NCBI GenBank assembly: GCA_018302225.1
Contig: JAGVZY010000007.1
Location: 13,700-77,699, forward strand
DNA from: Candidatus Woesearchaeota archaeon
Lineage (GTDB): Archaea; Nanobdellota; Nanobdellia; SCGC-AAA011-G17; JAGVZY01
DNA: 64,000 nucleotides
Reading direction: 5' to 3'
The first letter of the stretch is position 1, and each line of letters begins with the position of its first letter. A program made the position numbers and the translations under genes. The notes below the pieces were generated by a model that was given only the letters and a program-made list of their open reading frames with translations, had not been told where the DNA came from and did not search any database. Of the stretch, positions 1 through 64,000 are shown one piece after another.

Positions 1-3
1 TTT

Positions 4-261
4 TTATTGTAAGACTTTTAACAAATCTTCATTAAAAGAAAGAACTAAAGAGTAATGATCTGGAAAAAACCTTAAGGTATTATGTTTACATTTTTTTCCA
101 TTATTAATTAATATATTTCCCTCACCCATCATAAATCCACAAATTCTTGACTTTAATCCAAAATATTTATTTTGATTTCTTTGGATATATATCTCATCGA
201 CACCATGTCTTTTTTTCCAAGCAGATAAGATATTTTGTTTATTTCTTTTTGAAATATTCAT
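4..261 (-). CDS. hypothetical small basic protein
   Basis: Complete 85-aa ORF, no recognisable motif. Confidence 0.3.
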   Translation of the reverse strand: MNISKRNKQNILSAWKKRHGVDEIYIQRNQNKYFGLKSRICGFMMGEGNILINNGKKCKHNTLRFFPDHYSLVLSFNEDLLKVLQ

Positions 262-383
262 TCTAAGATTAAAGATTTTTCTATTTAAAAAGGGTGCGTC
301 AAGATGTCAACATGTCATAAGTCGTATTTTTATAAAGCAAACTTTATAAATAACAATCAGATTAAGACTTTAAAAGAGGGATT

Positions 384-2069
384 ATGTCGCAAACACTATT
401 CTTAGAATTAGGGCTTTTAATTATTGTTGCAACAATATTCTCAGGAATAATGCGTGCTTTGAAACAACCTTTAATTATAGGTTATATTCTAACAGGTTTA
501 GTTGCAAGTACTTATTTTTCAAATATTATCCAACACTCAGAAACAATTTCTATACTTTCACAAGTAGGAATAATCTTCTTATTATTTATAATAGGTTTAA
601 GTCTAAATCCAAGAATTATAAAAGGAATAGGATTTATCACTTTACTAATAGGAGTTTTACAAGTAGTTATAACCTTTGGAGTTTCATTAATACTAGAAAA
701 ATTTATTTCAATCCCTTTCCCAAGCTCAATATTTATTGCTGCAGCAATCTCATTTAGTAGTACGATTATAGTTCTAAAATTATTATCAGATAAACAAGAA
801 ACAGGAACTCTTCACGGAAAAATTTCAGTCAGCATATTAATAATTCAAGATTTATTCGCAATTATTTCATTAATATTAATAGCTGCAACCGCAAAAAATT
901 CGGATATAATAAGTATTGCACTTTCTGGATTTTTAAAAGGAGCAATTTTAGTTTTAATTTTGTTTTTAATTGCAATTTATTTACTTCCAAAACTAAACCA
1001 AAGAATATCAAGTTCACAAGAATTTTTGTTTCTATTCTCAATAAGTTGGTGTTTTGCACTAGCAATATTATTCAAACTAGCAGGTTTATCAGGTGAAATA
1101 GGTGCTTTAATAGCTGGAATTACATTATCTCTTTCACCCTATCACTATGAAATAAGTTCCAAAGTAAAACCCCTAAGAGATTTTTTTATAATAATCTTTT
1201 TTGTTTTACTAGGCTCACAAATAAATCTAGCAAACATTTCAACTATAATTATACCTGCAATTATTATCTCTGCATTTGTAATTTTAATAAAGCCAATAAT
1301 CATCTTAATTATTATGGGTATTTTAGGATATACTAAAAAAACTAGTTTTATAACCGGTTTAAATCTCGCACAAGTAAGTGAATTTTCATTAATCTTATGT
1401 GCCCTAGCTTTTGAATCCGGAAGACTTTCAGAAAGTTTATTATCTATGATTACTTTAGTTGCACTTATTACAATTGCAATCTCAACGTATATGATTACTT
1501 ACTCAAATTCAATTTATAACATTTTTTCCTCAGTTTTAAGCACTTTTGAAAGAAAAGGAAAAAAACGTAATGAAGGTAATTTCGATGAAAATATCTCTTA
1601 TAAAACAATAATATTTGGATTCAATAGAACAGGCTCAGCATTACTTTCTGCAATTAAAAAATTATCTAAAAAATATTTAATTATAGAATTTAATCCTGAA
1701 ATCATAAAAGAACTAGAAAAGAAAAAAATTCATTGTAGATATGGAGATGCACAAGATGTAGAACTATTAAATGAATTAAATCTTTCAAAAACAAAATTAA
1801 TAATTTCAACAATTCCAAACTTAGAAACAAATATGTTACTAGTTAAAAAAGCAAGAAATTCGGAAAGTAATCCAATAGTGATTGTTGTTACACATCACCA
1901 CGAAGATACTATTAAGTTATATGAAGAAGGTGCAGACTATGTTATCATGCCTTATACACTTAGTGGAGAGCATGCTGCAAATTTAATAAATAAAATAAAA
2001 TTCAATAAAAAACTTTTAGAAAAAGAAAGAAAATCTCATTTAAAAAAGATAAGTTTAAATAGTATATAA
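384..2069 (+). CDS. CPA2-family monovalent cation:proton antiporter with C-terminal RCK/TrkA-N (NAD-binding) domain, KefB-like
   Basis: About 12 hydrophobic helices in the N-terminal 380 aa. C-terminal Rossmann GxGxxG (IIFGFNRTGSALL) in the typical TrkA-N layout. Confidence 0.7.
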   Translation: MSQTLFLELGLLIIVATIFSGIMRALKQPLIIGYILTGLVASTYFSNIIQHSETISILSQVGIIFLLFIIGLSLNPRIIKGIGFITLLIGVLQVVITFGVSLILEKFISIPFPSSIFIAAAISFSSTIIVLKLLSDKQETGTLHGKISVSILIIQDLFAIISLILIAATAKNSDIISIALSGFLKGAILVLILFLIAIYLLPKLNQRISSSQEFLFLFSISWCFALAILFKLAGLSGEIGALIAGITLSLSPYHYEISSKVKPLRDFFIIIFFVLLGSQINLANISTIIIPAIIISAFVILIKPIIILIIMGILGYTKKTSFITGLNLAQVSEFSLILCALAFESGRLSESLLSMITLVALITIAISTYMITYSNSIYNIFSSVLSTFERKGKKRNEGNFDENISYKTIIFGFNRTGSALLSAIKKLSKKYLIIEFNPEIIKELEKKKIHCRYGDAQDVELLNELNLSKTKLIISTIPNLETNMLLVKKARNSESNPIVIVVTHHHEDTIKLYEEGADYVIMPYTLSGEHAANLINKIKFNKKLLEKERKSHLKKISLNSI

Positions 2070-2082
2070 ATAAGTAATTGGC

Positions 2083-3009
2083 ATGAAAATATTAAGTCTT
2101 ATAAAAGGGGCTGAAGCTAAAAAAGTAGCAAAATTATTAAAAACTATTTCTACCAAATCAGCACTAACAAGAAGTACAAATATAAATATTAACAAAACAA
2201 AGTTTAGAATATTTATTAACCTAAAAAACAAAAAAATAAATAATAATCAAGGTGTAGCCGATTTTTTAGAACTTCTAAATCTTCAAGAAAAGATGTTTGA
2301 AGTAGTTGAAGGACTTATAGCCCAAACCTTTTTACAGTTAAATAATCTTTATCCTGAACTAAAACAAGGACAAGGAAAAATTATTCAAACTAAAGTTTAT
2401 TCTATTTTAGTAAATTTAAATTTATATATAAAACAGCTTAATGAAAAAATTGGAGAAGAAAGGAACCTTATAAAGAATGATAATATTAATACTTTGGAAA
2501 AAGTTATTCATGAAGAAATTAAAATATATAAATCAATTGAAGCACTTGGAACATCAAAACTAGAAAACATCCAGGAGATTAGACAAAATCTTACTGCTTG
2601 TATAAATTCAACCAATAATGGGGAATCTATTGAAAGAATTTGTGCAAATACAGGGGCTATTCTCTTAGGAATAGGTGCTATTTTTACTATTTTCCAAGGA
2701 ATCTATCAAACAGCCACATTTAATTTTGTGGTTAAGCCGATATTTACAGGATATTTACCCTACGTTGATGATTGCGAGTGTGCTATTCTTGAAAATGGGG
2801 GGATCATCCCTCAACAACCAGAAATAGTCGGTGGATTTGTTAGAGGTTTACCCAATCAATGTTTGCCAAATCAATTAGGTAAATTAATTTTAATTTTATC
2901 TGCCACGGGATTAATTTTCTTAAGTATAAAATATTTAAGTAATATTTCTAAAGTTTTAAATTATTCAGATATGGATAAAAGAGTTGATAGAATAAGAAAA
3001 AGATATTAA
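2083..3009 (+). CDS. hypothetical protein; helical N-terminal region, two C-terminal TM helices flanking a Cys-containing loop
   Basis: ORF with hydrophobic segments AILLGIGAIFTIF and LILILSATGLIFL; no family recognised. Confidence 0.4.
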   Translation: MKILSLIKGAEAKKVAKLLKTISTKSALTRSTNININKTKFRIFINLKNKKINNNQGVADFLELLNLQEKMFEVVEGLIAQTFLQLNNLYPELKQGQGKIIQTKVYSILVNLNLYIKQLNEKIGEERNLIKNDNINTLEKVIHEEIKIYKSIEALGTSKLENIQEIRQNLTACINSTNNGESIERICANTGAILLGIGAIFTIFQGIYQTATFNFVVKPIFTGYLPYVDDCECAILENGGIIPQQPEIVGGFVRGLPNQCLPNQLGKLILILSATGLIFLSIKYLSNISKVLNYSDMDKRVDRIRKRY

Positions 3010-3014
3010 ATTCT

Positions 3015-3386
3015 CTAAAATAATGATGCTTCTTGATTTAGATTCATAACTAAATTATATAATCTACCCCCATTAGGTGCAAAATGATATCTAACTTTTT
3101 TTCCTTTAAATGTTTCTTCTTTATATGCTCCTAAACTAACTATATATTCCAACAATTCTAGTTCCTTATCATCAGCTAAGCACATATTAGGTAAATAAAG
3201 TTTAGGACGAATACGCAATTTATTTGAAATGTTGTATTTTCTTGAATTAGTTAATTTCACTCTACCCATATTAAAATAAAAATCTCTAGCAAGAAGTATA
3301 TCTTCCGCATGGATATAATATAAAACATCTAAAGATTTACCTTTACCAACATGTCCCAAATATCCTTTAACTCTATACCAATTCAT
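3015..3386 (-). CDS. hypothetical protein
   Basis: 123-aa ORF, no confident motif. Confidence 0.3.
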   Translation of the reverse strand: MNWYRVKGYLGHVGKGKSLDVLYYIHAEDILLARDFYFNMGRVKLTNSRKYNISNKLRIRPKLYLPNMCLADDKELELLEYIVSLGAYKEETFKGKKVRYHFAPNGGRLYNLVMNLNQEASLF

Positions 3387-3490
3387 AAACTAACAACCAA
3401 GTTTTACAATTTTAAATACTTTCGATTTCGTATCTAATAAGTAGTATCAACTCGATAGTTTTATAAATCTAATATATTAAAAAAGAAAAT

Positions 3491-4093
3491 ATGAAATTAG
3501 GCACAAAAATCTTAACTTATGTAGCTGCAGGTTGGTTATTACTAAATCCAAATAATTTCAATTCAGAAAATAAGCCACAACAATTATCTGATTTAGAACA
3601 AAAAGTAGAAGAAATAGTTAAAAAACAAGAGCGTGTAATAGTAATTGATAAATCTGATTTTTTACTTTATTATTATAATAATGGAAAAGTTGAAGACAAA
3701 TATACTGTTGCAATAGGGAAAAATACTTCTGGAAAAAATAAATCAAAAATAGGAGATAATCTAACTCCTGAAGGCATATTTAAAATCCAAGAAAAATCAA
3801 AAATAGATGAAAATTATTTAGGCAAATATAAAACAGATTTAATAAGGGAATTAGAATATTCATTATTTAACATAATAAGAAGTCCATTTGGAACAAGGTG
3901 GATGCGTTTAAAATCTCAAAGTTATAAGGGATTTAAAACCCCTGATTGGAAAGGTATTGGGATACACGGGTTAAGACATAGTCCAAAGATATTTAAATAT
4001 CAAACAGAAGGATGTGTTGGACTTAACGTCAAAGATGCTCAAAAGTTATACAATAAAGTTGATATTGGTGATTATGTTATAATTAAACCTTAA
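3491..4093 (+). CDS. exported L,D-transpeptidase (YkuD) catalytic-domain protein
   Basis: N-terminal hydrophobic signal/anchor. C-terminal GIHG...(17 aa)...TEGCVGL matches the L,D-transpeptidase His/Cys active-site signature. Confidence 0.7.
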   Translation: MKLGTKILTYVAAGWLLLNPNNFNSENKPQQLSDLEQKVEEIVKKQERVIVIDKSDFLLYYYNNGKVEDKYTVAIGKNTSGKNKSKIGDNLTPEGIFKIQEKSKIDENYLGKYKTDLIRELEYSLFNIIRSPFGTRWMRLKSQSYKGFKTPDWKGIGIHGLRHSPKIFKYQTEGCVGLNVKDAQKLYNKVDIGDYVIIKP

Positions 4094-5878
4094 TTATAAA
4101 TTTGCATGAGTTCTAAGAACTATACGTGGTTCTAATATAAAATTTTTTGATAAATTGTCAATTCTATCACCTTTATCAGAATTTAAAAGAGGTGAATGAA
4201 ATAAGTGAGCTATTAAAGGGGTCTTCCCATCAAACCCTACAACTAAAACCACGTGAGTGAAATCTTGTCCTGCCTTTTGTGCAAGAGGTAAATACTTGCT
4301 CATCCTGTATCTTACTCCAATAATATCTCCTTTCTTAAGAAGAGAATAATCTAAATCACCAGTACCTTTCCAAATTACTTTACCCCCTTTAGCTAAAATA
4401 TTTGCAGGCATATGCCAAGCATTACCATAAACCCCATTTTTTTGTGCTGAACTAGAACCATACATTTTTTCATAAGCCATTTTTACATAACCAGCACATA
4501 CCACTTCAGAAGATTTAAAATCCATATAAGATATATCTCCTGTATCTTTGTTAATAATTATTTTAGATGCTAAATCTGGATTTGACTTCAAACTTTCAAC
4601 AGAAGCAGTATCTTCCTTAAGCAAATAACCATAAGTAGAATAACCTTTTTGAGCAAATCCCGCACCAGCAAAAACAGAGGTAACTAATACTGCTGTAGCC
4701 ACAGCTTTCTTAAATCTACTACTAAACATACCAATTCTTTTAACATCTTGATGAAGTTGCTTTTCCTCAATCTTTAATTCTTTAATCTCTTTCTTTTCTA
4801 CTTTCTCAACTTTTAATTCAAATTCTTTTTCAAAACTTCTAATTAATAATTCTAATTCTTTTTTATATTCATCAAATTCTTCAATTCGTTTAGATGCTTG
4901 CTGAACTTTAATTTTATTTTTTTCATTTTCTTTAATCCTTTCCTGTTCAACAATAAATTGTTTATAAAAATCTTTTAATTCTTGTTTAATCATTTCTAAT
5001 TCTCTATACTTATCTTTCTGCATTACTGCTGATTCTATAATCATATGATTTGCTATATCTACCCTACTAATACAAACCTGTATAAGTTCCTTAAACTGAG
5101 TCTCAAAATAAGAAAGTCCTCTTATAACCTCAAAAGCAACATTTTGATCTATCTTTTTATTATCTTTTAAAGAAATAAATCTCTTTTCTAATTGTTGGAT
5201 TTGTGAAATTATCCACTGAACTTTTCCATTTATTTGTTGTTTAGACTTAGCTCTATTCTTTAAATGAGTAACTAAAGCATAATCAGTTTCTAAATTAGGG
5301 TTAATTTTATCAAATTCTAATCCTATACTTTTAAAATATTTAAAATCATTTTCTATAAACTGAATTGTTCTTCCAATTAGAGATTCATATTCTTTTTCTA
5401 TTCCTAATAAAATCATTTGAATTTTTCCAGCAGTAGTTTTATCTAATTGAATTCCTTTCATAACTACTTTTAACCTATTAATAAACTCCTCAAAAATAGT
5501 TAAAGGTTGTCTAATATCATACATTAATTCTAAATCTTCATCTTCAATTAATTTTTTAAGAGAATTTATTATTTTTACAATATCATAAATTTGTTTTCTT
5601 AATTGCTTTTCATAGCTTCTTATGTCTTTAACAGAAGTTCTTTCTATACTTTTCATTGTGTTAAAATCTAATTCATTAACTCTTTCTAATGCTTTTTGTA
5701 AGCTTATAATTTCATTCCGATTCTTAATTCTTGATTGCTTGACTTTTTGATAGTCATATTCAAATCCACCTATTAAATTAGAAATCCGCTGATCTGTATT
5801 AGTAATTGTTTTTGGATTTAAAATTTGATCAGCTAATATAGTATTACTTAACTTTAACTTTAAACCAAATAAGTCCAT
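4094..5878 (-). CDS. membrane-anchored protein: about 380 aa cytoplasmic coiled coil, one TM helix, C-terminal papain-fold (NlpC/P60/CHAP-like) putative peptidase/amidase domain
   Basis: Long K/E-rich heptad-like N-terminal part and TM segment AVATAVLVTSVFAGAGFA. C-terminal region has Cys (EVVCAGYV) ... GDIIGV ... His (THVVLVVGF) in the spacing of NlpC/P60-type Cys-His hydrolases. Confidence 0.45.
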   Translation of the reverse strand: MDLFGLKLKLSNTILADQILNPKTITNTDQRISNLIGGFEYDYQKVKQSRIKNRNEIISLQKALERVNELDFNTMKSIERTSVKDIRSYEKQLRKQIYDIVKIINSLKKLIEDEDLELMYDIRQPLTIFEEFINRLKVVMKGIQLDKTTAGKIQMILLGIEKEYESLIGRTIQFIENDFKYFKSIGLEFDKINPNLETDYALVTHLKNRAKSKQQINGKVQWIISQIQQLEKRFISLKDNKKIDQNVAFEVIRGLSYFETQFKELIQVCISRVDIANHMIIESAVMQKDKYRELEMIKQELKDFYKQFIVEQERIKENEKNKIKVQQASKRIEEFDEYKKELELLIRSFEKEFELKVEKVEKKEIKELKIEEKQLHQDVKRIGMFSSRFKKAVATAVLVTSVFAGAGFAQKGYSTYGYLLKEDTASVESLKSNPDLASKIIINKDTGDISYMDFKSSEVVCAGYVKMAYEKMYGSSSAQKNGVYGNAWHMPANILAKGGKVIWKGTGDLDYSLLKKGDIIGVRYRMSKYLPLAQKAGQDFTHVVLVVGFDGKTPLIAHLFHSPLLNSDKGDRIDNLSKNFILEPRIVLRTHANL

Positions 5879-5913
5879 AAAATTAAGAACATTTAAGGAA
5901 TATATAAACTTTT

Positions 5914-6222
5914 TTAATCAATTAATTCAATTTCAATATTAACTTCTTCAGGAATAGGAACCCTCATTACTAATCTTAATGCTCTTTCATCAGCAGCTAA
6001 ATCGATTAATCTTTTATGAATTCTCATTTCAAAATTATCCCAAGAAGCAGTTCCCTTACCACAAGGAGACTTTCTAGTTGTTAATTTAAGCTTTTTAGTT
6101 GGTAATGTAATTGGTCCAGAAATATCTACTCCAGTCTTACTGGCTACATCCTTTATTGATTCACAGATTTGATTTAGCTTATCAATATCTGCACTTGCTA
6201 AGTTAATTCGTGCTTTTGGCAT
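5914..6222 (-). CDS. rps10: 30S ribosomal protein uS10
   Basis: Strong match to the archaeal S10 consensus (SGPITLPTKKLKLTTRKSP.G.G...WDNFEMRIHKRLIDL). Confidence 0.9.
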   Translation of the reverse strand: MPKARINLASADIDKLNQICESIKDVASKTGVDISGPITLPTKKLKLTTRKSPCGKGTASWDNFEMRIHKRLIDLAADERALRLVMRVPIPEEVNIEIELID

Positions 6223-6247
6223 AGTCTCTTTGATTAAACACTTATAT

Positions 6248-6673
6248 TTAAATTTTATCTTCAGAAGGGTTTTTAAATGTTTCTAAATGTTCAAATAGAC
6301 TTTCTAAAGAATTTCCTAAATTTCGATTACCTCCATAAATAGACTTTATAGTCTTTATGGGGTCTAAATTCTCTCCTGAATTATCAACTTTTTCAAGCTT
6401 TAAATTATAAAAAAAGCCAAAAACTCCATCTCTTAAACTTCTCTGATTAAACATAGCACTAATACTTTTTGGAAACCTTAAAACTAATCTAGTTAATCCC
6501 TCATCTTTTAGTTCAAAACCATCCATTACATAAATATTGCCTCCAGCAAAATTTCCACCAAAAATCTTTAAAGAATAAATTGAACCTTTTTTTAAAGAAT
6601 ACATTTTCTTAATAGATTTTTTAAATTTATAATCATTAGGTTCATACTCCAGAATTAAAATATAATTAATCAT
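6248..6673 (-). CDS. hypothetical protein inserted between tuf and rps10
   Basis: 141-aa ORF with normal codon usage, tightly packed between conserved neighbours; no motif recognised. Confidence 0.35.
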   Translation of the reverse strand: MINYILILEYEPNDYKFKKSIKKMYSLKKGSIYSLKIFGGNFAGGNIYVMDGFELKDEGLTRLVLRFPKSISAMFNQRSLRDGVFGFFYNLKLEKVDNSGENLDPIKTIKSIYGGNRNLGNSLESLFEHLETFKNPSEDKI

Positions 6674-6696
6674 AAAAAAGAAAAATTGAGAAGGTT

Positions 6697-7980
6697 TTAA
6701 GCCTTCTTTACATAATCAATACACATACCAGCCGCTACTGTTGAACCAGCATCTCTAATAGCAAATGAACTCATATGAGGTATATCTGATTTCTTTTCAA
6801 TTACTATTGGCCTTGTTGGAACAATTCTTACAATTGCGGCATCTCCATTTTTAAGCATGTCTGGACTTTTCTGTAAAACTTGTCCTGTTGCAGGATCTAA
6901 TTTACTTACTAATTCCTCAAATCTACACGCTACTTGTGCTGTATGTATATGGAATACAGGTGTATAACCTACAGTCAACACAGTTGGGTGATTCAATACT
7001 ATTATCTGTGCAGTGAATTCTTGAACAACAGTTGGAGGTGAATCTACTCTACCTAATACATCTCCTCTTGCAATATCTTTCTTTGCAATACCTCTGACAT
7101 TAAATCCAATATTGTCACCCGGTTCTGCAACTTGAATTTGCTCGTGATGCATTTCAATAGTTTTAACTTCTCCAGTTACACCCTTACCATCTTTTCCAGG
7201 TAAAATTATAACTTTGTCTCCAAGTTTTAATTGTCCAGTTTCAACTCTACCAACAGGAACAACACCAATACCAGTAATGTTATAAACATCTTGTATTGGA
7301 AGTCTTAATGGTAAGTTTGTTAATTTTTCTGGTTCTTTGAATGTATCTAATTGTTCAAAGATTGTTGGACCAGTATACCAAGACATATTAGTTGATTTCT
7401 TGAAAACATTATCTCCAAGCTGTGCACTTGTTGGAATAAAATTAACATTTGCTGGATTGTAACCAACAGTTTTCAATAATTTTGTTACTTCTTCTTTAAC
7501 AGCATTAAACTTTGCTTGATCGTACTTTACAGTATCCATCTTATTAACAGCAATAGCTAATTGTTTTACACCTAAAGTTTTACACAAGAATAAGTGTTCT
7601 TTAGTTTGAGCCATAATACCTTCACTTGCAGCCACAACTAAAACTGCAGCATCAGCTTGTGAAGCACCAGTAATCATATTTTTTATGAAATCTTTATGCC
7701 CTGGAGCATCTATGATACTTAACTCATATTTAGGAGTCATAAGTTTTTTATAAGAAAGATCTATTGTAACTCCTCTTGCTCTTTCTTCTTTAAGATTATC
7801 CATAACAAATGCAAACTCAAACCCTGCTTTACCTACTTCTTGAGCTTTTTCTTTTAATTTTCTCATTGTTTGCTCATCAATTATACCTGAATCGTAGAAC
7901 AATCTACCTACAGTTGTACTTTTACCGTGGTCTACATGACCTACAAATACTACATTTAAATGTGGTTTTTCTTTTGCCAT
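6697..7980 (-). CDS. tuf: translation elongation factor aEF-1 alpha
   Basis: [10 protein letters not shown]-loop, NKMD, SA motifs and full-length EF-1A/Tu architecture. Confidence 0.95.
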
Positions 7981-8040
7981 ATTAAAATATCCTCCTATTT
8001 AAGTATGAACAGATATTGGAATAAAAGCGCCTTTTATAAA

Positions 8041-8174
8041 GGTTTCGTTAACCCAAAGGTTAACAACCATAACCTACAAGGTTATGTTTCGTTGACTCAA
8101 GTCTACGAACTCAAACCAAAGGTTTGATTTTCGTTAACCAAATGTTAACAACCATAAAAAGATTATGTTTCATT
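8041..8174. promoter_or_regulatory. two tandem copies of a ~53-bp motif (8041-8093 and 8121-8174), each with a GTTAACC-N4-GGTTAAC palindrome, in the divergent tuf / ORF8271 promoter region
   Basis: Direct comparison: ggtttcgttaacccaaaggttaacaaccataacc...ggttatgtttcgtt versus ggtttgattttcgttaaccaaatgttaacaaccataaaaagattatgtttcatt. Confidence 0.5.
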
Positions 8175-8270
8175 AAATCAAGCCTTAAAATCTTCCCCAA
8201 AAAAAGGCTTCAAATAAGTCAAAATCTTAATAAGAAAACCTTTAAAGACTTAAAGCTTTTTAAGTAAAAT

Positions 8271-8855
8271 ATGCAAAATACAGAAGAAATCTTTGAAACA
8301 GTAATGCACTGGGGAAATGAAGCTAAATATAATCATTCAAACTTTCCAGATATAATAACAAATAAAGACAAAATTAGAGGTTTCTTTATAGGAACAAGTT
8401 ATAAAAAAGAAGAAAATAGAAATAATCTTGATTTAATTTCTTTTCTTAAACCTATTACAATATATTCAGACCTTTTTATACAAAATGAAGTATTTGATAA
8501 AGCTAAAGATATAACAGAACTTTTCAAAGATTATTCTCCAAAAAGCCAAGTTAAAATAGAGATGGAATCTTTTTTTATAAATGTTGTAAAAATGGGAATA
8601 TATATTACAGGCTGTTTAACTGAAATCCCTGAATCTATTGTTTTAAAAAGTGAAAACAACTCAAATAAACAAAAAATAGAAGAATTATTCAACATTTTTA
8701 ATTATTTTTCTTCATTAACTTACCTTAACTATAAGATGAAAAATTCAAAAACCCCCGTAATTGCTTTATTAAATCATGAAAATGTGAAAAAACCTTATGT
8801 TTATGAAAATCTTTTTGATAAAGATAATTTAGTTCTAAGACTTTGGAGAGAATAA
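8271..8855 (+). CDS. hypothetical protein, antisense insertion between fusA and tuf
   Basis: 194-aa ORF, no motif recognised. Confidence 0.4.
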   Translation: MQNTEEIFETVMHWGNEAKYNHSNFPDIITNKDKIRGFFIGTSYKKEENRNNLDLISFLKPITIYSDLFIQNEVFDKAKDITELFKDYSPKSQVKIEMESFFINVVKMGIYITGCLTEIPESIVLKSENNSNKQKIEELFNIFNYFSSLTYLNYKMKNSKTPVIALLNHENVKKPYVYENLFDKDNLVLRLWRE

Positions 8856-8908
8856 AAATCTTCAAATATTATTTCTAAAAAATATCAAAACAAAAAGAAA
8901 ACTAAGAC

Positions 8909-11110
8909 TTACTCTTGAGGTTGTAAATCTTCATCAACTTTAAGACCTTTTCTTTCTCTAACTTGTCTTACAACTTTATCTTGAAGATCAAATGGTAACT
9001 TCTCAAATACTTGATCAACAACAAAGTAGTTTCCACGACCACCAGTTGCGCTTCTTAAATCATTACTTAATCCAAACATATTTGCAACAGGCATTTTTGC
9101 TTTAACAGTTATGTGCTCTCCTTCTTGATGCATATCTAATAATTGTCCTCTTTTGTTTGAAACTAATTTTGAAATTTCACCCATAAAACTTGCAGGTGCT
9201 TCAATTTGTAAAACTTGTAAAGGTTCGTAAATTACTGCACCACCAGCTAACATAGCTTGTTTTACTGCAGACCTTACAGCAGGTAATACTTGTGCAGGTC
9301 CTCTGTGAATAGCATCCTCATGAAGTTTAGTATCTAAAAGTCTAATTAACATTTTGTTACCTGGTTCTCTTGCTAAAGGACCATTAACAATTACTTGTTC
9401 TATACCTTCTATAACTAATTCTATAACTTCTCCAATGTGTACAACACCTCTTGTATTTTCTACAAATACACATCCATTAATTATGTCTTTAATTTTTCTT
9501 GCTTCTTTTGCGTCCCAACCAAATTCCATAAATTTCTGTGCAATTTCTAATTCATTTTTCTTAGTTACTTTTCCAGATGGGATTTCTCCAGCTTTTATAG
9601 ATTCGTAAATCTCTTCAGGTAAAGGTTCTACTGTGAAATAAAATTTGTTATGTTTATTTGGAGATTTTCCTTCAACTTCAGGTGATGTTTTTGTAACTGA
9701 TTCTCTATAAACAACTATAGGTGGACTTGTTACAATTTCCAAACCTTTTTCACTTTTAATTCTATTTTCAATAACATCTAAATGAAGTTCACCCATACCA
9801 TGCATTAAGTGTTCTCCAGTTTCTTCATTAATTTCAATTGTAATGCTTGGATCTTCTTTGTTAACCTGTCTTAAAACTTCAACTAATTTTGGTAAGTCAC
9901 TTGGTTTTTTAGCTTCAATAGCTTTTGTAACTACAGGTTCAAAAATATGTTTAAGAGCTTCGAAGGGTTCTATTGGATCTGAACTAATTGTTTCTCCAGC
10001 AAATACATCTTTTAATCCCATCAAACCAATTATATTTCCAGCAACTGCTTCTTCAACCATTTCTCTCATTGGTCCTTTGTAAACAACAACTTGCTGAATT
10101 CTTACTCTTCTCTTAGCTTGATTCATATAAAGTTCCATTCCCTGTCTTACTCTTCCAGAGAATAATCTTCCTGCTGCAATTTCTCCAGCATTTCTATCAA
10201 TAGTAATTTTTGTACAAGTAAAAGCAACTGGACCTTCAGAATCACAAGTCATTAATGCCTTTCCTTCAACACTTTCTTTATCACCATGCCAAATTTGTGG
10301 AATTCTATATATTTGAGCAAATTTTGGATTTGGATGATGTATAACAACCATGTCTAAAACAACAGCATGTAATGGTGCCCAGTCTGCTAATTCCTTATAT
10401 TTTTCCATATTAGTTTCATCAGAATAATGTTCAATTACAGTTTTAAAAGAAAGATTATGTTCTTTCATGTATGGAAAACTTAATGCCCATTTATGAACAG
10501 CAGAACCAAATGCAACTCCACCTTTCTGAACATCTACATTCCAAGTATCTTTAAATTCTTTAGGTGTAATAGAAGAAATGAATTTATTAACATCAGTTAT
10601 AATCTTTAAAAATCTTTTTTGCATATCTTCAGGAGTTAATTTAACTTCTCTAATTAACCTATCAACTTTATTTATAAATAGAACAGGTTTTACTCTTTCT
10701 CTAAGTGCTTGTCTTAAAACAGTTTCAGTCTGAGGCATCATACCTTCAACAGCATCTACTAATACAATAGCACCGTCTACAGCCCTCATAGCTCTTGTTA
10801 CATCTCCACCAAAATCAACATGACCAGGAGTATCAATTAAATTAATTAAATATTCATCATTTTTATATTGATGAACCATATTTACATTAGCAGCATCAAT
10901 TGTAATTCCTCTTGCAATTTCATCTTCTCTAAAATCTAAGAAACATTGCTGTCCTGCTAATTGTTTTGAAATCATACCAGCACCAGCCAATAAATTATCT
11001 GAGAATGTAGTTTTACCATGATCAATATGAGCACAAATAGCAATATTTCTAATCTTCTCAGGAGTATTCATAATCCTCTTGATTTTATCAATCATTTTTT
11101 CGTCTGCCAT
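8909..11110 (-). CDS. fusA: translation elongation factor aEF-2
   Basis: AHIDHGKTT G-domain; full EF-2/EF-G domain series, 733 aa. Confidence 0.95.
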   Translation of the reverse strand: MADEKMIDKIKRIMNTPEKIRNIAICAHIDHGKTTFSDNLLAGAGMISKQLAGQQCFLDFREDEIARGITIDAANVNMVHQYKNDEYLINLIDTPGHVDFGGDVTRAMRAVDGAIVLVDAVEGMMPQTETVLRQALRERVKPVLFINKVDRLIREVKLTPEDMQKRFLKIITDVNKFISSITPKEFKDTWNVDVQKGGVAFGSAVHKWALSFPYMKEHNLSFKTVIEHYSDETNMEKYKELADWAPLHAVVLDMVVIHHPNPKFAQIYRIPQIWHGDKESVEGKALMTCDSEGPVAFTCTKITIDRNAGEIAAGRLFSGRVRQGMELYMNQAKRRVRIQQVVVYKGPMREMVEEAVAGNIIGLMGLKDVFAGETISSDPIEPFEALKHIFEPVVTKAIEAKKPSDLPKLVEVLRQVNKEDPSITIEINEETGEHLMHGMGELHLDVIENRIKSEKGLEIVTSPPIVVYRESVTKTSPEVEGKSPNKHNKFYFTVEPLPEEIYESIKAGEIPSGKVTKKNELEIAQKFMEFGWDAKEARKIKDIINGCVFVENTRGVVHIGEVIELVIEGIEQVIVNGPLAREPGNKMLIRLLDTKLHEDAIHRGPAQVLPAVRSAVKQAMLAGGAVIYEPLQVLQIEAPASFMGEISKLVSNKRGQLLDMHQEGEHITVKAKMPVANMFGLSNDLRSATGGRGNYFVVDQVFEKLPFDLQDKVVRQVRERKGLKVDEDLQPQE

Positions 11111-11148
11111 TTTAATTCCTTAATTATTTAAATAAATATTAATTAGAT

Positions 11149-11940
11149 TTATCTTGAACTATCAGCCTGTCTTTCTACTTCTGATTTCTTTGCAATGGCA
11201 TTACTTACAGTATTCATTTGATAAGCTGCAATTAATTCTTCTGCTAAGGCATCTGAAGCTTTTTTCTTTTTCATAAAGGATTTTGCATAAGTTCCTGTAG
11301 CAATATTTCTCAAAGCTAAATCTACTCTTCTTTGAGGTGAACATTCGACAGCTTTTGGATATCTTGCTCCACCGTATTCAATTGCAGTAACTTCTTCTCT
11401 TGGAGCGGAGTTTTCAACTGCCCTAAGTAAAACTTCAATTGGATTTTTTCCAAGCTTCTTCTCAATTTTTTCAAAAGCTTCTTTTACAGTATGAAATAAA
11501 CTTTCTGTTTTTCCTACATTTCTTCCAGAACTATATCTGTGAGATTTACCTTTATGACCAACAACCATTAGTTTGTTAATTAATCTTTCAACAAGGTGCA
11601 TTTTATTTCTCCAGAATTGAGTACTTACATTTCTCCCTTGTGTTTTTGGAATTACTATAGGATTCAAATTAATATATCTCTTTAAACCAGGATCTTTAAC
11701 TTCAAAATTAGATTCCCACAAATTAAATAATTTAATATTTTTATTTGTTAATTTAGGAATTTCTTTAATTTCAATTTTCTGCTCAGGCCTTCTAGGCATA
11801 GATCTGAAATCTCTTCTAAATCTTTGACCCCCTGAACTGCCTGAACTATTTCTATTATAATTATCTCTTCTTTCAAAACTTCTTGGAGCACTATTACTTC
11901 TTTTATCACTATTTCTAGATCTAGAATTATCTCCGCTCAT
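11149..11940 (-). CDS. rps7: 30S ribosomal protein uS7 with about 60-aa R/S/N-rich N-terminal extension
   Basis: Core (KLFNLWESNFEVKDPGLKRYINL ... C-terminal helix) matches archaeal S7. N-terminal low-complexity extension; alternative internal start at Met48. Confidence 0.85.
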   Translation of the reverse strand: MSGDNSRSRNSDKRSNSAPRSFERRDNYNRNSSGSSGGQRFRRDFRSMPRRPEQKIEIKEIPKLTNKNIKLFNLWESNFEVKDPGLKRYINLNPIVIPKTQGRNVSTQFWRNKMHLVERLINKLMVVGHKGKSHRYSSGRNVGKTESLFHTVKEAFEKIEKKLGKNPIEVLLRAVENSAPREEVTAIEYGGARYPKAVECSPQRRVDLALRNIATGTYAKSFMKKKKASDALAEELIAAYQMNTVSNAIAKKSEVERQADSSR

Positions 11941-11941
11941 T

Positions 11942-12379
11942 TTATCTTCTACCCTTCTCTATCTTACCTTTAATTAAAGCATGTAAAGATTGATCATTAA
12001 CTTTTATAACTGCCCATCTAACACCCGGAATATCTCCCTTACTTCTTCCTTGCTTTCCACCAATACATTCTACTATAACTTCATCGTGTTCATCAATCAT
12101 TTTAATAGCACCCATACCTGGTGCAAAAGCAGTAATTTTTTTACCATTTTTTAATAATTGACATTTAACACATTTTCTCATAGCAGAATTTGGTTGTTTA
12201 GCTTCTTTTTGAATTTTTTCAAGAACAATTGCTCTTGCTTGAGAACTTCCTCTTAATGGATCAGCTTTAATTCTTAGTCTTCTAATTCTTCTAATATATG
12301 TCTTATTAAGCCATCTACTTTGATTTCTTCTCTTTTTCAGCTTTTTTGCTGAATATAAGCCTTTACTTTTATTACCCAT
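11942..12379 (-). CDS. rps12: 30S ribosomal protein uS12
   Basis: [13 protein letters not shown]...[15 protein letters not shown] matches the S12/S23 consensus. Confidence 0.9.
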
Positions 12380-12783
12380 TTTCTTAATTTTGGGGTTTAA
12401 GTATAGTATTTAAAGCTTTCGCTGTTGGCTGCCAATCTCTGGATTTTATTCAATACTTCAAATTTACTACTAAAATTAACAAAAATTATTCAAAAGCTTT
12501 TTAAATTAGCACACTAAAAAGATTTAAAATTAAAAATTACTTGAAATAGAACTGAAAAAACCGAAATAACTCTTTAAAACAAAAAAACAGAGCATATTTC
12601 CAAAAAAAGTAAAAACTCAAAAATTAACAAATAGTTATAACTTTCTAAATTCTTAAGCAAAAGCTACAACAATAAAAACAAACCTAAGGAAAATCTGGGA
12701 ATAACCAAAAAAAAGAATTTAAAAAATGAAAAGTGATTTATAAAATTCATAAATTTTTAAGCTTTCGGGATTCTCTTTTTATA

Positions 12784-12835
12784 GGGGGCAGTATAAAATT
12801 ACCTAAGTTGCCCGTAATCTTAGGAATCTGCCCCC
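12784..12835. other. GC-rich nested hairpin: GGGGGCAG-N36-CTGCCCCC enclosing CCTAAG/CTTAGG
   Basis: Perfect 8-bp and 6-bp inverted repeats read directly, inside an 800-bp noncoding AT-rich region. Confidence 0.5.
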
Positions 12836-13057
12836 CATTTTTATTCCACTTTTTTTAACTTTTTTTTATTAAATTTGATAATTAAAATTTTAGTTTAATA
12901 ATATTATTATAAATTCATTATAATTCCCCTCGCAGAATTATTAATGAAACCTGGCTTGTAAAATTTTTGATAGTTTATTTTAAACTGTTAAGAAAAACAA
13001 GCCAATCTTTTTGAAATTAACTTTTTAATATATATAAGGATAAGGGGCACATTTATA

Positions 13058-13139
13058 GGCTGCATCCTAAAGAAAGCTTATAGAAATCCTAGGAATAGCA
13101 CCTCCAAAAGATTTTCAATCCAATTGTTGCCATGCAGCC
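13058..13139. other. second hairpin-like element: GGCTGCAT-N66-ATGCAGCC, shares the 12-mer AATC[CT]TAGGAAT with the 12784 element
   Basis: Perfect 8-bp inverted repeat; the shared internal 12-mer is at 13084-13095 versus 12816-12827. Confidence 0.45.
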
Positions 13140-13183
13140 CTTTTTAAAAAATTTTTAATTTAAAAATTAAAAGGAGAAAATCT

Positions 13184-13459
13184 ATGCTCAACAAACTTTT
13201 CTTTAAGATTTTTACTTTTTTAATGGGAATGTTTATTTTATGGAATCTTACAATATTACTCATATGTCTTGCCATAAATCTAAACTCAACAAACACGAAC
13301 GAAGAAAAAGGTTTAGTTTATGGCTTACTCATTGCATGCATCTTTTTGATAATAACCAGTATAATAAACTTAAATAGAATTTTAAAGTTCATATTCCAAA
13401 AATGTATTAATGAAATAAAACAGACCCATCAAACTGAAAATATCAAAGAATTATCCTAA
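13184..13459 (+). CDS. small membrane protein (two TM helices)
   Basis: 91-aa ORF with two hydrophobic helices. Confidence 0.3.
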   Translation: MLNKLFFKIFTFLMGMFILWNLTILLICLAINLNSTNTNEEKGLVYGLLIACIFLIITSIINLNRILKFIFQKCINEIKQTHQTENIKELS

Positions 13460-13695
13460 AGGATTCTTCTATTTTAATACCTTCTAAAACGAAGACGGGT
13501 TCTATTTATCTGAAGTTAACCTTAATCTTTAGTAAATATTATCTCTGCCTTGTTTTTTTTTGAATTTAAATTTAGGGATTGCTCCTTGCATCTTAAAGCA
13601 TGTAACACAACCTTTTCTGATAGTAGATTGAAATCATATGCAGGGGGCTTTCCCGACCAAATAGACTAAAATTTTAAAAAAGAGGTGATTTCCCC

Positions 13696-14025
13696 ATGCC
13701 AAGAAATTTGAATCTTCAAGTTTGTAGTGATACTGATTCAGGAGGCATAAACATTAATAATTTACTTACTCACAAAGTTCTTTATGATCAAATCCAAATC
13801 AGTGGAACAGTAACTGTAGAATGTATTATTCTAATTTCTGATATACCTGAAAAGCTAAATGAAATAGATCTCACCAAAGCAAAAGTTACTTTATTCAAAA
13901 GTTACTTAAGACCTCCACAAATACACGCAACTTGTGAAGATTATAAAGGTAAATTAAGCTGCCTTGATGCATTAAAAACTCTACTTCATCAACCAAACCT
14001 TAGCATTCCACCCCTTAAAATCTAA
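13696..14025 (+). CDS. hypothetical protein
   Basis: 109-aa ORF followed by a hairpin plus T-run. Confidence 0.35.
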   Translation: MPRNLNLQVCSDTDSGGININNLLTHKVLYDQIQISGTVTVECIILISDIPEKLNEIDLTKAKVTLFKSYLRPPQIHATCEDYKGKLSCLDALKTLLHQPNLSIPPLKI

Positions 14026-14032
14026 ATTTAAA

Positions 14033-14057
14033 GGCCATTATTTTGGCCTTTTTTTCT
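14033..14057 (+). terminator. hairpin (GGCCA-ttattt-TGGCC) followed by T7 run
   Basis: Read directly; lies immediately after the ORF 13696-14025 stop. Confidence 0.5.
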
Positions 14058-14064
14058 CTCTCAA

Positions 14065-14146
14065 ATATTAACTATAGTTTATTAAAAATAAACTTAGTTT
14101 AATTTTAAGTTAATAAAAACTTTAAAATTAAACTATAGTTAATATT
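14065..14146. promoter_or_regulatory. 18-bp perfect inverted repeat (AATATTAACTATAGTTTA ... TAAACTATAGTTAATATT) with 46-bp spacer, upstream of tRNA-His/hisS
   Basis: Arms at 14065-14082 and 14129-14146 are exact reverse complements. Confidence 0.45.
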
Positions 14147-14286
14147 CATAGCAAGGTTTAAATACTATTTATAAAACAAAATAAGTATGATAAACTCAAG
14201 AGTTGATTATATTCATTGATGGTCTTTTTCTTAGTTACAAAACTTTTAAAATAAACAACTTATTATCACAATTAAATATAGGAGAT

Positions 14287-14358
14287 GGCGGTGATAGTTC
14301 ATTGGTAGAATGCGGGCCTGTGGAGCCTGGGAGCCGAGTTCGATTCTCGGTCACCGCC
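14287..14358 (+). tRNA. tRNA-His (anticodon GTG) with genomically encoded G-1 pairing C73 (8-bp acceptor stem)
   Basis: Manual fold: G-1 + GCGGTGA/TCACCGC acceptor, U8A9, D stem GTTC/GAAT, anticodon stem CGGGC/GCCTG with loop CTGTGGA, T arm CCGAG-TTCGATT-CTCGG, discriminator C. No encoded CCA. Confidence 0.8.
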
Positions 14359-14366
14359 CTAAAAAT

Positions 14367-15608
14367 ATGATACAAAAACAAAAAGGAACAAGAGATTTTT
14401 ATCCAGAAGAAAAACGTACTCAAAACTATATTTTTGAAATCTGGAAATCAGTTGCAGAATCTTTCGGTTATGAAGAAATAAATGGTCCAACAATGGAGCC
14501 AATAGATTTGTACAAAAAATCCGGTTCTGAAATTCCTGAACAAATTTATACTTTAAAAGATAAATCAGATAATGAATTTGCTCTACGTCCAGAATTAACT
14601 CCAACTATAGCAAGAATGATTTCTCAAAAACAAGGAATTAAAAGACCCATAAAATGGTATGCAATTCCAGATTGTTACAGATACGAAGCACCTCAATCAG
14701 GAAGATTAAGACAATTTGCACAATTTAATTTAGATTTACTTGGAACAGAAACTACAACTTCTGATGCAGAAGTCATCACCGTTTTAGTTGAACTACTAAA
14801 AGCATTTGGATTTACAAAAAATGATGTGTTTGTAAGAATTTCAAATAGAAAGGTCATAGAATCATTCTTAGATTATCTAACAATTTCAAACAAAAAAGAA
14901 ATTGCAAAACTAATTGATAAATACGATAAATTATCTCCAGAAGGATTTCAAGAATCTCTTACAGAATTAATTGGATCTAAAAAAGCACAAGAAATAAGTT
15001 CATTCTTAAAAATAAGAAATATTTCAGATATTAAATTTGATTTTGATGAAAAAGGAAAACAAGGATTAAAGGAATTAAACGAACTATTTACAAAATTAAA
15101 AGCATTCGGAGTTTTAGAATATTGTAGACTTGATTTAAGTATTATGCGTGGATTTGATTATTACACAGGAACAATCTTTGAAGCTTATGATACTAATAAA
15201 AAATTCAGAGCCTTAGCAGGTGGTGGAAGATATGATAATTTAGTTGATTTCTTAGGCGGAGAACCCTGTCCAGGAATAGGATTTGGTATGGGTGATGTTA
15301 TCTTGGAACTATTATTACAATCTAAAAATAAACTTCCACAGTTAAAAAAAGAAATAAAATATTACATTGCGCCTGTTAATGATTTTGTGCTCAATACAGC
15401 AATAGAAATTGCTCAAAAACTAAGAAAATATAACAATGTTGAGCTCGAAGTTACTTCAAGAAAACTTTCTAAACAATTTGAATATGCTTCTGAAATAGGT
15501 GCAGAAAAGATAGTTATTGTTGGTGAAAAAGACTTAGAAAACAAACAAGTAACAATTAGAGATTTAGAAAATGGTAAAGAAGAAAAAGTAAATATAAAAA
15601 ATTTGTGA
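14367..15608 (+). CDS. hisS: histidyl-tRNA synthetase
   Basis: GTRDFYPEE motif, class II motifs 2 and 3 (FRALAGGGRYD), C-terminal anticodon-binding domain. Start moved to ATG 14367 because the ORF-track start at 14310 overlaps the tRNA. Confidence 0.9.
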   Translation: MIQKQKGTRDFYPEEKRTQNYIFEIWKSVAESFGYEEINGPTMEPIDLYKKSGSEIPEQIYTLKDKSDNEFALRPELTPTIARMISQKQGIKRPIKWYAIPDCYRYEAPQSGRLRQFAQFNLDLLGTETTTSDAEVITVLVELLKAFGFTKNDVFVRISNRKVIESFLDYLTISNKKEIAKLIDKYDKLSPEGFQESLTELIGSKKAQEISSFLKIRNISDIKFDFDEKGKQGLKELNELFTKLKAFGVLEYCRLDLSIMRGFDYYTGTIFEAYDTNKKFRALAGGGRYDNLVDFLGGEPCPGIGFGMGDVILELLLQSKNKLPQLKKEIKYYIAPVNDFVLNTAIEIAQKLRKYNNVELEVTSRKLSKQFEYASEIGAEKIVIVGEKDLENKQVTIRDLENGKEEKVNIKNL

Positions 15609-16319
15609 TTAATTCACTCTAATCTCAATCTCACCAAAATGTTCTACTTGTTCAAGATTTATTTTTCGATCATTAGATAAGTGTAGTAAAGGAATAAATG
15701 TAGCAATCTTATCTTCTTTCCTATCACTTTTAACTAAATCAGTAAATACTAATTTCTTTCCACCATCACTAAAGAAACTCATAATCTTATTATAAACATC
15801 TCTCATTATTTTAGTTAAATCTACTTTTCTTTCAGGTATTTTAACTTCGGGGAAATCTAAATCATCTATTCTTCTCAAATATCTTCTTTGATTTACATCT
15901 AAAGCTTTTTCAAGTGCTGCAACTAAATCATTAACATTAACTTTTCTTCTTCTTGGTTGAGGAGTTTTTGGAATAATTGTAACTTTATTATCTTTTAAAT
16001 TTTTCAATTCTATATCATCAAAAGGAATTTCATCATATTCTTCAGGTGGTGCAAACATAGCATCTAACATAGAAATATCTTCTTCAACTAATTTATTGGA
16101 TTTTATTCTTAACAAAATTGCAGAGGCTAATAATACTTTACCAGAAACCATAAAATTTGCTTCTTTTAATTTCTTAATAGTATCTATATATCTTTTAGTT
16201 AAAATAGAAATATCAATATCCCAAGGATTCATCTTTTCAGATTTAATTAATTCATAAATAATTGTCTGCCAAGTAATCTCATCTTGTTGCACTAATAGAT
16301 TAAATATCTCATCTTGCAT
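15609..16319 (-). CDS. scpA: segregation and condensation protein A (ScpA/kleisin)-like
   Basis: N-terminal NPWDIDISILTKRYIDTI...KVLLASAILLRIKS matches the ScpA signature; winged-helix-like C-terminus. Confidence 0.55.
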   Translation of the reverse strand: MQDEIFNLLVQQDEITWQTIIYELIKSEKMNPWDIDISILTKRYIDTIKKLKEANFMVSGKVLLASAILLRIKSNKLVEEDISMLDAMFAPPEEYDEIPFDDIELKNLKDNKVTIIPKTPQPRRRKVNVNDLVAALEKALDVNQRRYLRRIDDLDFPEVKIPERKVDLTKIMRDVYNKIMSFFSDGGKKLVFTDLVKSDRKEDKIATFIPLLHLSNDRKINLEQVEHFGEIEIRVN

Positions 16320-16357
16320 TTTATATATAAATAAAAAAGAAAGAATATAAACCTTAT

Positions 16358-16687
16358 CTATTCAAGGTCTTCTTTTATCTTTTTAAGCTCATCTCTCTTA
16401 GCCTGTAGAGCCAATCTTTTTGCATCTTCTTCAGCTGTTAAAATCTCTAGTTCTGCAATATCTAAATGCTTTTTCTGGAGTTTTTTCTTTTCAGGAAGTT
16501 CAACTGCTACGCTAATTTTCTCTTTAGGAGTTTTAAATTCTGTATATCCACACTTTCCACAAGTTTCCCTATCTTTATGTATTGCTAAATATACTCCAGC
16601 ACCACACTTTGGACAAGTTCTTGCTTTTGCTTTGGATTTTAACCATTTTTTACTTGAAATTTTATTTTTCTTCTTCTTTTTAGTCAT
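16358..16687 (-). CDS. ribosomal protein eS31 (S27ae) zinc-ribbon with about 50-aa K/E-rich C-terminal extension
   Basis: [27 protein letters not shown] matches the S27a C4 zinc ribbon; conserved position after eS24. Confidence 0.7.
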
Positions 16688-16697
16688 CTTTAATCAC

Positions 16698-17036
16698 TTA
16701 TTTCTTTTCTTCCTTTTTTTCTTCTTTCTTTTCAGTTTTTTTCTCTTCTACTTTAAGACCCATTTTTTTAGCATCCATTTTTTTGTTTGCTATGGATTCA
16801 TATTTATTAAAATCATCTTTACTTCCATAAACATTAACTTTTAAAACAGAGTTATTTTGTCCATTACCTGTTCTTATTTCAGAAATAACAAAATGTTCTT
16901 TATCTACCTTTAAATTTTCAGAAAGCTTTTCTTTTAAATGTTTATAACTTGGTGTAGCCATCTTTGGATGCTCCACACTAAAAGTCAAAACTTTTCTTTT
17001 CAATAATGGAATTTCTTGTGTGTGTATCTGCTTCAT
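16698..17036 (-). CDS. ribosomal protein eS24 with lysine/glutamate-rich tail
   Basis: S24e-like core (LLKRKVLTFSVEHP...ATPS...VISEIRTGNGQN) and conserved neighbourhood. Confidence 0.7.
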   Translation of the reverse strand: MKQIHTQEIPLLKRKVLTFSVEHPKMATPSYKHLKEKLSENLKVDKEHFVISEIRTGNGQNNSVLKVNVYGSKDDFNKYESIANKKMDAKKMGLKVEEKKTEKKEEKKEEKK

Positions 17037-17037
17037 T

Positions 17038-17223
17038 TTACCTAGACTTTATTGCATATTCTCCTTTTACAGTTATTCCAACTTTCTTTGCAATCTCTGA
17101 TTTCTCAGCATTAATAACATTAATTCTTCCTTGCCATGTTTCAGTAAACTGACCTTCTTTACATAAAGGACATATATCTCCTTCAACAAAGATTCTGCAT
17201 TTCTTACAAACTTTTTTCTTCAT
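17038..17223 (-). CDS. spt4: transcription elongation factor Spt4 / RNAP subunit E''
   Basis: CxxC...CxxC zinc ribbon, 61 aa, directly downstream of rpoE'. Confidence 0.75.
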   Translation of the reverse strand: MKKKVCKKCRIFVEGDICPLCKEGQFTETWQGRINVINAEKSEIAKKVGITVKGEYAIKSR

Positions 17224-17227
17224 TTTC

Positions 17228-17800
17228 TTACTTTTCCTTTTCAGTAGTTTTTGTTTTTAATTTTTTTGTTTTTTCTTGATCAATAAATTGTAAACTTCCT
17301 AAAAATGGTTGTCTCATTGTTAAACCAATTTTTGGATTTGCCATATCTTTAAATGAAATTGCAACTATTCTTGCTCTACACATATCTCCAGCTTTTAAAG
17401 TTCTTTTAGAATCTTTTCCAGTTAATACTCCGGTTTTTTGAAAAGTTACAAAATCATCCATAGTTTGTGAAACGTGAATCATTCCATCAATTGCACCCAT
17501 ATCAAAGAAAGCACCAAAATCTGTAATCTCAGTTATCTTTCCAAGTACAACTTCAGAAATTTCTGGTTTAAATGAAATTACTTTAAAATTAGTTGAATAA
17601 TATGCAGCACCATCTCCAGGAATTATTACTCCTTCACCAACTTTAGAAACTTCATTAACACAAACAATTATTCCAAAGTGTTTTGAGATTACACCTTCAT
17701 ATTTTAATTTAAGATTTTCTAGAACTGCCTTTTCAACATCCTCTTGAAATGATTTTGGAGGCACTCTTATGTGACTTTTTAATTCTAATTCATAAAACAT
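17228..17800 (-). CDS. rpoE: DNA-directed RNA polymerase subunit E' (Rpo7) with S1 domain
   Basis: N-terminal Rpb7-like fold plus S1-like beta-barrel segment (VVLGKITEITDFGAFFDMG...GMIHVSQ). Confidence 0.8.
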   Translation of the reverse strand: MFYELELKSHIRVPPKSFQEDVEKAVLENLKLKYEGVISKHFGIIVCVNEVSKVGEGVIIPGDGAAYYSTNFKVISFKPEISEVVLGKITEITDFGAFFDMGAIDGMIHVSQTMDDFVTFQKTGVLTGKDSKRTLKAGDMCRARIVAISFKDMANPKIGLTMRQPFLGSLQFIDQEKTKKLKTKTTEKEK

Positions 17801-17803
17801 TTT

Positions 17804-18181
17804 TTACACCATTTTTACATATTTTTTTTGTCTTAAGGTTAAAACATGTATATCAACTTCTTTTAACCTATTTTTAAGCTCTCTATCTTGGGTTGCAACA
17901 ACAAAGTTATGCTTTACTGCAGCCTCCAAAAGTAAAGTATCAACATTTTTAATGCTTTCTGTTTTTACGACTTTTGCTTTTTTTACCAGCTCTAAACCAA
18001 TTCTAGCAGCTGTTCTATCTCTCATTTTACCAGTCTTAGACACCTTTTCCAGTTCTTTTAATGAAACATCCAAAACATAAAAATCAACCTTTTCTTCAGT
18101 TGCCTTATCTATGCTTTCAAAGATGTCTACTCTAAACTGCCCCGGAATTAACAAAAAATTAGTATCTAGCAGCACTTTCAT
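17804..18181 (-). CDS. PIN-domain protein (conserved partner upstream of rpoE')
   Basis: LDTNFLL N-terminal acidic motif, about 125 aa; conserved archaeal PIN-rpoE'-spt4 arrangement. Confidence 0.65.
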   Translation of the reverse strand: MKVLLDTNFLLIPGQFRVDIFESIDKATEEKVDFYVLDVSLKELEKVSKTGKMRDRTAARIGLELVKKAKVVKTESIKNVDTLLLEAAVKHNFVVATQDRELKNRLKEVDIHVLTLRQKKYVKMV

Positions 18182-18281
18182 CTTATTTATTTAAAAATCG
18201 CAGCCTTATATTTATAAAGATTTTGCTTTAAAATCCCTAAAAAACGACAATATTTTAAACGATGCTTATTAATTTAGATAT

Positions 18282-18698
18282 ATGTCTTATAAATACCTAG
18301 AACATGAAGCTGATTTAGGATTAGAAGCTAAAGGTTCTTCTTTAAATAAAATGTTTGAATATGGTGCTATTGGGTTATTTAATGCTATGTCTGATATTAA
18401 AAAAGTAAAACCTCTAAAATCGATTAATATAAAATGTACCGCCGATGAGATTTCAACTTTATATATAGAATTCTTAAACGCTTTATTAGCCCAAAAAGAC
18501 ATAACTGGAATGTTATTTTCAAAATTTGAAGTAAAAGTTTCTGAAAAAAAGCCTTTTTCATTAAAAGCAAAATGTTATGGTGAAAAATTTGATGCTAAAA
18601 AACATAAAGCAAAAACAGAAGTTAAAGCTGCGACTTATTTTGGATTAAAATATGTTCATGATAAAGATTATAAAATCATTTGTGTATTGGATTTGTAA
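18282..18698 (+). CDS. archease
   Basis: YLEHEADLGLEAKG N-terminal archease signature, about 140 aa, immediately upstream of rtcB. Confidence 0.75.
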   Translation: MSYKYLEHEADLGLEAKGSSLNKMFEYGAIGLFNAMSDIKKVKPLKSINIKCTADEISTLYIEFLNALLAQKDITGMLFSKFEVKVSEKKPFSLKAKCYGEKFDAKKHKAKTEVKAATYFGLKYVHDKDYKIICVLDL

Positions 18699-18699
18699 A

Positions 18700-20154
18700 A
18701 TGGAAAAAATAGAAGTTAAAAAAATAAATGAATATCTTTGGGAAATTCCAAAGCATGGAGAAATGCTAGTTCCGGGTAGAATCTATGGGGATAAACCAAT
18801 TATTAATCATTTACTTAAAGATATTAAAGAAGGTAAAGAATGGAATGCATTACAACAAATAAAGAATGTTGCATGCCTTCCTGGAATACAAAAAGCTTCT
18901 CTAGCCATGGCAGATATTCATCCAGGTTATGGTTTTCCAATTGGGGGAATTGGTGCTTTTGATTTAGACTCTGGAGTAATTGCGGTAGGAGGAGTTGGAT
19001 TTGATTGTAATTGTGGTGTTAGAGTTTTAAAAACACCTTATGTAAGAAAAGATATAGAAAAAATAAAAGAAAAACTAGCAGATATTTTATTTAAAATAAT
19101 TCCTGCAGGTTTAGGTTCTGAAGGAGAAATAAAATTAACAATGTCTGAAATTGATGAATTACTAATCAAAGGCTCAGAATTTGCAATAAAAAAAGGTTAT
19201 GGTACTAAAGATGATTTAGAATTTACAGAAGATGAAGGTAAAGTAAAAAATGCTAATCCTAAAGATGTTAGTAATCTAGCAAAAAAACGTGAATTAAAAC
19301 AAATAGGAACTTTAGGTTCTGGGAATCATTATTTAGAAGTTCAATATGTAAATGAAATTTATGATGAAAAAGCTGCTAAAAAATTTGGTTTATTCAAAGA
19401 TCAAATTTTAATTGCAATTCATTGTGGCTCAAGAGGTCTTGGACACCAAATAGGAACAGATTATCTAAAAACTTTAGATCAAGCAAGTAAAAAATATAAT
19501 ATTCCTATAAGCGAAAAAGAATTAGTCTGTGCTCCAATTAAAAGTCCTGAAGGACAAGCTTATTTCTCTGCAACTTGCTGTGGAATAAATTGTGCATTTG
19601 CAAATAGACAAGTTTTAACACATCTAACAAGAGAAGCTTTCAAAGAAGCAGATTTAGATAATTCAGAAATAAAAACTTTTTACGATATTGGACATAATAC
19701 TGCAAAATTAGAAAAGCACGATGTAGATAAAAAGAAAAAAGAATTAATGGTTCTAAGAAAAGGATGTACTCGGGCTTTTGGTCCAGATAGAGAAGAAGTT
19801 CCAGAACAATATAGAAGTGTTGGACAACCAGTTTTAGTTGGTGGTACAATGGGAACTTCATCCTATATATTACATGGAACTTCAAAAGGAATGCAAGAAA
19901 CTTTCGGAAGTGCAATTCATGGTGCAGGACGTTCAATGTCAAGAGCACAAGCAACTAAATCTTGGAGAGGTTCTGAAATTATTAATTCTCTAAAAAATAA
20001 AGGAATTATAATCAAAGGCCATAGTTTAGCAGGAGTTGCCGAAGAATCTCCTGGTGCATATAAAAATGTAGATGAAATTGTAAATGTAATGCATAATGCA
20101 GGAATAGCAATGAAAGTTGTAGATGTAAAACCATTAATTTCTATTAAAGGTTAG
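18700..20154 (+). CDS. rtcB: tRNA-splicing ligase RtcB
   Basis: Full-length RtcB-like (GNHY, HNTAKLEKH, HGAGR motifs). Likely start ATG 18700 (MEKIEVKK) overlapping the archease stop; no intein. Confidence 0.9.
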   Translation: MEKIEVKKINEYLWEIPKHGEMLVPGRIYGDKPIINHLLKDIKEGKEWNALQQIKNVACLPGIQKASLAMADIHPGYGFPIGGIGAFDLDSGVIAVGGVGFDCNCGVRVLKTPYVRKDIEKIKEKLADILFKIIPAGLGSEGEIKLTMSEIDELLIKGSEFAIKKGYGTKDDLEFTEDEGKVKNANPKDVSNLAKKRELKQIGTLGSGNHYLEVQYVNEIYDEKAAKKFGLFKDQILIAIHCGSRGLGHQIGTDYLKTLDQASKKYNIPISEKELVCAPIKSPEGQAYFSATCCGINCAFANRQVLTHLTREAFKEADLDNSEIKTFYDIGHNTAKLEKHDVDKKKKELMVLRKGCTRAFGPDREEVPEQYRSVGQPVLVGGTMGTSSYILHGTSKGMQETFGSAIHGAGRSMSRAQATKSWRGSEIINSLKNKGIIIKGHSLAGVAEESPGAYKNVDEIVNVMHNAGIAMKVVDVKPLISIKG

Positions 20155-20215
20155 TTTTATATATTTTTTTAGATAAAACAAGAATAGGGATCAATTAGAA
20201 ATAACTGATAAAATA

Positions 20216-20658
20216 TTGGCTATTGCAAATTCTGAAGAAGAAATAAATTTAGCAATCAATTTAAGAAATAAAATATATGGATATCTAAAATTTAGGCCTT
20301 ACAATTCGAAGACAGAAAGGCATGAAAAAATTATAAGATGGAAAAGAACAGCCCATTAAATATTTGAAGATGGTTATGTATATCAAGGAAAAGCTTGCAC
20401 AGATTTAGTCATAGCCTTTTTAGCTTTAGCTAAAGTAAAAAAATTTAATACTAAATTTGTAAAATTATATAATTCTAAACAAACACATTCTGTTGCAGAA
20501 ATATATATTAATAATAAATGGTATATTTATGATATTTCTTCTAATAACTCAGAACCTTATGTTGGAAGATATACTCAAAATAAAAAGATTAATGATTGGG
20601 GCTTATGGAAAAAAGGAAAAGATGCTTGGGATATAAATCTAACAGAATATAAATAAAA
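20216..20658 (+). pseudogene. transglutaminase-like cysteine-peptidase core gene interrupted by an in-frame TAA (20357-20359); no ATG start (possible TTG 20216)
   Basis: Conceptual translation ...KIIRWKRTAH*IFEDGYVYQGKACTDLVIAFLALAKV...HSVAEIYINNKWYIYD shows a Cys-His-Asp transglutaminase-like core split by a stop. Confidence 0.4.
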
Positions 20659-20735
20659 TTTTACCTAAATAATCTTAAATTCACACCCCCTAAAATATAA
20701 AATGACTAAATTCTTCCTTTTATAAAATTTATTAT

Positions 20736-21182
20736 TTAATTAGTATTTGTGGCTCTTTTTTCAGAAGTAGAAACCTTAAATGATTTCCTAAAATAATTCA
20801 TATATAAACCCATTGTTGGACCTATTAGAGGAGATAATAAAGCTAAGTTTTTGTATCCTTTTATCATTTTATTAAAGTTTAATTCTCCATCTTGAACTAA
20901 ACCACCAATTCCTACTGCAAGCCCATATATTGGAACCTGAAATATATTAAATGCCACTAAGTCTACGAGATATTTTTTAATTTTAGAACTTTTTTCAGTT
21001 GTTTTTGTTTTTTTATATAAAAAATCTCTCCACAACCCATAAGGCCCCCCAGTAACACTATTCATTAACGTAGCCGAAGCCCTTGAACCAATTATTCCTT
21101 TAAGAGTTTTTAATCCAGTATAATAATCTAATCCTGCACCCAATATTAAAGAATAACTTATACTCCCTAAAGTATCAACCAA
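20736..21182 (-). CDS. hypothetical membrane protein
   Basis: 148-aa ORF, Gly-rich hydrophobic segments. Confidence 0.35.
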   Translation of the reverse strand: MVDTLGSISYSLILGAGLDYYTGLKTLKGIIGSRASATLMNSVTGGPYGLWRDFLYKKTKTTEKSSKIKKYLVDLVAFNIFQVPIYGLAVGIGGLVQDGELNFNKMIKGYKNLALLSPLIGPTMGLYMNYFRKSFKVSTSEKRATNTN

Positions 21183-21371
21183 ACCTGTATAACCTAAAGA
21201 ATCTTTATTATTGAAAAATGTCGGTTTTTTTAATTTAAAATTATCTTATCCAATTAAATTAGGTTTATTTATCATACCTCATTTTTATTCTTTAAACTTA
21301 TATTAAATTTACTTCAAAAATATTGCTAAAAATAAGAATATTTATATATTTATTCTTACTTTTGTTAAATT

Positions 21372-22331
21372 ATGGACAATATAGATAAAAAAATCCTTTT
21401 TGAATTAGATAAGAATGCTAGGAAGAGTATTAAGAAAATGGCTCATGAGCTTAAAATGAAAAGGAGTACATTAGCTTATAGAATCAAACAATTAGAAAAA
21501 AATAAGATTATTCAAAGTTATTACGCAGTTATAGATTATTCTAAATTAGGTTATAATATTTTAGTTAGGATTTATATCAAATTTCAAAATACTTCATTAG
21601 AAATAGAAAAAGAATTTATTGATTATGTTTTATCTCAGAATGAAACGTTTACTGTTTACAAGACAGAAGGAGATTGGGATCTTACGATTGGTTTTCTTGG
21701 AAAAAAATTAAGTGAATTTGATAGATTTTATAAAAAAATTAAAGAAAAATATAAAATTTATATTCACTCCCAAAATATTTCTCTTTTTAGGCAATATATT
21801 CAATATTATAGAAATTATTTAGTTGATAAAAAAGTGAGAGACTATTCTTCTTTGATTACAGGAGAAGGAGAATTAGTAAAAGTTGATGAAATTGACCTTA
21901 AACTCTTAAATCTTATATCCGAAAATGCAAGAATTTCCCTATTAGATTTGTCTAAACAACTTAAAATGACTTCTATGACAACAAGATATCGATTAAAAGG
22001 ATTAGAGAAAGAAAGGATTTTAATAGGGTATAGAGTTTTGTTAAATCTTTCAAAATTAGACTATGAATATTATAAAATTGATTTAGAAATAGAGGATATC
22101 AAAAAGATTAAATTACTCCAACAATTCGCAAAACAGCATCCAAGTATTATCTATGAAGATAGAACTGTGGGAGGATCTGATTTTGAGTTTGATGCTGAGT
22201 TACAAGGATATGATGCGTTTTATTCACTAATTGAAGAATTAAAAAAGGAATTTCCTGGGTTAATAAAAACTTATAGGTATTATAAAGCAAAAAAGATTTT
22301 CAAATATTCTTTTTTTCCTAAATTTAATTGA
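21372..22331 (+). CDS. tandem-duplicated (fused) Lrp/AsnC-family transcription regulator
   Basis: Two HTH_AsnC-like segments (DKKILFELDKNARKSIKKMAHELKM...; DLKLLNLISENARISLLDLSKQLKM...), each followed by a RAM-like domain. Confidence 0.6.
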   Translation: MDNIDKKILFELDKNARKSIKKMAHELKMKRSTLAYRIKQLEKNKIIQSYYAVIDYSKLGYNILVRIYIKFQNTSLEIEKEFIDYVLSQNETFTVYKTEGDWDLTIGFLGKKLSEFDRFYKKIKEKYKIYIHSQNISLFRQYIQYYRNYLVDKKVRDYSSLITGEGELVKVDEIDLKLLNLISENARISLLDLSKQLKMTSMTTRYRLKGLEKERILIGYRVLLNLSKLDYEYYKIDLEIEDIKKIKLLQQFAKQHPSIIYEDRTVGGSDFEFDAELQGYDAFYSLIEELKKEFPGLIKTYRYYKAKKIFKYSFFPKFN

Positions 22332-22435
22332 ACCATTTTTATAATTGAAATTAACCATATTTTGGGTCTTTTTAAGAATCTTCTAAGATTTTTATCAAAA
22401 TCTTTAAAAATCTTACCCTCTTTTCTAAACAGATT

Positions 22436-23131
22436 ATGAATCAAAAATTAAAATTAGATGATGATGTAAGACCCATTTTAGTGAGGATGGAAGATAGTAT
22501 AATTCTTGATTTATTTGAAAGGGCACAATTCAAAACTAATGATATTGCTTATACTATTGGTGGATTAGAAATTCCTGAATTTAAGGTAAGCTTTTTTGAA
22601 TATCTTTTCAGAGGTATAGAAGAAGTACATGCAAAAGCTGGAAGATATGAACATCCCGAAGAACATTCTTTTTTCGATAAAATGCCTAAACCCATTGTTA
22701 AAAGAAAGAAAGTAGTTTCACCCATTAAAATCTTTGACATAAATGTAAATGAAAAAATAAAGGAAATATATTTAGAAGCATTAAAAAGTATTTGTATTCC
22801 AGGGGATGATGACCATTATGGTTCTAGTATTGTTTTAGATATTAAAACATTACAAGACCTATCAAGAAGAGTTCACTATGGCAATTATGTAGCTGAAGCT
22901 AAATTCCAAGAAGATCCAGAAGGATATTCTGAGTTAATTAAAGCGAGAAACACAGAAGGTATTATGGAAAGATTAACTAATTTAAATGTTGAAAGAGACC
23001 TTCTCGAAAGAGTGAGAACTAAAGGTAAAAGATATAATGTTAATCCAGTTTTAATAGAATCTTTTTTTAAAGATAAAATAATTCCCTTAACTAAAGAAGT
23101 AGAAATTGAATATTTTTATAAATTAGAATAA
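22436..23131 (+). CDS. hypothetical protein (weak chorismate-mutase-like N-terminal helix)
   Basis: 231-aa ORF; only a weak R..L.R.ED.I..L.ER pattern. Confidence 0.3.
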   Translation: MNQKLKLDDDVRPILVRMEDSIILDLFERAQFKTNDIAYTIGGLEIPEFKVSFFEYLFRGIEEVHAKAGRYEHPEEHSFFDKMPKPIVKRKKVVSPIKIFDINVNEKIKEIYLEALKSICIPGDDDHYGSSIVLDIKTLQDLSRRVHYGNYVAEAKFQEDPEGYSELIKARNTEGIMERLTNLNVERDLLERVRTKGKRYNVNPVLIESFFKDKIIPLTKEVEIEYFYKLE

Positions 23132-23133
23132 AA

Positions 23134-23874
23134 TTAAATTAATTCTTCTGGCGTTATTATTTTAGTAGCTAAACATAAAATATTTTTATAGCTTTTTTCA
23201 TTTACAAAAATTGGAATAAAATCTTTTTCTGCAAAATATTCTTTATTTCCTTTTGCAATAAGATCTCCTTTTTTTACTTCTTTAAAATTAATCATAAAAG
23301 GATTAGCATTATCTTCACCATAAATAATATCTATAACCTGGTAAATAATTAAAGGCTCCCTATTAGAAGAATGCTCTTCATTGATATTATTTAACGCCCC
23401 CATAACCTCATCAACAATTTCTTTTTTTTCATGAGGTCCAACTTCTAAACTTATCCCACAAGAGACATGATCAATCAATGCTTTACCGCTTGCAAGATTT
23501 GAGGGCATAATCACTAATTTACTTAACCCCAATTTTTGTACTAAATTTATTTTTTCTTTACTAAATTGAGTAATAATTCCAAATAAGTCTGTATCACCAG
23601 AAGAAGAATGAATATCTATAATATATTTAAAGTCTTTTAGTTTTTCTAAAAGAAAAAAAGCTCTTTTTTCTTCTTCATCTCCAAAAGGATTACCGGGAAA
23701 AACCCTATTTAAATCAGAATCGATAGATCTTGTTTTATGTTCAATTGCTTTTGGATTTCCAATAAAAATAGGAATCTCTTTTGAAATCTTATCTATTACT
23801 TCTAATCCAAAGAGCTCGTCTCCATGCAAACACACTACGACCGCATAATCTTTCATTATATCATCCCAATACAA
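23134..23874 (-). CDS. succinylglutamate desuccinylase / aspartoacylase (AstE/AspA) family zinc hydrolase
   Basis: HGDE...G, DLNRVFPG and the second His/Glu region typical of the family. Confidence 0.6.
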   Translation of the reverse strand: MYWDDIMKDYAVVVCLHGDELFGLEVIDKISKEIPIFIGNPKAIEHKTRSIDSDLNRVFPGNPFGDEEEKRAFFLLEKLKDFKYIIDIHSSSGDTDLFGIITQFSKEKINLVQKLGLSKLVIMPSNLASGKALIDHVSCGISLEVGPHEKKEIVDEVMGALNNINEEHSSNREPLIIYQVIDIIYGEDNANPFMINFKEVKKGDLIAKGNKEYFAEKDFIPIFVNEKSYKNILCLATKIITPEELI

Positions 23875-24557
23875 ACAATAGAATCACCTGCAAGATAGTC
23901 TAATTTAAGTATTTTATTAAATAATTTACTTGATTTAGAATGGAAGGGTATATTATTAGCATAAAGAGACTTTCCGTAAGCTCCCCTTACAACCCCCAAT
24001 TCATCAATATTTGCATTAATTTCTTTTGCAAAATTATTTCTTATATTATATAATTTATTAGAAATTTTACAATCTTCCCCATTTTTACTTGAACATATAA
24101 TCTCACAATCTAAACTAGGACAAATAGTAGAACATATTTTTTCTAATGCTCTATGCATTCTTGGATTTTGAGTTTTTAAACCTAAAAATTTTTCTTCCCC
24201 TCTTTTAACTTGGTTTGTTAAATTTCTAAAAACATCATGTCCTTGCATATCTGGATGAAAAGCTACGCCTTCTACATAAAGTAAGGGTTCGCTAATTATT
24301 TTTTTATGCGTATAAAAACCAACTCCTCCAACTTTTTGACCTAAAAATAAAATATAGGTTTCATCAGGACAAATAAAATGAGTTTTAATATCCTCTTCAG
24401 TCATTTCACTTCCAAAAGCAGCTCTTACAACATAAATCACCTCTTGAAAAACCTGAGGATTTTTATTAATAAATGAAATAGGTTTGATAATTTTCTCTAA
24501 TACTCCCCCACAAATTTCTGCAACTTTCAATTTTTCATCCTTAATTGGTAGACTCAT
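23856..24557 (-). CDS. hypothetical protein, possibly acyl-CoA N-acyltransferase-like
   Basis: ORF track gives 23856-24680. Start trimmed to Met42 (MSLPIKDEK) to avoid an 83-nt overlap with the upstream gene. No strong motif. Confidence 0.35.
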   Translation of the reverse strand: MSLPIKDEKLKVAEICGGVLEKIIKPISFINKNPQVFQEVIYVVRAAFGSEMTEEDIKTHFICPDETYILFLGQKVGGVGFYTHKKIISEPLLYVEGVAFHPDMQGHDVFRNLTNQVKRGEEKFLGLKTQNPRMHRALEKICSTICPSLDCEIICSSKNGEDCKISNKLYNIRNNFAKEINANIDELGVVRGAYGKSLYANNIPFHSKSSKLFNKILKLDYLAGDSIVCIGMI

Positions 24558-24597
24558 ATTATACCAAATCAAGAAAAAACTATTTAAAAGTTTCCAT

Positions 24598-25194
24598 TTA
24601 TGCAGGGGATATAAGAATGTGATTTTTTTGGGTGATTTTTTTAGGAATTTCTTGCCAATAACATTTTCTTTTATTCTCAATTATATACCTTTGCCTAACC
24701 AAATCAAAATAATCCGCTTTTTCTTTATAAAGCATTAATCTTGAATCGGGAGGATTCTGAAGATGATATTTAAGGTTTTGATTTTTATGACAACAAGGCA
24801 TAATTGCAAAAGAGATTTCATTTTCTAAACCTATTTCAATAATTTTATCCCCTAATTCAGAACAAGGATGAATAGCTACTATAAAACTTTTTTCGGTAGA
24901 AAGATCCAATTTTTCATAAATACTTTTTTCAATATATTCAATTTCATATTTATCAAATAGTTTTTGCAATTTATGAAATCTTAACGGAATTTTTTTATCC
25001 ACCATCAAACTCTGCTTAACTAATCCGTTATACAAAAAACCTAAACTACATAATCCACTCCCTGCACACAAATCAATAAGAAGATTATAATTTAAAAAAA
25101 AAGGATTAATAGCAGAAATAAAATAAGTAACCTTTTGTAGCTCTTGATTCTTAAAACCTAAATCGAGAAGTTCTCGGGTAGGCAAAGAAATCAT
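24598..25194 (-). CDS. class I SAM-dependent methyltransferase
   Basis: Motif I LIDLCAGSGLCSLGF; small Rossmann-fold size. Confidence 0.5.
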   Translation of the reverse strand: MISLPTRELLDLGFKNQELQKVTYFISAINPFFLNYNLLIDLCAGSGLCSLGFLYNGLVKQSLMVDKKIPLRFHKLQKLFDKYEIEYIEKSIYEKLDLSTEKSFIVAIHPCSELGDKIIEIGLENEISFAIMPCCHKNQNLKYHLQNPPDSRLMLYKEKADYFDLVRQRYIIENKRKCYWQEIPKKITQKNHILISPA

Positions 25195-26252
25195 TTTTTA
25201 GTATAGTCAAAAAGCATATGGGATTTTACTTTACTTAATGTAACAGCTGCAACTTCTCTTGCCTTAACACTACCTTCTTCCAAAATATCTAAAATTTCAT
25301 TATCTTTATTTTCATAAAAAGTTCTTTTATCTTTATATTCTTCAAATCTTTCTGCTAAAGCTTTTGAAGCCATTTTTTTACAATCTCCACACCCCATATT
25401 AGCAGTACGACATTTCTGAGAAATATTTAAGTATTCATCATTTTTTAAATTAAATGCGAAATGCAAATCATAAACAGTACACTTTTCAGGATCTCCCGGG
25501 ATTATTAAAGATTGTCGAGTAAGGTCTATTTTCATCTTTTTAACGCCAGCCATAATAGTTTCTAAATCATCAGTAGGTAAAATTACATTTCCAAAACTTT
25601 TGCTCATTTTTCTTCCATCTGTACCCAAAATTCGTGGAGATTGAGTTAAACTATAATTAGGAATTGTAAAAACCTCCCCATAAAGATTGTTAAATCTTCT
25701 AGCTAATTCTTTAGTTAATTCTATGTGAGGAATTTGATCTCCTCCCACAGGAACTAAAGTAGTATTATATAATAAAATATCTGCAGCTTGAAGAATAGGA
25801 TATGCTAAAAATCCGAGAGAAATTTGACCTTTGGCCATTGCAATTTCTGCTATATCAAATTCCAATTTTTCTTCCTCTCCTTCTTCATAATTTTTTTGTA
25901 AAATAGTTGCAACATATCCTTTAAAGGTAGGAACCCTTTCAGCTCTTCCTAAATTAACTAACCTTTCAAGAATTAAACTTAATTCTGCATGTTGAGGCAC
26001 TTTTGATTGAATAAATAAAACGCTCTTTTTTGGATCAACCCCTGCGGCCAACCAATCCTTAACCATTTCAATAGTATCCTCTCTAATATCTTTTGTATCT
26101 GTTTGGGTAGTTATAGCGTGCCAATCAGCAACAAAATAAAAAGTTTTGTTTCCCCCATTTTGCATTTTAACCCAATTATCTAAAGCTCCAACAACATGAC
26201 CAATATGCAATCTTCCTGTTGGCCTCATCCCGCTTAAAATTCTTTCAACCAT
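25191..26252 (-). CDS. trpS: tryptophanyl-tRNA synthetase, bacterial type, with C-terminal C-x22-C-x6-C-x2-C motif
   Basis: SGMRPTGRLHIGH (HIGH), GGDQ, KMSKS motifs; 353 aa bacterial-type architecture. Cys258/281/288/291 spacing counted directly. Confidence 0.9.
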   Translation of the reverse strand: MVERILSGMRPTGRLHIGHVVGALDNWVKMQNGGNKTFYFVADWHAITTQTDTKDIREDTIEMVKDWLAAGVDPKKSVLFIQSKVPQHAELSLILERLVNLGRAERVPTFKGYVATILQKNYEEGEEEKLEFDIAEIAMAKGQISLGFLAYPILQAADILLYNTTLVPVGGDQIPHIELTKELARRFNNLYGEVFTIPNYSLTQSPRILGTDGRKMSKSFGNVILPTDDLETIMAGVKKMKIDLTRQSLIIPGDPEKCTVYDLHFAFNLKNDEYLNISQKCRTANMGCGDCKKMASKALAERFEEYKDKRTFYENKDNEILDILEEGSVKAREVAAVTLSKVKSHMLFDYTKK

Positions 26253-26333
26253 TTAATATTAAGAATTATAAAGATTTAAAAAACTTTCCTATATTCAATA
26301 TTTTAAACATTTAAAAGAGCCAACTGATTTATT

Positions 26334-26951
26334 TTAAATTCCTGACCAGACATAAATTCTAGCCACTTTTGCATCTGTTAAAGGGTTTACTGAATCATCA
26401 GTTGCAACAGCTAACACAACTGACCTTGAAAATATTTGAGCAGTTTGAGACATTTTTGCAGGAACACAATTATCTCCAACTGGATTAACAACAAAAGCAT
26501 AACTAAACTGAGGTGGGAGTGCTGCACCTTGTTCTGAAATAACTTCTTTAATTTTAGCTTCAACATATTCTCCAAATTCATGAGACGGCGGGGGATTTGT
26601 TAAAGGAGTTTTAAGATTTATTTTTTGACAAATACTTAAAAATTCATTATTTTGAATAATTTTATCTGCATTTGGGGGATTATCTTTCTTCCCATCAGGA
26701 TAATCTACTATTACATTAGAATAAATATAACATTTGTCAGTGTCAAAATCAGTTTTCAAAAAACATTCTCTCATACCTTCATCTTTCAAAATATCATCAA
26801 GTATTTTTGTATGAATCTCGCTCACAGCTTCAGAATTTCTAAAACCTAAATTATTAAACTCTTGTGGAGAAATTGAATAAATAAACATAAAAACTAAAAT
26901 AATTGAAATCACTGCTTCCAATGTCCTAATTACACCTTTTTTATTTGTCAC
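26334..26951 (-). CDS. putative type IV pilin-like (class III signal peptide) protein
   Basis: N-terminal KKG|VIRTLEAVISIILVFMFI: basic residues, Gly, then a hydrophobic helix. 4-nt overlap with the upstream paralogous-style gene. Confidence 0.35.
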   Translation of the reverse strand: MTNKKGVIRTLEAVISIILVFMFIYSISPQEFNNLGFRNSEAVSEIHTKILDDILKDEGMRECFLKTDFDTDKCYIYSNVIVDYPDGKKDNPPNADKIIQNNEFLSICQKINLKTPLTNPPPSHEFGEYVEAKIKEVISEQGAALPPQFSYAFVVNPVGDNCVPAKMSQTAQIFSRSVVLAVATDDSVNPLTDAKVARIYVWSGI

Positions 26952-27613
26952 GAATCTTTACCAACCCTACCAGTAGATCTTGATTTACCATTATTTTTAA
27001 CTTCAACTTTGTCTGTTGCATCTTTTTTAAATGCAATTATAACTATACTTATAGAAAGTTCACATTTATTTGGAGCATCACAAATTATATCTGCGTTTTC
27101 AGTCTTGAGTCCAGAATTCTCTTTTAAATCTTCAAGATCAACTTCTCCAACACCTTGAGCATAATTAAACTTAAAATGTCCAGAAGAAATATCTTTATCC
27201 CTGCCAATGGGCAGATTATTTATACCAATCTTTGCTTCAATCTTTTCTTTATTTCCAGCAAGATATCTTTTTTTTCCTTGCGTAATAATATAAACTCCTT
27301 GCTCTAAATTATTTACAACTGTAGTTGCACCTGTACCTTCATCTTTCATAATCAAAGCACCAGTATCAGGATTACTTCTTTCCATATAACTTACTAAACT
27401 TTGAACAGTTGCATAAAAATTAGTTTCAACACCAGGTAAATCTAAATCAACAGCTCTTGATGTTTCAATATCAACATTCTCAATTAGTCCATTTAAATTA
27501 GAAATTGTTTTTGTTCTTGAAATAGAATTTGTAGTTACTAAAACACTATAGACAGCTAAACAAATAACAATAGACATAATCAAATACATCTGACCTCTTT
27601 TAGATATAAACAT
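26948..27613 (-). CDS. putative type IV pilin-like (class III signal peptide) protein
   Basis: N-terminal KRGQ|MYLIMSIVICLAVYSVLV resembles archaeal prepilin peptidase substrates. Confidence 0.35.
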   Translation of the reverse strand: MFISKRGQMYLIMSIVICLAVYSVLVTTNSISRTKTISNLNGLIENVDIETSRAVDLDLPGVETNFYATVQSLVSYMERSNPDTGALIMKDEGTGATTVVNNLEQGVYIITQGKKRYLAGNKEKIEAKIGINNLPIGRDKDISSGHFKFNYAQGVGEVDLEDLKENSGLKTENADIICDAPNKCELSISIVIIAFKKDATDKVEVKNNGKSRSTGRVGKDS

Positions 27614-27710
27614 AAATTAAATTAAAATCATTTTATTTATAAAGATACCCTCAAATAAATAAAAAAAGAGACATAAATTTTATAAAGCCTCTTTTAAATC
27701 TCTAACTTAA

Positions 27711-27842
27711 CCCATCCTAGCTCAATGGTAGAGCACTCGGCTGTAGCTTTAGAGCGCAGGCAAAGTTAATGTCCAAAAGACTAACAATGAAGACCTGACA
27801 GCCGATACCGAGTGGTTCCTGGTTCGAGTCCGGGGGATGGGA
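27711..27842 (+). tRNA. tRNA-Tyr (anticodon GTA) with 60-nt intron (27747-27806) at the canonical 37/38 position; C1:G72 base pair
   Basis: Manual fold: acceptor CCCATCC/GGATGGG, D arm GCTC-AATGGTA-GAGC, anticodon stem CTCGG/CCGAG interrupted by 60 nt after CTGTAG, T arm CCTGG-TTCGAGT-CCGGG, discriminator A. Confidence 0.75.
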
Positions 27843-27885
27843 CTAAATACATAAATAATAGTTTTTGCTTATCCAAGTATAAACT

Positions 27886-28212
27886 TTAAATGAGCACAAG
27901 AATAAAAGAGGTGTTTTTTTCGACTTTTAATGAGTGAACTGCATTTTTATCCATACTAATAAACACCCCAGGTAACATGGATATGTCTTTCCCCCCAAGA
28001 TTAAAAACTCCTTTCCCTTCAGTTATATAAATAAGACCTTGCTTTATTGAAGTATGCTCTAATATCTCAGCACCCCCAGCCATACAAAACAAAGTAACAT
28101 TTAGTTTGCTATTTTTTATAATTTCTTTACTCAAAATCCCTTGCTTAGGGTATTCAATCATTTTTAAGATATTTTCTGAACTCATTTTTATTTCCTCCAA
28201 ATTATTTCTCAA
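27886..28212 (-). CDS. cupin-domain protein
   Basis: Small beta-barrel protein with G(X)5HXH-like and PG...H motifs, weak. Confidence 0.45.
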   Translation of the reverse strand: MRNNLEEIKMSSENILKMIEYPKQGILSKEIIKNSKLNVTLFCMAGGAEILEHTSIKQGLIYITEGKGVFNLGGKDISMLPGVFISMDKNAVHSLKVEKNTSFILVLI

Positions 28213-28228
28213 ATAATATTATTAAATT

Positions 28229-28744
28229 TTATTTTTTATTAGCGAAATTCTCAAAATTTTTAATTTCATCTTTTCTATCAGAGTTTATTTTTTCAAATTT
28301 CTTAAGCATATCTTCTTTAGTTTTATTATCTAAAATCTCGTCAACCATAGGATATAAAATAGTGTCTTCCTTAAAAATATGTTCTCTTATCAAAGAGGTA
28401 TAATTCTGAGCATTTTCAATAACCTTTTTATTATCTTCTTTATTTATTCCCTCTTCAATACCTTTAACAAATCCTCTTCCAAGCTCATGTTCATATAACA
28501 TCTGCTCAACTGGATTACAATGCAATTTTTCTTCATTTTTGCAAAACTCTTTAAATAAAATATCTTCTTCTTTTGCATGATGAAATTTATCAGCATAATT
28601 TCTTATAAAATTAACAATTTCCAAAATCATTTTTTTATCGATTTTTTTATTTTGCTTTAAAAGCGTACATTCATTATCTAATATATCTGCAACTTTTAAA
28701 ATATTTTTATGCTCATCAGTTAAAATCTGTATAATTTTACTCAT
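28229..28744 (-). CDS. hemerythrin-like (HHE cation-binding) domain protein
   Basis: H...E / FHHAKEEDILF / HELGRG spacing typical of hemerythrin-like domains. Confidence 0.55.
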   Translation of the reverse strand: MSKIIQILTDEHKNILKVADILDNECTLLKQNKKIDKKMILEIVNFIRNYADKFHHAKEEDILFKEFCKNEEKLHCNPVEQMLYEHELGRGFVKGIEEGINKEDNKKVIENAQNYTSLIREHIFKEDTILYPMVDEILDNKTKEDMLKKFEKINSDRKDEIKNFENFANKK

Positions 28745-28830
28745 TATTAATCACTCCTTGATTTATATATTTTATATTAAGTATAAAAAAGATACTTATT
28801 TAAATAAGTTTAAGTTTCTAAAAAGATACC

Positions 28831-29190
28831 ATGGAATGCACACTTTATAAAACAATGAATTTCATTGCCAAACGTTGGAATTTGCTAATAATTCTTGAGC
28901 TTTATAAGGGTGATAAAGAATGGAAAAGATATTCAGAAATTAAAAGACAATTAAACAATATCACTCCAAAAATTCTGTCACTACGTCTTAAAGAACTTCA
29001 AATTGAAGGTTTAATACAAAGAAGAGAAGATACCACACATCATCCCATAAAATCAGAATACAAACTGACTTCTTCTGGAAACAATTTTATTCAAGTAATT
29101 CAGCAGATAAAAGAATGGACATTAAAAAATAAATTATCAAATCAAACATGCAAAGAAACAGATTGTAAATACTGCACAATATCAAAATAA
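28831..29190 (+). CDS. HxlR-family winged-helix transcription regulator
   Basis: CTLYKTMNFIAKRWNLLIILELYKGDKEWKRYSEIKRQL...LRLKELQIEGLIQRRE matches the HxlR core. Confidence 0.7.
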   Translation: MECTLYKTMNFIAKRWNLLIILELYKGDKEWKRYSEIKRQLNNITPKILSLRLKELQIEGLIQRREDTTHHPIKSEYKLTSSGNNFIQVIQQIKEWTLKNKLSNQTCKETDCKYCTISK

Positions 29191-29232
29191 ATCATTAAAT
29201 TAATATTACAAATAATACCTTAAAAACAAACC

Positions 29233-29282
29233 TTACCTCAAATTTTAACACTTCCAAACCTGTTTTAACTCGGTTTTGACAA
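29233..29282. repeat. 50-bp direct repeat, copy 1 (island left boundary); contains tandem GTTTT[AG]AC half-sites
   Basis: ttacctcaaattttaacacttcCaaacctgttttaacTcggttttgacaa is 48/50 identical to 34021-34070. Confidence 0.8.
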
Positions 29283-29327
29283 AAACTTAGCCTACCGACG
29301 GTGGCTAGTGTTGATAAGGGTTCGCAT

Positions 29328-29464
29328 ATTTACGAAGCATTGCGTCAAACCTTAAACCCTATAAACGCTGAATTCTAATTTTTGTCTATCAAGCCTAACG
29401 CAATCCACAGTTTTACGAAAGCATTGCGCCAGTTTATTTATATATAAATTAACTGATATTTAAG
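29328..29464. repeat. 137-bp conserved module repeat, copy 1; weaker similarity continues to about 29521
   Basis: Gap-free alignment with 30710-30846 at roughly 93% identity. Contains two TTACGAA(A)GCATTGCG boxes and a TTTATATATAAA TATA-like box. Confidence 0.8.
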
Positions 29465-29545
29465 CTCTTCCCTACTAAAGCGAAAGTGATGCGCTTTCAA
29501 TTTTAGAAAAGTTTATATATTTGAAGTTATATCTGTTGATATAAC

Positions 29546-29833
29546 ATGACAGAATTATTATTAAATCAAGAAAATGTATTAAGATACCCAAGATTAGACA
29601 CTTTGCTCAATGTAGAAGAATTCATAAGAGTGCATGATGGAGAATTTAAAAAAAGAAAATTATGGGAATCTTTGCCAAAAAAGATGATGTATCAAACATT
29701 TTGTGTAATAATTAACTACCTTCTTTACTCAAGAAAAATTTCAATAGACACAGAAGGAAAAATTGGATGGATATACTATCCTGAAGTTGCAAGAGAATAT
29801 TATTCAAAAACACGTTTAGGTAGAAAGAAATGA
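29546..29833 (+). CDS. hypothetical protein, candidate antitoxin partner
   Basis: 95-aa ORF overlapping the next ORF by 4 nt (ATGA). Confidence 0.25.
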   Translation: MTELLLNQENVLRYPRLDTLLNVEEFIRVHDGEFKKRKLWESLPKKMMYQTFCVIINYLLYSRKISIDTEGKIGWIYYPEVAREYYSKTRLGRKK

Positions 29834-30162
29834 AATTACCTTCAGAAATAAGATTTGTAGATGATAATCTAAAAGAAGCATTTTATAGGTTAGAAAAAGG
29901 AGATGAACAAGAAAAAGAATTATTTAAATTGTTAAATCAAGCTATGGACAATATAGAAGAAAGTGCATTTTGTGGAATTCAAATTCCAAAAAGATTAATT
30001 CCTCAAGAATACTCTAAAAAGGAAATTAAAAATCTGTGGAAATATGATTTGCCTAGAGGCTGGAGATTGGTTTATTCTATTGTAAATGAGGAATTAGTGG
30101 TTGTAAGTATAGTCCTTGAATGGTTTGATCATAAAGATTATGAAAGAAGATTTAAGTATTAA
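29830..30162 (+). CDS. candidate RelE/ParE-superfamily-like toxin
   Basis: C-terminal LPRGWRLVYSIVNEELVVVSIVLEWFDHKDYERRF resembles the RelE/YoeB-type toxin C-terminus; small size and translational coupling. Confidence 0.3.
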   Translation: MKLPSEIRFVDDNLKEAFYRLEKGDEQEKELFKLLNQAMDNIEESAFCGIQIPKRLIPQEYSKKEIKNLWKYDLPRGWRLVYSIVNEELVVVSIVLEWFDHKDYERRFKY

Positions 30163-30216
30163 AAAATATATTCTAAAAAACCGATATATATATACATCTT
30201 TAGTTTATTTAATCCG

Positions 30217-30576
30217 ATGTCAATATTTAAAAAAAGTCCTGAGCAAATTCGCAAACAGGTATTAGAACTTGAGAATCAAGCCACTAAGAGTTTTAATGCA
30301 GAGTTTAACGCTTTGAAACAAGAGTCTATAGATTTTGCAAATGTTATGGAGAGTTACGCTATGTTTAAGAGTATATGGATGGAATTTAACATACACCCAA
30401 ATGAAGATAAGTTTAATCTTGCTATGATTCATTTCGAAAGTTTAAAAAAAGACTTTGAAAAGATTAAAACAAAACGACATAATATAGAACAATTATTTGA
30501 CTGGCTTAAAGCTCAACTAAACTCCCAAGAATTATTGATTATGAAGATTAAAGCTGCGAGTATGACTATTAAATAA
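30217..30576 (+). CDS. hypothetical helical protein
   Basis: 119-aa ORF. Confidence 0.3.
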   Translation: MSIFKKSPEQIRKQVLELENQATKSFNAEFNALKQESIDFANVMESYAMFKSIWMEFNIHPNEDKFNLAMIHFESLKKDFEKIKTKRHNIEQLFDWLKAQLNSQELLIMKIKAASMTIK

Positions 30577-30635
30577 GTAAAAGTATAAAAAATTATTTGT
30601 AAACCCCTTTAATAAACAAAATTGTCAATTTTAAA

Positions 30636-30676
30636 CCTCAAAACAGGTTTTGATACGGTTTTGACAAGAATTCAGC
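30636..30676. repeat. degenerate internal copy of the 50-bp boundary repeat (deletion variant)
   Basis: cctcaaaacaggttttgatacggttttgacaagaattcagc versus 34024-34076 cctcaaa...cctgttttaacccggttttgacaagaattcaac. Confidence 0.6.
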
Positions 30677-30709
30677 TATTTTCGACGCCGCACTTTCACT
30701 TTGCCTGCT

Positions 30710-30846
30710 ATTTACGAAGCATTGCATTAAACCTTAAACCCTATAAACGCTGAATTCTAATTTTTATCTATCAAGCCCGACGCAATTCACTTTTTTACGA
30801 AAGCATTGCGCCAGTTTATTTATATATAAATCAACTGATATTTAAG
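30710..30846. repeat. 137-bp conserved module repeat, copy 2; weaker similarity to about 30909
   Basis: See copy 1. Confidence 0.8.
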
Positions 30847-31162
30847 TTCTTCCCCCTTTTATGAAACTAGTGCGCTCGGGGGTTTATAAAAGATAGAAAG
30901 ATTTATATAGTAGTTATGACTACATAATTGTAGTAGGATTGATATTATGGTTTATTTTATAGAAATACAACCAACAGAACATTATATTGAAGAACATGAA
31001 CAGGCTGTTCCATGGGATAAAGTTATTGAAATAATTTTTAGAACAAAAAAATCCAAAAAAGAAAGGAAATAAATTCGAAATTGAGAAGGATGGATATTAT
31101 ATCCTTTTTGAAATAAAAAATAGTATTTTGTATGTAATAAATGCTAAAAAAGGTGATTAAAA

Positions 31163-31531
31163 ATGAAACAACAAAAATTTGAGAAATTTTTGGGTAATCC
31201 AAAATCTAAAAGATCTTTGACATGCCCAAATTGTAGCTCAGAACTAAAAAAAGTGGAAGTTAAAGTACAAGGTGCTAAAAACAAAGCTATTAGTTATCAA
31301 TGTCCTGATTGTGATTACTTTGAGTTTGAACCAATATCTTCTGAAAAAGTTATACAAGAATTAAAAGACACCCCCTTAAAAATCAAACAGAAAATAATAA
31401 AATTATCTCAAGATAGATTAGGGATGTATATTAATCGAGATGTTGCTCGAAGCTTAAATCTTAAAGGCGGAGAAGAAGTATATATCTCTGTACCCGATAA
31501 AAAACATTTGGTTGTTAATCTAGCCGATTAA
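31163..31531 (+). CDS. Zn-ribbon (CPNC...CPDC) plus AbrB/MazE-like swapped-hairpin C-terminal domain protein, putative regulator
   Basis: Four Cys in a CxxC-N19-CxxC arrangement; C-terminus LGMYINRDVARSLNLKGGEEVYISV resembles SpoVT/AbrB-type domains. Confidence 0.3.
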   Translation: MKQQKFEKFLGNPKSKRSLTCPNCSSELKKVEVKVQGAKNKAISYQCPDCDYFEFEPISSEKVIQELKDTPLKIKQKIIKLSQDRLGMYINRDVARSLNLKGGEEVYISVPDKKHLVVNLAD

Positions 31532-31779
31532 TAAACTTAAGGCATAAAACCTATAAAAATTACATTAGTTTTTTAAACATTCTAAGGTTTTTAAGCTTAA
31601 AATTAAATATTATGTATCTAAAGACTTGGTCTAACCAAAAACCCTAAAAGGAGGTTATTCCCTAGCTTTTTGTTTTTTGTTAGTTTTTACTTTATTGATT
31701 TTGGATTAATTTTACTGATTCTTTGAAATATCCTTGGAGAAGCTTGGATGATTTAATATTTTAAAAAAGAGGTGCTATC

Positions 31780-32502
31780 ATGAAAAGATTATTTTTTGTT
31801 TTGATTTTGGGGGCATTAATTTTAGTAACAGGTTGTACGGAAAAAAATCCGATTTCATCTACACCCGCAGTAAATACACAACCCCTATTGCCTTATGAAG
31901 AAGGCTCTGACACGTGGATAATTCATATTTATAAGTATCAAATGGGCTTTAAAATGGTGGCCGGCTATACTTTTACTTCGCCCCTTACACAAGTTGATAT
32001 GGGCGAAAAGATTTATATCAGCCAGCCCTATTTTGAAGCTTCTGAAACAGTCTCTGTAAAAGTTACATTGACTAACTGTATGAACATTTCTAACACGGGA
32101 ATAATCTCACTTATCGTTGGAGGGTGTAACGAAGAAGTTCCTTTCATTCTCAGACCTATTTCTTATGAAAATGAATTCTCTTTTGAATTACCTGCAGATA
32201 AAATTGGGATAGGAAAACACTCCTTCAGTTTTTCAATTTTAGAAAATCCTAACTGGCAAGCAGATGCTTTCACTGGAAGAGTAAGCATAGGAAAAAAATA
32301 TTCTATTACTGATGGAAGTGTCATCTCGTTTCAAGAAAAAAAACTAACAATAAAAGAAATTTTAGAAACTGGGGAGATTATCATTTCTTATCTAAATGAA
32401 GAAAAGGTTATTAATAAAGACTCAATCAAAGCAGTAAAAGATTTGATAATAAAAGTAGGGGCAGATTCTACCCTTGTAGTTTGGGAAAGTATTCTTCCCT
32501 AA
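31780..32502 (+). CDS. predicted secreted lipoprotein (lipobox LVTG|C)
   Basis: Signal peptide MKRLFFVLILGALILVTGC with a bacterial-type lipobox; GC-richer than the flanks. Confidence 0.5.
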   Translation: MKRLFFVLILGALILVTGCTEKNPISSTPAVNTQPLLPYEEGSDTWIIHIYKYQMGFKMVAGYTFTSPLTQVDMGEKIYISQPYFEASETVSVKVTLTNCMNISNTGIISLIVGGCNEEVPFILRPISYENEFSFELPADKIGIGKHSFSFSILENPNWQADAFTGRVSIGKKYSITDGSVISFQEKKLTIKEILETGEIIISYLNEEKVINKDSIKAVKDLIIKVGADSTLVVWESILP

Positions 32503-32553
32503 TCCATGGCAATGAGAATTTTAATCGAAAAGAGTTATTTATTCAAAATCAAA

Positions 32554-32598
32554 CTGCCTTGTATAAGTTAAATTATGCAAGGCAGTTTTTTCTTTTTT
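32554..32598 (+). terminator. hairpin CTGCCTTG-N16-CAAGGCAG followed by T-rich run
   Basis: Read directly; downstream of the lipoprotein gene. Confidence 0.5.
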
Positions 32599-32625
32599 CA
32601 AATCAACTAAATCCAAAGGAGGATT
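32588..32625 (+). promoter_or_regulatory. duplicated leader with GGAGG Shine-Dalgarno (copy 1), identical to 33392-33429
   Basis: ttttcttttttcaaatcaactaaatccaaaggaggatt is shared by the two loci, each 6-8 nt upstream of an ATG. Confidence 0.6.
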
Positions 32626-32631
32626 TATTTT

Positions 32632-33348
32632 ATGAAAAAGATACTTTTTGTTTTATCAATTTTTGTTTTACTCTTTGCGGTTCAGAACGCAGAAGCAGAA
32701 AATCTCCTTCAAAAGATAACAGAAAAGATGATGAATCTCTATTCTGCAGAAACAGACGTTTACATTAAAAATCGCTTAATCGAAGAGGTTTGTAGCATTC
32801 AACAAAAAGAAATAGATTGGGAGTTATTCAATAAAGCTGCTGAATTCTTTACTGATTATAAGTCTGCCTATCCGTTTGGTACAATTCCTATACATACCTG
32901 GGAAATATGCAGATTTATGAATAAAAGTGAACAATTAGCACTTATTGCTAATTTTGAGTCATTTGTTCTCTTTCGTATAAACGCGGCCTTACCTAAAGAG
33001 GTTTTATTCAGAGAAGAAAATAGATTAGATACTTCTCCCCTCTTTATTGACATATTTATTGATACATTATATGAATTTGATATTGTATTAATCAATAATA
33101 TTTCTTTATCTGATAGCTGGATTGAATGGACCGATGATAGTAGCACGGAAATTATCAACAGAGACGATTTGCGAGAAGTCGCAAACGTAGCGAGTAATAA
33201 ACTAATTGCTTATGAGCCTAAGTATTCCGATTGGATTCTTCGAGATAAAGAAAATTTTCCTCGAGGGATTAGATGGCCTATGGAAAAAGAAAACTTACCT
33301 TATTTCTTCAGACAATATGAACGCATAAAGCAGTATGCAGGGAAATAA
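32632..33348 (+). CDS. secreted protein (cleavable signal peptide), unknown function
   Basis: MKKILFVLSIFVLLFAVQNAEA signal; 238 aa. Confidence 0.45.
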   Translation: MKKILFVLSIFVLLFAVQNAEAENLLQKITEKMMNLYSAETDVYIKNRLIEEVCSIQQKEIDWELFNKAAEFFTDYKSAYPFGTIPIHTWEICRFMNKSEQLALIANFESFVLFRINAALPKEVLFREENRLDTSPLFIDIFIDTLYEFDIVLINNISLSDSWIEWTDDSSTEIINRDDLREVANVASNKLIAYEPKYSDWILRDKENFPRGIRWPMEKENLPYFFRQYERIKQYAGK

Positions 33349-33391
33349 ATATTTTAAGGTCGACTCTTTTCTTAATTGATTAAAGCTGACT

Positions 33392-33429
33392 TTTTCTTTT
33401 TTCAAATCAACTAAATCCAAAGGAGGATT
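33392..33429 (+). promoter_or_regulatory. duplicated leader with GGAGG Shine-Dalgarno (copy 2)
   Basis: See 32588-32625. Confidence 0.6.
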
Positions 33430-33433
33430 ATTT

Positions 33434-33874
33434 ATGTTAGAAAGAGGAAGTTTGCTTTTAGGTCTTTCTTTGTGGGCAGTCGAGCTGATAAAAGCCAATA
33501 AAACAGCTAGCCTTCTGGATTTTATTGAGAACTCAAGGGAAACACCAATTATTTCTCCTGAAGATCTCGGTGAAATCTATATTACTTTAGCCCAGCAGGG
33601 GAGAATGGAAGAAATAGAATTTCTTCACACAAAAACCCCTTATAAGCTTTTTGGAACCCACCCCGGGATTGTTGAGCGAGTCTTAATCATCCTTACTGAA
33701 AAGCTGGATTTAAAAAAGCCGTTCTTGGAAGCGTTTAGGGACAGGCTTAATATTTCTAATAATATCAGTAAAGAAATCTGGCAGATTCTTGAGATTATAA
33801 TCCTCGCAAAAAACGGGAATTATAAGGTGGTTAGAAAGAAACTTCTACCTTTACAAGTACGGGACAAAATCTGA
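33434..33874 (+). CDS. hypothetical protein with hydrophobic N-terminus
   Basis: 146-aa ORF, GC-richer. Confidence 0.35.
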   Translation: MLERGSLLLGLSLWAVELIKANKTASLLDFIENSRETPIISPEDLGEIYITLAQQGRMEEIEFLHTKTPYKLFGTHPGIVERVLIILTEKLDLKKPFLEAFRDRLNISNNISKEIWQILEIIILAKNGNYKVVRKKLLPLQVRDKI

Positions 33875-33886
33875 AAAAACTAATTG

Positions 33887-33916
33887 AAGGCCAATTAATT
33901 TTGGCCTTTCTTTTTG
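33887..33916 (+). terminator. hairpin AAGGCCAA-ttaatt-TTGGCCTT followed by T-rich run; near-identical in style to the 14033 terminator
   Basis: Read directly. Confidence 0.5.
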
Positions 33917-34020
33917 TATCTAATGTTAACAATAGTTAATATATTAACCTGATTGTATAAAAAATAAAATAAAGAAACGCATCAGTTTCGTTTTATCTTT
34001 CAACCAAAGATTAATAAGGA

Positions 34021-34070
34021 TTACCTCAAATTTTAACACTTCTAAACCTGTTTTAACCCGGTTTTGACAA
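34021..34070. repeat. 50-bp direct repeat, copy 3 (island right boundary), about 110 bp upstream of L7Ae
   Basis: See 29233-29282. Confidence 0.8.
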
Positions 34071-34179
34071 GAATTCAACAAAAATTTATGTACTACTTTC
34101 ATTTTACAGTCTTATATGGAAAAGTATTTAAACATACCACTTATTTTCTTTTCAAAACCAATGAAACGAGGTAAATAAA

Positions 34180-34527
34180 ATGATTCTAGAAAAAGAAACA
34201 CCTAAACAAACTGCTGAAAAGGCTTTAGAAGCAATAGAGTTAGCAAGAACAACAGGAAAATTAAAAAAAGGCGGCAATGAAGTTACAAAAGCTGTAGAAA
34301 GAGGCACTGCAAAATTAGTTGTAATAGCTTCAGATACAAACCCTATAGAAATTGTAATGCATTTGCCAGCATTATGTGCTGAAAAAAAGATTCCAATAGT
34401 TGAAGTATCTAAAAAAGAAGAATTAGGAACTGCGGCTGGACTTCCTGTATCAACAACTGCTGTAGCAATTACAGAAGAAGGAAATTCTAAAGAATTAATA
34501 AGTGAAATTTCAGAAGACTTAAAGTAA
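34180..34527 (+). CDS. ribosomal protein L7Ae (eL8; kink-turn binding)
   Basis: [27 protein letters not shown]...[27 protein letters not shown] matches L7Ae. Confidence 0.85.
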
Positions 34528-34528
34528 A

Positions 34529-34816
34529 ATGGGTAGCAAAATAATAAGAAAGAGAAAGGACGAAGAAAATACCGAACAACAACAAGCAGGTAATGTAAAT
34601 TTTAAAGATGCAGTTGCCGCGCAAGTTGAAGAAGTTGTTGGAAGAACAGGTATGCGTGGAGAAGTTACCCAAGTCAGATGTAAAATTCTTTCTGGTGAAG
34701 ATCAAGGAAAAGTAATAAGAAGAAATACTAAAGGTCCTGTAAGGCTTGGAGATATATTAATGCTTCGTGAAACTGAAATTGAAGCTAGAAAATTAATCCA
34801 GTCAAGGAGAAAATAA
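34529..34816 (+). CDS. ribosomal protein eS28
   Basis: [19 protein letters not shown]...[22 protein letters not shown] matches S28e. Confidence 0.85.
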
Positions 34817-34980
34817 TGAGATGTTCCTTTTGCGATTCAGAATTTGAATATAATGGTAAAGTCTTTGTAAAAAAAGATGGAAAACCTTTATTTTTTTGTT
34901 CAGGTAAATGTCAAAAAAATATGCTTAAATTAAATAGAAAAAGTCGTGACTTAAAATGGGTTACGAGCAAAAAGAAATAA
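34816..34980 (+). CDS. ribosomal protein eL24 (54 aa; below the ORF-track size cutoff)
   Basis: Manual translation [54 protein letters not shown]: C4 zinc-finger L24e. Confidence 0.8.
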   Translation: MRCSFCDSEFEYNGKVFVKKDGKPLFFCSGKCQKNMLKLNRKSRDLKWVTSKKK

Positions 34981-34992
34981 AAACATTCCAAA

Positions 34993-35493
34993 ATGATTGA
35001 ACAAACCTTAGTTATCATCAAACCAGATGGACTTCTTAGGTCTTTAACAGGAAATATAATAACTGCGCTTACAGAAACAAGATTAAAAATTGTTGGTGCA
35101 AAAATAGTTAAGGTTTCTGACGAACTTGCAAAAGAACATTATAAAGAACAAATAGGAAAACCTTTCTTTAATGAACTTGTGCAATATATTAGAGGGCAAT
35201 TGCACAATCAACCAAGAGTACTTGCAATGGTCTATCAAGGGGAAGGTGCAATTAAAAAAGTAAGAGATATTTTAGGTTCAACAAATCCAGAAAATGCAGA
35301 TACAGATACTATTAGAGCAAGATATGGCAGAGTAAGAACCTCTGGCCTATGGGAAAATGTAGTTCATGCATCTGATTCTCCACAAACAGCAGAACGTGAA
35401 ATTAAATTATGGTTCAAACCAAATGAATTAGCAGAAACCATATATCCTTCAAAAGAAGTTTCCCAAATAACTAAAGTCTATCTTTGGGATTAA
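34993..35493 (+). CDS. ndk: nucleoside diphosphate kinase
   Basis: TLVIIKPDG..., NVVHASDS active-site His region. Confidence 0.9.
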   Translation: MIEQTLVIIKPDGLLRSLTGNIITALTETRLKIVGAKIVKVSDELAKEHYKEQIGKPFFNELVQYIRGQLHNQPRVLAMVYQGEGAIKKVRDILGSTNPENADTDTIRARYGRVRTSGLWENVVHASDSPQTAEREIKLWFKPNELAETIYPSKEVSQITKVYLWD

Positions 35494-35546
35494 ATCCTTA
35501 ATAAAGTTTTATAAGCCTTACACCTCTATATTTAAAAGGAGTTAAA

Positions 35547-37151
35547 ATGACTGATAAACAACCGGTATATATTTTATCTGAAAACACACAAAGAAGTTCA
35601 GGAAGACCAGCTCAAAGAAACAATATTCTAGCTGCAAAAATAGTTGCAGAAACTGTTAGAACTACATTAGGTCCTAAAGGCATGGATAAAATGTTGGTTA
35701 GTGCTATGGGTGATGTAGTTATTACAAATGATGGTGTTACAATTCTAGAAGAAATGCAAATTGAACATCCTGCTGCAAAAATGATAGTTGAAGTTGCAAA
35801 AACTCAAGAAAATGAAATTGGTGATGGAACAACTACTGCAGTAGTAATAGCAGGAGAATTATTAAAAAATGCTGAGAAATTAATTGATGATAATATTCAC
35901 CCAACTGTAATAATTAAAGGTTTTAGAATCGCTTCAGAAAAAGCGATTATTATTCTTAATAATATAGCTGAAGATATTTCTAAAGATAATCTAGATCTAC
36001 TTAAAAAAATTGCAATAACTGCAATGACTGGAAAAGGTGCAGAAGCTTCAAAAGAAGTTCTTTCTGAAATCGTAATTAAATCTGTAAAAGCAATTGCAGA
36101 GGGAGATGATGCAGACATTGAAAATATAAAAATAGAAAAGAAAATTGGTGGTGGAGTTGAAGAATCAACTTTAATTTCTGGAATTGTTTTAGACAAAGAA
36201 AGAGTTCATTCAAATATGCCAAAGAAAATTAAAAATGCAAAAATCGCTTTGTTAGATTGTGCAGTAGAAATTAAAAACACAGAAACAGACGCAAAAATAC
36301 AAATTAATGATCCTATGCAAATGCAAGCTTTCTTAGATCAAGAAGAAAGAATGATTAAAAATATGGTTGATGCTATAGTAAAAACAGGTGCAAATGTAGT
36401 TTTCACTCAAAAAGGAATTGATGATTATGCCCAACATTTACTTGCAAAAGCAGGAATTTACGCTTCAAGAAGAATTAAGCAATCAGATATAAATAAAATA
36501 GCAAGAGCAACAGGTGCTAGAATAGTTTCTAACATAAAAGAAATAAGAAAAGAAGATTTAGGAGAATCAGGTTTAGTTGAAGAACAAAAAACAGGTGATG
36601 AAGAAATGACCTATATTAAAGAATGTAAAAATCCTAAAGCTGTAACTATACTTATTAGGGGTGGAACAGAGCATGTTATTGATGAAGTTGAAAGAGCAAT
36701 TAAAGATGCACTTGGAGATGTAATCGCAGCAGTTAAATACAAAAAAGTAGTTGCTGGTGCAGGAGCTCCAGAAGTAGAAGTTGCAAGAAACTTAAGAGAA
36801 TTCTCAAACACTTTAAGTGGTAGAGAACAATTGGCAGTTTTAGCCTTTGCAGATGCAATGGAAATTATTCCAAAAACACTTTCAGAAAATGCAGGTTTAG
36901 ATCCCATAGATATTTTAGCAAACTTAAAACAAAAACACGACGAAGGAAAAAAATGGGCAGGAATTGATGTTTATACAGGTAAAATCTGGGATGCTTGGAA
37001 TGCTGGCGTAATTGAACCTCTAAAAATTAAAACTCAAGCAATAAAATCTGCATCAGAAGTTGCAACTTTAATCTTAAGAATTGATGATGTTATTGCCGCT
37101 TCATCATCAAAAAATATGCCTTCTCCAGGCGATATGCCTGAAATGATGTAA
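35547..37151 (+). CDS. thermosome subunit (group II chaperonin)
   Basis: [18 protein letters not shown]-binding motifs, 534 aa. Confidence 0.95.
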
Positions 37152-37154
37152 GAA

Positions 37155-38267
37155 CTAGATTTTATAATTCAACCTTTCTTCTAATTTTTTTGTATGTTCA
37201 GAAGTAATAGGTTCCATTACACTCATATAAGATTTATTAGAATTAAAATATTCTATAAATTCTTTTGATTTTCTAAGAGGTATCCACCATCCAGGATTTT
37301 TAACATACCAATCTACAACTTTTCCCAACATTTCAAAAAAATCAAGTTTACTTTGTATACTTGGTTTAAAATTAAATGTCCTTTCAATTTTAGTCGTATC
37401 TACGGAATATCTTCTATCATGATCTTGTCTATCCAAAGTATTAACAGTTTCAGCTTTAATACCATAATTTTTATCTAAATAATTTAAAATATAATTTAAT
37501 ACATCTATATTTTCTAATTCATTCTTTCCACCCATATTATAAATTTCATAAGGTTTCCCTTTCTTAACAACTTCCCATATTCCTCTACAATGATCTTCTA
37601 CAAAAAGCCAATCTCTAATTTGCTTTCCATCCCCATATATAGGAACTTTTAATCCGCATACAGCATGAGTTATTGCAGTAGGAACAAACTTCTCAGGATA
37701 TTGGTGGGTTCCAAAATTATTTGTTCCTCTTGTAATATTCCAAATTAAATTTGGAAATTCTTCAACTAAAACTAATTCACCCTTCATTTTAGAAACAGCA
37801 TAATTACTTGATTTAGTTGGATTTACTAAATCAATTTCTTTACTAGAATGAAGAATTTGAACAGGGCCATAAACTTCATCAGTTGAAACTTGTAAAAATT
37901 TCTCAATACCTACTTTAGAAGCTTGCTCAGCCAAATTTCTCACACCCTCTACATTTGTTTTATAAAAAATATCTGCTTCTTGCAAACTTCTGTCAACATG
38001 AGACTCAGCAGCAAAATTGATTATAGCATTAATATAATAATCTTTTAAAATTTGAACTACTCCCTTATCATCAGTTATATCTCCATTTAAGTCAATAAAT
38101 TTTTCTTTGTTTAAAACAACAAATCTGTTAAAATTTCCACCTCTACCAGCATAAGAATGATTGTCTAAACCAACAACTTTGATATTCTCATCTTTATCTA
38201 AGATATACTTGACAAAATGACTTCCAATAAAGCCATGATGTCCTGTAACTAAAATATTTTTAGACAT
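37155..38267 (-). CDS. NAD-dependent epimerase/dehydratase, dTDP-glucose 4,6-dehydratase-like
   Basis: N-terminal GxxGxxG (VTGHHGFIGSHF), YAVSK catalytic YxxxK, 370 aa. Confidence 0.6.
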   Translation of the reverse strand: MSKNILVTGHHGFIGSHFVKYILDKDENIKVVGLDNHSYAGRGGNFNRFVVLNKEKFIDLNGDITDDKGVVQILKDYYINAIINFAAESHVDRSLQEADIFYKTNVEGVRNLAEQASKVGIEKFLQVSTDEVYGPVQILHSSKEIDLVNPTKSSNYAVSKMKGELVLVEEFPNLIWNITRGTNNFGTHQYPEKFVPTAITHAVCGLKVPIYGDGKQIRDWLFVEDHCRGIWEVVKKGKPYEIYNMGGKNELENIDVLNYILNYLDKNYGIKAETVNTLDRQDHDRRYSVDTTKIERTFNFKPSIQSKLDFFEMLGKVVDWYVKNPGWWIPLRKSKEFIEYFNSNKSYMSVMEPITSEHTKKLEERLNYKI

Positions 38268-38294
38268 ATTAGTATAAAAATAATAAGGTTTAAA

Positions 38295-39401
38295 TTAGTT
38301 TTGATTAGATTTATTAACTAATTGAACAGCTTCTTTCCCATAGGTTTTGGCATACCACTCTTTATACTTAGAACTACAAAGTTCATTTTCCCAAAACCAA
38401 GTATTATCCCTATACCAATCTAAAGTTTTGTTAAGAAATTTATTAAATTCTTCTCTGTTATCTGAATTTGGATTCCAGCCCAAAAGTTTAAGATTATCTG
38501 AATTGATAGATCTTTTCGCTCTATATTCCCTTCTTTTATTCTTACTTAAATTAAAAGTGGATACATTACTTGAATAGTAATTAGAAATATAATCTAAAAG
38601 CATACTATGAGTTATTCTTGATTCTTTATCGCTTCTTCCTGCCAAATTATAAACCTCGGCTTTAAATTCTTTACAATATTTTTGCCCAATACCCTTCTTT
38701 ACAACTAGACTTAATCCATCAAGAACATCATCTAAATACACCCAATCCATCCAAGTGCCCTCCGGATATAATGGTGCTTCCTTATCTACCAAAGTATTCA
38801 CTGCATAAATTGGAATTAAATAATATAATGGTTGAGCAGGACCAAAATAATTAGAAACTCTAACTATGGCTGCATTTTCATAATCTCCATCAAGCAAAAT
38901 TTTTTCTCCTTCATATCTTGAATAAGCATAAGGAGATTCTGGATTACAAAAACTCTCTTCTTTACATTGAAGATCTTCTTCTCCTTCAAAATCAAGTCTA
39001 CCATACACTTCTGCAGTAGAAACATGAATCAATTTAATTCCAGTTCTCTTAGCGATTCCATACAAATTTATAACACCATATTTATTTGTTCTACCCAAAG
39101 GTGAAGAATCTAAAAAATCATAATCTATTTGACCACCTAATTTTTTTGATAGGGGATTACTTCGCACTGCAGCAAAATTAATTAGGGTATTATACTTACC
39201 ATTTTTAACTATATTTTCTATATTTTTATCATTTATATCTCCAGAATAAAAATTATCCATAGAACCTAACAAATCAGGTTGAATAGGAGAAACTTGATCA
39301 TAAACAGCCACTTTAAACTGAGGATTCTCACTTTTAAACTTCTTAGCAAAATTACTTCCAAGATATCCTGAGCCACCAACAACTAAAAGATTATTAATCA
39401 T
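38295..39401 (-). CDS. NAD-dependent epimerase/dehydratase family protein (extended SDR)
   Basis: VVGGSGYLGSNF Rossmann motif, YxxxK. Confidence 0.55.
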   Translation of the reverse strand: MINNLLVVGGSGYLGSNFAKKFKSENPQFKVAVYDQVSPIQPDLLGSMDNFYSGDINDKNIENIVKNGKYNTLINFAAVRSNPLSKKLGGQIDYDFLDSSPLGRTNKYGVINLYGIAKRTGIKLIHVSTAEVYGRLDFEGEEDLQCKEESFCNPESPYAYSRYEGEKILLDGDYENAAIVRVSNYFGPAQPLYYLIPIYAVNTLVDKEAPLYPEGTWMDWVYLDDVLDGLSLVVKKGIGQKYCKEFKAEVYNLAGRSDKESRITHSMLLDYISNYYSSNVSTFNLSKNKRREYRAKRSINSDNLKLLGWNPNSDNREEFNKFLNKTLDWYRDNTWFWENELCSSKYKEWYAKTYGKEAVQLVNKSNQN

Positions 39402-39634
39402 ACAAATTTTCCACTCAATTTGCTTTATTAAGATTATTATTCTCTATTAGCTACTTTCAACAATATAAAAAAGTAGAAAACGACATAATTTGGTTATATA
39501 ATCTACCGTTTTCTAGTTAATAAATAACTTAATTCTTTTTATATCTTAATTTAAAAGCATTTGATATTATAATTTACTTAAGTCGTTTACTAAAGAATAT
39601 AAACCTTTATAAATATCATTAAAAATGTATAATC

Positions 39635-40174
39635 ATGAACTTAAATATTATAATCTATGGGCGCGGAGGTCAAGGCGCAAAAAGTGCAGGACAAGTACTT
39701 GCAGAAGCATTTGCTCTAGAAGGAAAATATATCAAAGCTTTCCCAGAATATGGTCCTGAAAGAACAGGTGCGCCAGTAAGAGCATACATAAAAGTTTCAA
39801 ACAATTTTATAAAAGATTATGAACCCATAACCTCTGCAGATTATATCCTTGTAATAGATAAATTTATTGCACATTCAGAAAATTTTTATCAAAAAACAAA
39901 AAAAGAAACTAAATTTATTTTAAATTCTACAAAGATTCCAAAAAATAAAGAATTTAAAAATTATTTAATAAATGCAAACAAAATTTCACAAGAAAAATTA
40001 GGAGATATAAAACCAAATACAATCATGTTAGGTGTATTTATAAAAATAAGCAATTCAGTAAAATTAGATTCAGTAAAAAAAGCATTCACAAACTTATTTA
40101 AAGACAAATTAGATGAACAAAAGATAAAAGCGAATTTAGATTTAATAGATTTAGGATATAATTCAATAAAATAA
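39635..40174 (+). CDS. porG: pyruvate/2-oxoacid:ferredoxin oxidoreductase gamma subunit
   Basis: IYGRGGQGAKSAGQVLA...PEYGPERTGAPV matches POR gamma. Confidence 0.85.
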   Translation: MNLNIIIYGRGGQGAKSAGQVLAEAFALEGKYIKAFPEYGPERTGAPVRAYIKVSNNFIKDYEPITSADYILVIDKFIAHSENFYQKTKKETKFILNSTKIPKNKEFKNYLINANKISQEKLGDIKPNTIMLGVFIKISNSVKLDSVKKAFTNLFKDKLDEQKIKANLDLIDLGYNSIK

Positions 40175-40179
40175 ACAAA

Positions 40180-40461
40180 ATGATACTAAAAAAATCATCA
40201 GAAATGGAAATTGGAGGTTTGCTTAACTCAAACACTTCTAAAGAATTTAAAACAGGAGATTGGAGAACAAAAAAACCAATTTATAATAAAGCAAAATGTA
40301 CTAAATGTCTAAAATGCGTAGTTTACTGTCCAGAGTCATGCATTTTACAAAAAAAAGGAGTTATCACAAAAATAGATTATGATTATTGTAAGGGTTGTGG
40401 AATTTGTGTTACTGTTTGTAGTTCTGGGGCCTTAACAATGCAAGAAGAGGATTTTGAATAA
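40180..40461 (+). CDS. porD: POR delta subunit (2x[4Fe-4S] ferredoxin)
   Basis: Two CxxCxxCxxxCP clusters. Confidence 0.85.
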   Translation: MILKKSSEMEIGGLLNSNTSKEFKTGDWRTKKPIYNKAKCTKCLKCVVYCPESCILQKKGVITKIDYDYCKGCGICVTVCSSGALTMQEEDFE

Positions 40462-41584
40462 AATGGTAAACAAAATATTAACTGGTGCAGAAACCAGTGC
40501 AGAAGCAATGCGTCAAATAGCCCCAGATGTAGTTTCAGCCTATCCTATCACTCCTCAAACCCATATAATTGAAAAATTCTCAGAATTTATTGCAGATGGT
40601 TTAATAGACACAGAATTGATTAGAGTAGAATCAGAACATAGTGCCCTAAGTGCTTGTGTTGGTGCTTCAGCAACAGGTGCAAGAACAATGACTGCAAGCT
40701 CATCAGCAGGCTTAGCCTTAATGTTTGAAATATTAGGAGTTACCTCGGGATTAAGACTTCCAGTAATTATGAACATTACAAATAGAGCATTATCTTCACC
40801 AATAAATATTCATTGTGATCATTCAGATTCTATGAATTGCAGAGATTCTGGTTGGATTCAAATATATTCTGAAAACTGTCAAGAAGTTTATGATTTCAAT
40901 TTAATAGCAGTAAAACTTGCAGAGTCGATAAATCTTCCAGTAATGATCATGCAAGATGGTTTTATTGTTTCTCATGGTGTGGAAAATTTATGCATTCTAG
41001 AAGACAAAAAAGCAAAATTATTTATAGGAAATTATAAACCAAAGTTTTCTTTACTTGAATTTAAAAAACCGAAAACCTTTGGTGCCTTACAACTAACAGA
41101 CTATAATTTTGAAACAAAAATTCAAATTTCGCAAGCAATGGAAAAAGCAAAACAAAAATATTTAGAAATTTCAAAAGCATATTCAAAAATCTCAGGAAGA
41201 AATTATAATTTCTTTGAATATTATGGAAATAAAAATACAAAAGATGTAATTGTGGCTTTATCTTCAACAGCAGGAACAATAAAAAGTATGATTGATGAAG
41301 GTTTAAATCTTGCCCTATTAAAAATTAACTTATTTAGACCATTCCCCCATGAAGAAATAAAAAATATTCTAAAAGATAAAAAAAGAATTATAATCTTAGA
41401 TCGTTCAGAAAGCTATGGTTCTTATCCACCCCTATATTCAGAAATCAAATCTGCACTTTATGATCTAAAAGAAAAACCTGAATTAATAAGTCATGTATTT
41501 GGAATTGGTGGAAGAGAAATTTACAAACAAGATATAAAAAATATTTTAAATAATTCAAAAAAATATATAGGTGTAAGAGAATGA
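40454..41584 (+). CDS. porA: POR alpha subunit
   Basis: Full-length match to POR alpha pattern; overlapping starts/stops with neighbours. Confidence 0.85.
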   Translation: MNKMVNKILTGAETSAEAMRQIAPDVVSAYPITPQTHIIEKFSEFIADGLIDTELIRVESEHSALSACVGASATGARTMTASSSAGLALMFEILGVTSGLRLPVIMNITNRALSSPINIHCDHSDSMNCRDSGWIQIYSENCQEVYDFNLIAVKLAESINLPVMIMQDGFIVSHGVENLCILEDKKAKLFIGNYKPKFSLLEFKKPKTFGALQLTDYNFETKIQISQAMEKAKQKYLEISKAYSKISGRNYNFFEYYGNKNTKDVIVALSSTAGTIKSMIDEGLNLALLKINLFRPFPHEEIKNILKDKKRIIILDRSESYGSYPPLYSEIKSALYDLKEKPELISHVFGIGGREIYKQDIKNILNNSKKYIGVRE

Positions 41585-43623
41585 AAGATTTAACAATAAA
41601 AGAACTGGCTCAAAAGGATACTCAGTTTATATCAGGGCATAGAGCTTGTGCGGGGTGTGCATTCCCAATTATCGTGAAAACTATTCTCGCATCAACAGAT
41701 AAAAAAGTAGTTGTCTGTGCTGCAACAGGTTGTTTAGAAGTTGTCTCAACAATTTACCCTTATTCTTCATGGAAAGTTCCATTTATTCACAGTGCATTTG
41801 AAAATGCAGGTGCAACAATTTCAGGTGTAGAAACTGCATTTAAAGCATTAAAGAAAAAGGATCCAAAATTAAAAAAAGAAGACGTTAAATTCATTGCCTT
41901 TGCTGGAGACGGTGGATCTTACGACATTGGACTTCAGTCTTTATCAGGAACATTAGAACGTGGGCATGATATAGTATTTGTAGTTTATGACAATGAAGCT
42001 TATATGAATTGTCTAAGCTTAGATAGCCTAATTATGACTAAAGAAGGGTTAAAAAAAGTAATGGATGTTAAAGTTGGAGAATTGATCTATGCTTTTGATG
42101 AAAATGCTCATAAACTGATTACTAAAAAATGTATAGGTAAATTTAATAATGGTATTAAAAAAGTGTATGAACTTAACACATTTCATCATTCAATAAAAAC
42201 AACAGATAATCACCCTTTTCTAATATTAAAACGAAATGGGCGAGGTAAAAAAGCTCAATTTATTTGGAAGAAATTAAAAGATTTAAAAGTAGGCAATGAA
42301 ATTATAACTTTAAAGAAAATAAATAATGAAAAAAGTTTCAGTTTTGATAAAATAAAAATATCTAAAAAAGGAGATTACAAAGTAAATAAAATAAATGAGA
42401 TAAATTTACCAAAAATAAGTTCTACAAATTTAATGGAATTTTTAGGATTATATATGGGCGATGGATGGATAAGAGAATCTAAGGCAGAAGTAGGTTTTGC
42501 ACTACCCCGCAATAAAAAAGGGCGCGAGAGGTTAATAACTCTCTATAAAAAAATATTTAATATATCGCTTAAACCAAAAGATAAAAACTATGTTTATATT
42601 TATTCTTTAAATTTAGTAAGATTTATAGAATCTTTAAAATTTAATAAAGGTGCAAAAAATAAAATAGTGCCTGCTTGGATATTCACTCTGCCACTTAAAG
42701 AAAAAGAAGCTTTTATACAAGGATTAATGCTTTCAGATGGATATCAAATAAAAAATAGTAAAAGATATATATCTGCGAGCATCGATCTTTTAAAAACCTT
42801 AAGATTACTTCTGCAAACCTGCAATTATAGAGTAGGAAAAATACATTTACAAAAAAAATTAAAAGGAACGCATGTAGTTTATAGAAAATTGTTAAAAGAT
42901 TCTACTTATGGTTATATCTGTTTTAGTAAAAAAAAGAGGTTATTAATTGATAAATATATCTCTCAAACAAAACAAAAAGACTTTTTTGCAGGAAATAAAA
43001 ATTTTGGAACTGAAAAAATAATTTCTATTAAATTTATAAAAGAAGAATCAACAATTGATTTAAGTGTTGAAGGAGCACATAATTTTATAGCCGACGGAAT
43101 TGTAGTCCACAATACAGGGGTTCAAGGATCAAGTTCAACTCCTTTCGGTGCTACAACTACAACAACACCAGATGGAAAAATTCATCATGGTAAAGAACAA
43201 ATCAAAAAGAATTTAATGGAAATTGTAATCGCACATAAAATACCTTATGCTGCACAAGCAAGTGTCTTTGATTTGGAAGATCTTTCAAGAAAAGCAAAAA
43301 AAGCATTTGAAACAAAAGGCCCTAGTTTCTTAAATGTTTTATCACCCTGTAATTTAGGTTGGAAACATCCACCAAACATAACAATTACAATTGCAAAACT
43401 AGCAACAGAAACAAATTTCTGGCCATTATATGAATATGAAAATGGAAATTATATCTTAAATTATAAACCACAAATTCAAAAGAGTGTAAATTCTTATTTA
43501 AGACTTCAAGGTAGATTTAAGCACCTTTTTAAACCAGAAAATAACTTACTTCTTGAAAAACTGCAAAAATCAACTGATGAACAGTGGGAAAAACTGTTAA
43601 AAGTCTCTAAAAACCTTAAATAA
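41581..43623 (+). CDS. porB: POR beta subunit (TPP-binding) interrupted by a 368-aa intein
   Basis: CAGCAFP cluster-ligand motif, GDG-x25-N TPP motif; exteins sum to about 312 aa, typical PorB size. Confidence 0.85.
   Translation: MKDLTIKELAQKDTQFISGHRACAGCAFPIIVKTILASTDKKVVVCAATGCLEVVSTIYPYSSWKVPFIHSAFENAGATISGVETAFKALKKKDPKLKKEDVKFIAFAGDGGSYDIGLQSLSGTLERGHDIVFVVYDNEAYMNCLSLDSLIMTKEGLKKVMDVKVGELIYAFDENAHKLITKKCIGKFNNGIKKVYELNTFHHSIKTTDNHPFLILKRNGRGKKAQFIWKKLKDLKVGNEIITLKKINNEKSFSFDKIKISKKGDYKVNKINEINLPKISSTNLMEFLGLYMGDGWIRESKAEVGFALPRNKKGRERLITLYKKIFNISLKPKDKNYVYIYSLNLVRFIESLKFNKGAKNKIVPAWIFTLPLKEKEAFIQGLMLSDGYQIKNSKRYISASIDLLKTLRLLLQTCNYRVGKIHLQKKLKGTHVVYRKLLKDSTYGYICFSKKKRLLIDKYISQTKQKDFFAGNKNFGTEKIISIKFIKEESTIDLSVEGAHNFIADGIVVHNTGVQGSSSTPFGATTTTTPDGKIHHGKEQIKKNLMEIVIAHKIPYAAQASVFDLEDLSRKAKKAFETKGPSFLNVLSPCNLGWKHPPNITITIAKLATETNFWPLYEYENGNYILNYKPQIQKSVNSYLRLQGRFKHLFKPENNLLLEKLQKSTDEQWEKLLKVSKNLK
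42010..43113 (+). mobile_element. intein with LAGLIDADG homing endonuclease, inserted right after the conserved Asn of the PorB TPP motif (...YDNEAYMN|C...VVHN|TG...)
   Basis: N-terminal Cys, C-terminal His-Asn followed by Thr. Two LAGLIDADG motifs: LGLYMGDGWI and IQGLMLSDGYQI. Confidence 0.8.
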
Positions 43624-43674
43624 AGCCAAATAAAACAAAAAGTTTAAAAACAAATAATTTATTTTTCTATATAG

Positions 43675-44256
43675 ATGGCATTAAAAGTTAAAATTGAAAT
43701 TTCAAATAGGCACATACATTTATCAGAAGAAGATTTAGATTCTTTATTTGGAAATAATTATAAACTAAAAATAAAAAGAAAACTATCTCAACAAAATGAT
43801 TTTGCAGCAGAAGAAACAGTTACTATTTCTAATTTATTAGATTCTGAAAAACAAATAAAAGAAATTAGAATTGTAGGTCCTGCAAGAGCCCAAACTCAAG
43901 TTGAAATTTTAAAATCTGATTTATCTAAATTAGGATTAAACGAAGTTCCATTAAGAATTTCTGGAGACATAACAGACACGCCAGGAATTTTTATTGATGG
44001 CCCAAAATCAGGAATTGCAATTGATGAAGGTTTAATAATCGCAAAACGCCATATTCATGTTTCTCCTGAAGATGCACAAAAACATCATTTAACTGAAGGT
44101 TCAAGAGTAAGCGCAAAAGTACTTAGCTCAGGAAGAATAATAGAACATTTAAATGTAAGAATAAAAAAAGGATTTACAACCGTAATTCATATAGATAAAG
44201 ATGAAGCATTAAAATTTGGTGTTGGAACTAACGAAGAAACAGAAATAATAAATTAA
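43675..44256 (+). CDS. PduL-type phosphate acyltransferase (phosphotransacetylase analogue)
   Basis: Two PduL repeats with SNRHIHLS and AKRHIHVS signatures, about 190 aa. Confidence 0.65.
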   Translation: MALKVKIEISNRHIHLSEEDLDSLFGNNYKLKIKRKLSQQNDFAAEETVTISNLLDSEKQIKEIRIVGPARAQTQVEILKSDLSKLGLNEVPLRISGDITDTPGIFIDGPKSGIAIDEGLIIAKRHIHVSPEDAQKHHLTEGSRVSAKVLSSGRIIEHLNVRIKKGFTTVIHIDKDEALKFGVGTNEETEIIN

Positions 44257-44328
44257 TTCTCTTCTAAATAAGATCTAAACATAGAATTGATTTTACTTCT
44301 ATCCAAATAATAATCTGAATTATCCACA

Positions 44329-46227
44329 CTATTTGATTCTAATAGCCTCTAAATCTTTAGGTGCATTAGTTTCAACATTTCTCAACTTATGCAAACTTGA
44401 AGCCAAGTCTAAACATCTTGAGGATTCTCCATGATTAATGATTATTTTTTTGGGCTGTGGTTCTAATGAACTCACAAATTTGACTAATTCACTTCTTCCT
44501 GCATGTCCAGACAAGCCATCTATAGTTACAACTTCCATTCTAACTCTAATCATTTCAGTTTTTCCATCACTAGAAATATTAATATCTTTTTCTCCACTCT
44601 GAACTCTTCTACCTAAAGATCCAACACCTAAATAAGAAACAAATATAATTGCATGTCTTGCATCTTCAGCCATTTCTTTGAAAAACTCAACTGAAGCTCC
44701 ACCAGTTAACATACCCGATGTTGCTAAAATAACGCAAGGACCTTCATCTTTTATAATATCTTGTCTTTCTTTTGCACTTCCAACTCTCTTAAATATAGGT
44801 GATAAAAAAGGATTATGATCTTTATGGAAAATTCCTTTTCTGATATTTTTATCTAAGAAATCAGGATATGCTGTATGAATTGCAGTAACATCCCAAACCA
44901 TTCCTTGAACGTAAATTGGAATTTCTTTTATTTTTCCCGCTTTGATTGCTTCTTCTAAAATTAACATAATTTCTTGTGCTCTTCCTGTTCCCAAAACTGG
45001 GACTAAAGCTTTTCCGCCCCTCTCAAGAATTCTATTTATAGTCTCAATTAATTGTTGTTCTGATTCTTTTCTTGGCAATAAATTATTATCTTTTCCACCA
45101 TAAGTACTTTCAATTATTAAAGTCTCTAACCTTGGGAAAGTTGAAACAGCTGGCTCAAGAGCCCTGGTTCTTACATATTTAAAATCTCCAGTGTATAACA
45201 AATTATGTAAACCATTTCCTATATGAAGATGGACCATTGCTGAACCTAAAGTATGTCCAGCATTATACAAAGTTATTCTTACATCAGGAGTAATATCATA
45301 AACTTCTTCATAGTCTAAACAAATAGTATGCTTTACCATTTCTTTAACATCTGTAACAGTAAACAAACCTTCTTTAGCCTCTTTGTATGCAACACCTATA
45401 AAATCTAAAGCCAATAAAGACATGGTATCTCTCGTTGGCGCAGTACAATATATTGGGCCTGTATATCCAAACTTAAATAATAAAGGAACCATACCACAAT
45501 GATCCAAGTGAGCATGACTTATTACAACTGCATCAATATCATTTATATTAAATTCAGGCGCATCAAAAAAAGGATACGCATTCTGTTGATCTGCAGCAGT
45601 GTTAATTCCACAGTCTAATAATATTTTAGACTCAGGAGTTTGTAATAATAAACAAGATCTTCCTACTTCTCTTGCTCCACCCAAGAAAGTAACTCTTACC
45701 CATTCATTTCTTCTTTCATGAGTATATCCTGCATAAATTCTTTCTCCAACAGAGTTTAAGAATTTTTTTCTAAAATCATTATTTTCATAAAGAACAGTTC
45801 TAATATTTTCAATAATTTTTGATCTTATTGCAGGTGTTCTTTTTACAGTTGGCACCCACATAGTATTTTTTCTTATTTCTCTTAGTAATTCACCAGTTTT
45901 TCCAATTGCAACTCCTGGTTTATCTGTTTCAATTATAACTCTTGATCTTGTTGGATCAAATGTAATCTCATTTATTCCCGCTTCTTCAGGAATAATTTTT
46001 CTTATTTCTTTTTCTGCTGCTTCTAACCCTAATGCCAAAGAAGGGTCGGGTCTTACTTCTATTCTTTTTTTAATTTTATTTACTATTTCTTTAATTATTC
46101 CATTATTATCCAGAAAAAATTCTCTATTCTTAGTATACAAAACAATATTTGCACCTTCAAACAAAGCTTCAGATATTTCTGCCTTATTAGGAACTTCTTT
46201 TAAGATTTCTTTTAAAATTGATATCAT
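44329..46227 (-). CDS. aCPSF1/FttA beta-CASP ribonuclease with N-terminal KH domains
   Basis: HAHLDHCG metallo-beta-lactamase motif, beta-CASP region, N-terminal KH repeats, 632 aa. Confidence 0.85.
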   Translation of the reverse strand: MISILKEILKEVPNKAEISEALFEGANIVLYTKNREFFLDNNGIIKEIVNKIKKRIEVRPDPSLALGLEAAEKEIRKIIPEEAGINEITFDPTRSRVIIETDKPGVAIGKTGELLREIRKNTMWVPTVKRTPAIRSKIIENIRTVLYENNDFRKKFLNSVGERIYAGYTHERRNEWVRVTFLGGAREVGRSCLLLQTPESKILLDCGINTAADQQNAYPFFDAPEFNINDIDAVVISHAHLDHCGMVPLLFKFGYTGPIYCTAPTRDTMSLLALDFIGVAYKEAKEGLFTVTDVKEMVKHTICLDYEEVYDITPDVRITLYNAGHTLGSAMVHLHIGNGLHNLLYTGDFKYVRTRALEPAVSTFPRLETLIIESTYGGKDNNLLPRKESEQQLIETINRILERGGKALVPVLGTGRAQEIMLILEEAIKAGKIKEIPIYVQGMVWDVTAIHTAYPDFLDKNIRKGIFHKDHNPFLSPIFKRVGSAKERQDIIKDEGPCVILATSGMLTGGASVEFFKEMAEDARHAIIFVSYLGVGSLGRRVQSGEKDINISSDGKTEMIRVRMEVVTIDGLSGHAGRSELVKFVSSLEPQPKKIIINHGESSRCLDLASSLHKLRNVETNAPKDLEAIRIK

Positions 46228-46280
46228 TTTACTTTTATTTCCAAAATTTTTAGTTTACTAGAAAATGTTTAATATAAAAT

Positions 46281-46937
46281 TTAACTTAATTTACTTTCTA
46301 CTATTTTAGTTAAAACTTTTTTTACTCCGTCTTTAGTTATTGTTACTATATCTATTCCCTCTCCAGTTGCAGTATCTCTTTGCATTGCTGCACTTATTGT
46401 TTTAACTGCTAAATCTGTTCCCTCACTTATGCTTAAATCCGGTTTGTATAAAGTGTCTAATACACCCCAACACATCATCATGCCTGAACCATCAACAGCA
46501 TATTTTTCATGCAACATTACTGAACCATCTGGACCAATTTCATACAATGCAAAACCAGATCTATCTTTTCCACCAAGTAAAAATCCAGTTACTCCTAAAA
46601 TAGGACTGAATTTTCTAATATTTTGATAAACTATTCCTGAAAACAAATTTGCAGCTTCTCTCACAGTAGCATCACTACCTGTTCTTATTCTTCTTAATGA
46701 AAGTTCTGCTTTAATTAATTTGGTAATTAATTGAACATCTGAAACAGTTCCTGCAGTGGTTATTGCAAGATTTTCTGTAATTTTATAGACTTTATCAAAA
46801 GATTTATGAGAAACATAAGCTCCGCCCAAAGTAACTCTTTTATCTGCTCCAAGAACGATTCCTTCTTTACATACTATTCCAACAGTTGTTGTTCCCTTGT
46901 TTATGTGCTCTTCCGCTTTATTCATTCTTATTAACAC
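46281..46937 (-). CDS. psmB: proteasome subunit beta
   Basis: Propeptide then TTTVGIV catalytic Thr. Confidence 0.9.
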   Translation of the reverse strand: MLIRMNKAEEHINKGTTTVGIVCKEGIVLGADKRVTLGGAYVSHKSFDKVYKITENLAITTAGTVSDVQLITKLIKAELSLRRIRTGSDATVREAANLFSGIVYQNIRKFSPILGVTGFLLGGKDRSGFALYEIGPDGSVMLHEKYAVDGSGMMMCWGVLDTLYKPDLSISEGTDLAVKTISAAMQRDTATGEGIDIVTITKDGVKKVLTKIVESKLS

Positions 46938-47008
46938 CTTTTTCAGAAGTCTTAATTTAATCTAAAAGAAGCTTATTTATAAACCTTTCGTTCAAACATA
47001 AACCCAGA

Positions 47009-48205
47009 TTAACCATAATATCTCTTACTTAATCTTATTTGAGTGTTATTTACTTTGTCTACAAACTTTTCAAGAAGTTTCATAATTTCGGGATGCAACT
47101 CATGATTATTAATTCTTTTTGCTAATTCATAAACATCAACTGTTCCTAATTCATCCCACAGGCCTAAAGTTTTTATTAAAGTTTCAAATTCTGCTCTATT
47201 CAAATCATTTTTCTTTGGAAAACTCAAACTTTGCCTTGAACTTATTGAAATTTTATTATCTTCACCATAAATAGTAGTTAATTCATTTTCTAAAGCATAT
47301 TTAATTATTCTATTTTTTAAATCTTCAATTTTCTTTTCAGTTTCTTCTTTTAATTGATTTAATTCGGAATATTCGTCAACTAAATCTTTTCCAGAATTTA
47401 CAACTCTATCAGTTACTTCCAATTTTCCATCTTGCATATAAAGATGTTTAAAACCGGGGCAAAGCTGTTTAAATGGACACCAACCACAAAGTGGAGACAT
47501 CTTAGGATTAAAATCATTTGTGGATTCTATTTTTCTAATTACTGCAATAATATTTTTCTTTAACTCTTCTAATTCTTCTTCAGTTTTTTCTGTTGAAACT
47601 TCTTTATCGAAAGCCAAATAATGCCAAATTAATTTTACCCTTTTACAATCCTTATACATTTGTCTTACTGCAATAGAATATAATGCTAATTGCCTATCAT
47701 CTTCTATCTTATCTTGTGTAGGTAAACTTCCTGAAGTTTTATAATCATGAATTATATAAGTTCCATCATCTAAACAAGAAAGTCTATCAATAAAACCAGT
47801 TAATAAAAATTCTTCACCATCATAAAATCTAATTTGAATCTGTTTTTCCAATTCAATCGTTTTATCTTGATTAAATGGAAAATAATGATTATAATAATCT
47901 ACTATACACTTCTCACCAATTTTTTTATAATCTTCAGATGTATATTCTTGCCTTATTACTGCAATCTCATTACTCCATTCTTGATCCCATCTAGAATTAT
48001 AAAATAAAATTAAGTCTTTTAATTCATTTAATCTTTGATATTTTAAATCTAAATATAATTTCTCAAGAGCTTCATGAACCCTATTACCCATAAACCCTTC
48101 AATATTTTGTTTTACTTCTGGTTCTATTTTATCAATATATACAAACTTAAACTTTAAAGGACACTGTTCAAAAGTATTTAATCTAGAATGTGAATAAATT
48201 ACCAT
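47009..48205 (-). CDS. PD-(D/E)XK nuclease, Cas4/RecB-like with 4-Cys cluster, solitary
   Basis: N-terminal Cys (FEQCPLKF), IHDYKTS and QLALYS motifs, C-terminal CGWCPFKQLC. No cas genes nearby. Confidence 0.6.
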   Translation of the reverse strand: MVIYSHSRLNTFEQCPLKFKFVYIDKIEPEVKQNIEGFMGNRVHEALEKLYLDLKYQRLNELKDLILFYNSRWDQEWSNEIAVIRQEYTSEDYKKIGEKCIVDYYNHYFPFNQDKTIELEKQIQIRFYDGEEFLLTGFIDRLSCLDDGTYIIHDYKTSGSLPTQDKIEDDRQLALYSIAVRQMYKDCKRVKLIWHYLAFDKEVSTEKTEEELEELKKNIIAVIRKIESTNDFNPKMSPLCGWCPFKQLCPGFKHLYMQDGKLEVTDRVVNSGKDLVDEYSELNQLKEETEKKIEDLKNRIIKYALENELTTIYGEDNKISISSRQSLSFPKKNDLNRAEFETLIKTLGLWDELGTVDVYELAKRINNHELHPEIMKLLEKFVDKVNNTQIRLSKRYYG

Positions 48206-48244
48206 AAAAAGAAAAAGAAAAAAGACTTTATTAAACTTCTGAAT

Positions 48245-48526
48245 TTAAGAATCCACGAGAACTTCTTCATTAACTTGTTTTGCTAAGCCTAATTCCCTTG
48301 AGCCTGCTTCAACAATTTTAACTAAATCTGAAGATTCTCTAATTAGTTTAGGCGCACCAGGCCATGGAATTCCTGCATGTGCGCAAGCCCTTGCATATAA
48401 ACTATCTGATTCTCCATCTGGATTAAAATCATAAACTTGTTGGGTATTTCCAGTTAAATTATTCCCATCTAACGCACCCACAATCACACTACCTTTCATC
48501 AAATTATAATTGCTTTCTTCACACAT
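48245..48526 (-). CDS. hypothetical protein in GC-richer patch
   Basis: 93-aa ORF; local GC visibly above the flanks. Confidence 0.3.
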   Translation of the reverse strand: MCEESNYNLMKGSVIVGALDGNNLTGNTQQVYDFNPDGESDSLYARACAHAGIPWPGAPKLIRESSDLVKIVEAGSRELGLAKQVNEEVLVDS

Positions 48527-48623
48527 TTTAACCCTCCTTTATTTTAAATTTCGAAAATTAGATTTTGAATAGTCTTTGCTTTTAAACATTTCTATTTTTA
48601 AAGAAACCTTTATAAAGACACGC

Positions 48624-48722
48624 ATTATAACCTCTAAAAGTAGGCAAGACATCCAACTGACGGTTTGTCCGCAAGGATTTAAGCTGAGGAAAGTCCGCCC
48701 ACCACAGGAAATCAAATGATTG
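48624..48722 (+). repeat. orphan perfect 99-bp copy of the RNase P RNA 5' region (upstream sequence + P1/P2 + CR-I)
   Basis: Identical to 49110-49208 base for base; diverges abruptly at both ends. Confidence 0.85.
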
Positions 48723-49047
48723 AAGCAATTTGTACACGCCCCAAAAGGAAAATTAAAATTCCAACTATATTAAGCACAAAAGCTGTAGCTACAGTGCTAG
48801 TAAACCACCCGAAATTATCCCAAAATTTAACCTCTTTTCTATAAGCAACCTTAGTATAAGCAAGACCAGAAACATATAAAAGAGGAATTGCAAGAACAAA
48901 CTGTAATAAAATTGGGCCATTTAGTCTATCAGGAGAAAAAGCCCACATAATGCCAAAAATCGTCAAACACACGGCCATTATATTATTCATACTTTCTAAT
49001 TTGGCTTGAGATTTGTGGGGGTTTGTCTTAACATAATTCACAACCAT
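48712..49047 (-). CDS. small membrane protein (3 TM) located between the RNase P 5' duplicates
   Basis: 111-aa ORF with three hydrophobic helices. Confidence 0.4.
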   Translation of the reverse strand: MVVNYVKTNPHKSQAKLESMNNIMAVCLTIFGIMWAFSPDRLNGPILLQFVLAIPLLYVSGLAYTKVAYRKEVKFWDNFGWFTSTVATAFVLNIVGILIFLLGRVQIASII

Positions 49048-49123
49048 ATTTTAACTTAATTTAACGAGTTATATAAAGATTTCGTAAAGTAAGATTTATA
49101 AACCTACTAATTATAACCTCTAA

Positions 49124-49495
49124 AAGTAGGCAAGACATCCAACTGACGGTTTGTCCGCAAGGATTTAAGCTGAGGAAAGTCCGCCCACCACAGGAAATCA
49201 AATGATTGTTACCAATTACTTGAAACTGAAGCAATACCACTCTAGTTTACTAGAGATCCTGAAAAGGATGGCAACAGCTCAGAAAAGACACGGCCTATTA
49301 GTTTGTGATGATGTTTGCGAATGGCTTAGTAATAAGCTCAGAGCTAACCAACTGAATTTGCTAATAGGATGCGATGAAACTGCTAGTCCCGGAATGGTGC
49401 AAGTCTTGTATTAGACGCTTAGTTAAATGTTGGAAAAGTTTGGCTTTAAGTTAAACTTACAGAAGGCGGCTTATCTCTTGCCTACAATTTTTTCT
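49124..49495 (+). ncRNA. rnpB: RNase P RNA (archaeal type A-like)
   Basis: CR-I GAGGAAAGTCCGCCC near the 5' end and CR-V ACAGAAGGCGGCTTA near the 3' end, with compensatory CCGC/GCGG covariation in P4. 5' AGGCAAGA pairs with 3' TCTTGCCT (P1); T-rich tail after 49495. Ends approximate (plus or minus 10 nt). Confidence 0.7.
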
Positions 49496-49731
49496 TATTT
49501 CAAAAACTATATAAATACTTCCCACTTAAAAAAAGACTGCAATGGCAGATAATACAATAAGACTACCTTCAGGATCTGGAGGTCTTGTAAGATATTTTGA
49601 TGAATTCAAAAGCAAAATCGAAATTTCTCCAGTAGCATTTATGATTATTACAGGAATTATAATTATAGTTTACCTTTTCTTATATTTCTTAATAACTAAA
49701 AAAACAATTATAGTAGGTTAAAGGTATTAAA

Positions 49732-50061
49732 ATGTTTCAAGGTATAAATCCCAAGATGTTAAAACAAGCTATGAAGCAGATGGGAATAAAACAAGAAGAA
49801 CTTGATGCTTCAGAAGTAATAATAAAATTAAAAGATAAAAATATTACAATTGCTCAACCTTCAGTTCTAAAAGTAAATATGTCTGGGCAAGAATCATTTC
49901 AAATTTCAGGTAATATTATTGAAACTTCAAAAGAATTATTTACAAATGAAGATGTTGAACTAGTAATTCAGCAAACATCTTGTGATAAAAAAGAGGCAGT
50001 AAAAGCACTTGAAGATTCAAGAGGTGATATTGCAGAAGCTATACTTAAACTTAAAGATTGA
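49732..50061 (+). CDS. nascent polypeptide-associated complex protein (archaeal NAC alpha with UBA-like C-terminus)
   Basis: NAC domain pattern and C-terminal UBA-like helix bundle (AVKALEDSRGDIAEAILKL). Confidence 0.8.
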   Translation: MFQGINPKMLKQAMKQMGIKQEELDASEVIIKLKDKNITIAQPSVLKVNMSGQESFQISGNIIETSKELFTNEDVELVIQQTSCDKKEAVKALEDSRGDIAEAILKLKD

Positions 50062-50129
50062 AATTAGTTTAAAAACAGAATCTTTAAACTTAGGTAATAT
50101 TTAAAAACTTCAATACCTATACTACTAAA

Positions 50130-50600
50130 ATGGAACGCTATCTCGAACTTTTTCAGAAAGCAAATGATTATTTTAAGACAGCAGACCATTTAGCATATGT
50201 AACCTATGAACTTGTGCAAGAACCAAAATTATTGCTAACAATATTAGATAATTTAAATCTCGCACTAAAACACAAAACAGATTCACTTTTGGAATATGAA
50301 CGATTATACAAAAGAATTTCACCCATACCCCAAAATCAAGAATTAAAATTAAATCTCGCAGAAAAATGCCTGCGAAGGTATAATCTTTCAAACGAAATGA
50401 TACATTTAATACGTGAGGTCAATAGTATATTGGAACAACATAAAAAAAGCCCTATTGCGTTTGGCAAAGGAGAAAAATTTGTAATCTGTTCTGAGAATTA
50501 TAGAACTAAAACAATTAATATTCAAGAAGTAAAGGAATATATTGTCTCTGCAAGAGAATATCTTTCTAAACTTGATAAGGTGCTTCTAAAGAATGAGTGA
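50130..50600 (+). CDS. hypothetical alpha-helical protein, apparent paralogue of the next ORF
   Basis: Shares an A.HL..VT...(K/E)...L motif with ORF 50593; overlaps it by 8 nt. Confidence 0.4.
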   Translation: MERYLELFQKANDYFKTADHLAYVTYELVQEPKLLLTILDNLNLALKHKTDSLLEYERLYKRISPIPQNQELKLNLAEKCLRRYNLSNEMIHLIREVNSILEQHKKSPIAFGKGEKFVICSENYRTKTINIQEVKEYIVSAREYLSKLDKVLLKNE

Positions 50601-51141
50601 ACGTGCAGTAAGTGAAATGAAAAGAGCAGAACATCTTATAGATGTGACTCTAAAATATACTAGAACTGCAGAAGTAATCAAAAATGTAGTAAAAAAATTA
50701 ATAGATATTTATAATGTAGCTATAGAAGACGCATTAATTAGTGCAAAAGAAAAAGGCCTATTAGAAGAAGTTCCAAAATCACCTAAAGAACGTGCAAGAG
50801 AATTAATCAAACTTATGGAAAGGAGCGAATTTATTATGCAACACATTAGCTTCTATTTCTTATTAAAAAATGTTGATAAAGCTTATTATAACAAAGAACA
50901 AGAATTTAGGAAAAATGTTACACTTATAGTGCCCCTAAATGAAAAAGACCAAAAGATTGTAGATAAAATACTTAATCAATATAAGATAGACAGCCTTGAA
51001 AAAGGCAAAGATTACAAGGGGGGAGTAAACATAGACGTTTTAAAGATATTTTATGCTTTCACCGGAGAATTTATAAAATTTATACATAGTTATATAACTG
51101 GAGAACCCATGGAAGACTCAGGTGACTCATACGATGACTAA
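50593..51141 (+). CDS. hypothetical alpha-helical protein (contains R-x6-H, weak HEPN-like)
   Basis: 182-aa ORF overlapping minD by 20 nt. Confidence 0.4.
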   Translation: MSERAVSEMKRAEHLIDVTLKYTRTAEVIKNVVKKLIDIYNVAIEDALISAKEKGLLEEVPKSPKERARELIKLMERSEFIMQHISFYFLLKNVDKAYYNKEQEFRKNVTLIVPLNEKDQKIVDKILNQYKIDSLEKGKDYKGGVNIDVLKIFYAFTGEFIKFIHSYITGEPMEDSGDSYDD

Positions 51142-51913
51142 AATTATAGGTATAATCTCTGGAAAAGGGGGTGTAGGTAAAACTACTAGTGCTATTAATC
51201 TTGGTTCTGCTTTAAATTTCTTTGGAAAAGATGTTACCGTGGTTGATGCTAATTTAACTACACCCAACATAGGTGTTTATTTAGGCGTTCCAGTTGCTCC
51301 GGTAACAATACACCACGTTTTACAAGGAAAAAACCATATTTCCGATTCTATTTATTTACATCCATCAGGAACAAAAATAGTTCCTGGAAGTATTGCTCTA
51401 AAAGATTTAAGTAATATTGATCCTGGAAAATTAAAAAATAAAATGTTAGATTTAGTAGGTTTAACAGATATTTGTTTAATTGATGGTGCTGCAGGTTTAG
51501 GTAAAGAAGCAATCTCGGCGATAGAAGCAAGTGATGAATTATTAATAGTTACAAATCCAGAATTACCAGCAATTACTGATGCACTTAAAGCAGTAAAACT
51601 TGCTGAAAAAGTTGGAATTCCGATTATAGGTGCAATTTTAACAAGAGTAAAATTAGATGGTTTAGATATGACTATAACCAATGTTGAAGAGATGCTTGAA
51701 GTTCCTGTTTTGGGTGTTATACCTGAAGATACTGCAGTAAGAAAAGCAATGGTATCTAAAAATACAATTATAGACTCTTATCCCAAATCTAGTTCTTCAA
51801 TTGCATACAAAAAATTAGCTGCAAAATTAATTGGTGAAGATTACCAAGAAGATATAAATCAGAAAAAAACAAAAACAATCATAGACGCAATTCTTTCCAT
51901 ATTTAGAAAATAA
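51122..51913 (+). CDS. minD: MinD/ParA-family P-loop ATPase
   Basis: Deviant Walker A GKGGVGKTT, Walker B DGAAGLG. Confidence 0.8.
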   Translation: MTHTMTKIIGIISGKGGVGKTTSAINLGSALNFFGKDVTVVDANLTTPNIGVYLGVPVAPVTIHHVLQGKNHISDSIYLHPSGTKIVPGSIALKDLSNIDPGKLKNKMLDLVGLTDICLIDGAAGLGKEAISAIEASDELLIVTNPELPAITDALKAVKLAEKVGIPIIGAILTRVKLDGLDMTITNVEEMLEVPVLGVIPEDTAVRKAMVSKNTIIDSYPKSSSSIAYKKLAAKLIGEDYQEDINQKKTKTIIDAILSIFRK

Positions 51914-52012
51914 TTATTTAATTAAATTAAGTAATTCTAAAGGACTATCTGCAATTTTATTTTGACCTAGTTTACGAAACATTTATATACTATAGCCAGT
52001 TATACACTTGAT

Positions 52013-52231
52013 ATGGCTACAACTATACAAGTAAGTGAACAACTCGTAGACACATTAAAACAAAGAAAACAATATGATAAAGAAAGCTACGAAGAAATAA
52101 TCTGGAATTTAGTAGAAGATACATTAGAAATAAATGAAGAAACTAAAAAAGAAATAGAACAAGCAAGAAAAAATATTAAAACAGGGAAAAGTTATACACA
52201 CGAACAAGTTAAAAAGAAACTGGGGTTCTAA
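52013..52231 (+). CDS. type II antitoxin (RHH / Phd-YefM-like) partner of RelE
   Basis: 72 aa, stop immediately followed by the toxin ATG. Confidence 0.5.
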   Translation: MATTIQVSEQLVDTLKQRKQYDKESYEEIIWNLVEDTLEINEETKKEIEQARKNIKTGKSYTHEQVKKKLGF

Positions 52232-52483
52232 ATGTACGAGTTAATATATTCTCCTTCTGCATTAAAACAATTAGAAAAATTAGACCTTAATTTAAAAAAA
52301 AGGATTATTTTTGCATTAGAAAGATTAAGAATCAGACCAGAATCATGCGATATAAAAAAATTAATTGGAATGCAAGGTTATAGATTTAGAGTAGGAGATT
52401 ATAGAATAATTTTTGATATGGAAAAAGATAAGCTATGGATTTTAGTTCTTAAAATAGGACATAGAAAAGAGATTTATAATTAA
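52232..52483 (+). CDS. RelE/ParE-family toxin
   Basis: GYRFRVGDYRIIFDMEKDKLWILVLKIGHRKEIY matches the RelE/ParE C-terminal signature. Confidence 0.7.
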   Translation: MYELIYSPSALKQLEKLDLNLKKRIIFALERLRIRPESCDIKKLIGMQGYRFRVGDYRIIFDMEKDKLWILVLKIGHRKEIYN

Positions 52484-52487
52484 ATAA

Positions 52488-53171
52488 TTATTTAATTAAA
52501 CTAAGTAGTTCTAAAGGATTATCAGCAATTTTATTCTGACCTAATTTTATAAAATCTTCTTTCAAAGAATAACCATATGAAACTGCAATCATAGGCAAAG
52601 CTGTATCACAATAAGCCCCAACATTCCTTGCAGCAAAAAAATCAGAAGTATGATCGCCTATATACACAGCATTTTGTGGCTCAACATTTAATCTTTTTAA
52701 AGTTATAAGTAAACATACAGGATGAGGTTTAATCAAAGAATCCCCATTCACTTTAGGTAAATCTTCTCTACCTACAATTGATTTAAAATAATCAGACAAA
52801 CCAAACTTCTTAAGGTAAGGTTCCATAGCTGAATGTGTATTAGATGAAGCTAAAGCAAGAATTTTTCCACTTGTAGAAATCTCTTCTATAACTTTATCAA
52901 TATTTTCAAATATTTTAAGTTCGCCTTTAGATTTATGTTTGTGATATTCTTCCCAAATTAAAGATTTTTCTTTTTCATCATCCCAATTAAAACCTAAGAA
53001 TTCATATAAATTTGGATAAACAGGTTCAACATAAACTTTCTTAAATTCATTCAAAGTTTTGTAAGAAAAAGGTTTATCAAAAAGATTACAAATATGTTTA
53101 AACCAATTAAACTGATCTTCAAAAGAGTCTAAAATAACTCCATCAAAATCAGTTATAATTAAATCAACCAT
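52488..53171 (-). CDS. HAD-superfamily hydrolase
   Basis: N-terminal DFDGVILDS motif I and downstream HAD motifs. Confidence 0.7.
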   Translation of the reverse strand: MVDLIITDFDGVILDSFEDQFNWFKHICNLFDKPFSYKTLNEFKKVYVEPVYPNLYEFLGFNWDDEKEKSLIWEEYHKHKSKGELKIFENIDKVIEEISTSGKILALASSNTHSAMEPYLKKFGLSDYFKSIVGREDLPKVNGDSLIKPHPVCLLITLKRLNVEPQNAVYIGDHTSDFFAARNVGAYCDTALPMIAVSYGYSLKEDFIKLGQNKIADNPLELLSLIK

Positions 53172-53213
53172 AAACTAAAAAGCTTGTCAGGTTTTATAAA
53201 ACTAACCTAAATC

Positions 53214-53489
53214 TTACAAATCATCCTTAACCGTTTTCTTTTTAAAATTTGGTTGTTTTGCAAGAACCTTATTTATTTTCTCGACTAATTCCTTAACATC
53301 TTTTTCAGACATTCCATGAGCTAAACAACCTTCTTCTAAACTTTCACTATGACTAACATGGCAACCAACACAATGCAAACCTGCTTCAAATAATAATGCA
53401 ACCACATCTGGATGTGTTCTGGTTATATCTCCAATTTTTGAATCTTTAGTTATTTTTACCATTTTTCCCCCTATATATGCGTGTAACAA
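53214..53489 (-). CDS. DUF1858-type redox-disulfide (CxxC) domain protein
   Basis: ITRTHPDVVALLFEAGLHCVGCHVSHSESLEEGCLAHG matches the hybrid-cluster-protein-associated disulfide domain. Confidence 0.5.
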   Translation of the reverse strand: MLHAYIGGKMVKITKDSKIGDITRTHPDVVALLFEAGLHCVGCHVSHSESLEEGCLAHGMSEKDVKELVEKINKVLAKQPNFKKKTVKDDL

Positions 53490-55135
53490 AATACTAATTT
53501 GTTCTTTGACTTTTCATCTAATTTACAAAATGCAAATCTTTCAAATTGAATCATATCTCCGACTTCTAATTCATTTAATAATTCTTCACCCAAACCTTTC
53601 TTAATTGTACCATCAGGCATCAAAACTTCAACTTTAACTAGTTTATCCGATTTAGGTAACCAATGTATCATCTTTGCATTTAAATTTTGATCGTGCTCTA
53701 AACTTACAAATTTATTATTTTTAAAATTAAATAAATGCATAAATCTATAAACAATATTTCCACCTATATCATCTTGGATATAAAATTCTTTACTAGTTTT
53801 TACTTTTCTATTTCCTCTTTCTTTAAAATCAGGATGTAAAGGCATCTCAGCTTCTAAATTTGGAGCACCTTCTATAATTATCAATTTAGGATTTTCTATA
53901 AAGAAATATCTGTTTGCCATTTTTTCTATAATCTCTCTATTAAAGAAATAAATTAATTTCATAAACTCATCATAAGCAACAGTCTTATCTCTTTTTGACA
54001 TTCCAATTTCAATTACAAATCTTCTAAATGCTTCTGGAAGAATTCCTCTTCTTTTTAATGCTAATAATGTAGGTAATCTAATATCATCCCACCCAGTATA
54101 TTTCCCTTCTTCAATTCCTTTTCTAAATGCACTTGCACTTATTTTTAAATCAGTAAAATTAATTCTTAATAAATGATAAAATTCAGGTAATTTCCAATTA
54201 AAATAACTATATAAGAATTTTTGTCGCTCTACATTAACTATATGATCTTTACCCCGAATTACATGCGTAATCTCAAAATCATGATCATCTACTGTAGTAG
54301 AAAAATTCATTAATGGCCACACCCTATATTTTTTACCTGTTCTTGGATGCTCGGCATCATTAATTCTAAATGCCGGCCATTCCCTTATAGCAGGATTTTT
54401 GTGTTTTAAATCAGTTTTTATTCTTAAAACCGCATCTCCTTCTTTGTAAGTTGTAAACATATTATTCCATTTAGTTAAATTATCTTCGGGAGTATTATCT
54501 CTACAAGGACAAGCTTGGCCTTTATCAACTAAAATTTTAAATTTCTCAGAACTACAAGTACAAACATAAGCAAATCCTTTTGTAATTGCTTTAATTGCAT
54601 AATTATAATAAGCTTCTAATCTATCTGATTGTACAACAATTTTGTCTATTTTTCCACTTGTTGCCCAGATTCCATCTTGTTCTAATAATTCATAAGCATT
54701 GGGATCTATATTTTCAGAATTTGTATCTTCTATCCTTAAAATAAATTCACCATTATATTTTTTACTATACTCTGCATTTAACAACATATAAAAAACATGT
54801 CCTATATGCATTGGTCCAGATGGTGAAGGTGCAAATCTAAATATAGGTTTATTTAAAATATTTAACAATTCTGGAAGTTCTCTTGGTTTTTCTTCTTGTT
54901 TTTCTTCAAGCAAACCAGGTGCAACTTTAACCAATTCTTGCTCTTGCTCATCTAATTTCATTGAATTTACTTTAGAAATAATTTCATTAATTTGCTTACG
55001 AATATCCTTTAATTGAGATTTTAATTCAGGTTTATCACCTAGAATTTTACCTACAATTGCTCCTGCCTGTGCCTTTCCCTTATGTTTTACAGCATTTTGC
55101 AATACAAAAGCATATATCTCTTCTTTTAAATCCAT
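53471..55135 (-). CDS. gltX: glutamyl-tRNA synthetase, archaeal type
   Basis: PSGPMHIGH (HIGH), class I catalytic core and archaeal-type C-terminal anticodon-binding domain, 554 aa. Confidence 0.85.
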   Translation of the reverse strand: MDLKEEIYAFVLQNAVKHKGKAQAGAIVGKILGDKPELKSQLKDIRKQINEIISKVNSMKLDEQEQELVKVAPGLLEEKQEEKPRELPELLNILNKPIFRFAPSPSGPMHIGHVFYMLLNAEYSKKYNGEFILRIEDTNSENIDPNAYELLEQDGIWATSGKIDKIVVQSDRLEAYYNYAIKAITKGFAYVCTCSSEKFKILVDKGQACPCRDNTPEDNLTKWNNMFTTYKEGDAVLRIKTDLKHKNPAIREWPAFRINDAEHPRTGKKYRVWPLMNFSTTVDDHDFEITHVIRGKDHIVNVERQKFLYSYFNWKLPEFYHLLRINFTDLKISASAFRKGIEEGKYTGWDDIRLPTLLALKRRGILPEAFRRFVIEIGMSKRDKTVAYDEFMKLIYFFNREIIEKMANRYFFIENPKLIIIEGAPNLEAEMPLHPDFKERGNRKVKTSKEFYIQDDIGGNIVYRFMHLFNFKNNKFVSLEHDQNLNAKMIHWLPKSDKLVKVEVLMPDGTIKKGLGEELLNELEVGDMIQFERFAFCKLDEKSKNKLVFCYTHI

Positions 55136-55211
55136 AACCTTAGAAAAACACCATCTATATTTAAAGCTTTTTTAATATAAATTTAAATACCTCTCTTATT
55201 TACCTTTAGAT

Positions 55212-55676
55212 ATGAACTTCCTAAACTCAAAAGACAAAAAGAGACTTTTTGAGCAGATTAAAGAGCTCTATGGAGTAGATTTCAAACCTCACTCAGAAGG
55301 TTTAATTTTTTACAGAAAAGATAATAATTTATTTATAATTTCAGGAGAATATAGTGGAATTAAAGATAGTTATAATGAAGGTTTAGAATTTGGATATTAT
55401 GAATCTGAATTTAAATCAAATAAACTTTTACTAACAATTGAAGGATTGAATCTTGTAAAACCTAAAAAAGATTTGCTTGAACTTGATGAAGAAGATTTAA
55501 GTTTATTCTTACAAGCAAAACCTTTCATTCTAGAAGAACCCAACCTTCCAGATGGAGATTATGTAATAAAATTAAAAACAAATAAAAAAGGTTTCTTTGG
55601 AATTGCAAAATTAAGAAATTCTATTATTCATAGCACAATCCCAATAAAAAGAAGATTAAAAACAGATGCTTACTAA
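55212..55676 (+). CDS. hypothetical protein (weak Nip7/PUA-like resemblance)
   Basis: 154-aa ORF, weak pattern only. Confidence 0.25.
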   Translation: MNFLNSKDKKRLFEQIKELYGVDFKPHSEGLIFYRKDNNLFIISGEYSGIKDSYNEGLEFGYYESEFKSNKLLLTIEGLNLVKPKKDLLELDEEDLSLFLQAKPFILEEPNLPDGDYVIKLKTNKKGFFGIAKLRNSIIHSTIPIKRRLKTDAY

Positions 55677-56536
55677 ATAAAGAACACTAGAAGGATACTT
55701 GAACCAATTGCCAATGCTGCTCCAAGATACTGATGCCAATTTACTTTCTCTCTATTTAACCAAACCCCTAAAAACACAGCAACAGCAGGATAACTTTCTG
55801 TAATTGCCGTAATAATCCCTACATGTTTATCAAAAACAGCAAAGGAATAAAATAACCAAGCAGCAGTATCTATTATTCCCATCCAAATAAGCAACCATTT
55901 ATACTTAGAAACATCTTTTGCTAATTTAGAAAAACCTTTTCTCTTAATTAATACTATAACACAAAATAAAGTAAATATTACCCAAGGAGCCCAAATAGCC
56001 ATAATTGGGGAAATACTTCTAGATGACGCAGATGTTAAAAAATTAACTAAACCCATTCCAACCGCAGCCAAAATTGCCATTAAAAGTCCTTTTTCCCATT
56101 TGATTTTCCAGTGTGCAAAAGATTCTGTTGCAACAAGAATTATACCTATAAAAATTAAAGAAATAATAACAAATTGTATAATCGACAATCCTTCTCTAAA
56201 GAAAATATAACCTAATGAAATTGTTATAGGCAATTCTAATTCCATAATAATGTCTGCAGTAGATAACTTAGCAATCTTTAAAGCTTCAAAATCAAAAATC
56301 GCAGCTACAAAAGTTATTACTCCTAAGACCAATAATAAAATTAAATTAGGCAAAGTAAAAATTAAATTAAAATCCTTTAATATTAATGGAAACAAAACAA
56401 TTGTACCTATCGCTCCAATAACAACAAGAGATTCTATATCGCCTATTTTCCTTGTTGATTTCTGTATAAGAAAATCTCCAACAGCCCAACACAACATTGC
56501 TCCAAAAGCAAATACAATTGCAATTTCTAGACCCAT
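55673..56536 (-). CDS. EamA/DMT-family transporter
   Basis: Ten TM helices in two EamA-like halves. Confidence 0.6.
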   Translation of the reverse strand: MGLEIAIVFAFGAMLCWAVGDFLIQKSTRKIGDIESLVVIGAIGTIVLFPLILKDFNLIFTLPNLILLLVLGVITFVAAIFDFEALKIAKLSTADIIMELELPITISLGYIFFREGLSIIQFVIISLIFIGIILVATESFAHWKIKWEKGLLMAILAAVGMGLVNFLTSASSRSISPIMAIWAPWVIFTLFCVIVLIKRKGFSKLAKDVSKYKWLLIWMGIIDTAAWLFYSFAVFDKHVGIITAITESYPAVAVFLGVWLNREKVNWHQYLGAALAIGSSILLVFFI

Positions 56537-56619
56537 ATTTTAAGAATATTTCTTACTCTTAATAAAGATTCTTATCTAAATAAAATAAGGCTAAAAAAAT
56601 TAAAACTTGCCAAAAAAGA

Positions 56620-58092
56620 TTAAGTATTATATTTTTTTCTTGCAAATCTTCTCTTACTTGAAAATCTATTACCTTCAGATCTATTTTCAGATCTACCTTC
56701 AGAACTTCTTTCATTAGAAGAATGATTACCAAATCTTCTTGGCCCATCAAACCTTCTTGGTCTATTATCTCTGCCTTCAATCTCTTCAGGTTTTCTTTGA
56801 CCAAAGCCATATCCAACAGATTGATTACCTCTAGGTTCTTCTCTTCTATTATCTCTTCTTGAATCACTTCCAAATCTTCTTCCACTATATGAATGTCCGC
56901 CAGATCTTGATCCACCAAATCTTGAACCTCTAAAATTTGATCTTCCACGACTATCTCCACCTCTTGAATGTGCTTGGAAAGCGATTCTTTCAAAATTCTC
57001 TTTAGGTAGCTTTTCAATTTTAACTCTGAACCTATCTAAAATTTGTGCAAATATATCATATTCATTAGGTTCTAAAAGTGTAATTGCTTTTCCTGTTTCT
57101 CCTGCTCTTGCAGTTCTTCCCACTCTATGTATATATTCTTGTGGATCTTTTGATAATCCATAATTAAATATGTGTGTAATTCCTTTAATATCTAATCCAC
57201 GAGCAGCAACTGCTGAAGCAATTAAAATATTACAATCCCCACCATTAAATTCCCTTATAATTCTCAGACGAGTACTTTGTGTTAATCTTCCATGAATTTT
57301 TTCTACTTTAATTCCTTGTCTACTAAGATTTCTTTCAAGTGCATCTACACCATGTCTTGTTGGACAAAATACAATTGCTCTTTTCATATCTTCTTTCTTC
57401 AACAAATGAACTAACAAAGAAAACTTTTCATGTGGTTGAACTTCTATATAATATTGTTCTAATAAATCTTCTTGAACTTGTAATTCTGTTTTTGCAACTA
57501 AAGGTGATTTCATATGTTTATGTTTAATATGATTTATCTCATCTGAAATTGTTGCTCCAAATAATATAACTTGTCTTGTCTTTGGAATTTTTGAAAGCAT
57601 ATATTCTATATCTTCTATAAATCCCATCTCAATCATTTTATCGGCTTCATCTAAAACTAAACATATTAATTTTGATAAGTTTAGATTTCCTCTATTCAAA
57701 TGATCCACTAATCTTCCTGTAGTTCCAACCACAATCTCTGCGTCTCTAAGTTCTTTTGTTTGTGGAAGTAAAGAAACACCACCATACACAGTTGCTAATT
57801 TACAATGCAAATATTTTGCATATTTCTTCATTTCTGTAGTAATCTGTACTGCTAATTCTCTAGTAGGTGTTAAAATTAGAATTTGTAAACCTCTTCCTGG
57901 AACTGCTTTTTCTAACATAGGAATTCCGAAAGCAATTGTCTTTCCTGATCCTGTGTTGGACATACCAATTACATCTTGTCCTGTTTTTATCATAGGTATG
58001 GCTAGTTTCTGAATCTTAGTAGGACTAACTATACCATGCTCTTTCAAAGCCTTAATTATCTCTGGCTTTATATTTAATAACTCAAATGTCAT
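56620..58092 (-). CDS. DEAD-box ATP-dependent RNA helicase with RGG/RG-rich C-terminal tail
   Basis: Q motif, GSGKT, DEAD (VLDEADKM), SAT, HRVGRTAR. Last about 110 aa is a low-complexity G/R/S/F tail. Confidence 0.9.
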   Translation of the reverse strand: MTFELLNIKPEIIKALKEHGIVSPTKIQKLAIPMIKTGQDVIGMSNTGSGKTIAFGIPMLEKAVPGRGLQILILTPTRELAVQITTEMKKYAKYLHCKLATVYGGVSLLPQTKELRDAEIVVGTTGRLVDHLNRGNLNLSKLICLVLDEADKMIEMGFIEDIEYMLSKIPKTRQVILFGATISDEINHIKHKHMKSPLVAKTELQVQEDLLEQYYIEVQPHEKFSLLVHLLKKEDMKRAIVFCPTRHGVDALERNLSRQGIKVEKIHGRLTQSTRLRIIREFNGGDCNILIASAVAARGLDIKGITHIFNYGLSKDPQEYIHRVGRTARAGETGKAITLLEPNEYDIFAQILDRFRVKIEKLPKENFERIAFQAHSRGGDSRGRSNFRGSRFGGSRSGGHSYSGRRFGSDSRRDNRREEPRGNQSVGYGFGQRKPEEIEGRDNRPRRFDGPRRFGNHSSNERSSEGRSENRSEGNRFSSKRRFARKKYNT

Positions 58093-58407
58093 TTTTATTT
58101 CTCCTTAGATTAACATTAATTCCCTTTAGACATTTAATTGCCTTGTAAACTGCCTTGCAAAGTCTTATTTTAAAGCAAACTTCTACTTTAAGACTAAATT
58201 TAAGGTTATTTTACCTTATTAGGGGCTATATTGAAACAGAATGAGTATTTTTTGCGAAAATTCCCCTGTTTCCAGCTTTTTTAATGCTTTTATCTTATTT
58301 ATACCTATAAATTAAGCCCTTGGTTTATATATGTTTTGATTTATAAACTTCTAAAACGACCAAAATAAAACAATAATTCTTATAAACTTGAACCCCCCCA
58401 TAACACT

Positions 58408-59025
58408 ATGTCAAGCCAAAATAAGACATTAAAAGCAAAGGATTTCTTCAATAAGTTTGCAGAGCAACATAAAAATCTTTCTGAAGAAAGACTTATGCAA
58501 TATGAATTAAATCATTTTATTTCTCTAATTGCTAAAGAACAAGCCCAAATTTTAGATGCAGGATGTGCTGCAGGTAGAGATGCTAAATATCTAACAGATT
58601 ATGGTTTAAATGTTACAGGGATTGATATTTCTGAAGAATTAATAAAAAAAGCAAGTGAAAGAAAAATAAAAAATGCTGCATTCAAACTTGGAGATATTTC
58701 AATAGTTAAACTAGATGAAAGTCAATTTGATGGTGTATGGGCAATGGATATTCTTTCATACACAGAAAAAGAAAATATACGCACAATTCTTAAAAATTTA
58801 AACTCTTCAATTAAAAAAGGGGGGGTATTATTCCTTTCAGTTAGAGAAGGCAATGGTTTAAACTCAGTAAAATATTCTAATATGGAAGATTCTGAAGTAA
58901 ATATAAACTTTTTTAGTATATCTGAGCTAGAAGACGCACTTCAAAAAGCAGGATTTTGTGTTCTAAAGAGTTATACTCGTGAAGGAAAAAATCACGAATG
59001 GATTAATATCTTTGCTCAAAAATAA
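58408..59025 (+). CDS. class I SAM-dependent methyltransferase
   Basis: ILDAGCAAGRDAKYL motif I; small MTase fold. Confidence 0.6.
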   Translation: MSSQNKTLKAKDFFNKFAEQHKNLSEERLMQYELNHFISLIAKEQAQILDAGCAAGRDAKYLTDYGLNVTGIDISEELIKKASERKIKNAAFKLGDISIVKLDESQFDGVWAMDILSYTEKENIRTILKNLNSSIKKGGVLFLSVREGNGLNSVKYSNMEDSEVNINFFSISELEDALQKAGFCVLKSYTREGKNHEWINIFAQK

Positions 59026-59040
59026 TTACTCCTAATTATA

Positions 59041-59619
59041 ATGATAATTGGATTAACAGGAACTATCGGCTCTGGAAAAGGAGATTTAGCAAGATACTTA
59101 GAAAATAAAGGTTTTCAAAGAATAGTTTTCTCAGATATTTTAAAAGATGAATTAATTAAAAGAGGAATAGAAATAACTAGAGAAAATTTGCAATTGATGG
59201 GAGATGAATTTAGAAAACAAGGAGATTTAAATGTACTTGCAAGAAAACTTTTAGAAAAAATAACCAGAGAAAATGTGGTCTTAGATGGAATAAGAAATCC
59301 TGGTGAAGTTGATTATCTTAAAAAAAATTCACGATTTGTTTTAATAGGCATAGATGCAGATGAACACACAAGGTTTGAAAGAACAATTTCAAGAGGAGAT
59401 GCTAGAGATCCTAAAACTTATAGAGAATTTAGAGAACGTGACGAAAAAGACAGACGTAGTATTAATCCAGAAGGCCAACAAGTCGATTTATGTTTACAAC
59501 AAGCAGATTATAAAATCTTTAATAACACAACAATAGAAGAGTTTCACGCTCAAATAGAAAGCGTTCTAATCCAAATTAAAAATAAGAAATATCAGCATAC
59601 AGGCGCCGATGAATATTGA
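59041..59619 (+). CDS. P-loop nucleotide kinase, dephospho-CoA kinase (CoaE)-like
   Basis: IGLTGTIGSGKG Walker A at the N-terminus in CoaE-like context. Confidence 0.4.
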   Translation: MIIGLTGTIGSGKGDLARYLENKGFQRIVFSDILKDELIKRGIEITRENLQLMGDEFRKQGDLNVLARKLLEKITRENVVLDGIRNPGEVDYLKKNSRFVLIGIDADEHTRFERTISRGDARDPKTYREFRERDEKDRRSINPEGQQVDLCLQQADYKIFNNTTIEEFHAQIESVLIQIKNKKYQHTGADEY

Positions 59620-60042
59620 AGCATCTGCCAAATTAAATACAGGAAACATCCAAATACTGATATAATCTCTTACATAGCCATAAACAACCCTATCGACCAG
59701 ATTAGCTATTGTTCCAGCAAACAATAAAATCAAAGATAAATTAAATAATTTTTTGTGTTTACTGCTTACTATTTTCTTAACAAATTTATATTTTAATATT
59801 TCATTTAGATAAATATAACATAACAATAAGATTATTGCAAATATAATAGAACAAATAATAATTCCAACTAAATGCCCTTCAAACAATCCAAATAAAGCCC
59901 CCCCATTTTTTAAATAAGTAAATAATAGCAAATCTTTATTATAAAAAAGATTTTTAAAAATAAAATCAAAAATAAAAACAAAAAAAGTAATTAAAATTAG
60001 AATAGGAAATTTATATAATTTAGTTCTGAAATTATTTACCAT
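59566..60042 (-). CDS. lspA: lipoprotein signal peptidase (signal peptidase II)
   Basis: NGGALFG and NLVDRVVYGYVRDYISIW..FPVFNLADASIFIGA match the LspA catalytic-Asp motifs; four TM helices. Confidence 0.8.
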   Translation of the reverse strand: MVNNFRTKLYKFPILILITFFVFIFDFIFKNLFYNKDLLLFTYLKNGGALFGLFEGHLVGIIICSIIFAIILLLCYIYLNEILKYKFVKKIVSSKHKKLFNLSLILLFAGTIANLVDRVVYGYVRDYISIWMFPVFNLADASIFIGACMLIFLIFNLD

Positions 60043-60392
60043 CTTGTAGATTTTTGTTTTGTTTCTAAAGCATTAATTCTATTAATTAAATTATCTAATT
60101 TTGCACTTATAACATCAAGCTTTGCATTAACTAATTCTAGCTCTTGCCCACGCATAGATTCTTGTCTTGGATTTGGAACTTCAAAACGGGGTCTAGAAAA
60201 TTCCATTTCATTTCTTTCATTACCAAATCTTTTATCTAAATATCCTTTATCTAACGGATTATTTTGATTTAATCCTAAATTGTTATTCATTCCAAACGAA
60301 TCAGTTTTATTCTGAGAAGGCATAGAAAAATCATCATCTAACTTAAGATTTTCCAAAGGATCCTTTTTTTTAAATAATCCGAAAATACTCAT
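60036..60392 (-). CDS. hypothetical protein with C-terminal coiled coil
   Basis: 118-aa ORF. Confidence 0.3.
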   Translation of the reverse strand: MSIFGLFKKKDPLENLKLDDDFSMPSQNKTDSFGMNNNLGLNQNNPLDKGYLDKRFGNERNEMEFSRPRFEVPNPRQESMRGQELELVNAKLDVISAKLDNLINRINALETKQKSTRW

Positions 60393-60485
60393 TTTTTTAC
60401 CTCTTTTTTCTTATATTGGGCTTTTAACCCACCGAAACCTTTAAAAGTAGTCTTAATTTATATAAATTACGGAAAGAGGTGCTGC

Positions 60486-62021
60486 ATGGGTTCTGTTATA
60501 GAAAAAGCAATAAAATATAACGCCAAAACAATCGCAAAAAGAAAAGGTGCTTCAGACAAAGAAGCAGATGATATAGCAAAAAAAGCAGTTTCTTCTTGCC
60601 TGGGAATAAATGAAAATTACCCTGAAAAAGGTTTTCTTTTAATTTATGATTCTTATATGGAAGGTTTAGAACCAATTTACTTCCAAATATTAGATATGAT
60701 GAGAGACAAGTATTGGGGTTTAGGATTGGATGTAAGCAAAACTCTAGACGAATTCGAAGCTTCAGTAGGTGGAGGATTTTACGGAGATCTAGGCTCCAAA
60801 GCAGGAATCATTCAAGATAGAGCAATGAAACACATTGCAACTATTAACACAATAATAAAAAGTGTTCTTAATTTAATTTATAGTTTAAAGGAATTTGATA
60901 ATCGTCTTTTAATGTATGATAGACTAAAATCAACAAATAAAAGTGATAAAGAAGCAGGACTCCTCGCGCTAAAATCCTTATGGATGGATAAAGTTGACAT
61001 GCAAAAAGGTAATGGAAGTATAAACATGCTCACCCAAAAATTGGGATTTGTTACACTTAGAGATGCTTTCATGAAAATAAAAGATGTAAATGAAGCTAAA
61101 AAAGCAGATTTAAATGAAAGAGTTCAAAGAATCTTAATGCAAAGAATTGCAGAATTTAATGACTGGTTAACATTAAGTGATAATGAATTAAGAAGAAGAT
61201 ATAGAATAGAAAGATTATACCTGAAAAGCCAAATTGAAAGTTTAAAATTATATTCTCAATGGGCCAAACCCTATTTAATCGCAGCACAAAAACTTCAAAT
61301 GGTTAGTTTTAATTCTCCAGATTTAGTAAATTTATTTGATAATCTTAGAATGGAAGTAAATCTTTTTGGGAAAAAAGTAACTGATTCGCCTATTGAAAAT
61401 ACTGCTTCTTCAAAAAAATATTATTCTTGCCTCGAAGTTATATTTTCATTCAGAAGTATACCCCACATTACAAGAAGCCAACAAGGAGGTTCACACTATT
61501 CACAAGGAGGACGTATAGAACTTAGATTTATGGGATTTGGATTAGATGAAGACCAAGTAAATGCAGTTGAAGAAGTTCAATTAAAAGATAGTCTTTCTAT
61601 GATAGCTGGAGTTACAGATGAAACAATTAATGAAATAATTGCTGCCGCAGAAACTTACACAAAAGATAAAGAAGAAACATTTGATTTTAATGAAAGATTA
61701 ACATTCTTAGAAGATTTAGAAAAAACTTCTAAAGATCCAGAAGTAAGAAAAAGAATAAAAGAACATATTTCACAAATGAAAAAGTCTCCACAAAAAAAGA
61801 TAGAATATTCAAATCCTTTTTCAGGTGTATTTGTAGGATTTTCAGAATTATTCAAACCGGTTAAAGGTTTTATGACTTCATTTTCAAAAAAAAGTAAATT
61901 GCAGACACAACAAACTTATATTGATTCAGAAACAAAAAAAGCTGCAAGAACAGCTGCAGGAAAAATGGCTTTCATTGCATATGATGTCTTCAAAAAAACA
62001 AGGAGGATGCTTGCCTGGTAA
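60486..62021 (+). CDS. large hypothetical protein (511 aa), first gene of a two-gene unit
   Basis: Long ORF with normal composition; no motif recognised. Confidence 0.4.
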   Translation: MGSVIEKAIKYNAKTIAKRKGASDKEADDIAKKAVSSCLGINENYPEKGFLLIYDSYMEGLEPIYFQILDMMRDKYWGLGLDVSKTLDEFEASVGGGFYGDLGSKAGIIQDRAMKHIATINTIIKSVLNLIYSLKEFDNRLLMYDRLKSTNKSDKEAGLLALKSLWMDKVDMQKGNGSINMLTQKLGFVTLRDAFMKIKDVNEAKKADLNERVQRILMQRIAEFNDWLTLSDNELRRRYRIERLYLKSQIESLKLYSQWAKPYLIAAQKLQMVSFNSPDLVNLFDNLRMEVNLFGKKVTDSPIENTASSKKYYSCLEVIFSFRSIPHITRSQQGGSHYSQGGRIELRFMGFGLDEDQVNAVEEVQLKDSLSMIAGVTDETINEIIAAAETYTKDKEETFDFNERLTFLEDLEKTSKDPEVRKRIKEHISQMKKSPQKKIEYSNPFSGVFVGFSELFKPVKGFMTSFSKKSKLQTQQTYIDSETKKAARTAAGKMAFIAYDVFKKTRRMLAW

Positions 62022-62040
62022 TTAAGCAAGTTTAATATAA

Positions 62041-64000
62041 ATGGCATTTACTATGAATGATTATTATTCTTCCATTGATTTCAAAAGAGATAATCCAGTT
62101 AAAGATATTACTATAAAAGAATTTGGAAGTGCAATTGTAACTGATTTTACAGGTTCCAATGTTGCTGCTTCTATGAGTCAAAGTGCAAGCACAGGTCAAG
62201 GTGCATTTGAACTTGGAAGTCTACAAAGACAAAAATTTGAAGAAATCCCACAACAACAATGGGATGAAGTAAGAAGACTAGGAAAGTTAACAGGTGTTAA
62301 ACCTTCATTACATGCACCTATGGTGGATGTCTTAGGAAAAACAGTTTCAGGAGAATTCTCAGAGAAAAAAAGAAAAGAAGTTGTTAATGAAATGATGGAA
62401 TATCTTAAAACTGGAAACACTATAGATCCAGACAACAATACTCCTGTAAACTTTCACTCCAGTGTTGGAGTTGGTGGAGAAAACAGTTTCTCGGGTGTTT
62501 ATTATCAAAAAGGATTATACAAAGGTCCAAAAGACGAAGATATAGAACTTGCAAAAATAAGAGCTGAAAAAATGGGTTTACCAGATTGGAGAGTTCTTGT
62601 TCCAGAAGCAACTGAAAAATTAGCTGCAGCCGCAGTTGATGTTAACACTGGAAGAATTGAACCTTTAATTTACAAAGAAGTTAAACAACTTCCTAGAACT
62701 TTTGAAGAAGAAAAAAGAGGATACCATCTTGAAGTTTATACTCCTGAATCAAGGATAACAAGTTTAAATAAAAATGCTTGGGATCAAGAAATGGAAAAAA
62801 TTCTTGGAAGTGAACACCAGATTTTCAAAATCAAAAGAAATTTTGAGGGTATAAATAGAGATATAGAAGAGGCAGGAGAAACTTTTGTAAAAATAAACCA
62901 AGATTTAAAAGAAAAAAAGATTGAAGAAAGCTACGCTAAATATGAAAAACTAAAATTAATACAAACAATTGAACAAAAAAAGCGTGAAATGTCATTAATG
63001 TCTGCCAACATACAACAAATAGACGAAGCAATGGATTCACAAGTTAATTCTATATATGATAATCTAAATAAAAGTTGTGAAAATGCCTCAGAAGAACTAA
63101 AAGAAGTATATCAAGATAAAATAAAGAGTCTCTCAAACATTTCTGCAAAATATAGCGAAGACAAAATGGCTATAAGAAAAATTATGAATGAAATCAGAGG
63201 AGAATTAAATAAACGGTATGGGGAAAAAGTTTCACGTGATAAACTGGATCAACTTGCGAAACAAGGAGATCAAACAGCAATAGCCTATTTAGAAGCAAAT
63301 AATAGATTAATAAACATTGACGCTGACAAAATAAAAGAAGTAGCAGATTCTATGCAAAATCTTCCAGACGAACTTCAATATGCTTCAAATGGAAAAATTA
63401 CTTATCCAGAAAGATTTAGATTATTCGAAGACTTTGCAATAGAAAAAGGCTCAGAAACTTTTTCAGATCTAGCAGAAAGAGCTTACGAAGAGTGGACTTC
63501 TAAAGGAAAAAACGCACCCTTAATTACAATTGAAAACCCACCAGTCGGACAATTTGCAATTTCACGTGCAGATGAATTAAAAAAACTAATTGAAGACTCT
63601 AGAAGTAAGTTTGCAGAAAAATTAATTAAAAATAAACATCTTGATGAAAAAAAAGCAAAAAAACTTGCTGAAGAAATGATTTCTGCTACTTGGGATGTTG
63701 GACATATTAATTTCTTAAAGAGTATGGGTTATGATGATAAAGATATTATTAAAGAAACAGAAAAAATTGCAAAATATGTTAAACATCTTCATATTACAGA
63801 TAATTTTGGAACAAGCGATTCACACCTTGCTCCAGGTATGGGCAATGTTCCAATAGAAGAGATAATGAAAAGTTTAGATAAAGCCGGTTTTGAAGGAAGA
63901 AAAATTATAGAAGCAGGAAAATTTATATCTGATTTTAAAGAAAGCGATATTCCTTATGCAATGGATTATTTTAAATCACCATTATATTCAGGAGAAATGG
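62041..64000 (+). CDS. large protein, partial (runs off window): unknown about 520-aa N-terminal region fused to a xylose-isomerase-like TIM-barrel (sugar-phosphate isomerase/epimerase, AP endonuclease 2 family) domain
   Basis: Open frame from ATG 62041 to the window end, missing from the ORF track because no stop. C-terminal TWDVGHINFL ... KHLHITDNFGTSDSHLAPGMGNVPIEEIMKSLDKAGFEG matches the metal-binding pattern of the xylose isomerase-like fold. Confidence 0.45.
   Translation, partial: MAFTMNDYYSSIDFKRDNPVKDITIKEFGSAIVTDFTGSNVAASMSQSASTGQGAFELGSLQRQKFEEIPQQQWDEVRRLGKLTGVKPSLHAPMVDVLGKTVSGEFSEKKRKEVVNEMMEYLKTGNTIDPDNNTPVNFHSSVGVGGENSFSGVYYQKGLYKGPKDEDIELAKIRAEKMGLPDWRVLVPEATEKLAAAAVDVNTGRIEPLIYKEVKQLPRTFEEEKRGYHLEVYTPESRITSLNKNAWDQEMEKILGSEHQIFKIKRNFEGINRDIEEAGETFVKINQDLKEKKIEESYAKYEKLKLIQTIEQKKREMSLMSANIQQIDEAMDSQVNSIYDNLNKSCENASEELKEVYQDKIKSLSNISAKYSEDKMAIRKIMNEIRGELNKRYGEKVSRDKLDQLAKQGDQTAIAYLEANNRLINIDADKIKEVADSMQNLPDELQYASNGKITYPERFRLFEDFAIEKGSETFSDLAERAYEEWTSKGKNAPLITIENPPVGQFAISRADELKKLIEDSRSKFAEKLIKNKHLDEKKAKKLAEEMISATWDVGHINFLKSMGYDDKDIIKETEKIAKYVKHLHITDNFGTSDSHLAPGMGNVPIEEIMKSLDKAGFEGRKIIEAGKFISDFKESDIPYAMDYFKSPLYSGEM

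Follow-up and report, generated by a model that had tools for sequence, protein, structure and literature searches.

A signal peptidase II (LspA) homologue with conserved partner genes in Woesearchaeota and related DPANN archaea

The window, by which we mean the whole 64-kb stretch of DNA analysed here, encodes a homologue of the lipoprotein signal peptidase LspA in the genome of a DPANN archaeon. The protein belongs to peptidase family A8 and has an intact active site and the LspA fold; its host is archaeal, its spread extends over the whole lineage, and its gene neighbourhood is conserved. From sequence comparison and modelling, it is probably a functional lipoprotein signal peptidase that has long been resident in Nanoarchaeota-type DPANN archaea and acts there on lipobox proteins.

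A review published in 2022 states that archaea have no known Lsp homologue (PMC7613921), and a paper from 2025 agrees, leaving the lipoprotein signal peptidase of archaea yet to be found (PMC12462473); the preliminary description of this DNA, which took archaea to be without Lgt and Lsp, is thus in keeping with the current literature (PMC7613921; PMC12462473). The literature accessible to our search yielded no report of LspA in Woesearchaeota, Pacearchaeota, Nanoarchaeota or DPANN archaea. What is already known is the enzyme family A8 and the automatic NCBI label of the protein as signal peptidase II. What is new is the recognition that an entire archaeal lineage has LspA, together with the streamlined architecture of the enzyme and its invariant partner genes.

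Results and Discussion

Family membership, active site and fold

The gene under study is the following.

59566..60042, minus strand: lspA homologue, ATG start, 158 aa, a four-TM intramembrane aspartyl protease of family A8

The translation of this ORF contains the motifs LKNGGALFGLFEG and ANLVDRVVYGYVRDYISIWMFPVFNLADASIFIGAC, and it matches the Pfam model Peptidase_A8 (PF01252) over profile positions 2-141 of 142 with 80.5 bits (E 1.8e-22), the gathering cut-off being 25 bits. Its matches in NCBIfam are lipoprotein signal peptidase models only, all of them at sub-equivalog level: the lspA equivalog TIGR00077 gave 45.7 bits, under its cut-off of 73.95, and scores against the PRK147xx equivalogs were likewise far under their cut-offs. 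Membership of A8 accordingly holds at the family level and not at the equivalog level. A sequence search of the PDB returned LspA entries only (9emz, 5dir/6fms, 6ryo/6ryp). In the alignment with LspA of P. aeruginosa (9emz/5dir), residues D126 (in YVRDYI) and D140 (in FNLADAS) fall on the catalytic residues D124 and D143, and their equivalents are invariant across all archaeal and bacterial sequences compared. The family-invariant positions, as defined by comparing 78 bacterial LspAs with the archaeal homologues, are kept in the window protein at D26, K30, N46, G48, G110, N114, D117, R118, V124, D126, F136, N137, A139 and D140. Both checks on family assignment named in the preliminary description, a search with PF01252 and the presence of the conserved Asp pair, therefore came out in favour of LspA.

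Hydropathy analysis indicates four membrane segments. An AlphaFold2 model based on an alignment of 38 homologues (pLDDT 87.2, pTM 0.81) has four long helices, at residues 12-32, 58-84, 94-121 and 138-156. The Asp dyad D126/D140 sits in the membrane, as in bacterial LspA. When this model was compared with the PDB using Foldseek, LspA structures only were retrieved (E 1.7e-7 to 2.8e-6, TM 0.57-0.72), the next match having an E value above 1. The ORF had been described from its letters as a 158-aa protein with LspA motifs and four TM helices, and motifs, hydropathy and model bear this out, far above what chance would give. It encodes a genuine LspA-family protease that is apparently catalytically competent.

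The β-cradle of bacterial LspA is extracellular and helps, along with a periplasmic helix, to clamp the substrate or globomycin, and in solved LspA enzymes most of it is made up by the stretch from D...K of TM1 to the N-x-G motif. The spacing between these two landmarks is 15 residues in the window LspA, and the clade median is 9-15 (9 being the median of the unlabelled archaeal-clade sequences) as against 26 in bacteria (55 LspAs, IQR 26-26.5). In the AlphaFold2 model, the cradle region keeps only the short strands 41-46 and 124-128. The loop between the first catalytic Asp and F-N-x-A-D is also shorter, with 10 residues compared to 12 in bacterial enzymes, and a Lys-rich insertion is found in the cytoplasmic TM2-TM3 loop of the window LspA. 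Many members of the archaeal clade are 115-127 aa in length. The active site of archaeal LspA is intact, and its substrate-clamping periphery appears from these comparisons to be cut down.

Archaeal host and distribution

The host is a DPANN archaeon of the Woesearchaeota (Nanoarchaeota in GTDB terms), and the archaeal nature of the window is beyond doubt. The window contains an archaeal RNase P RNA (118 bits), an intron-containing tRNA, and genes for the archaeal r-proteins L24e, S28e, L7Ae, S24e and S27e as well as for RtcB with Archease, aEF1A and aEF2, and Rpb7, Spt4, a thermosome subunit, a proteasome subunit, aCPSF, NAC and Sec61beta are further archaeal markers of the window or contig. 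A YkuD L,D-transpeptidase domain is also encoded in the window. With the flanks of the 64-kb window included, archaeal markers lie on both sides of lspA. NCBI entry MBS3166867.1, named “signal peptidase II [Candidatus Woesearchaeota archaeon]”, is the exact LspA protein of the window. At least 24 contigs carry this protein, the longest measuring 135 kb; they come from several independent samples, and the gene order is constant throughout. The GC content of lspA is 22.6%, compared to 29.0% for the whole window.

A profile built from five archaeal LspAs retrieves thousands of A8 proteins, and among the best 120 of these thousands of matches every protein named by NCBI is archaeal, the sources being Woesearchaeota, Pacearchaeota, Nanoarchaeota or plain “archaeon”. 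One homologue (P0032) is located on a Pacearchaeota contig of 710,724 bp (CP061211.1), a scan of GTDB adds a Woesearchaeota MAG and a Nanoarchaeota single-cell genome with an LspA homologue, and some of the archaeal homologues adjoin archaeal r-protein and RNA-polymerase genes. The window protein belongs to a clade of more than 100 LspA homologues from Woesearchaeota, Pacearchaeota and Nanoarchaeota. Its nearest non-archaeal relatives show 30-45% identity, and the nearest matches among GTDB representatives are mostly bacterial; the best bacterial relative, from a group of 132-aa proteins of spore-forming Firmicutes, is 42% identical over 73% of the length. Mean LspA identity is 44% within archaea versus 36% between archaea and bacteria.

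A phylogeny of LspA had been proposed in the preliminary description as a check. In the point estimate of a neighbour-joining tree computed from 118 core columns, 9 archaeal-labelled and 103 unlabelled sequences fall into one clade with 0 of 78 bacterial sequences inside; the direction and source of any transfer are not settled by it, with bootstrap values of 10/200 for the separating split and 0/200 for monophyly in a tree of labelled sequences only. Such support is negligible, and no claim of a single origin or of a donor is therefore drawn from the tree; the argument is carried by synteny. Any transfer from bacteria would have been ancient, because the gene neighbourhood is shared across Woesearchaeota, Pacearchaeota and Nanoarchaeota (see below) and because the GC content of lspA is below the window mean. 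Archaeal lspA is widespread in this DPANN lineage and, from its distribution, old and vertically maintained. Of the acquired bacterial-style maturation step suggested in the preliminary description, the LspA-family protease and a lipobox protein remain, and the notion of an isolated acquisition does not, given this shared neighbourhood.

Two other origins were considered for the gene. It is hardly credible that the region stems from a bacterial contaminant, a chimera or mis-binning, with lspA originating for example from a CPR or Firmicutes organism. LspA is otherwise a hallmark of bacteria, and the mostly bacterial GTDB-representative matches at 30-45% identity would fit such a source, but archaeal markers flank the gene on both sides, the same arrangement was recovered from several samples on contigs of up to 135 kb, homologues are present on the 710-kb Pacearchaeota contig CP061211.1 and in a single-cell genome, others adjoin archaeal r-protein and RNA-polymerase genes, and a GC content of 22.6% fits the host. 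To the extent that sequence data allow, contamination, a possibility raised in the preliminary description, and chimerism are ruled out by archaeal context and independent assemblies. A recent horizontal transfer from bacteria, confined to this genome or to a narrow group of strains, is very unlikely. DPANN genomes hold many bacterial-type genes, and the YkuD domain encoded in the window would be in line with such an event; however, the best bacterial relative is the Firmicutes protein with 42% identity over 73% of the length, homologues are spread over Woesearchaeota, Pacearchaeota and Nanoarchaeota with conserved synteny, the mean identity of 44% within archaea exceeds the 36% to bacteria, and lspA shows no compositional anomaly. 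A recently transferred island is accordingly rejected on this combination of no close bacterial relative, wide archaeal spread and unremarkable composition. Because the same context recurs in independent assemblies, lspA is neither contamination nor a recent island.

A conserved gene neighbourhood

The genes and the intergenic region next to lspA are as follows.

60036..60392, minus strand: small soluble protein of 118 aa directly upstream of lspA, its stop overlapping the lspA start (ATGGTAA)
60393..60485, no strand: divergent intergenic region of 93 bp between the small-protein/lspA unit and the 511-aa gene, read from the sequence
60486..62021, plus strand: soluble protein of 511 aa from a lineage-specific family, divergently adjacent to lspA
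62041..64000, plus strand: TIM-barrel protein, of which the N-terminal 653 of 715 aa are encoded before the gene leaves the window; full length in L001 at 5855-8002

Eleven archaeal loci were compared, i.e. the window with L001, and L063, L086, L087, L093, L094, L095, L096, L097, L098 and L099, with L096 and L097 having been reached via the partner protein and not via LspA. In all eleven, lspA lies close to a gene for a soluble protein of ~460-550 aa without Pfam domain. The two genes are directly adjacent, or parted only by the small upstream protein, in nine loci, and a DJ-1/PfpI gene lies between them in L098; in ten loci the pair is divergently oriented, while in L094 both genes point the same way. 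Genes for an AP_endonuc_2 protein (570-715 aa) and an NTP_transf_2 protein (~260-300 aa) are found within a few kb in 10/11 loci, L063 and L086 having been read only around lspA. In L094, lspA and the genes for the ~460-aa partner, the TIM-barrel protein and the nucleotidyltransferase are all co-directional. Orthologues of these partners share 26-70% (~500-aa protein), 25-46% (TIM-barrel protein) and 36-80% identity (nucleotidyltransferase), and the maintenance of gene order despite such deep divergence suggests functional linkage. None of the archaeal partner genes was found in the context of the bacterial nearest-relative locus (Firmicutes).

The 118-aa protein encoded directly upstream of lspA features an amphipathic N-terminus (MSIFGLFKKK), a low-complexity middle part and a C-terminal coiled coil ending in ..TRW, and had no match in Pfam, NCBIfam or PHROG. 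A small protein of 92-133 aa directly precedes lspA in six loci (window, L086, L087, L093, L097 and L099). The amphipathic N-terminus is evident in 6/6 of these proteins, and the low-complexity middle and coiled coil were read in five, the protein of L099 having been read at its N-terminus only. The ATGGTAA stop/start junction is common to three distant genomes (window, L086 and L097), which also have the same small-protein architecture, and this overlap of the small-protein stop with the lspA start suggests translational coupling. The 93-bp region upstream of this unit contains A/T-rich, TATA-like stretches and GAGGT-like predicted ribosome-binding sites that would face both ways.

The ~500-aa family comprises at least 602 clusters; those that bear a name are without exception hypothetical proteins of Nanoarchaeota, Woesearchaeota or an “archaeon”. 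The protein has no TM segment, and its AlphaFold2 model (pLDDT 76) displays long helical hairpins and a sheet of long strands. No fold relative was found in the viral library BFVD, and a family-profile search of PDB sequences gave no match. The adjacent 715-aa AP_endonuc_2 protein is a xylose-isomerase-like TIM barrel split into two halves that a long helical insertion separates, the C-terminal half resembling MJ1311 (E 6e-13) and the N-terminal half being weakly CbiR-like. The NTP_transf_2 protein is encoded next after this gene on the contig.

Candidate substrates and the lipidation step

Some archaeal proteins are lipid-modified at an N-terminal Cys, and Euryarchaeota and DPANN are predicted to have lipobox proteins in abundance. 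A survey with SignalP 6 predicts that lipoproteins are prevalent in DPANN (PMC12462473). The window encodes one candidate substrate.

31780..32502, plus strand: candidate substrate, an orphan protein of 240 aa with a Sec-type signal peptide and lipobox (MKRLFFVLILGALILVTG↓CTEK) at its N-terminus

Among the ORFs of the window, with all alternative starts considered, this protein alone passes the strict lipobox pattern; a textbook lipobox (LVTG↓C) had been pointed out in it. No orthologues of the lipobox protein were found, and the product of the neighbouring gene (32632-33348) has an ordinary SPase I-type signal peptide. The gene had also been assigned to a GC-richer island, a claim that we do not retain: GC content is 33.9% for the gene and 30.9% at 29-37 kb, compared to 29.0% for the whole window, differences too small to mean anything.

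Lipobox-like sequences are also apparent near lspA in related genomes. The DJ-1/PfpI gene directly upstream of lspA in L098 has a lipobox-like start (MRMAVLIATVSLLILILIVLNG↓C), a gene beside lspA in L095 encodes a twin-arginine signal ending in ...LLAALEG↓C, and a small protein encoded 1.7 kb downstream of lspA in L087 has a lipobox-like N-terminus. Over the archaeal loci, Cys at position +1 after lipobox-like signal peptides is 5.4-fold enriched over background (3/60, P ~0.02), as against 2.9-fold in bacterial control loci.

In the bacterial pathway Lgt acts before LspA, with Lnt as an optional last enzyme, and a bacterial-style maturation step would thus presuppose lipidation of the Lgt type. 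No match to lgt (PF01790) was detected among the genes of the window and of ten other archaeal loci, or in ~235 kb of related archaeal DNA, the coverage of the source genome being ~64-90 kb. In bacteria, lgt was found near lspA in only 1 of ~80 loci, and because the two genes are so rarely close together the ~235-kb archaeal sample is too small to exclude lgt. The Lgt signature motif was absent from 206 kb of archaeal DNA, in a search with a PROSITE-like pattern that is without power, since the same motif gave only one match in bacterial loci totalling 1.33 Mb. Among the proteins encoded in the 64-kb window, no polytopic membrane protein is left unassigned.

Proposed function and alternatives

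We propose that a lipobox protein would be exported and then lipid-modified at the thiol of Cys(+1), after which LspA would cut the signal peptide off just before the lipid-modified Cys. The product of 31780-32502, with its MKRLFFVLILGALILVTG↓C sequence, would be an example of such a substrate, and the lipidating enzyme could be a bacterial-type Lgt encoded elsewhere in the genome, the archaeal AliA, or another enzyme. For archaeal LspA, we infer both the class of substrate and the order of reactions. Several features were counted against the peptidase role, namely the lack of an lgt match in the DNA covered, the sub-equivalog TIGR00077 score, the shortened β-cradle and the orphan status of the candidate substrate. 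The invariably linked partners, soluble proteins for which no connection with lipoprotein maturation is known, were also counted against it, and they leave room for a different or additional role of LspA.

Such a role would be that of an LspA-derived protease recruited to a lineage-specific task, general lipoprotein signal-peptide cleavage being at most a part of its work. LspA and the ~500-aa, small coiled-coil, TIM-barrel and nucleotidyltransferase proteins would form a membrane-associated module that might, for instance, remodel the envelope or membrane or process non-lipoprotein membrane substrates. We regard this alternative, the main one, as unlikely, if worth keeping in mind. The pairing of lspA with the ~500-aa gene in 11/11 archaeal loci despite a partner identity of 25-45%, the co-directional arrangement of the four cluster genes in L094 and the ATGGTAA overlap kept in three distant genomes would all suit a dedicated module, as would the shortened β-cradle, the score under the equivalog cut-off and the lack of the partner genes in the nearest bacterial relatives. 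However, synteny is the one line of evidence for a module, and the enzyme retains every catalytic or substrate-site residue found to be invariant among bacterial LspAs. In addition, the partners carry neither a TM segment nor a signal peptide, which excludes them as substrates of a protease with its site turned towards the outer leaflet, and lipobox proteins are encoded in related genomes, some of them right beside lspA. A lipoprotein signal peptidase acting on lipobox proteins is hence the reading that we favour.

A further proposal brings these elements together, and we offer it as speculation that we ourselves hold to be doubtful. The LspA of Woesearchaeota, Pacearchaeota and Nanoarchaeota might represent the “missing” archaeal signal peptidase II in streamlined form, operating downstream of an AliA-like and not an Lgt-like transferase on lipoproteins anchored by non-bacterial lipids, either archaeol-type or scavenged from the host. 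Together with the coupled small amphipathic coiled-coil protein, the ~500-aa protein, the split TIM-barrel protein and the nucleotidyltransferase, it might then make up a lineage-wide module whose dedicated task would be to construct or remodel the surface of an episymbiotic cell.

Significance

The presence of an intact LspA homologue in a large archaeal lineage corrects the statement that archaea have no Lsp, and for the cleavage step in DPANN it provides a candidate that can be tested at once. Nature has here also set up an experiment on whether an LspA active site is able to handle substrates that reside in an archaeal membrane or in one made of scavenged lipids, and the linkage to uncharacterised lineage-specific genes points to undescribed envelope biology of DPANN archaea. 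These points are tempered by the facts that the enzyme family is well known, that the protein was already annotated automatically, and that bacterial-type genes are not unusual in DPANN.

Comparison with known systems

Compared to the bacterial enzymes of known structure (5DIR and 6FMS from P. aeruginosa, 6RYO and 6RYP from S. aureus), the window LspA belongs to the same Pfam family and has the same four-TM fold (TM ~0.7). The Asp dyad and the D, K, N-x-G, G, N-x-x-D-R, V-x-D and F-N-x-A-D elements are common to both, and candidate substrates with a lipobox are encoded as well. The window enzyme differs in its archaeal host, its shorter β-cradle, the shorter loop between Asp and FNxAD and the Lys-rich TM2-TM3 insertion. 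Moreover, archaeal lspA is tied to lineage-specific partner genes, which are absent from the one close-relative bacterial context that was read gene by gene.

The minimal 132-aa LspAs of Firmicutes (P0003-P0015; L089 and L090) are 41-42% identical over 73% of the query and have the same motifs, and they and the window LspA are both short forms. Their genomic context, in contrast, is bacterial (SpoIVA, YqfD, HU, RecO) and without the archaeal partner genes, and they fall outside the archaeal clade in the neighbour-joining point estimate.

The archaeal Ali pathway concerns the same process, the maturation of archaeal lipobox proteins. Its signal peptidase is still to be identified, no archaeal Lsp homologue being known (PMC12462473), and AliA (arCOG02177) has been reported across DPANN “with some gaps” (PMC12462473). 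AliA and AliB belong to the lipidation step and have no sequence relation to LspA; AliA could provide the lipidated substrate on which archaeal LspA would act.

A conserved gene cluster containing lspA

The lspA gene belongs to a gene cluster conserved in DPANN and present at every one of the 11 archaeal loci examined: that of the window, continued past the window end in locus L001, and loci L063, L086, L087 and L093-L099. In the window and L001 it spans the following positions:

window 59566-64000, extending past the window end; L001 4999-10477: conserved DPANN lspA cluster

The cluster comprises an NTP_transf_2 protein of approximately 270 aa, an AP_endonuc_2 protein of 570-715 aa whose split TIM barrel contains a helical insertion, frequently an acidic low-complexity protein of approximately 160-210 aa, and a family of approximately 460-550 aa for which no fold relative was recognisable; next come a small amphipathic coiled-coil protein and lspA. 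Just beyond it, past the window end, L001 2289-3107 and 3172-4970 encode a DDE transposase together with an ATPase of the AAA_3/AAA_5 type that adjoins a protein with a PycTM domain (Pycsar-type effector TM domain). This region may be a defence island.

Lipoprotein-like signals and a second envelope enzyme

In two other archaeal genomes, genes directly adjoining lspA carry lipoprotein-like signals:

L098 6345-6971, +: DJ-1/PfpI protein with N-terminus MRMAVLIATVSLLILILIVLNG|C
L095 10404-11090, -: protein with twin-arginine signal TRRNFLRASGATTLLAALEG|C

The second of these looks like a Tat lipoprotein. Elsewhere in the window lies a further bacterial-type cell-envelope enzyme of this archaeon, in which a YkuD catalytic domain is combined with a hydrophobic anchor at the N-terminus:

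window 3491-4093, +: YkuD L,D-transpeptidase domain protein, 200 aa (PF03734, 83.6 bits)

RNA genes and other protein genes of the window

window 14288-14359, +: tRNA-His(GTG)
window 14310-15608, +: histidyl-tRNA synthetase gene hisS, longest ORF
window 27711-27842, +: tRNA, 132-nt span (Rfam, 51.6 bits)
window 41581-43623, +: TPP-binding subunit of 2-oxoacid:ferredoxin oxidoreductase, 680 aa, with intein (PF14890 Intein_splicing, precomputed annotation of locus L091)
window 49129-49482, +: archaeal RNase P RNA, full length (RF00373, 118 bits)
window 56620-58092, -: DEAD-box helicase

The RNase P RNA served as domain marker. The tRNA at 27711-27842 was matched by Rfam with no ARAGORN call, a combination consistent with an intron-containing archaeal tRNA. 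Immediately 5' of hisS, tRNA-His(GTG) overlaps the start of the longest ORF, and the real hisS start probably lies farther downstream. The DEAD-box helicase has an eukaryote-like-looking C-terminal tail of approximately 130 aa with abundant RG/RGG/SR repeats.
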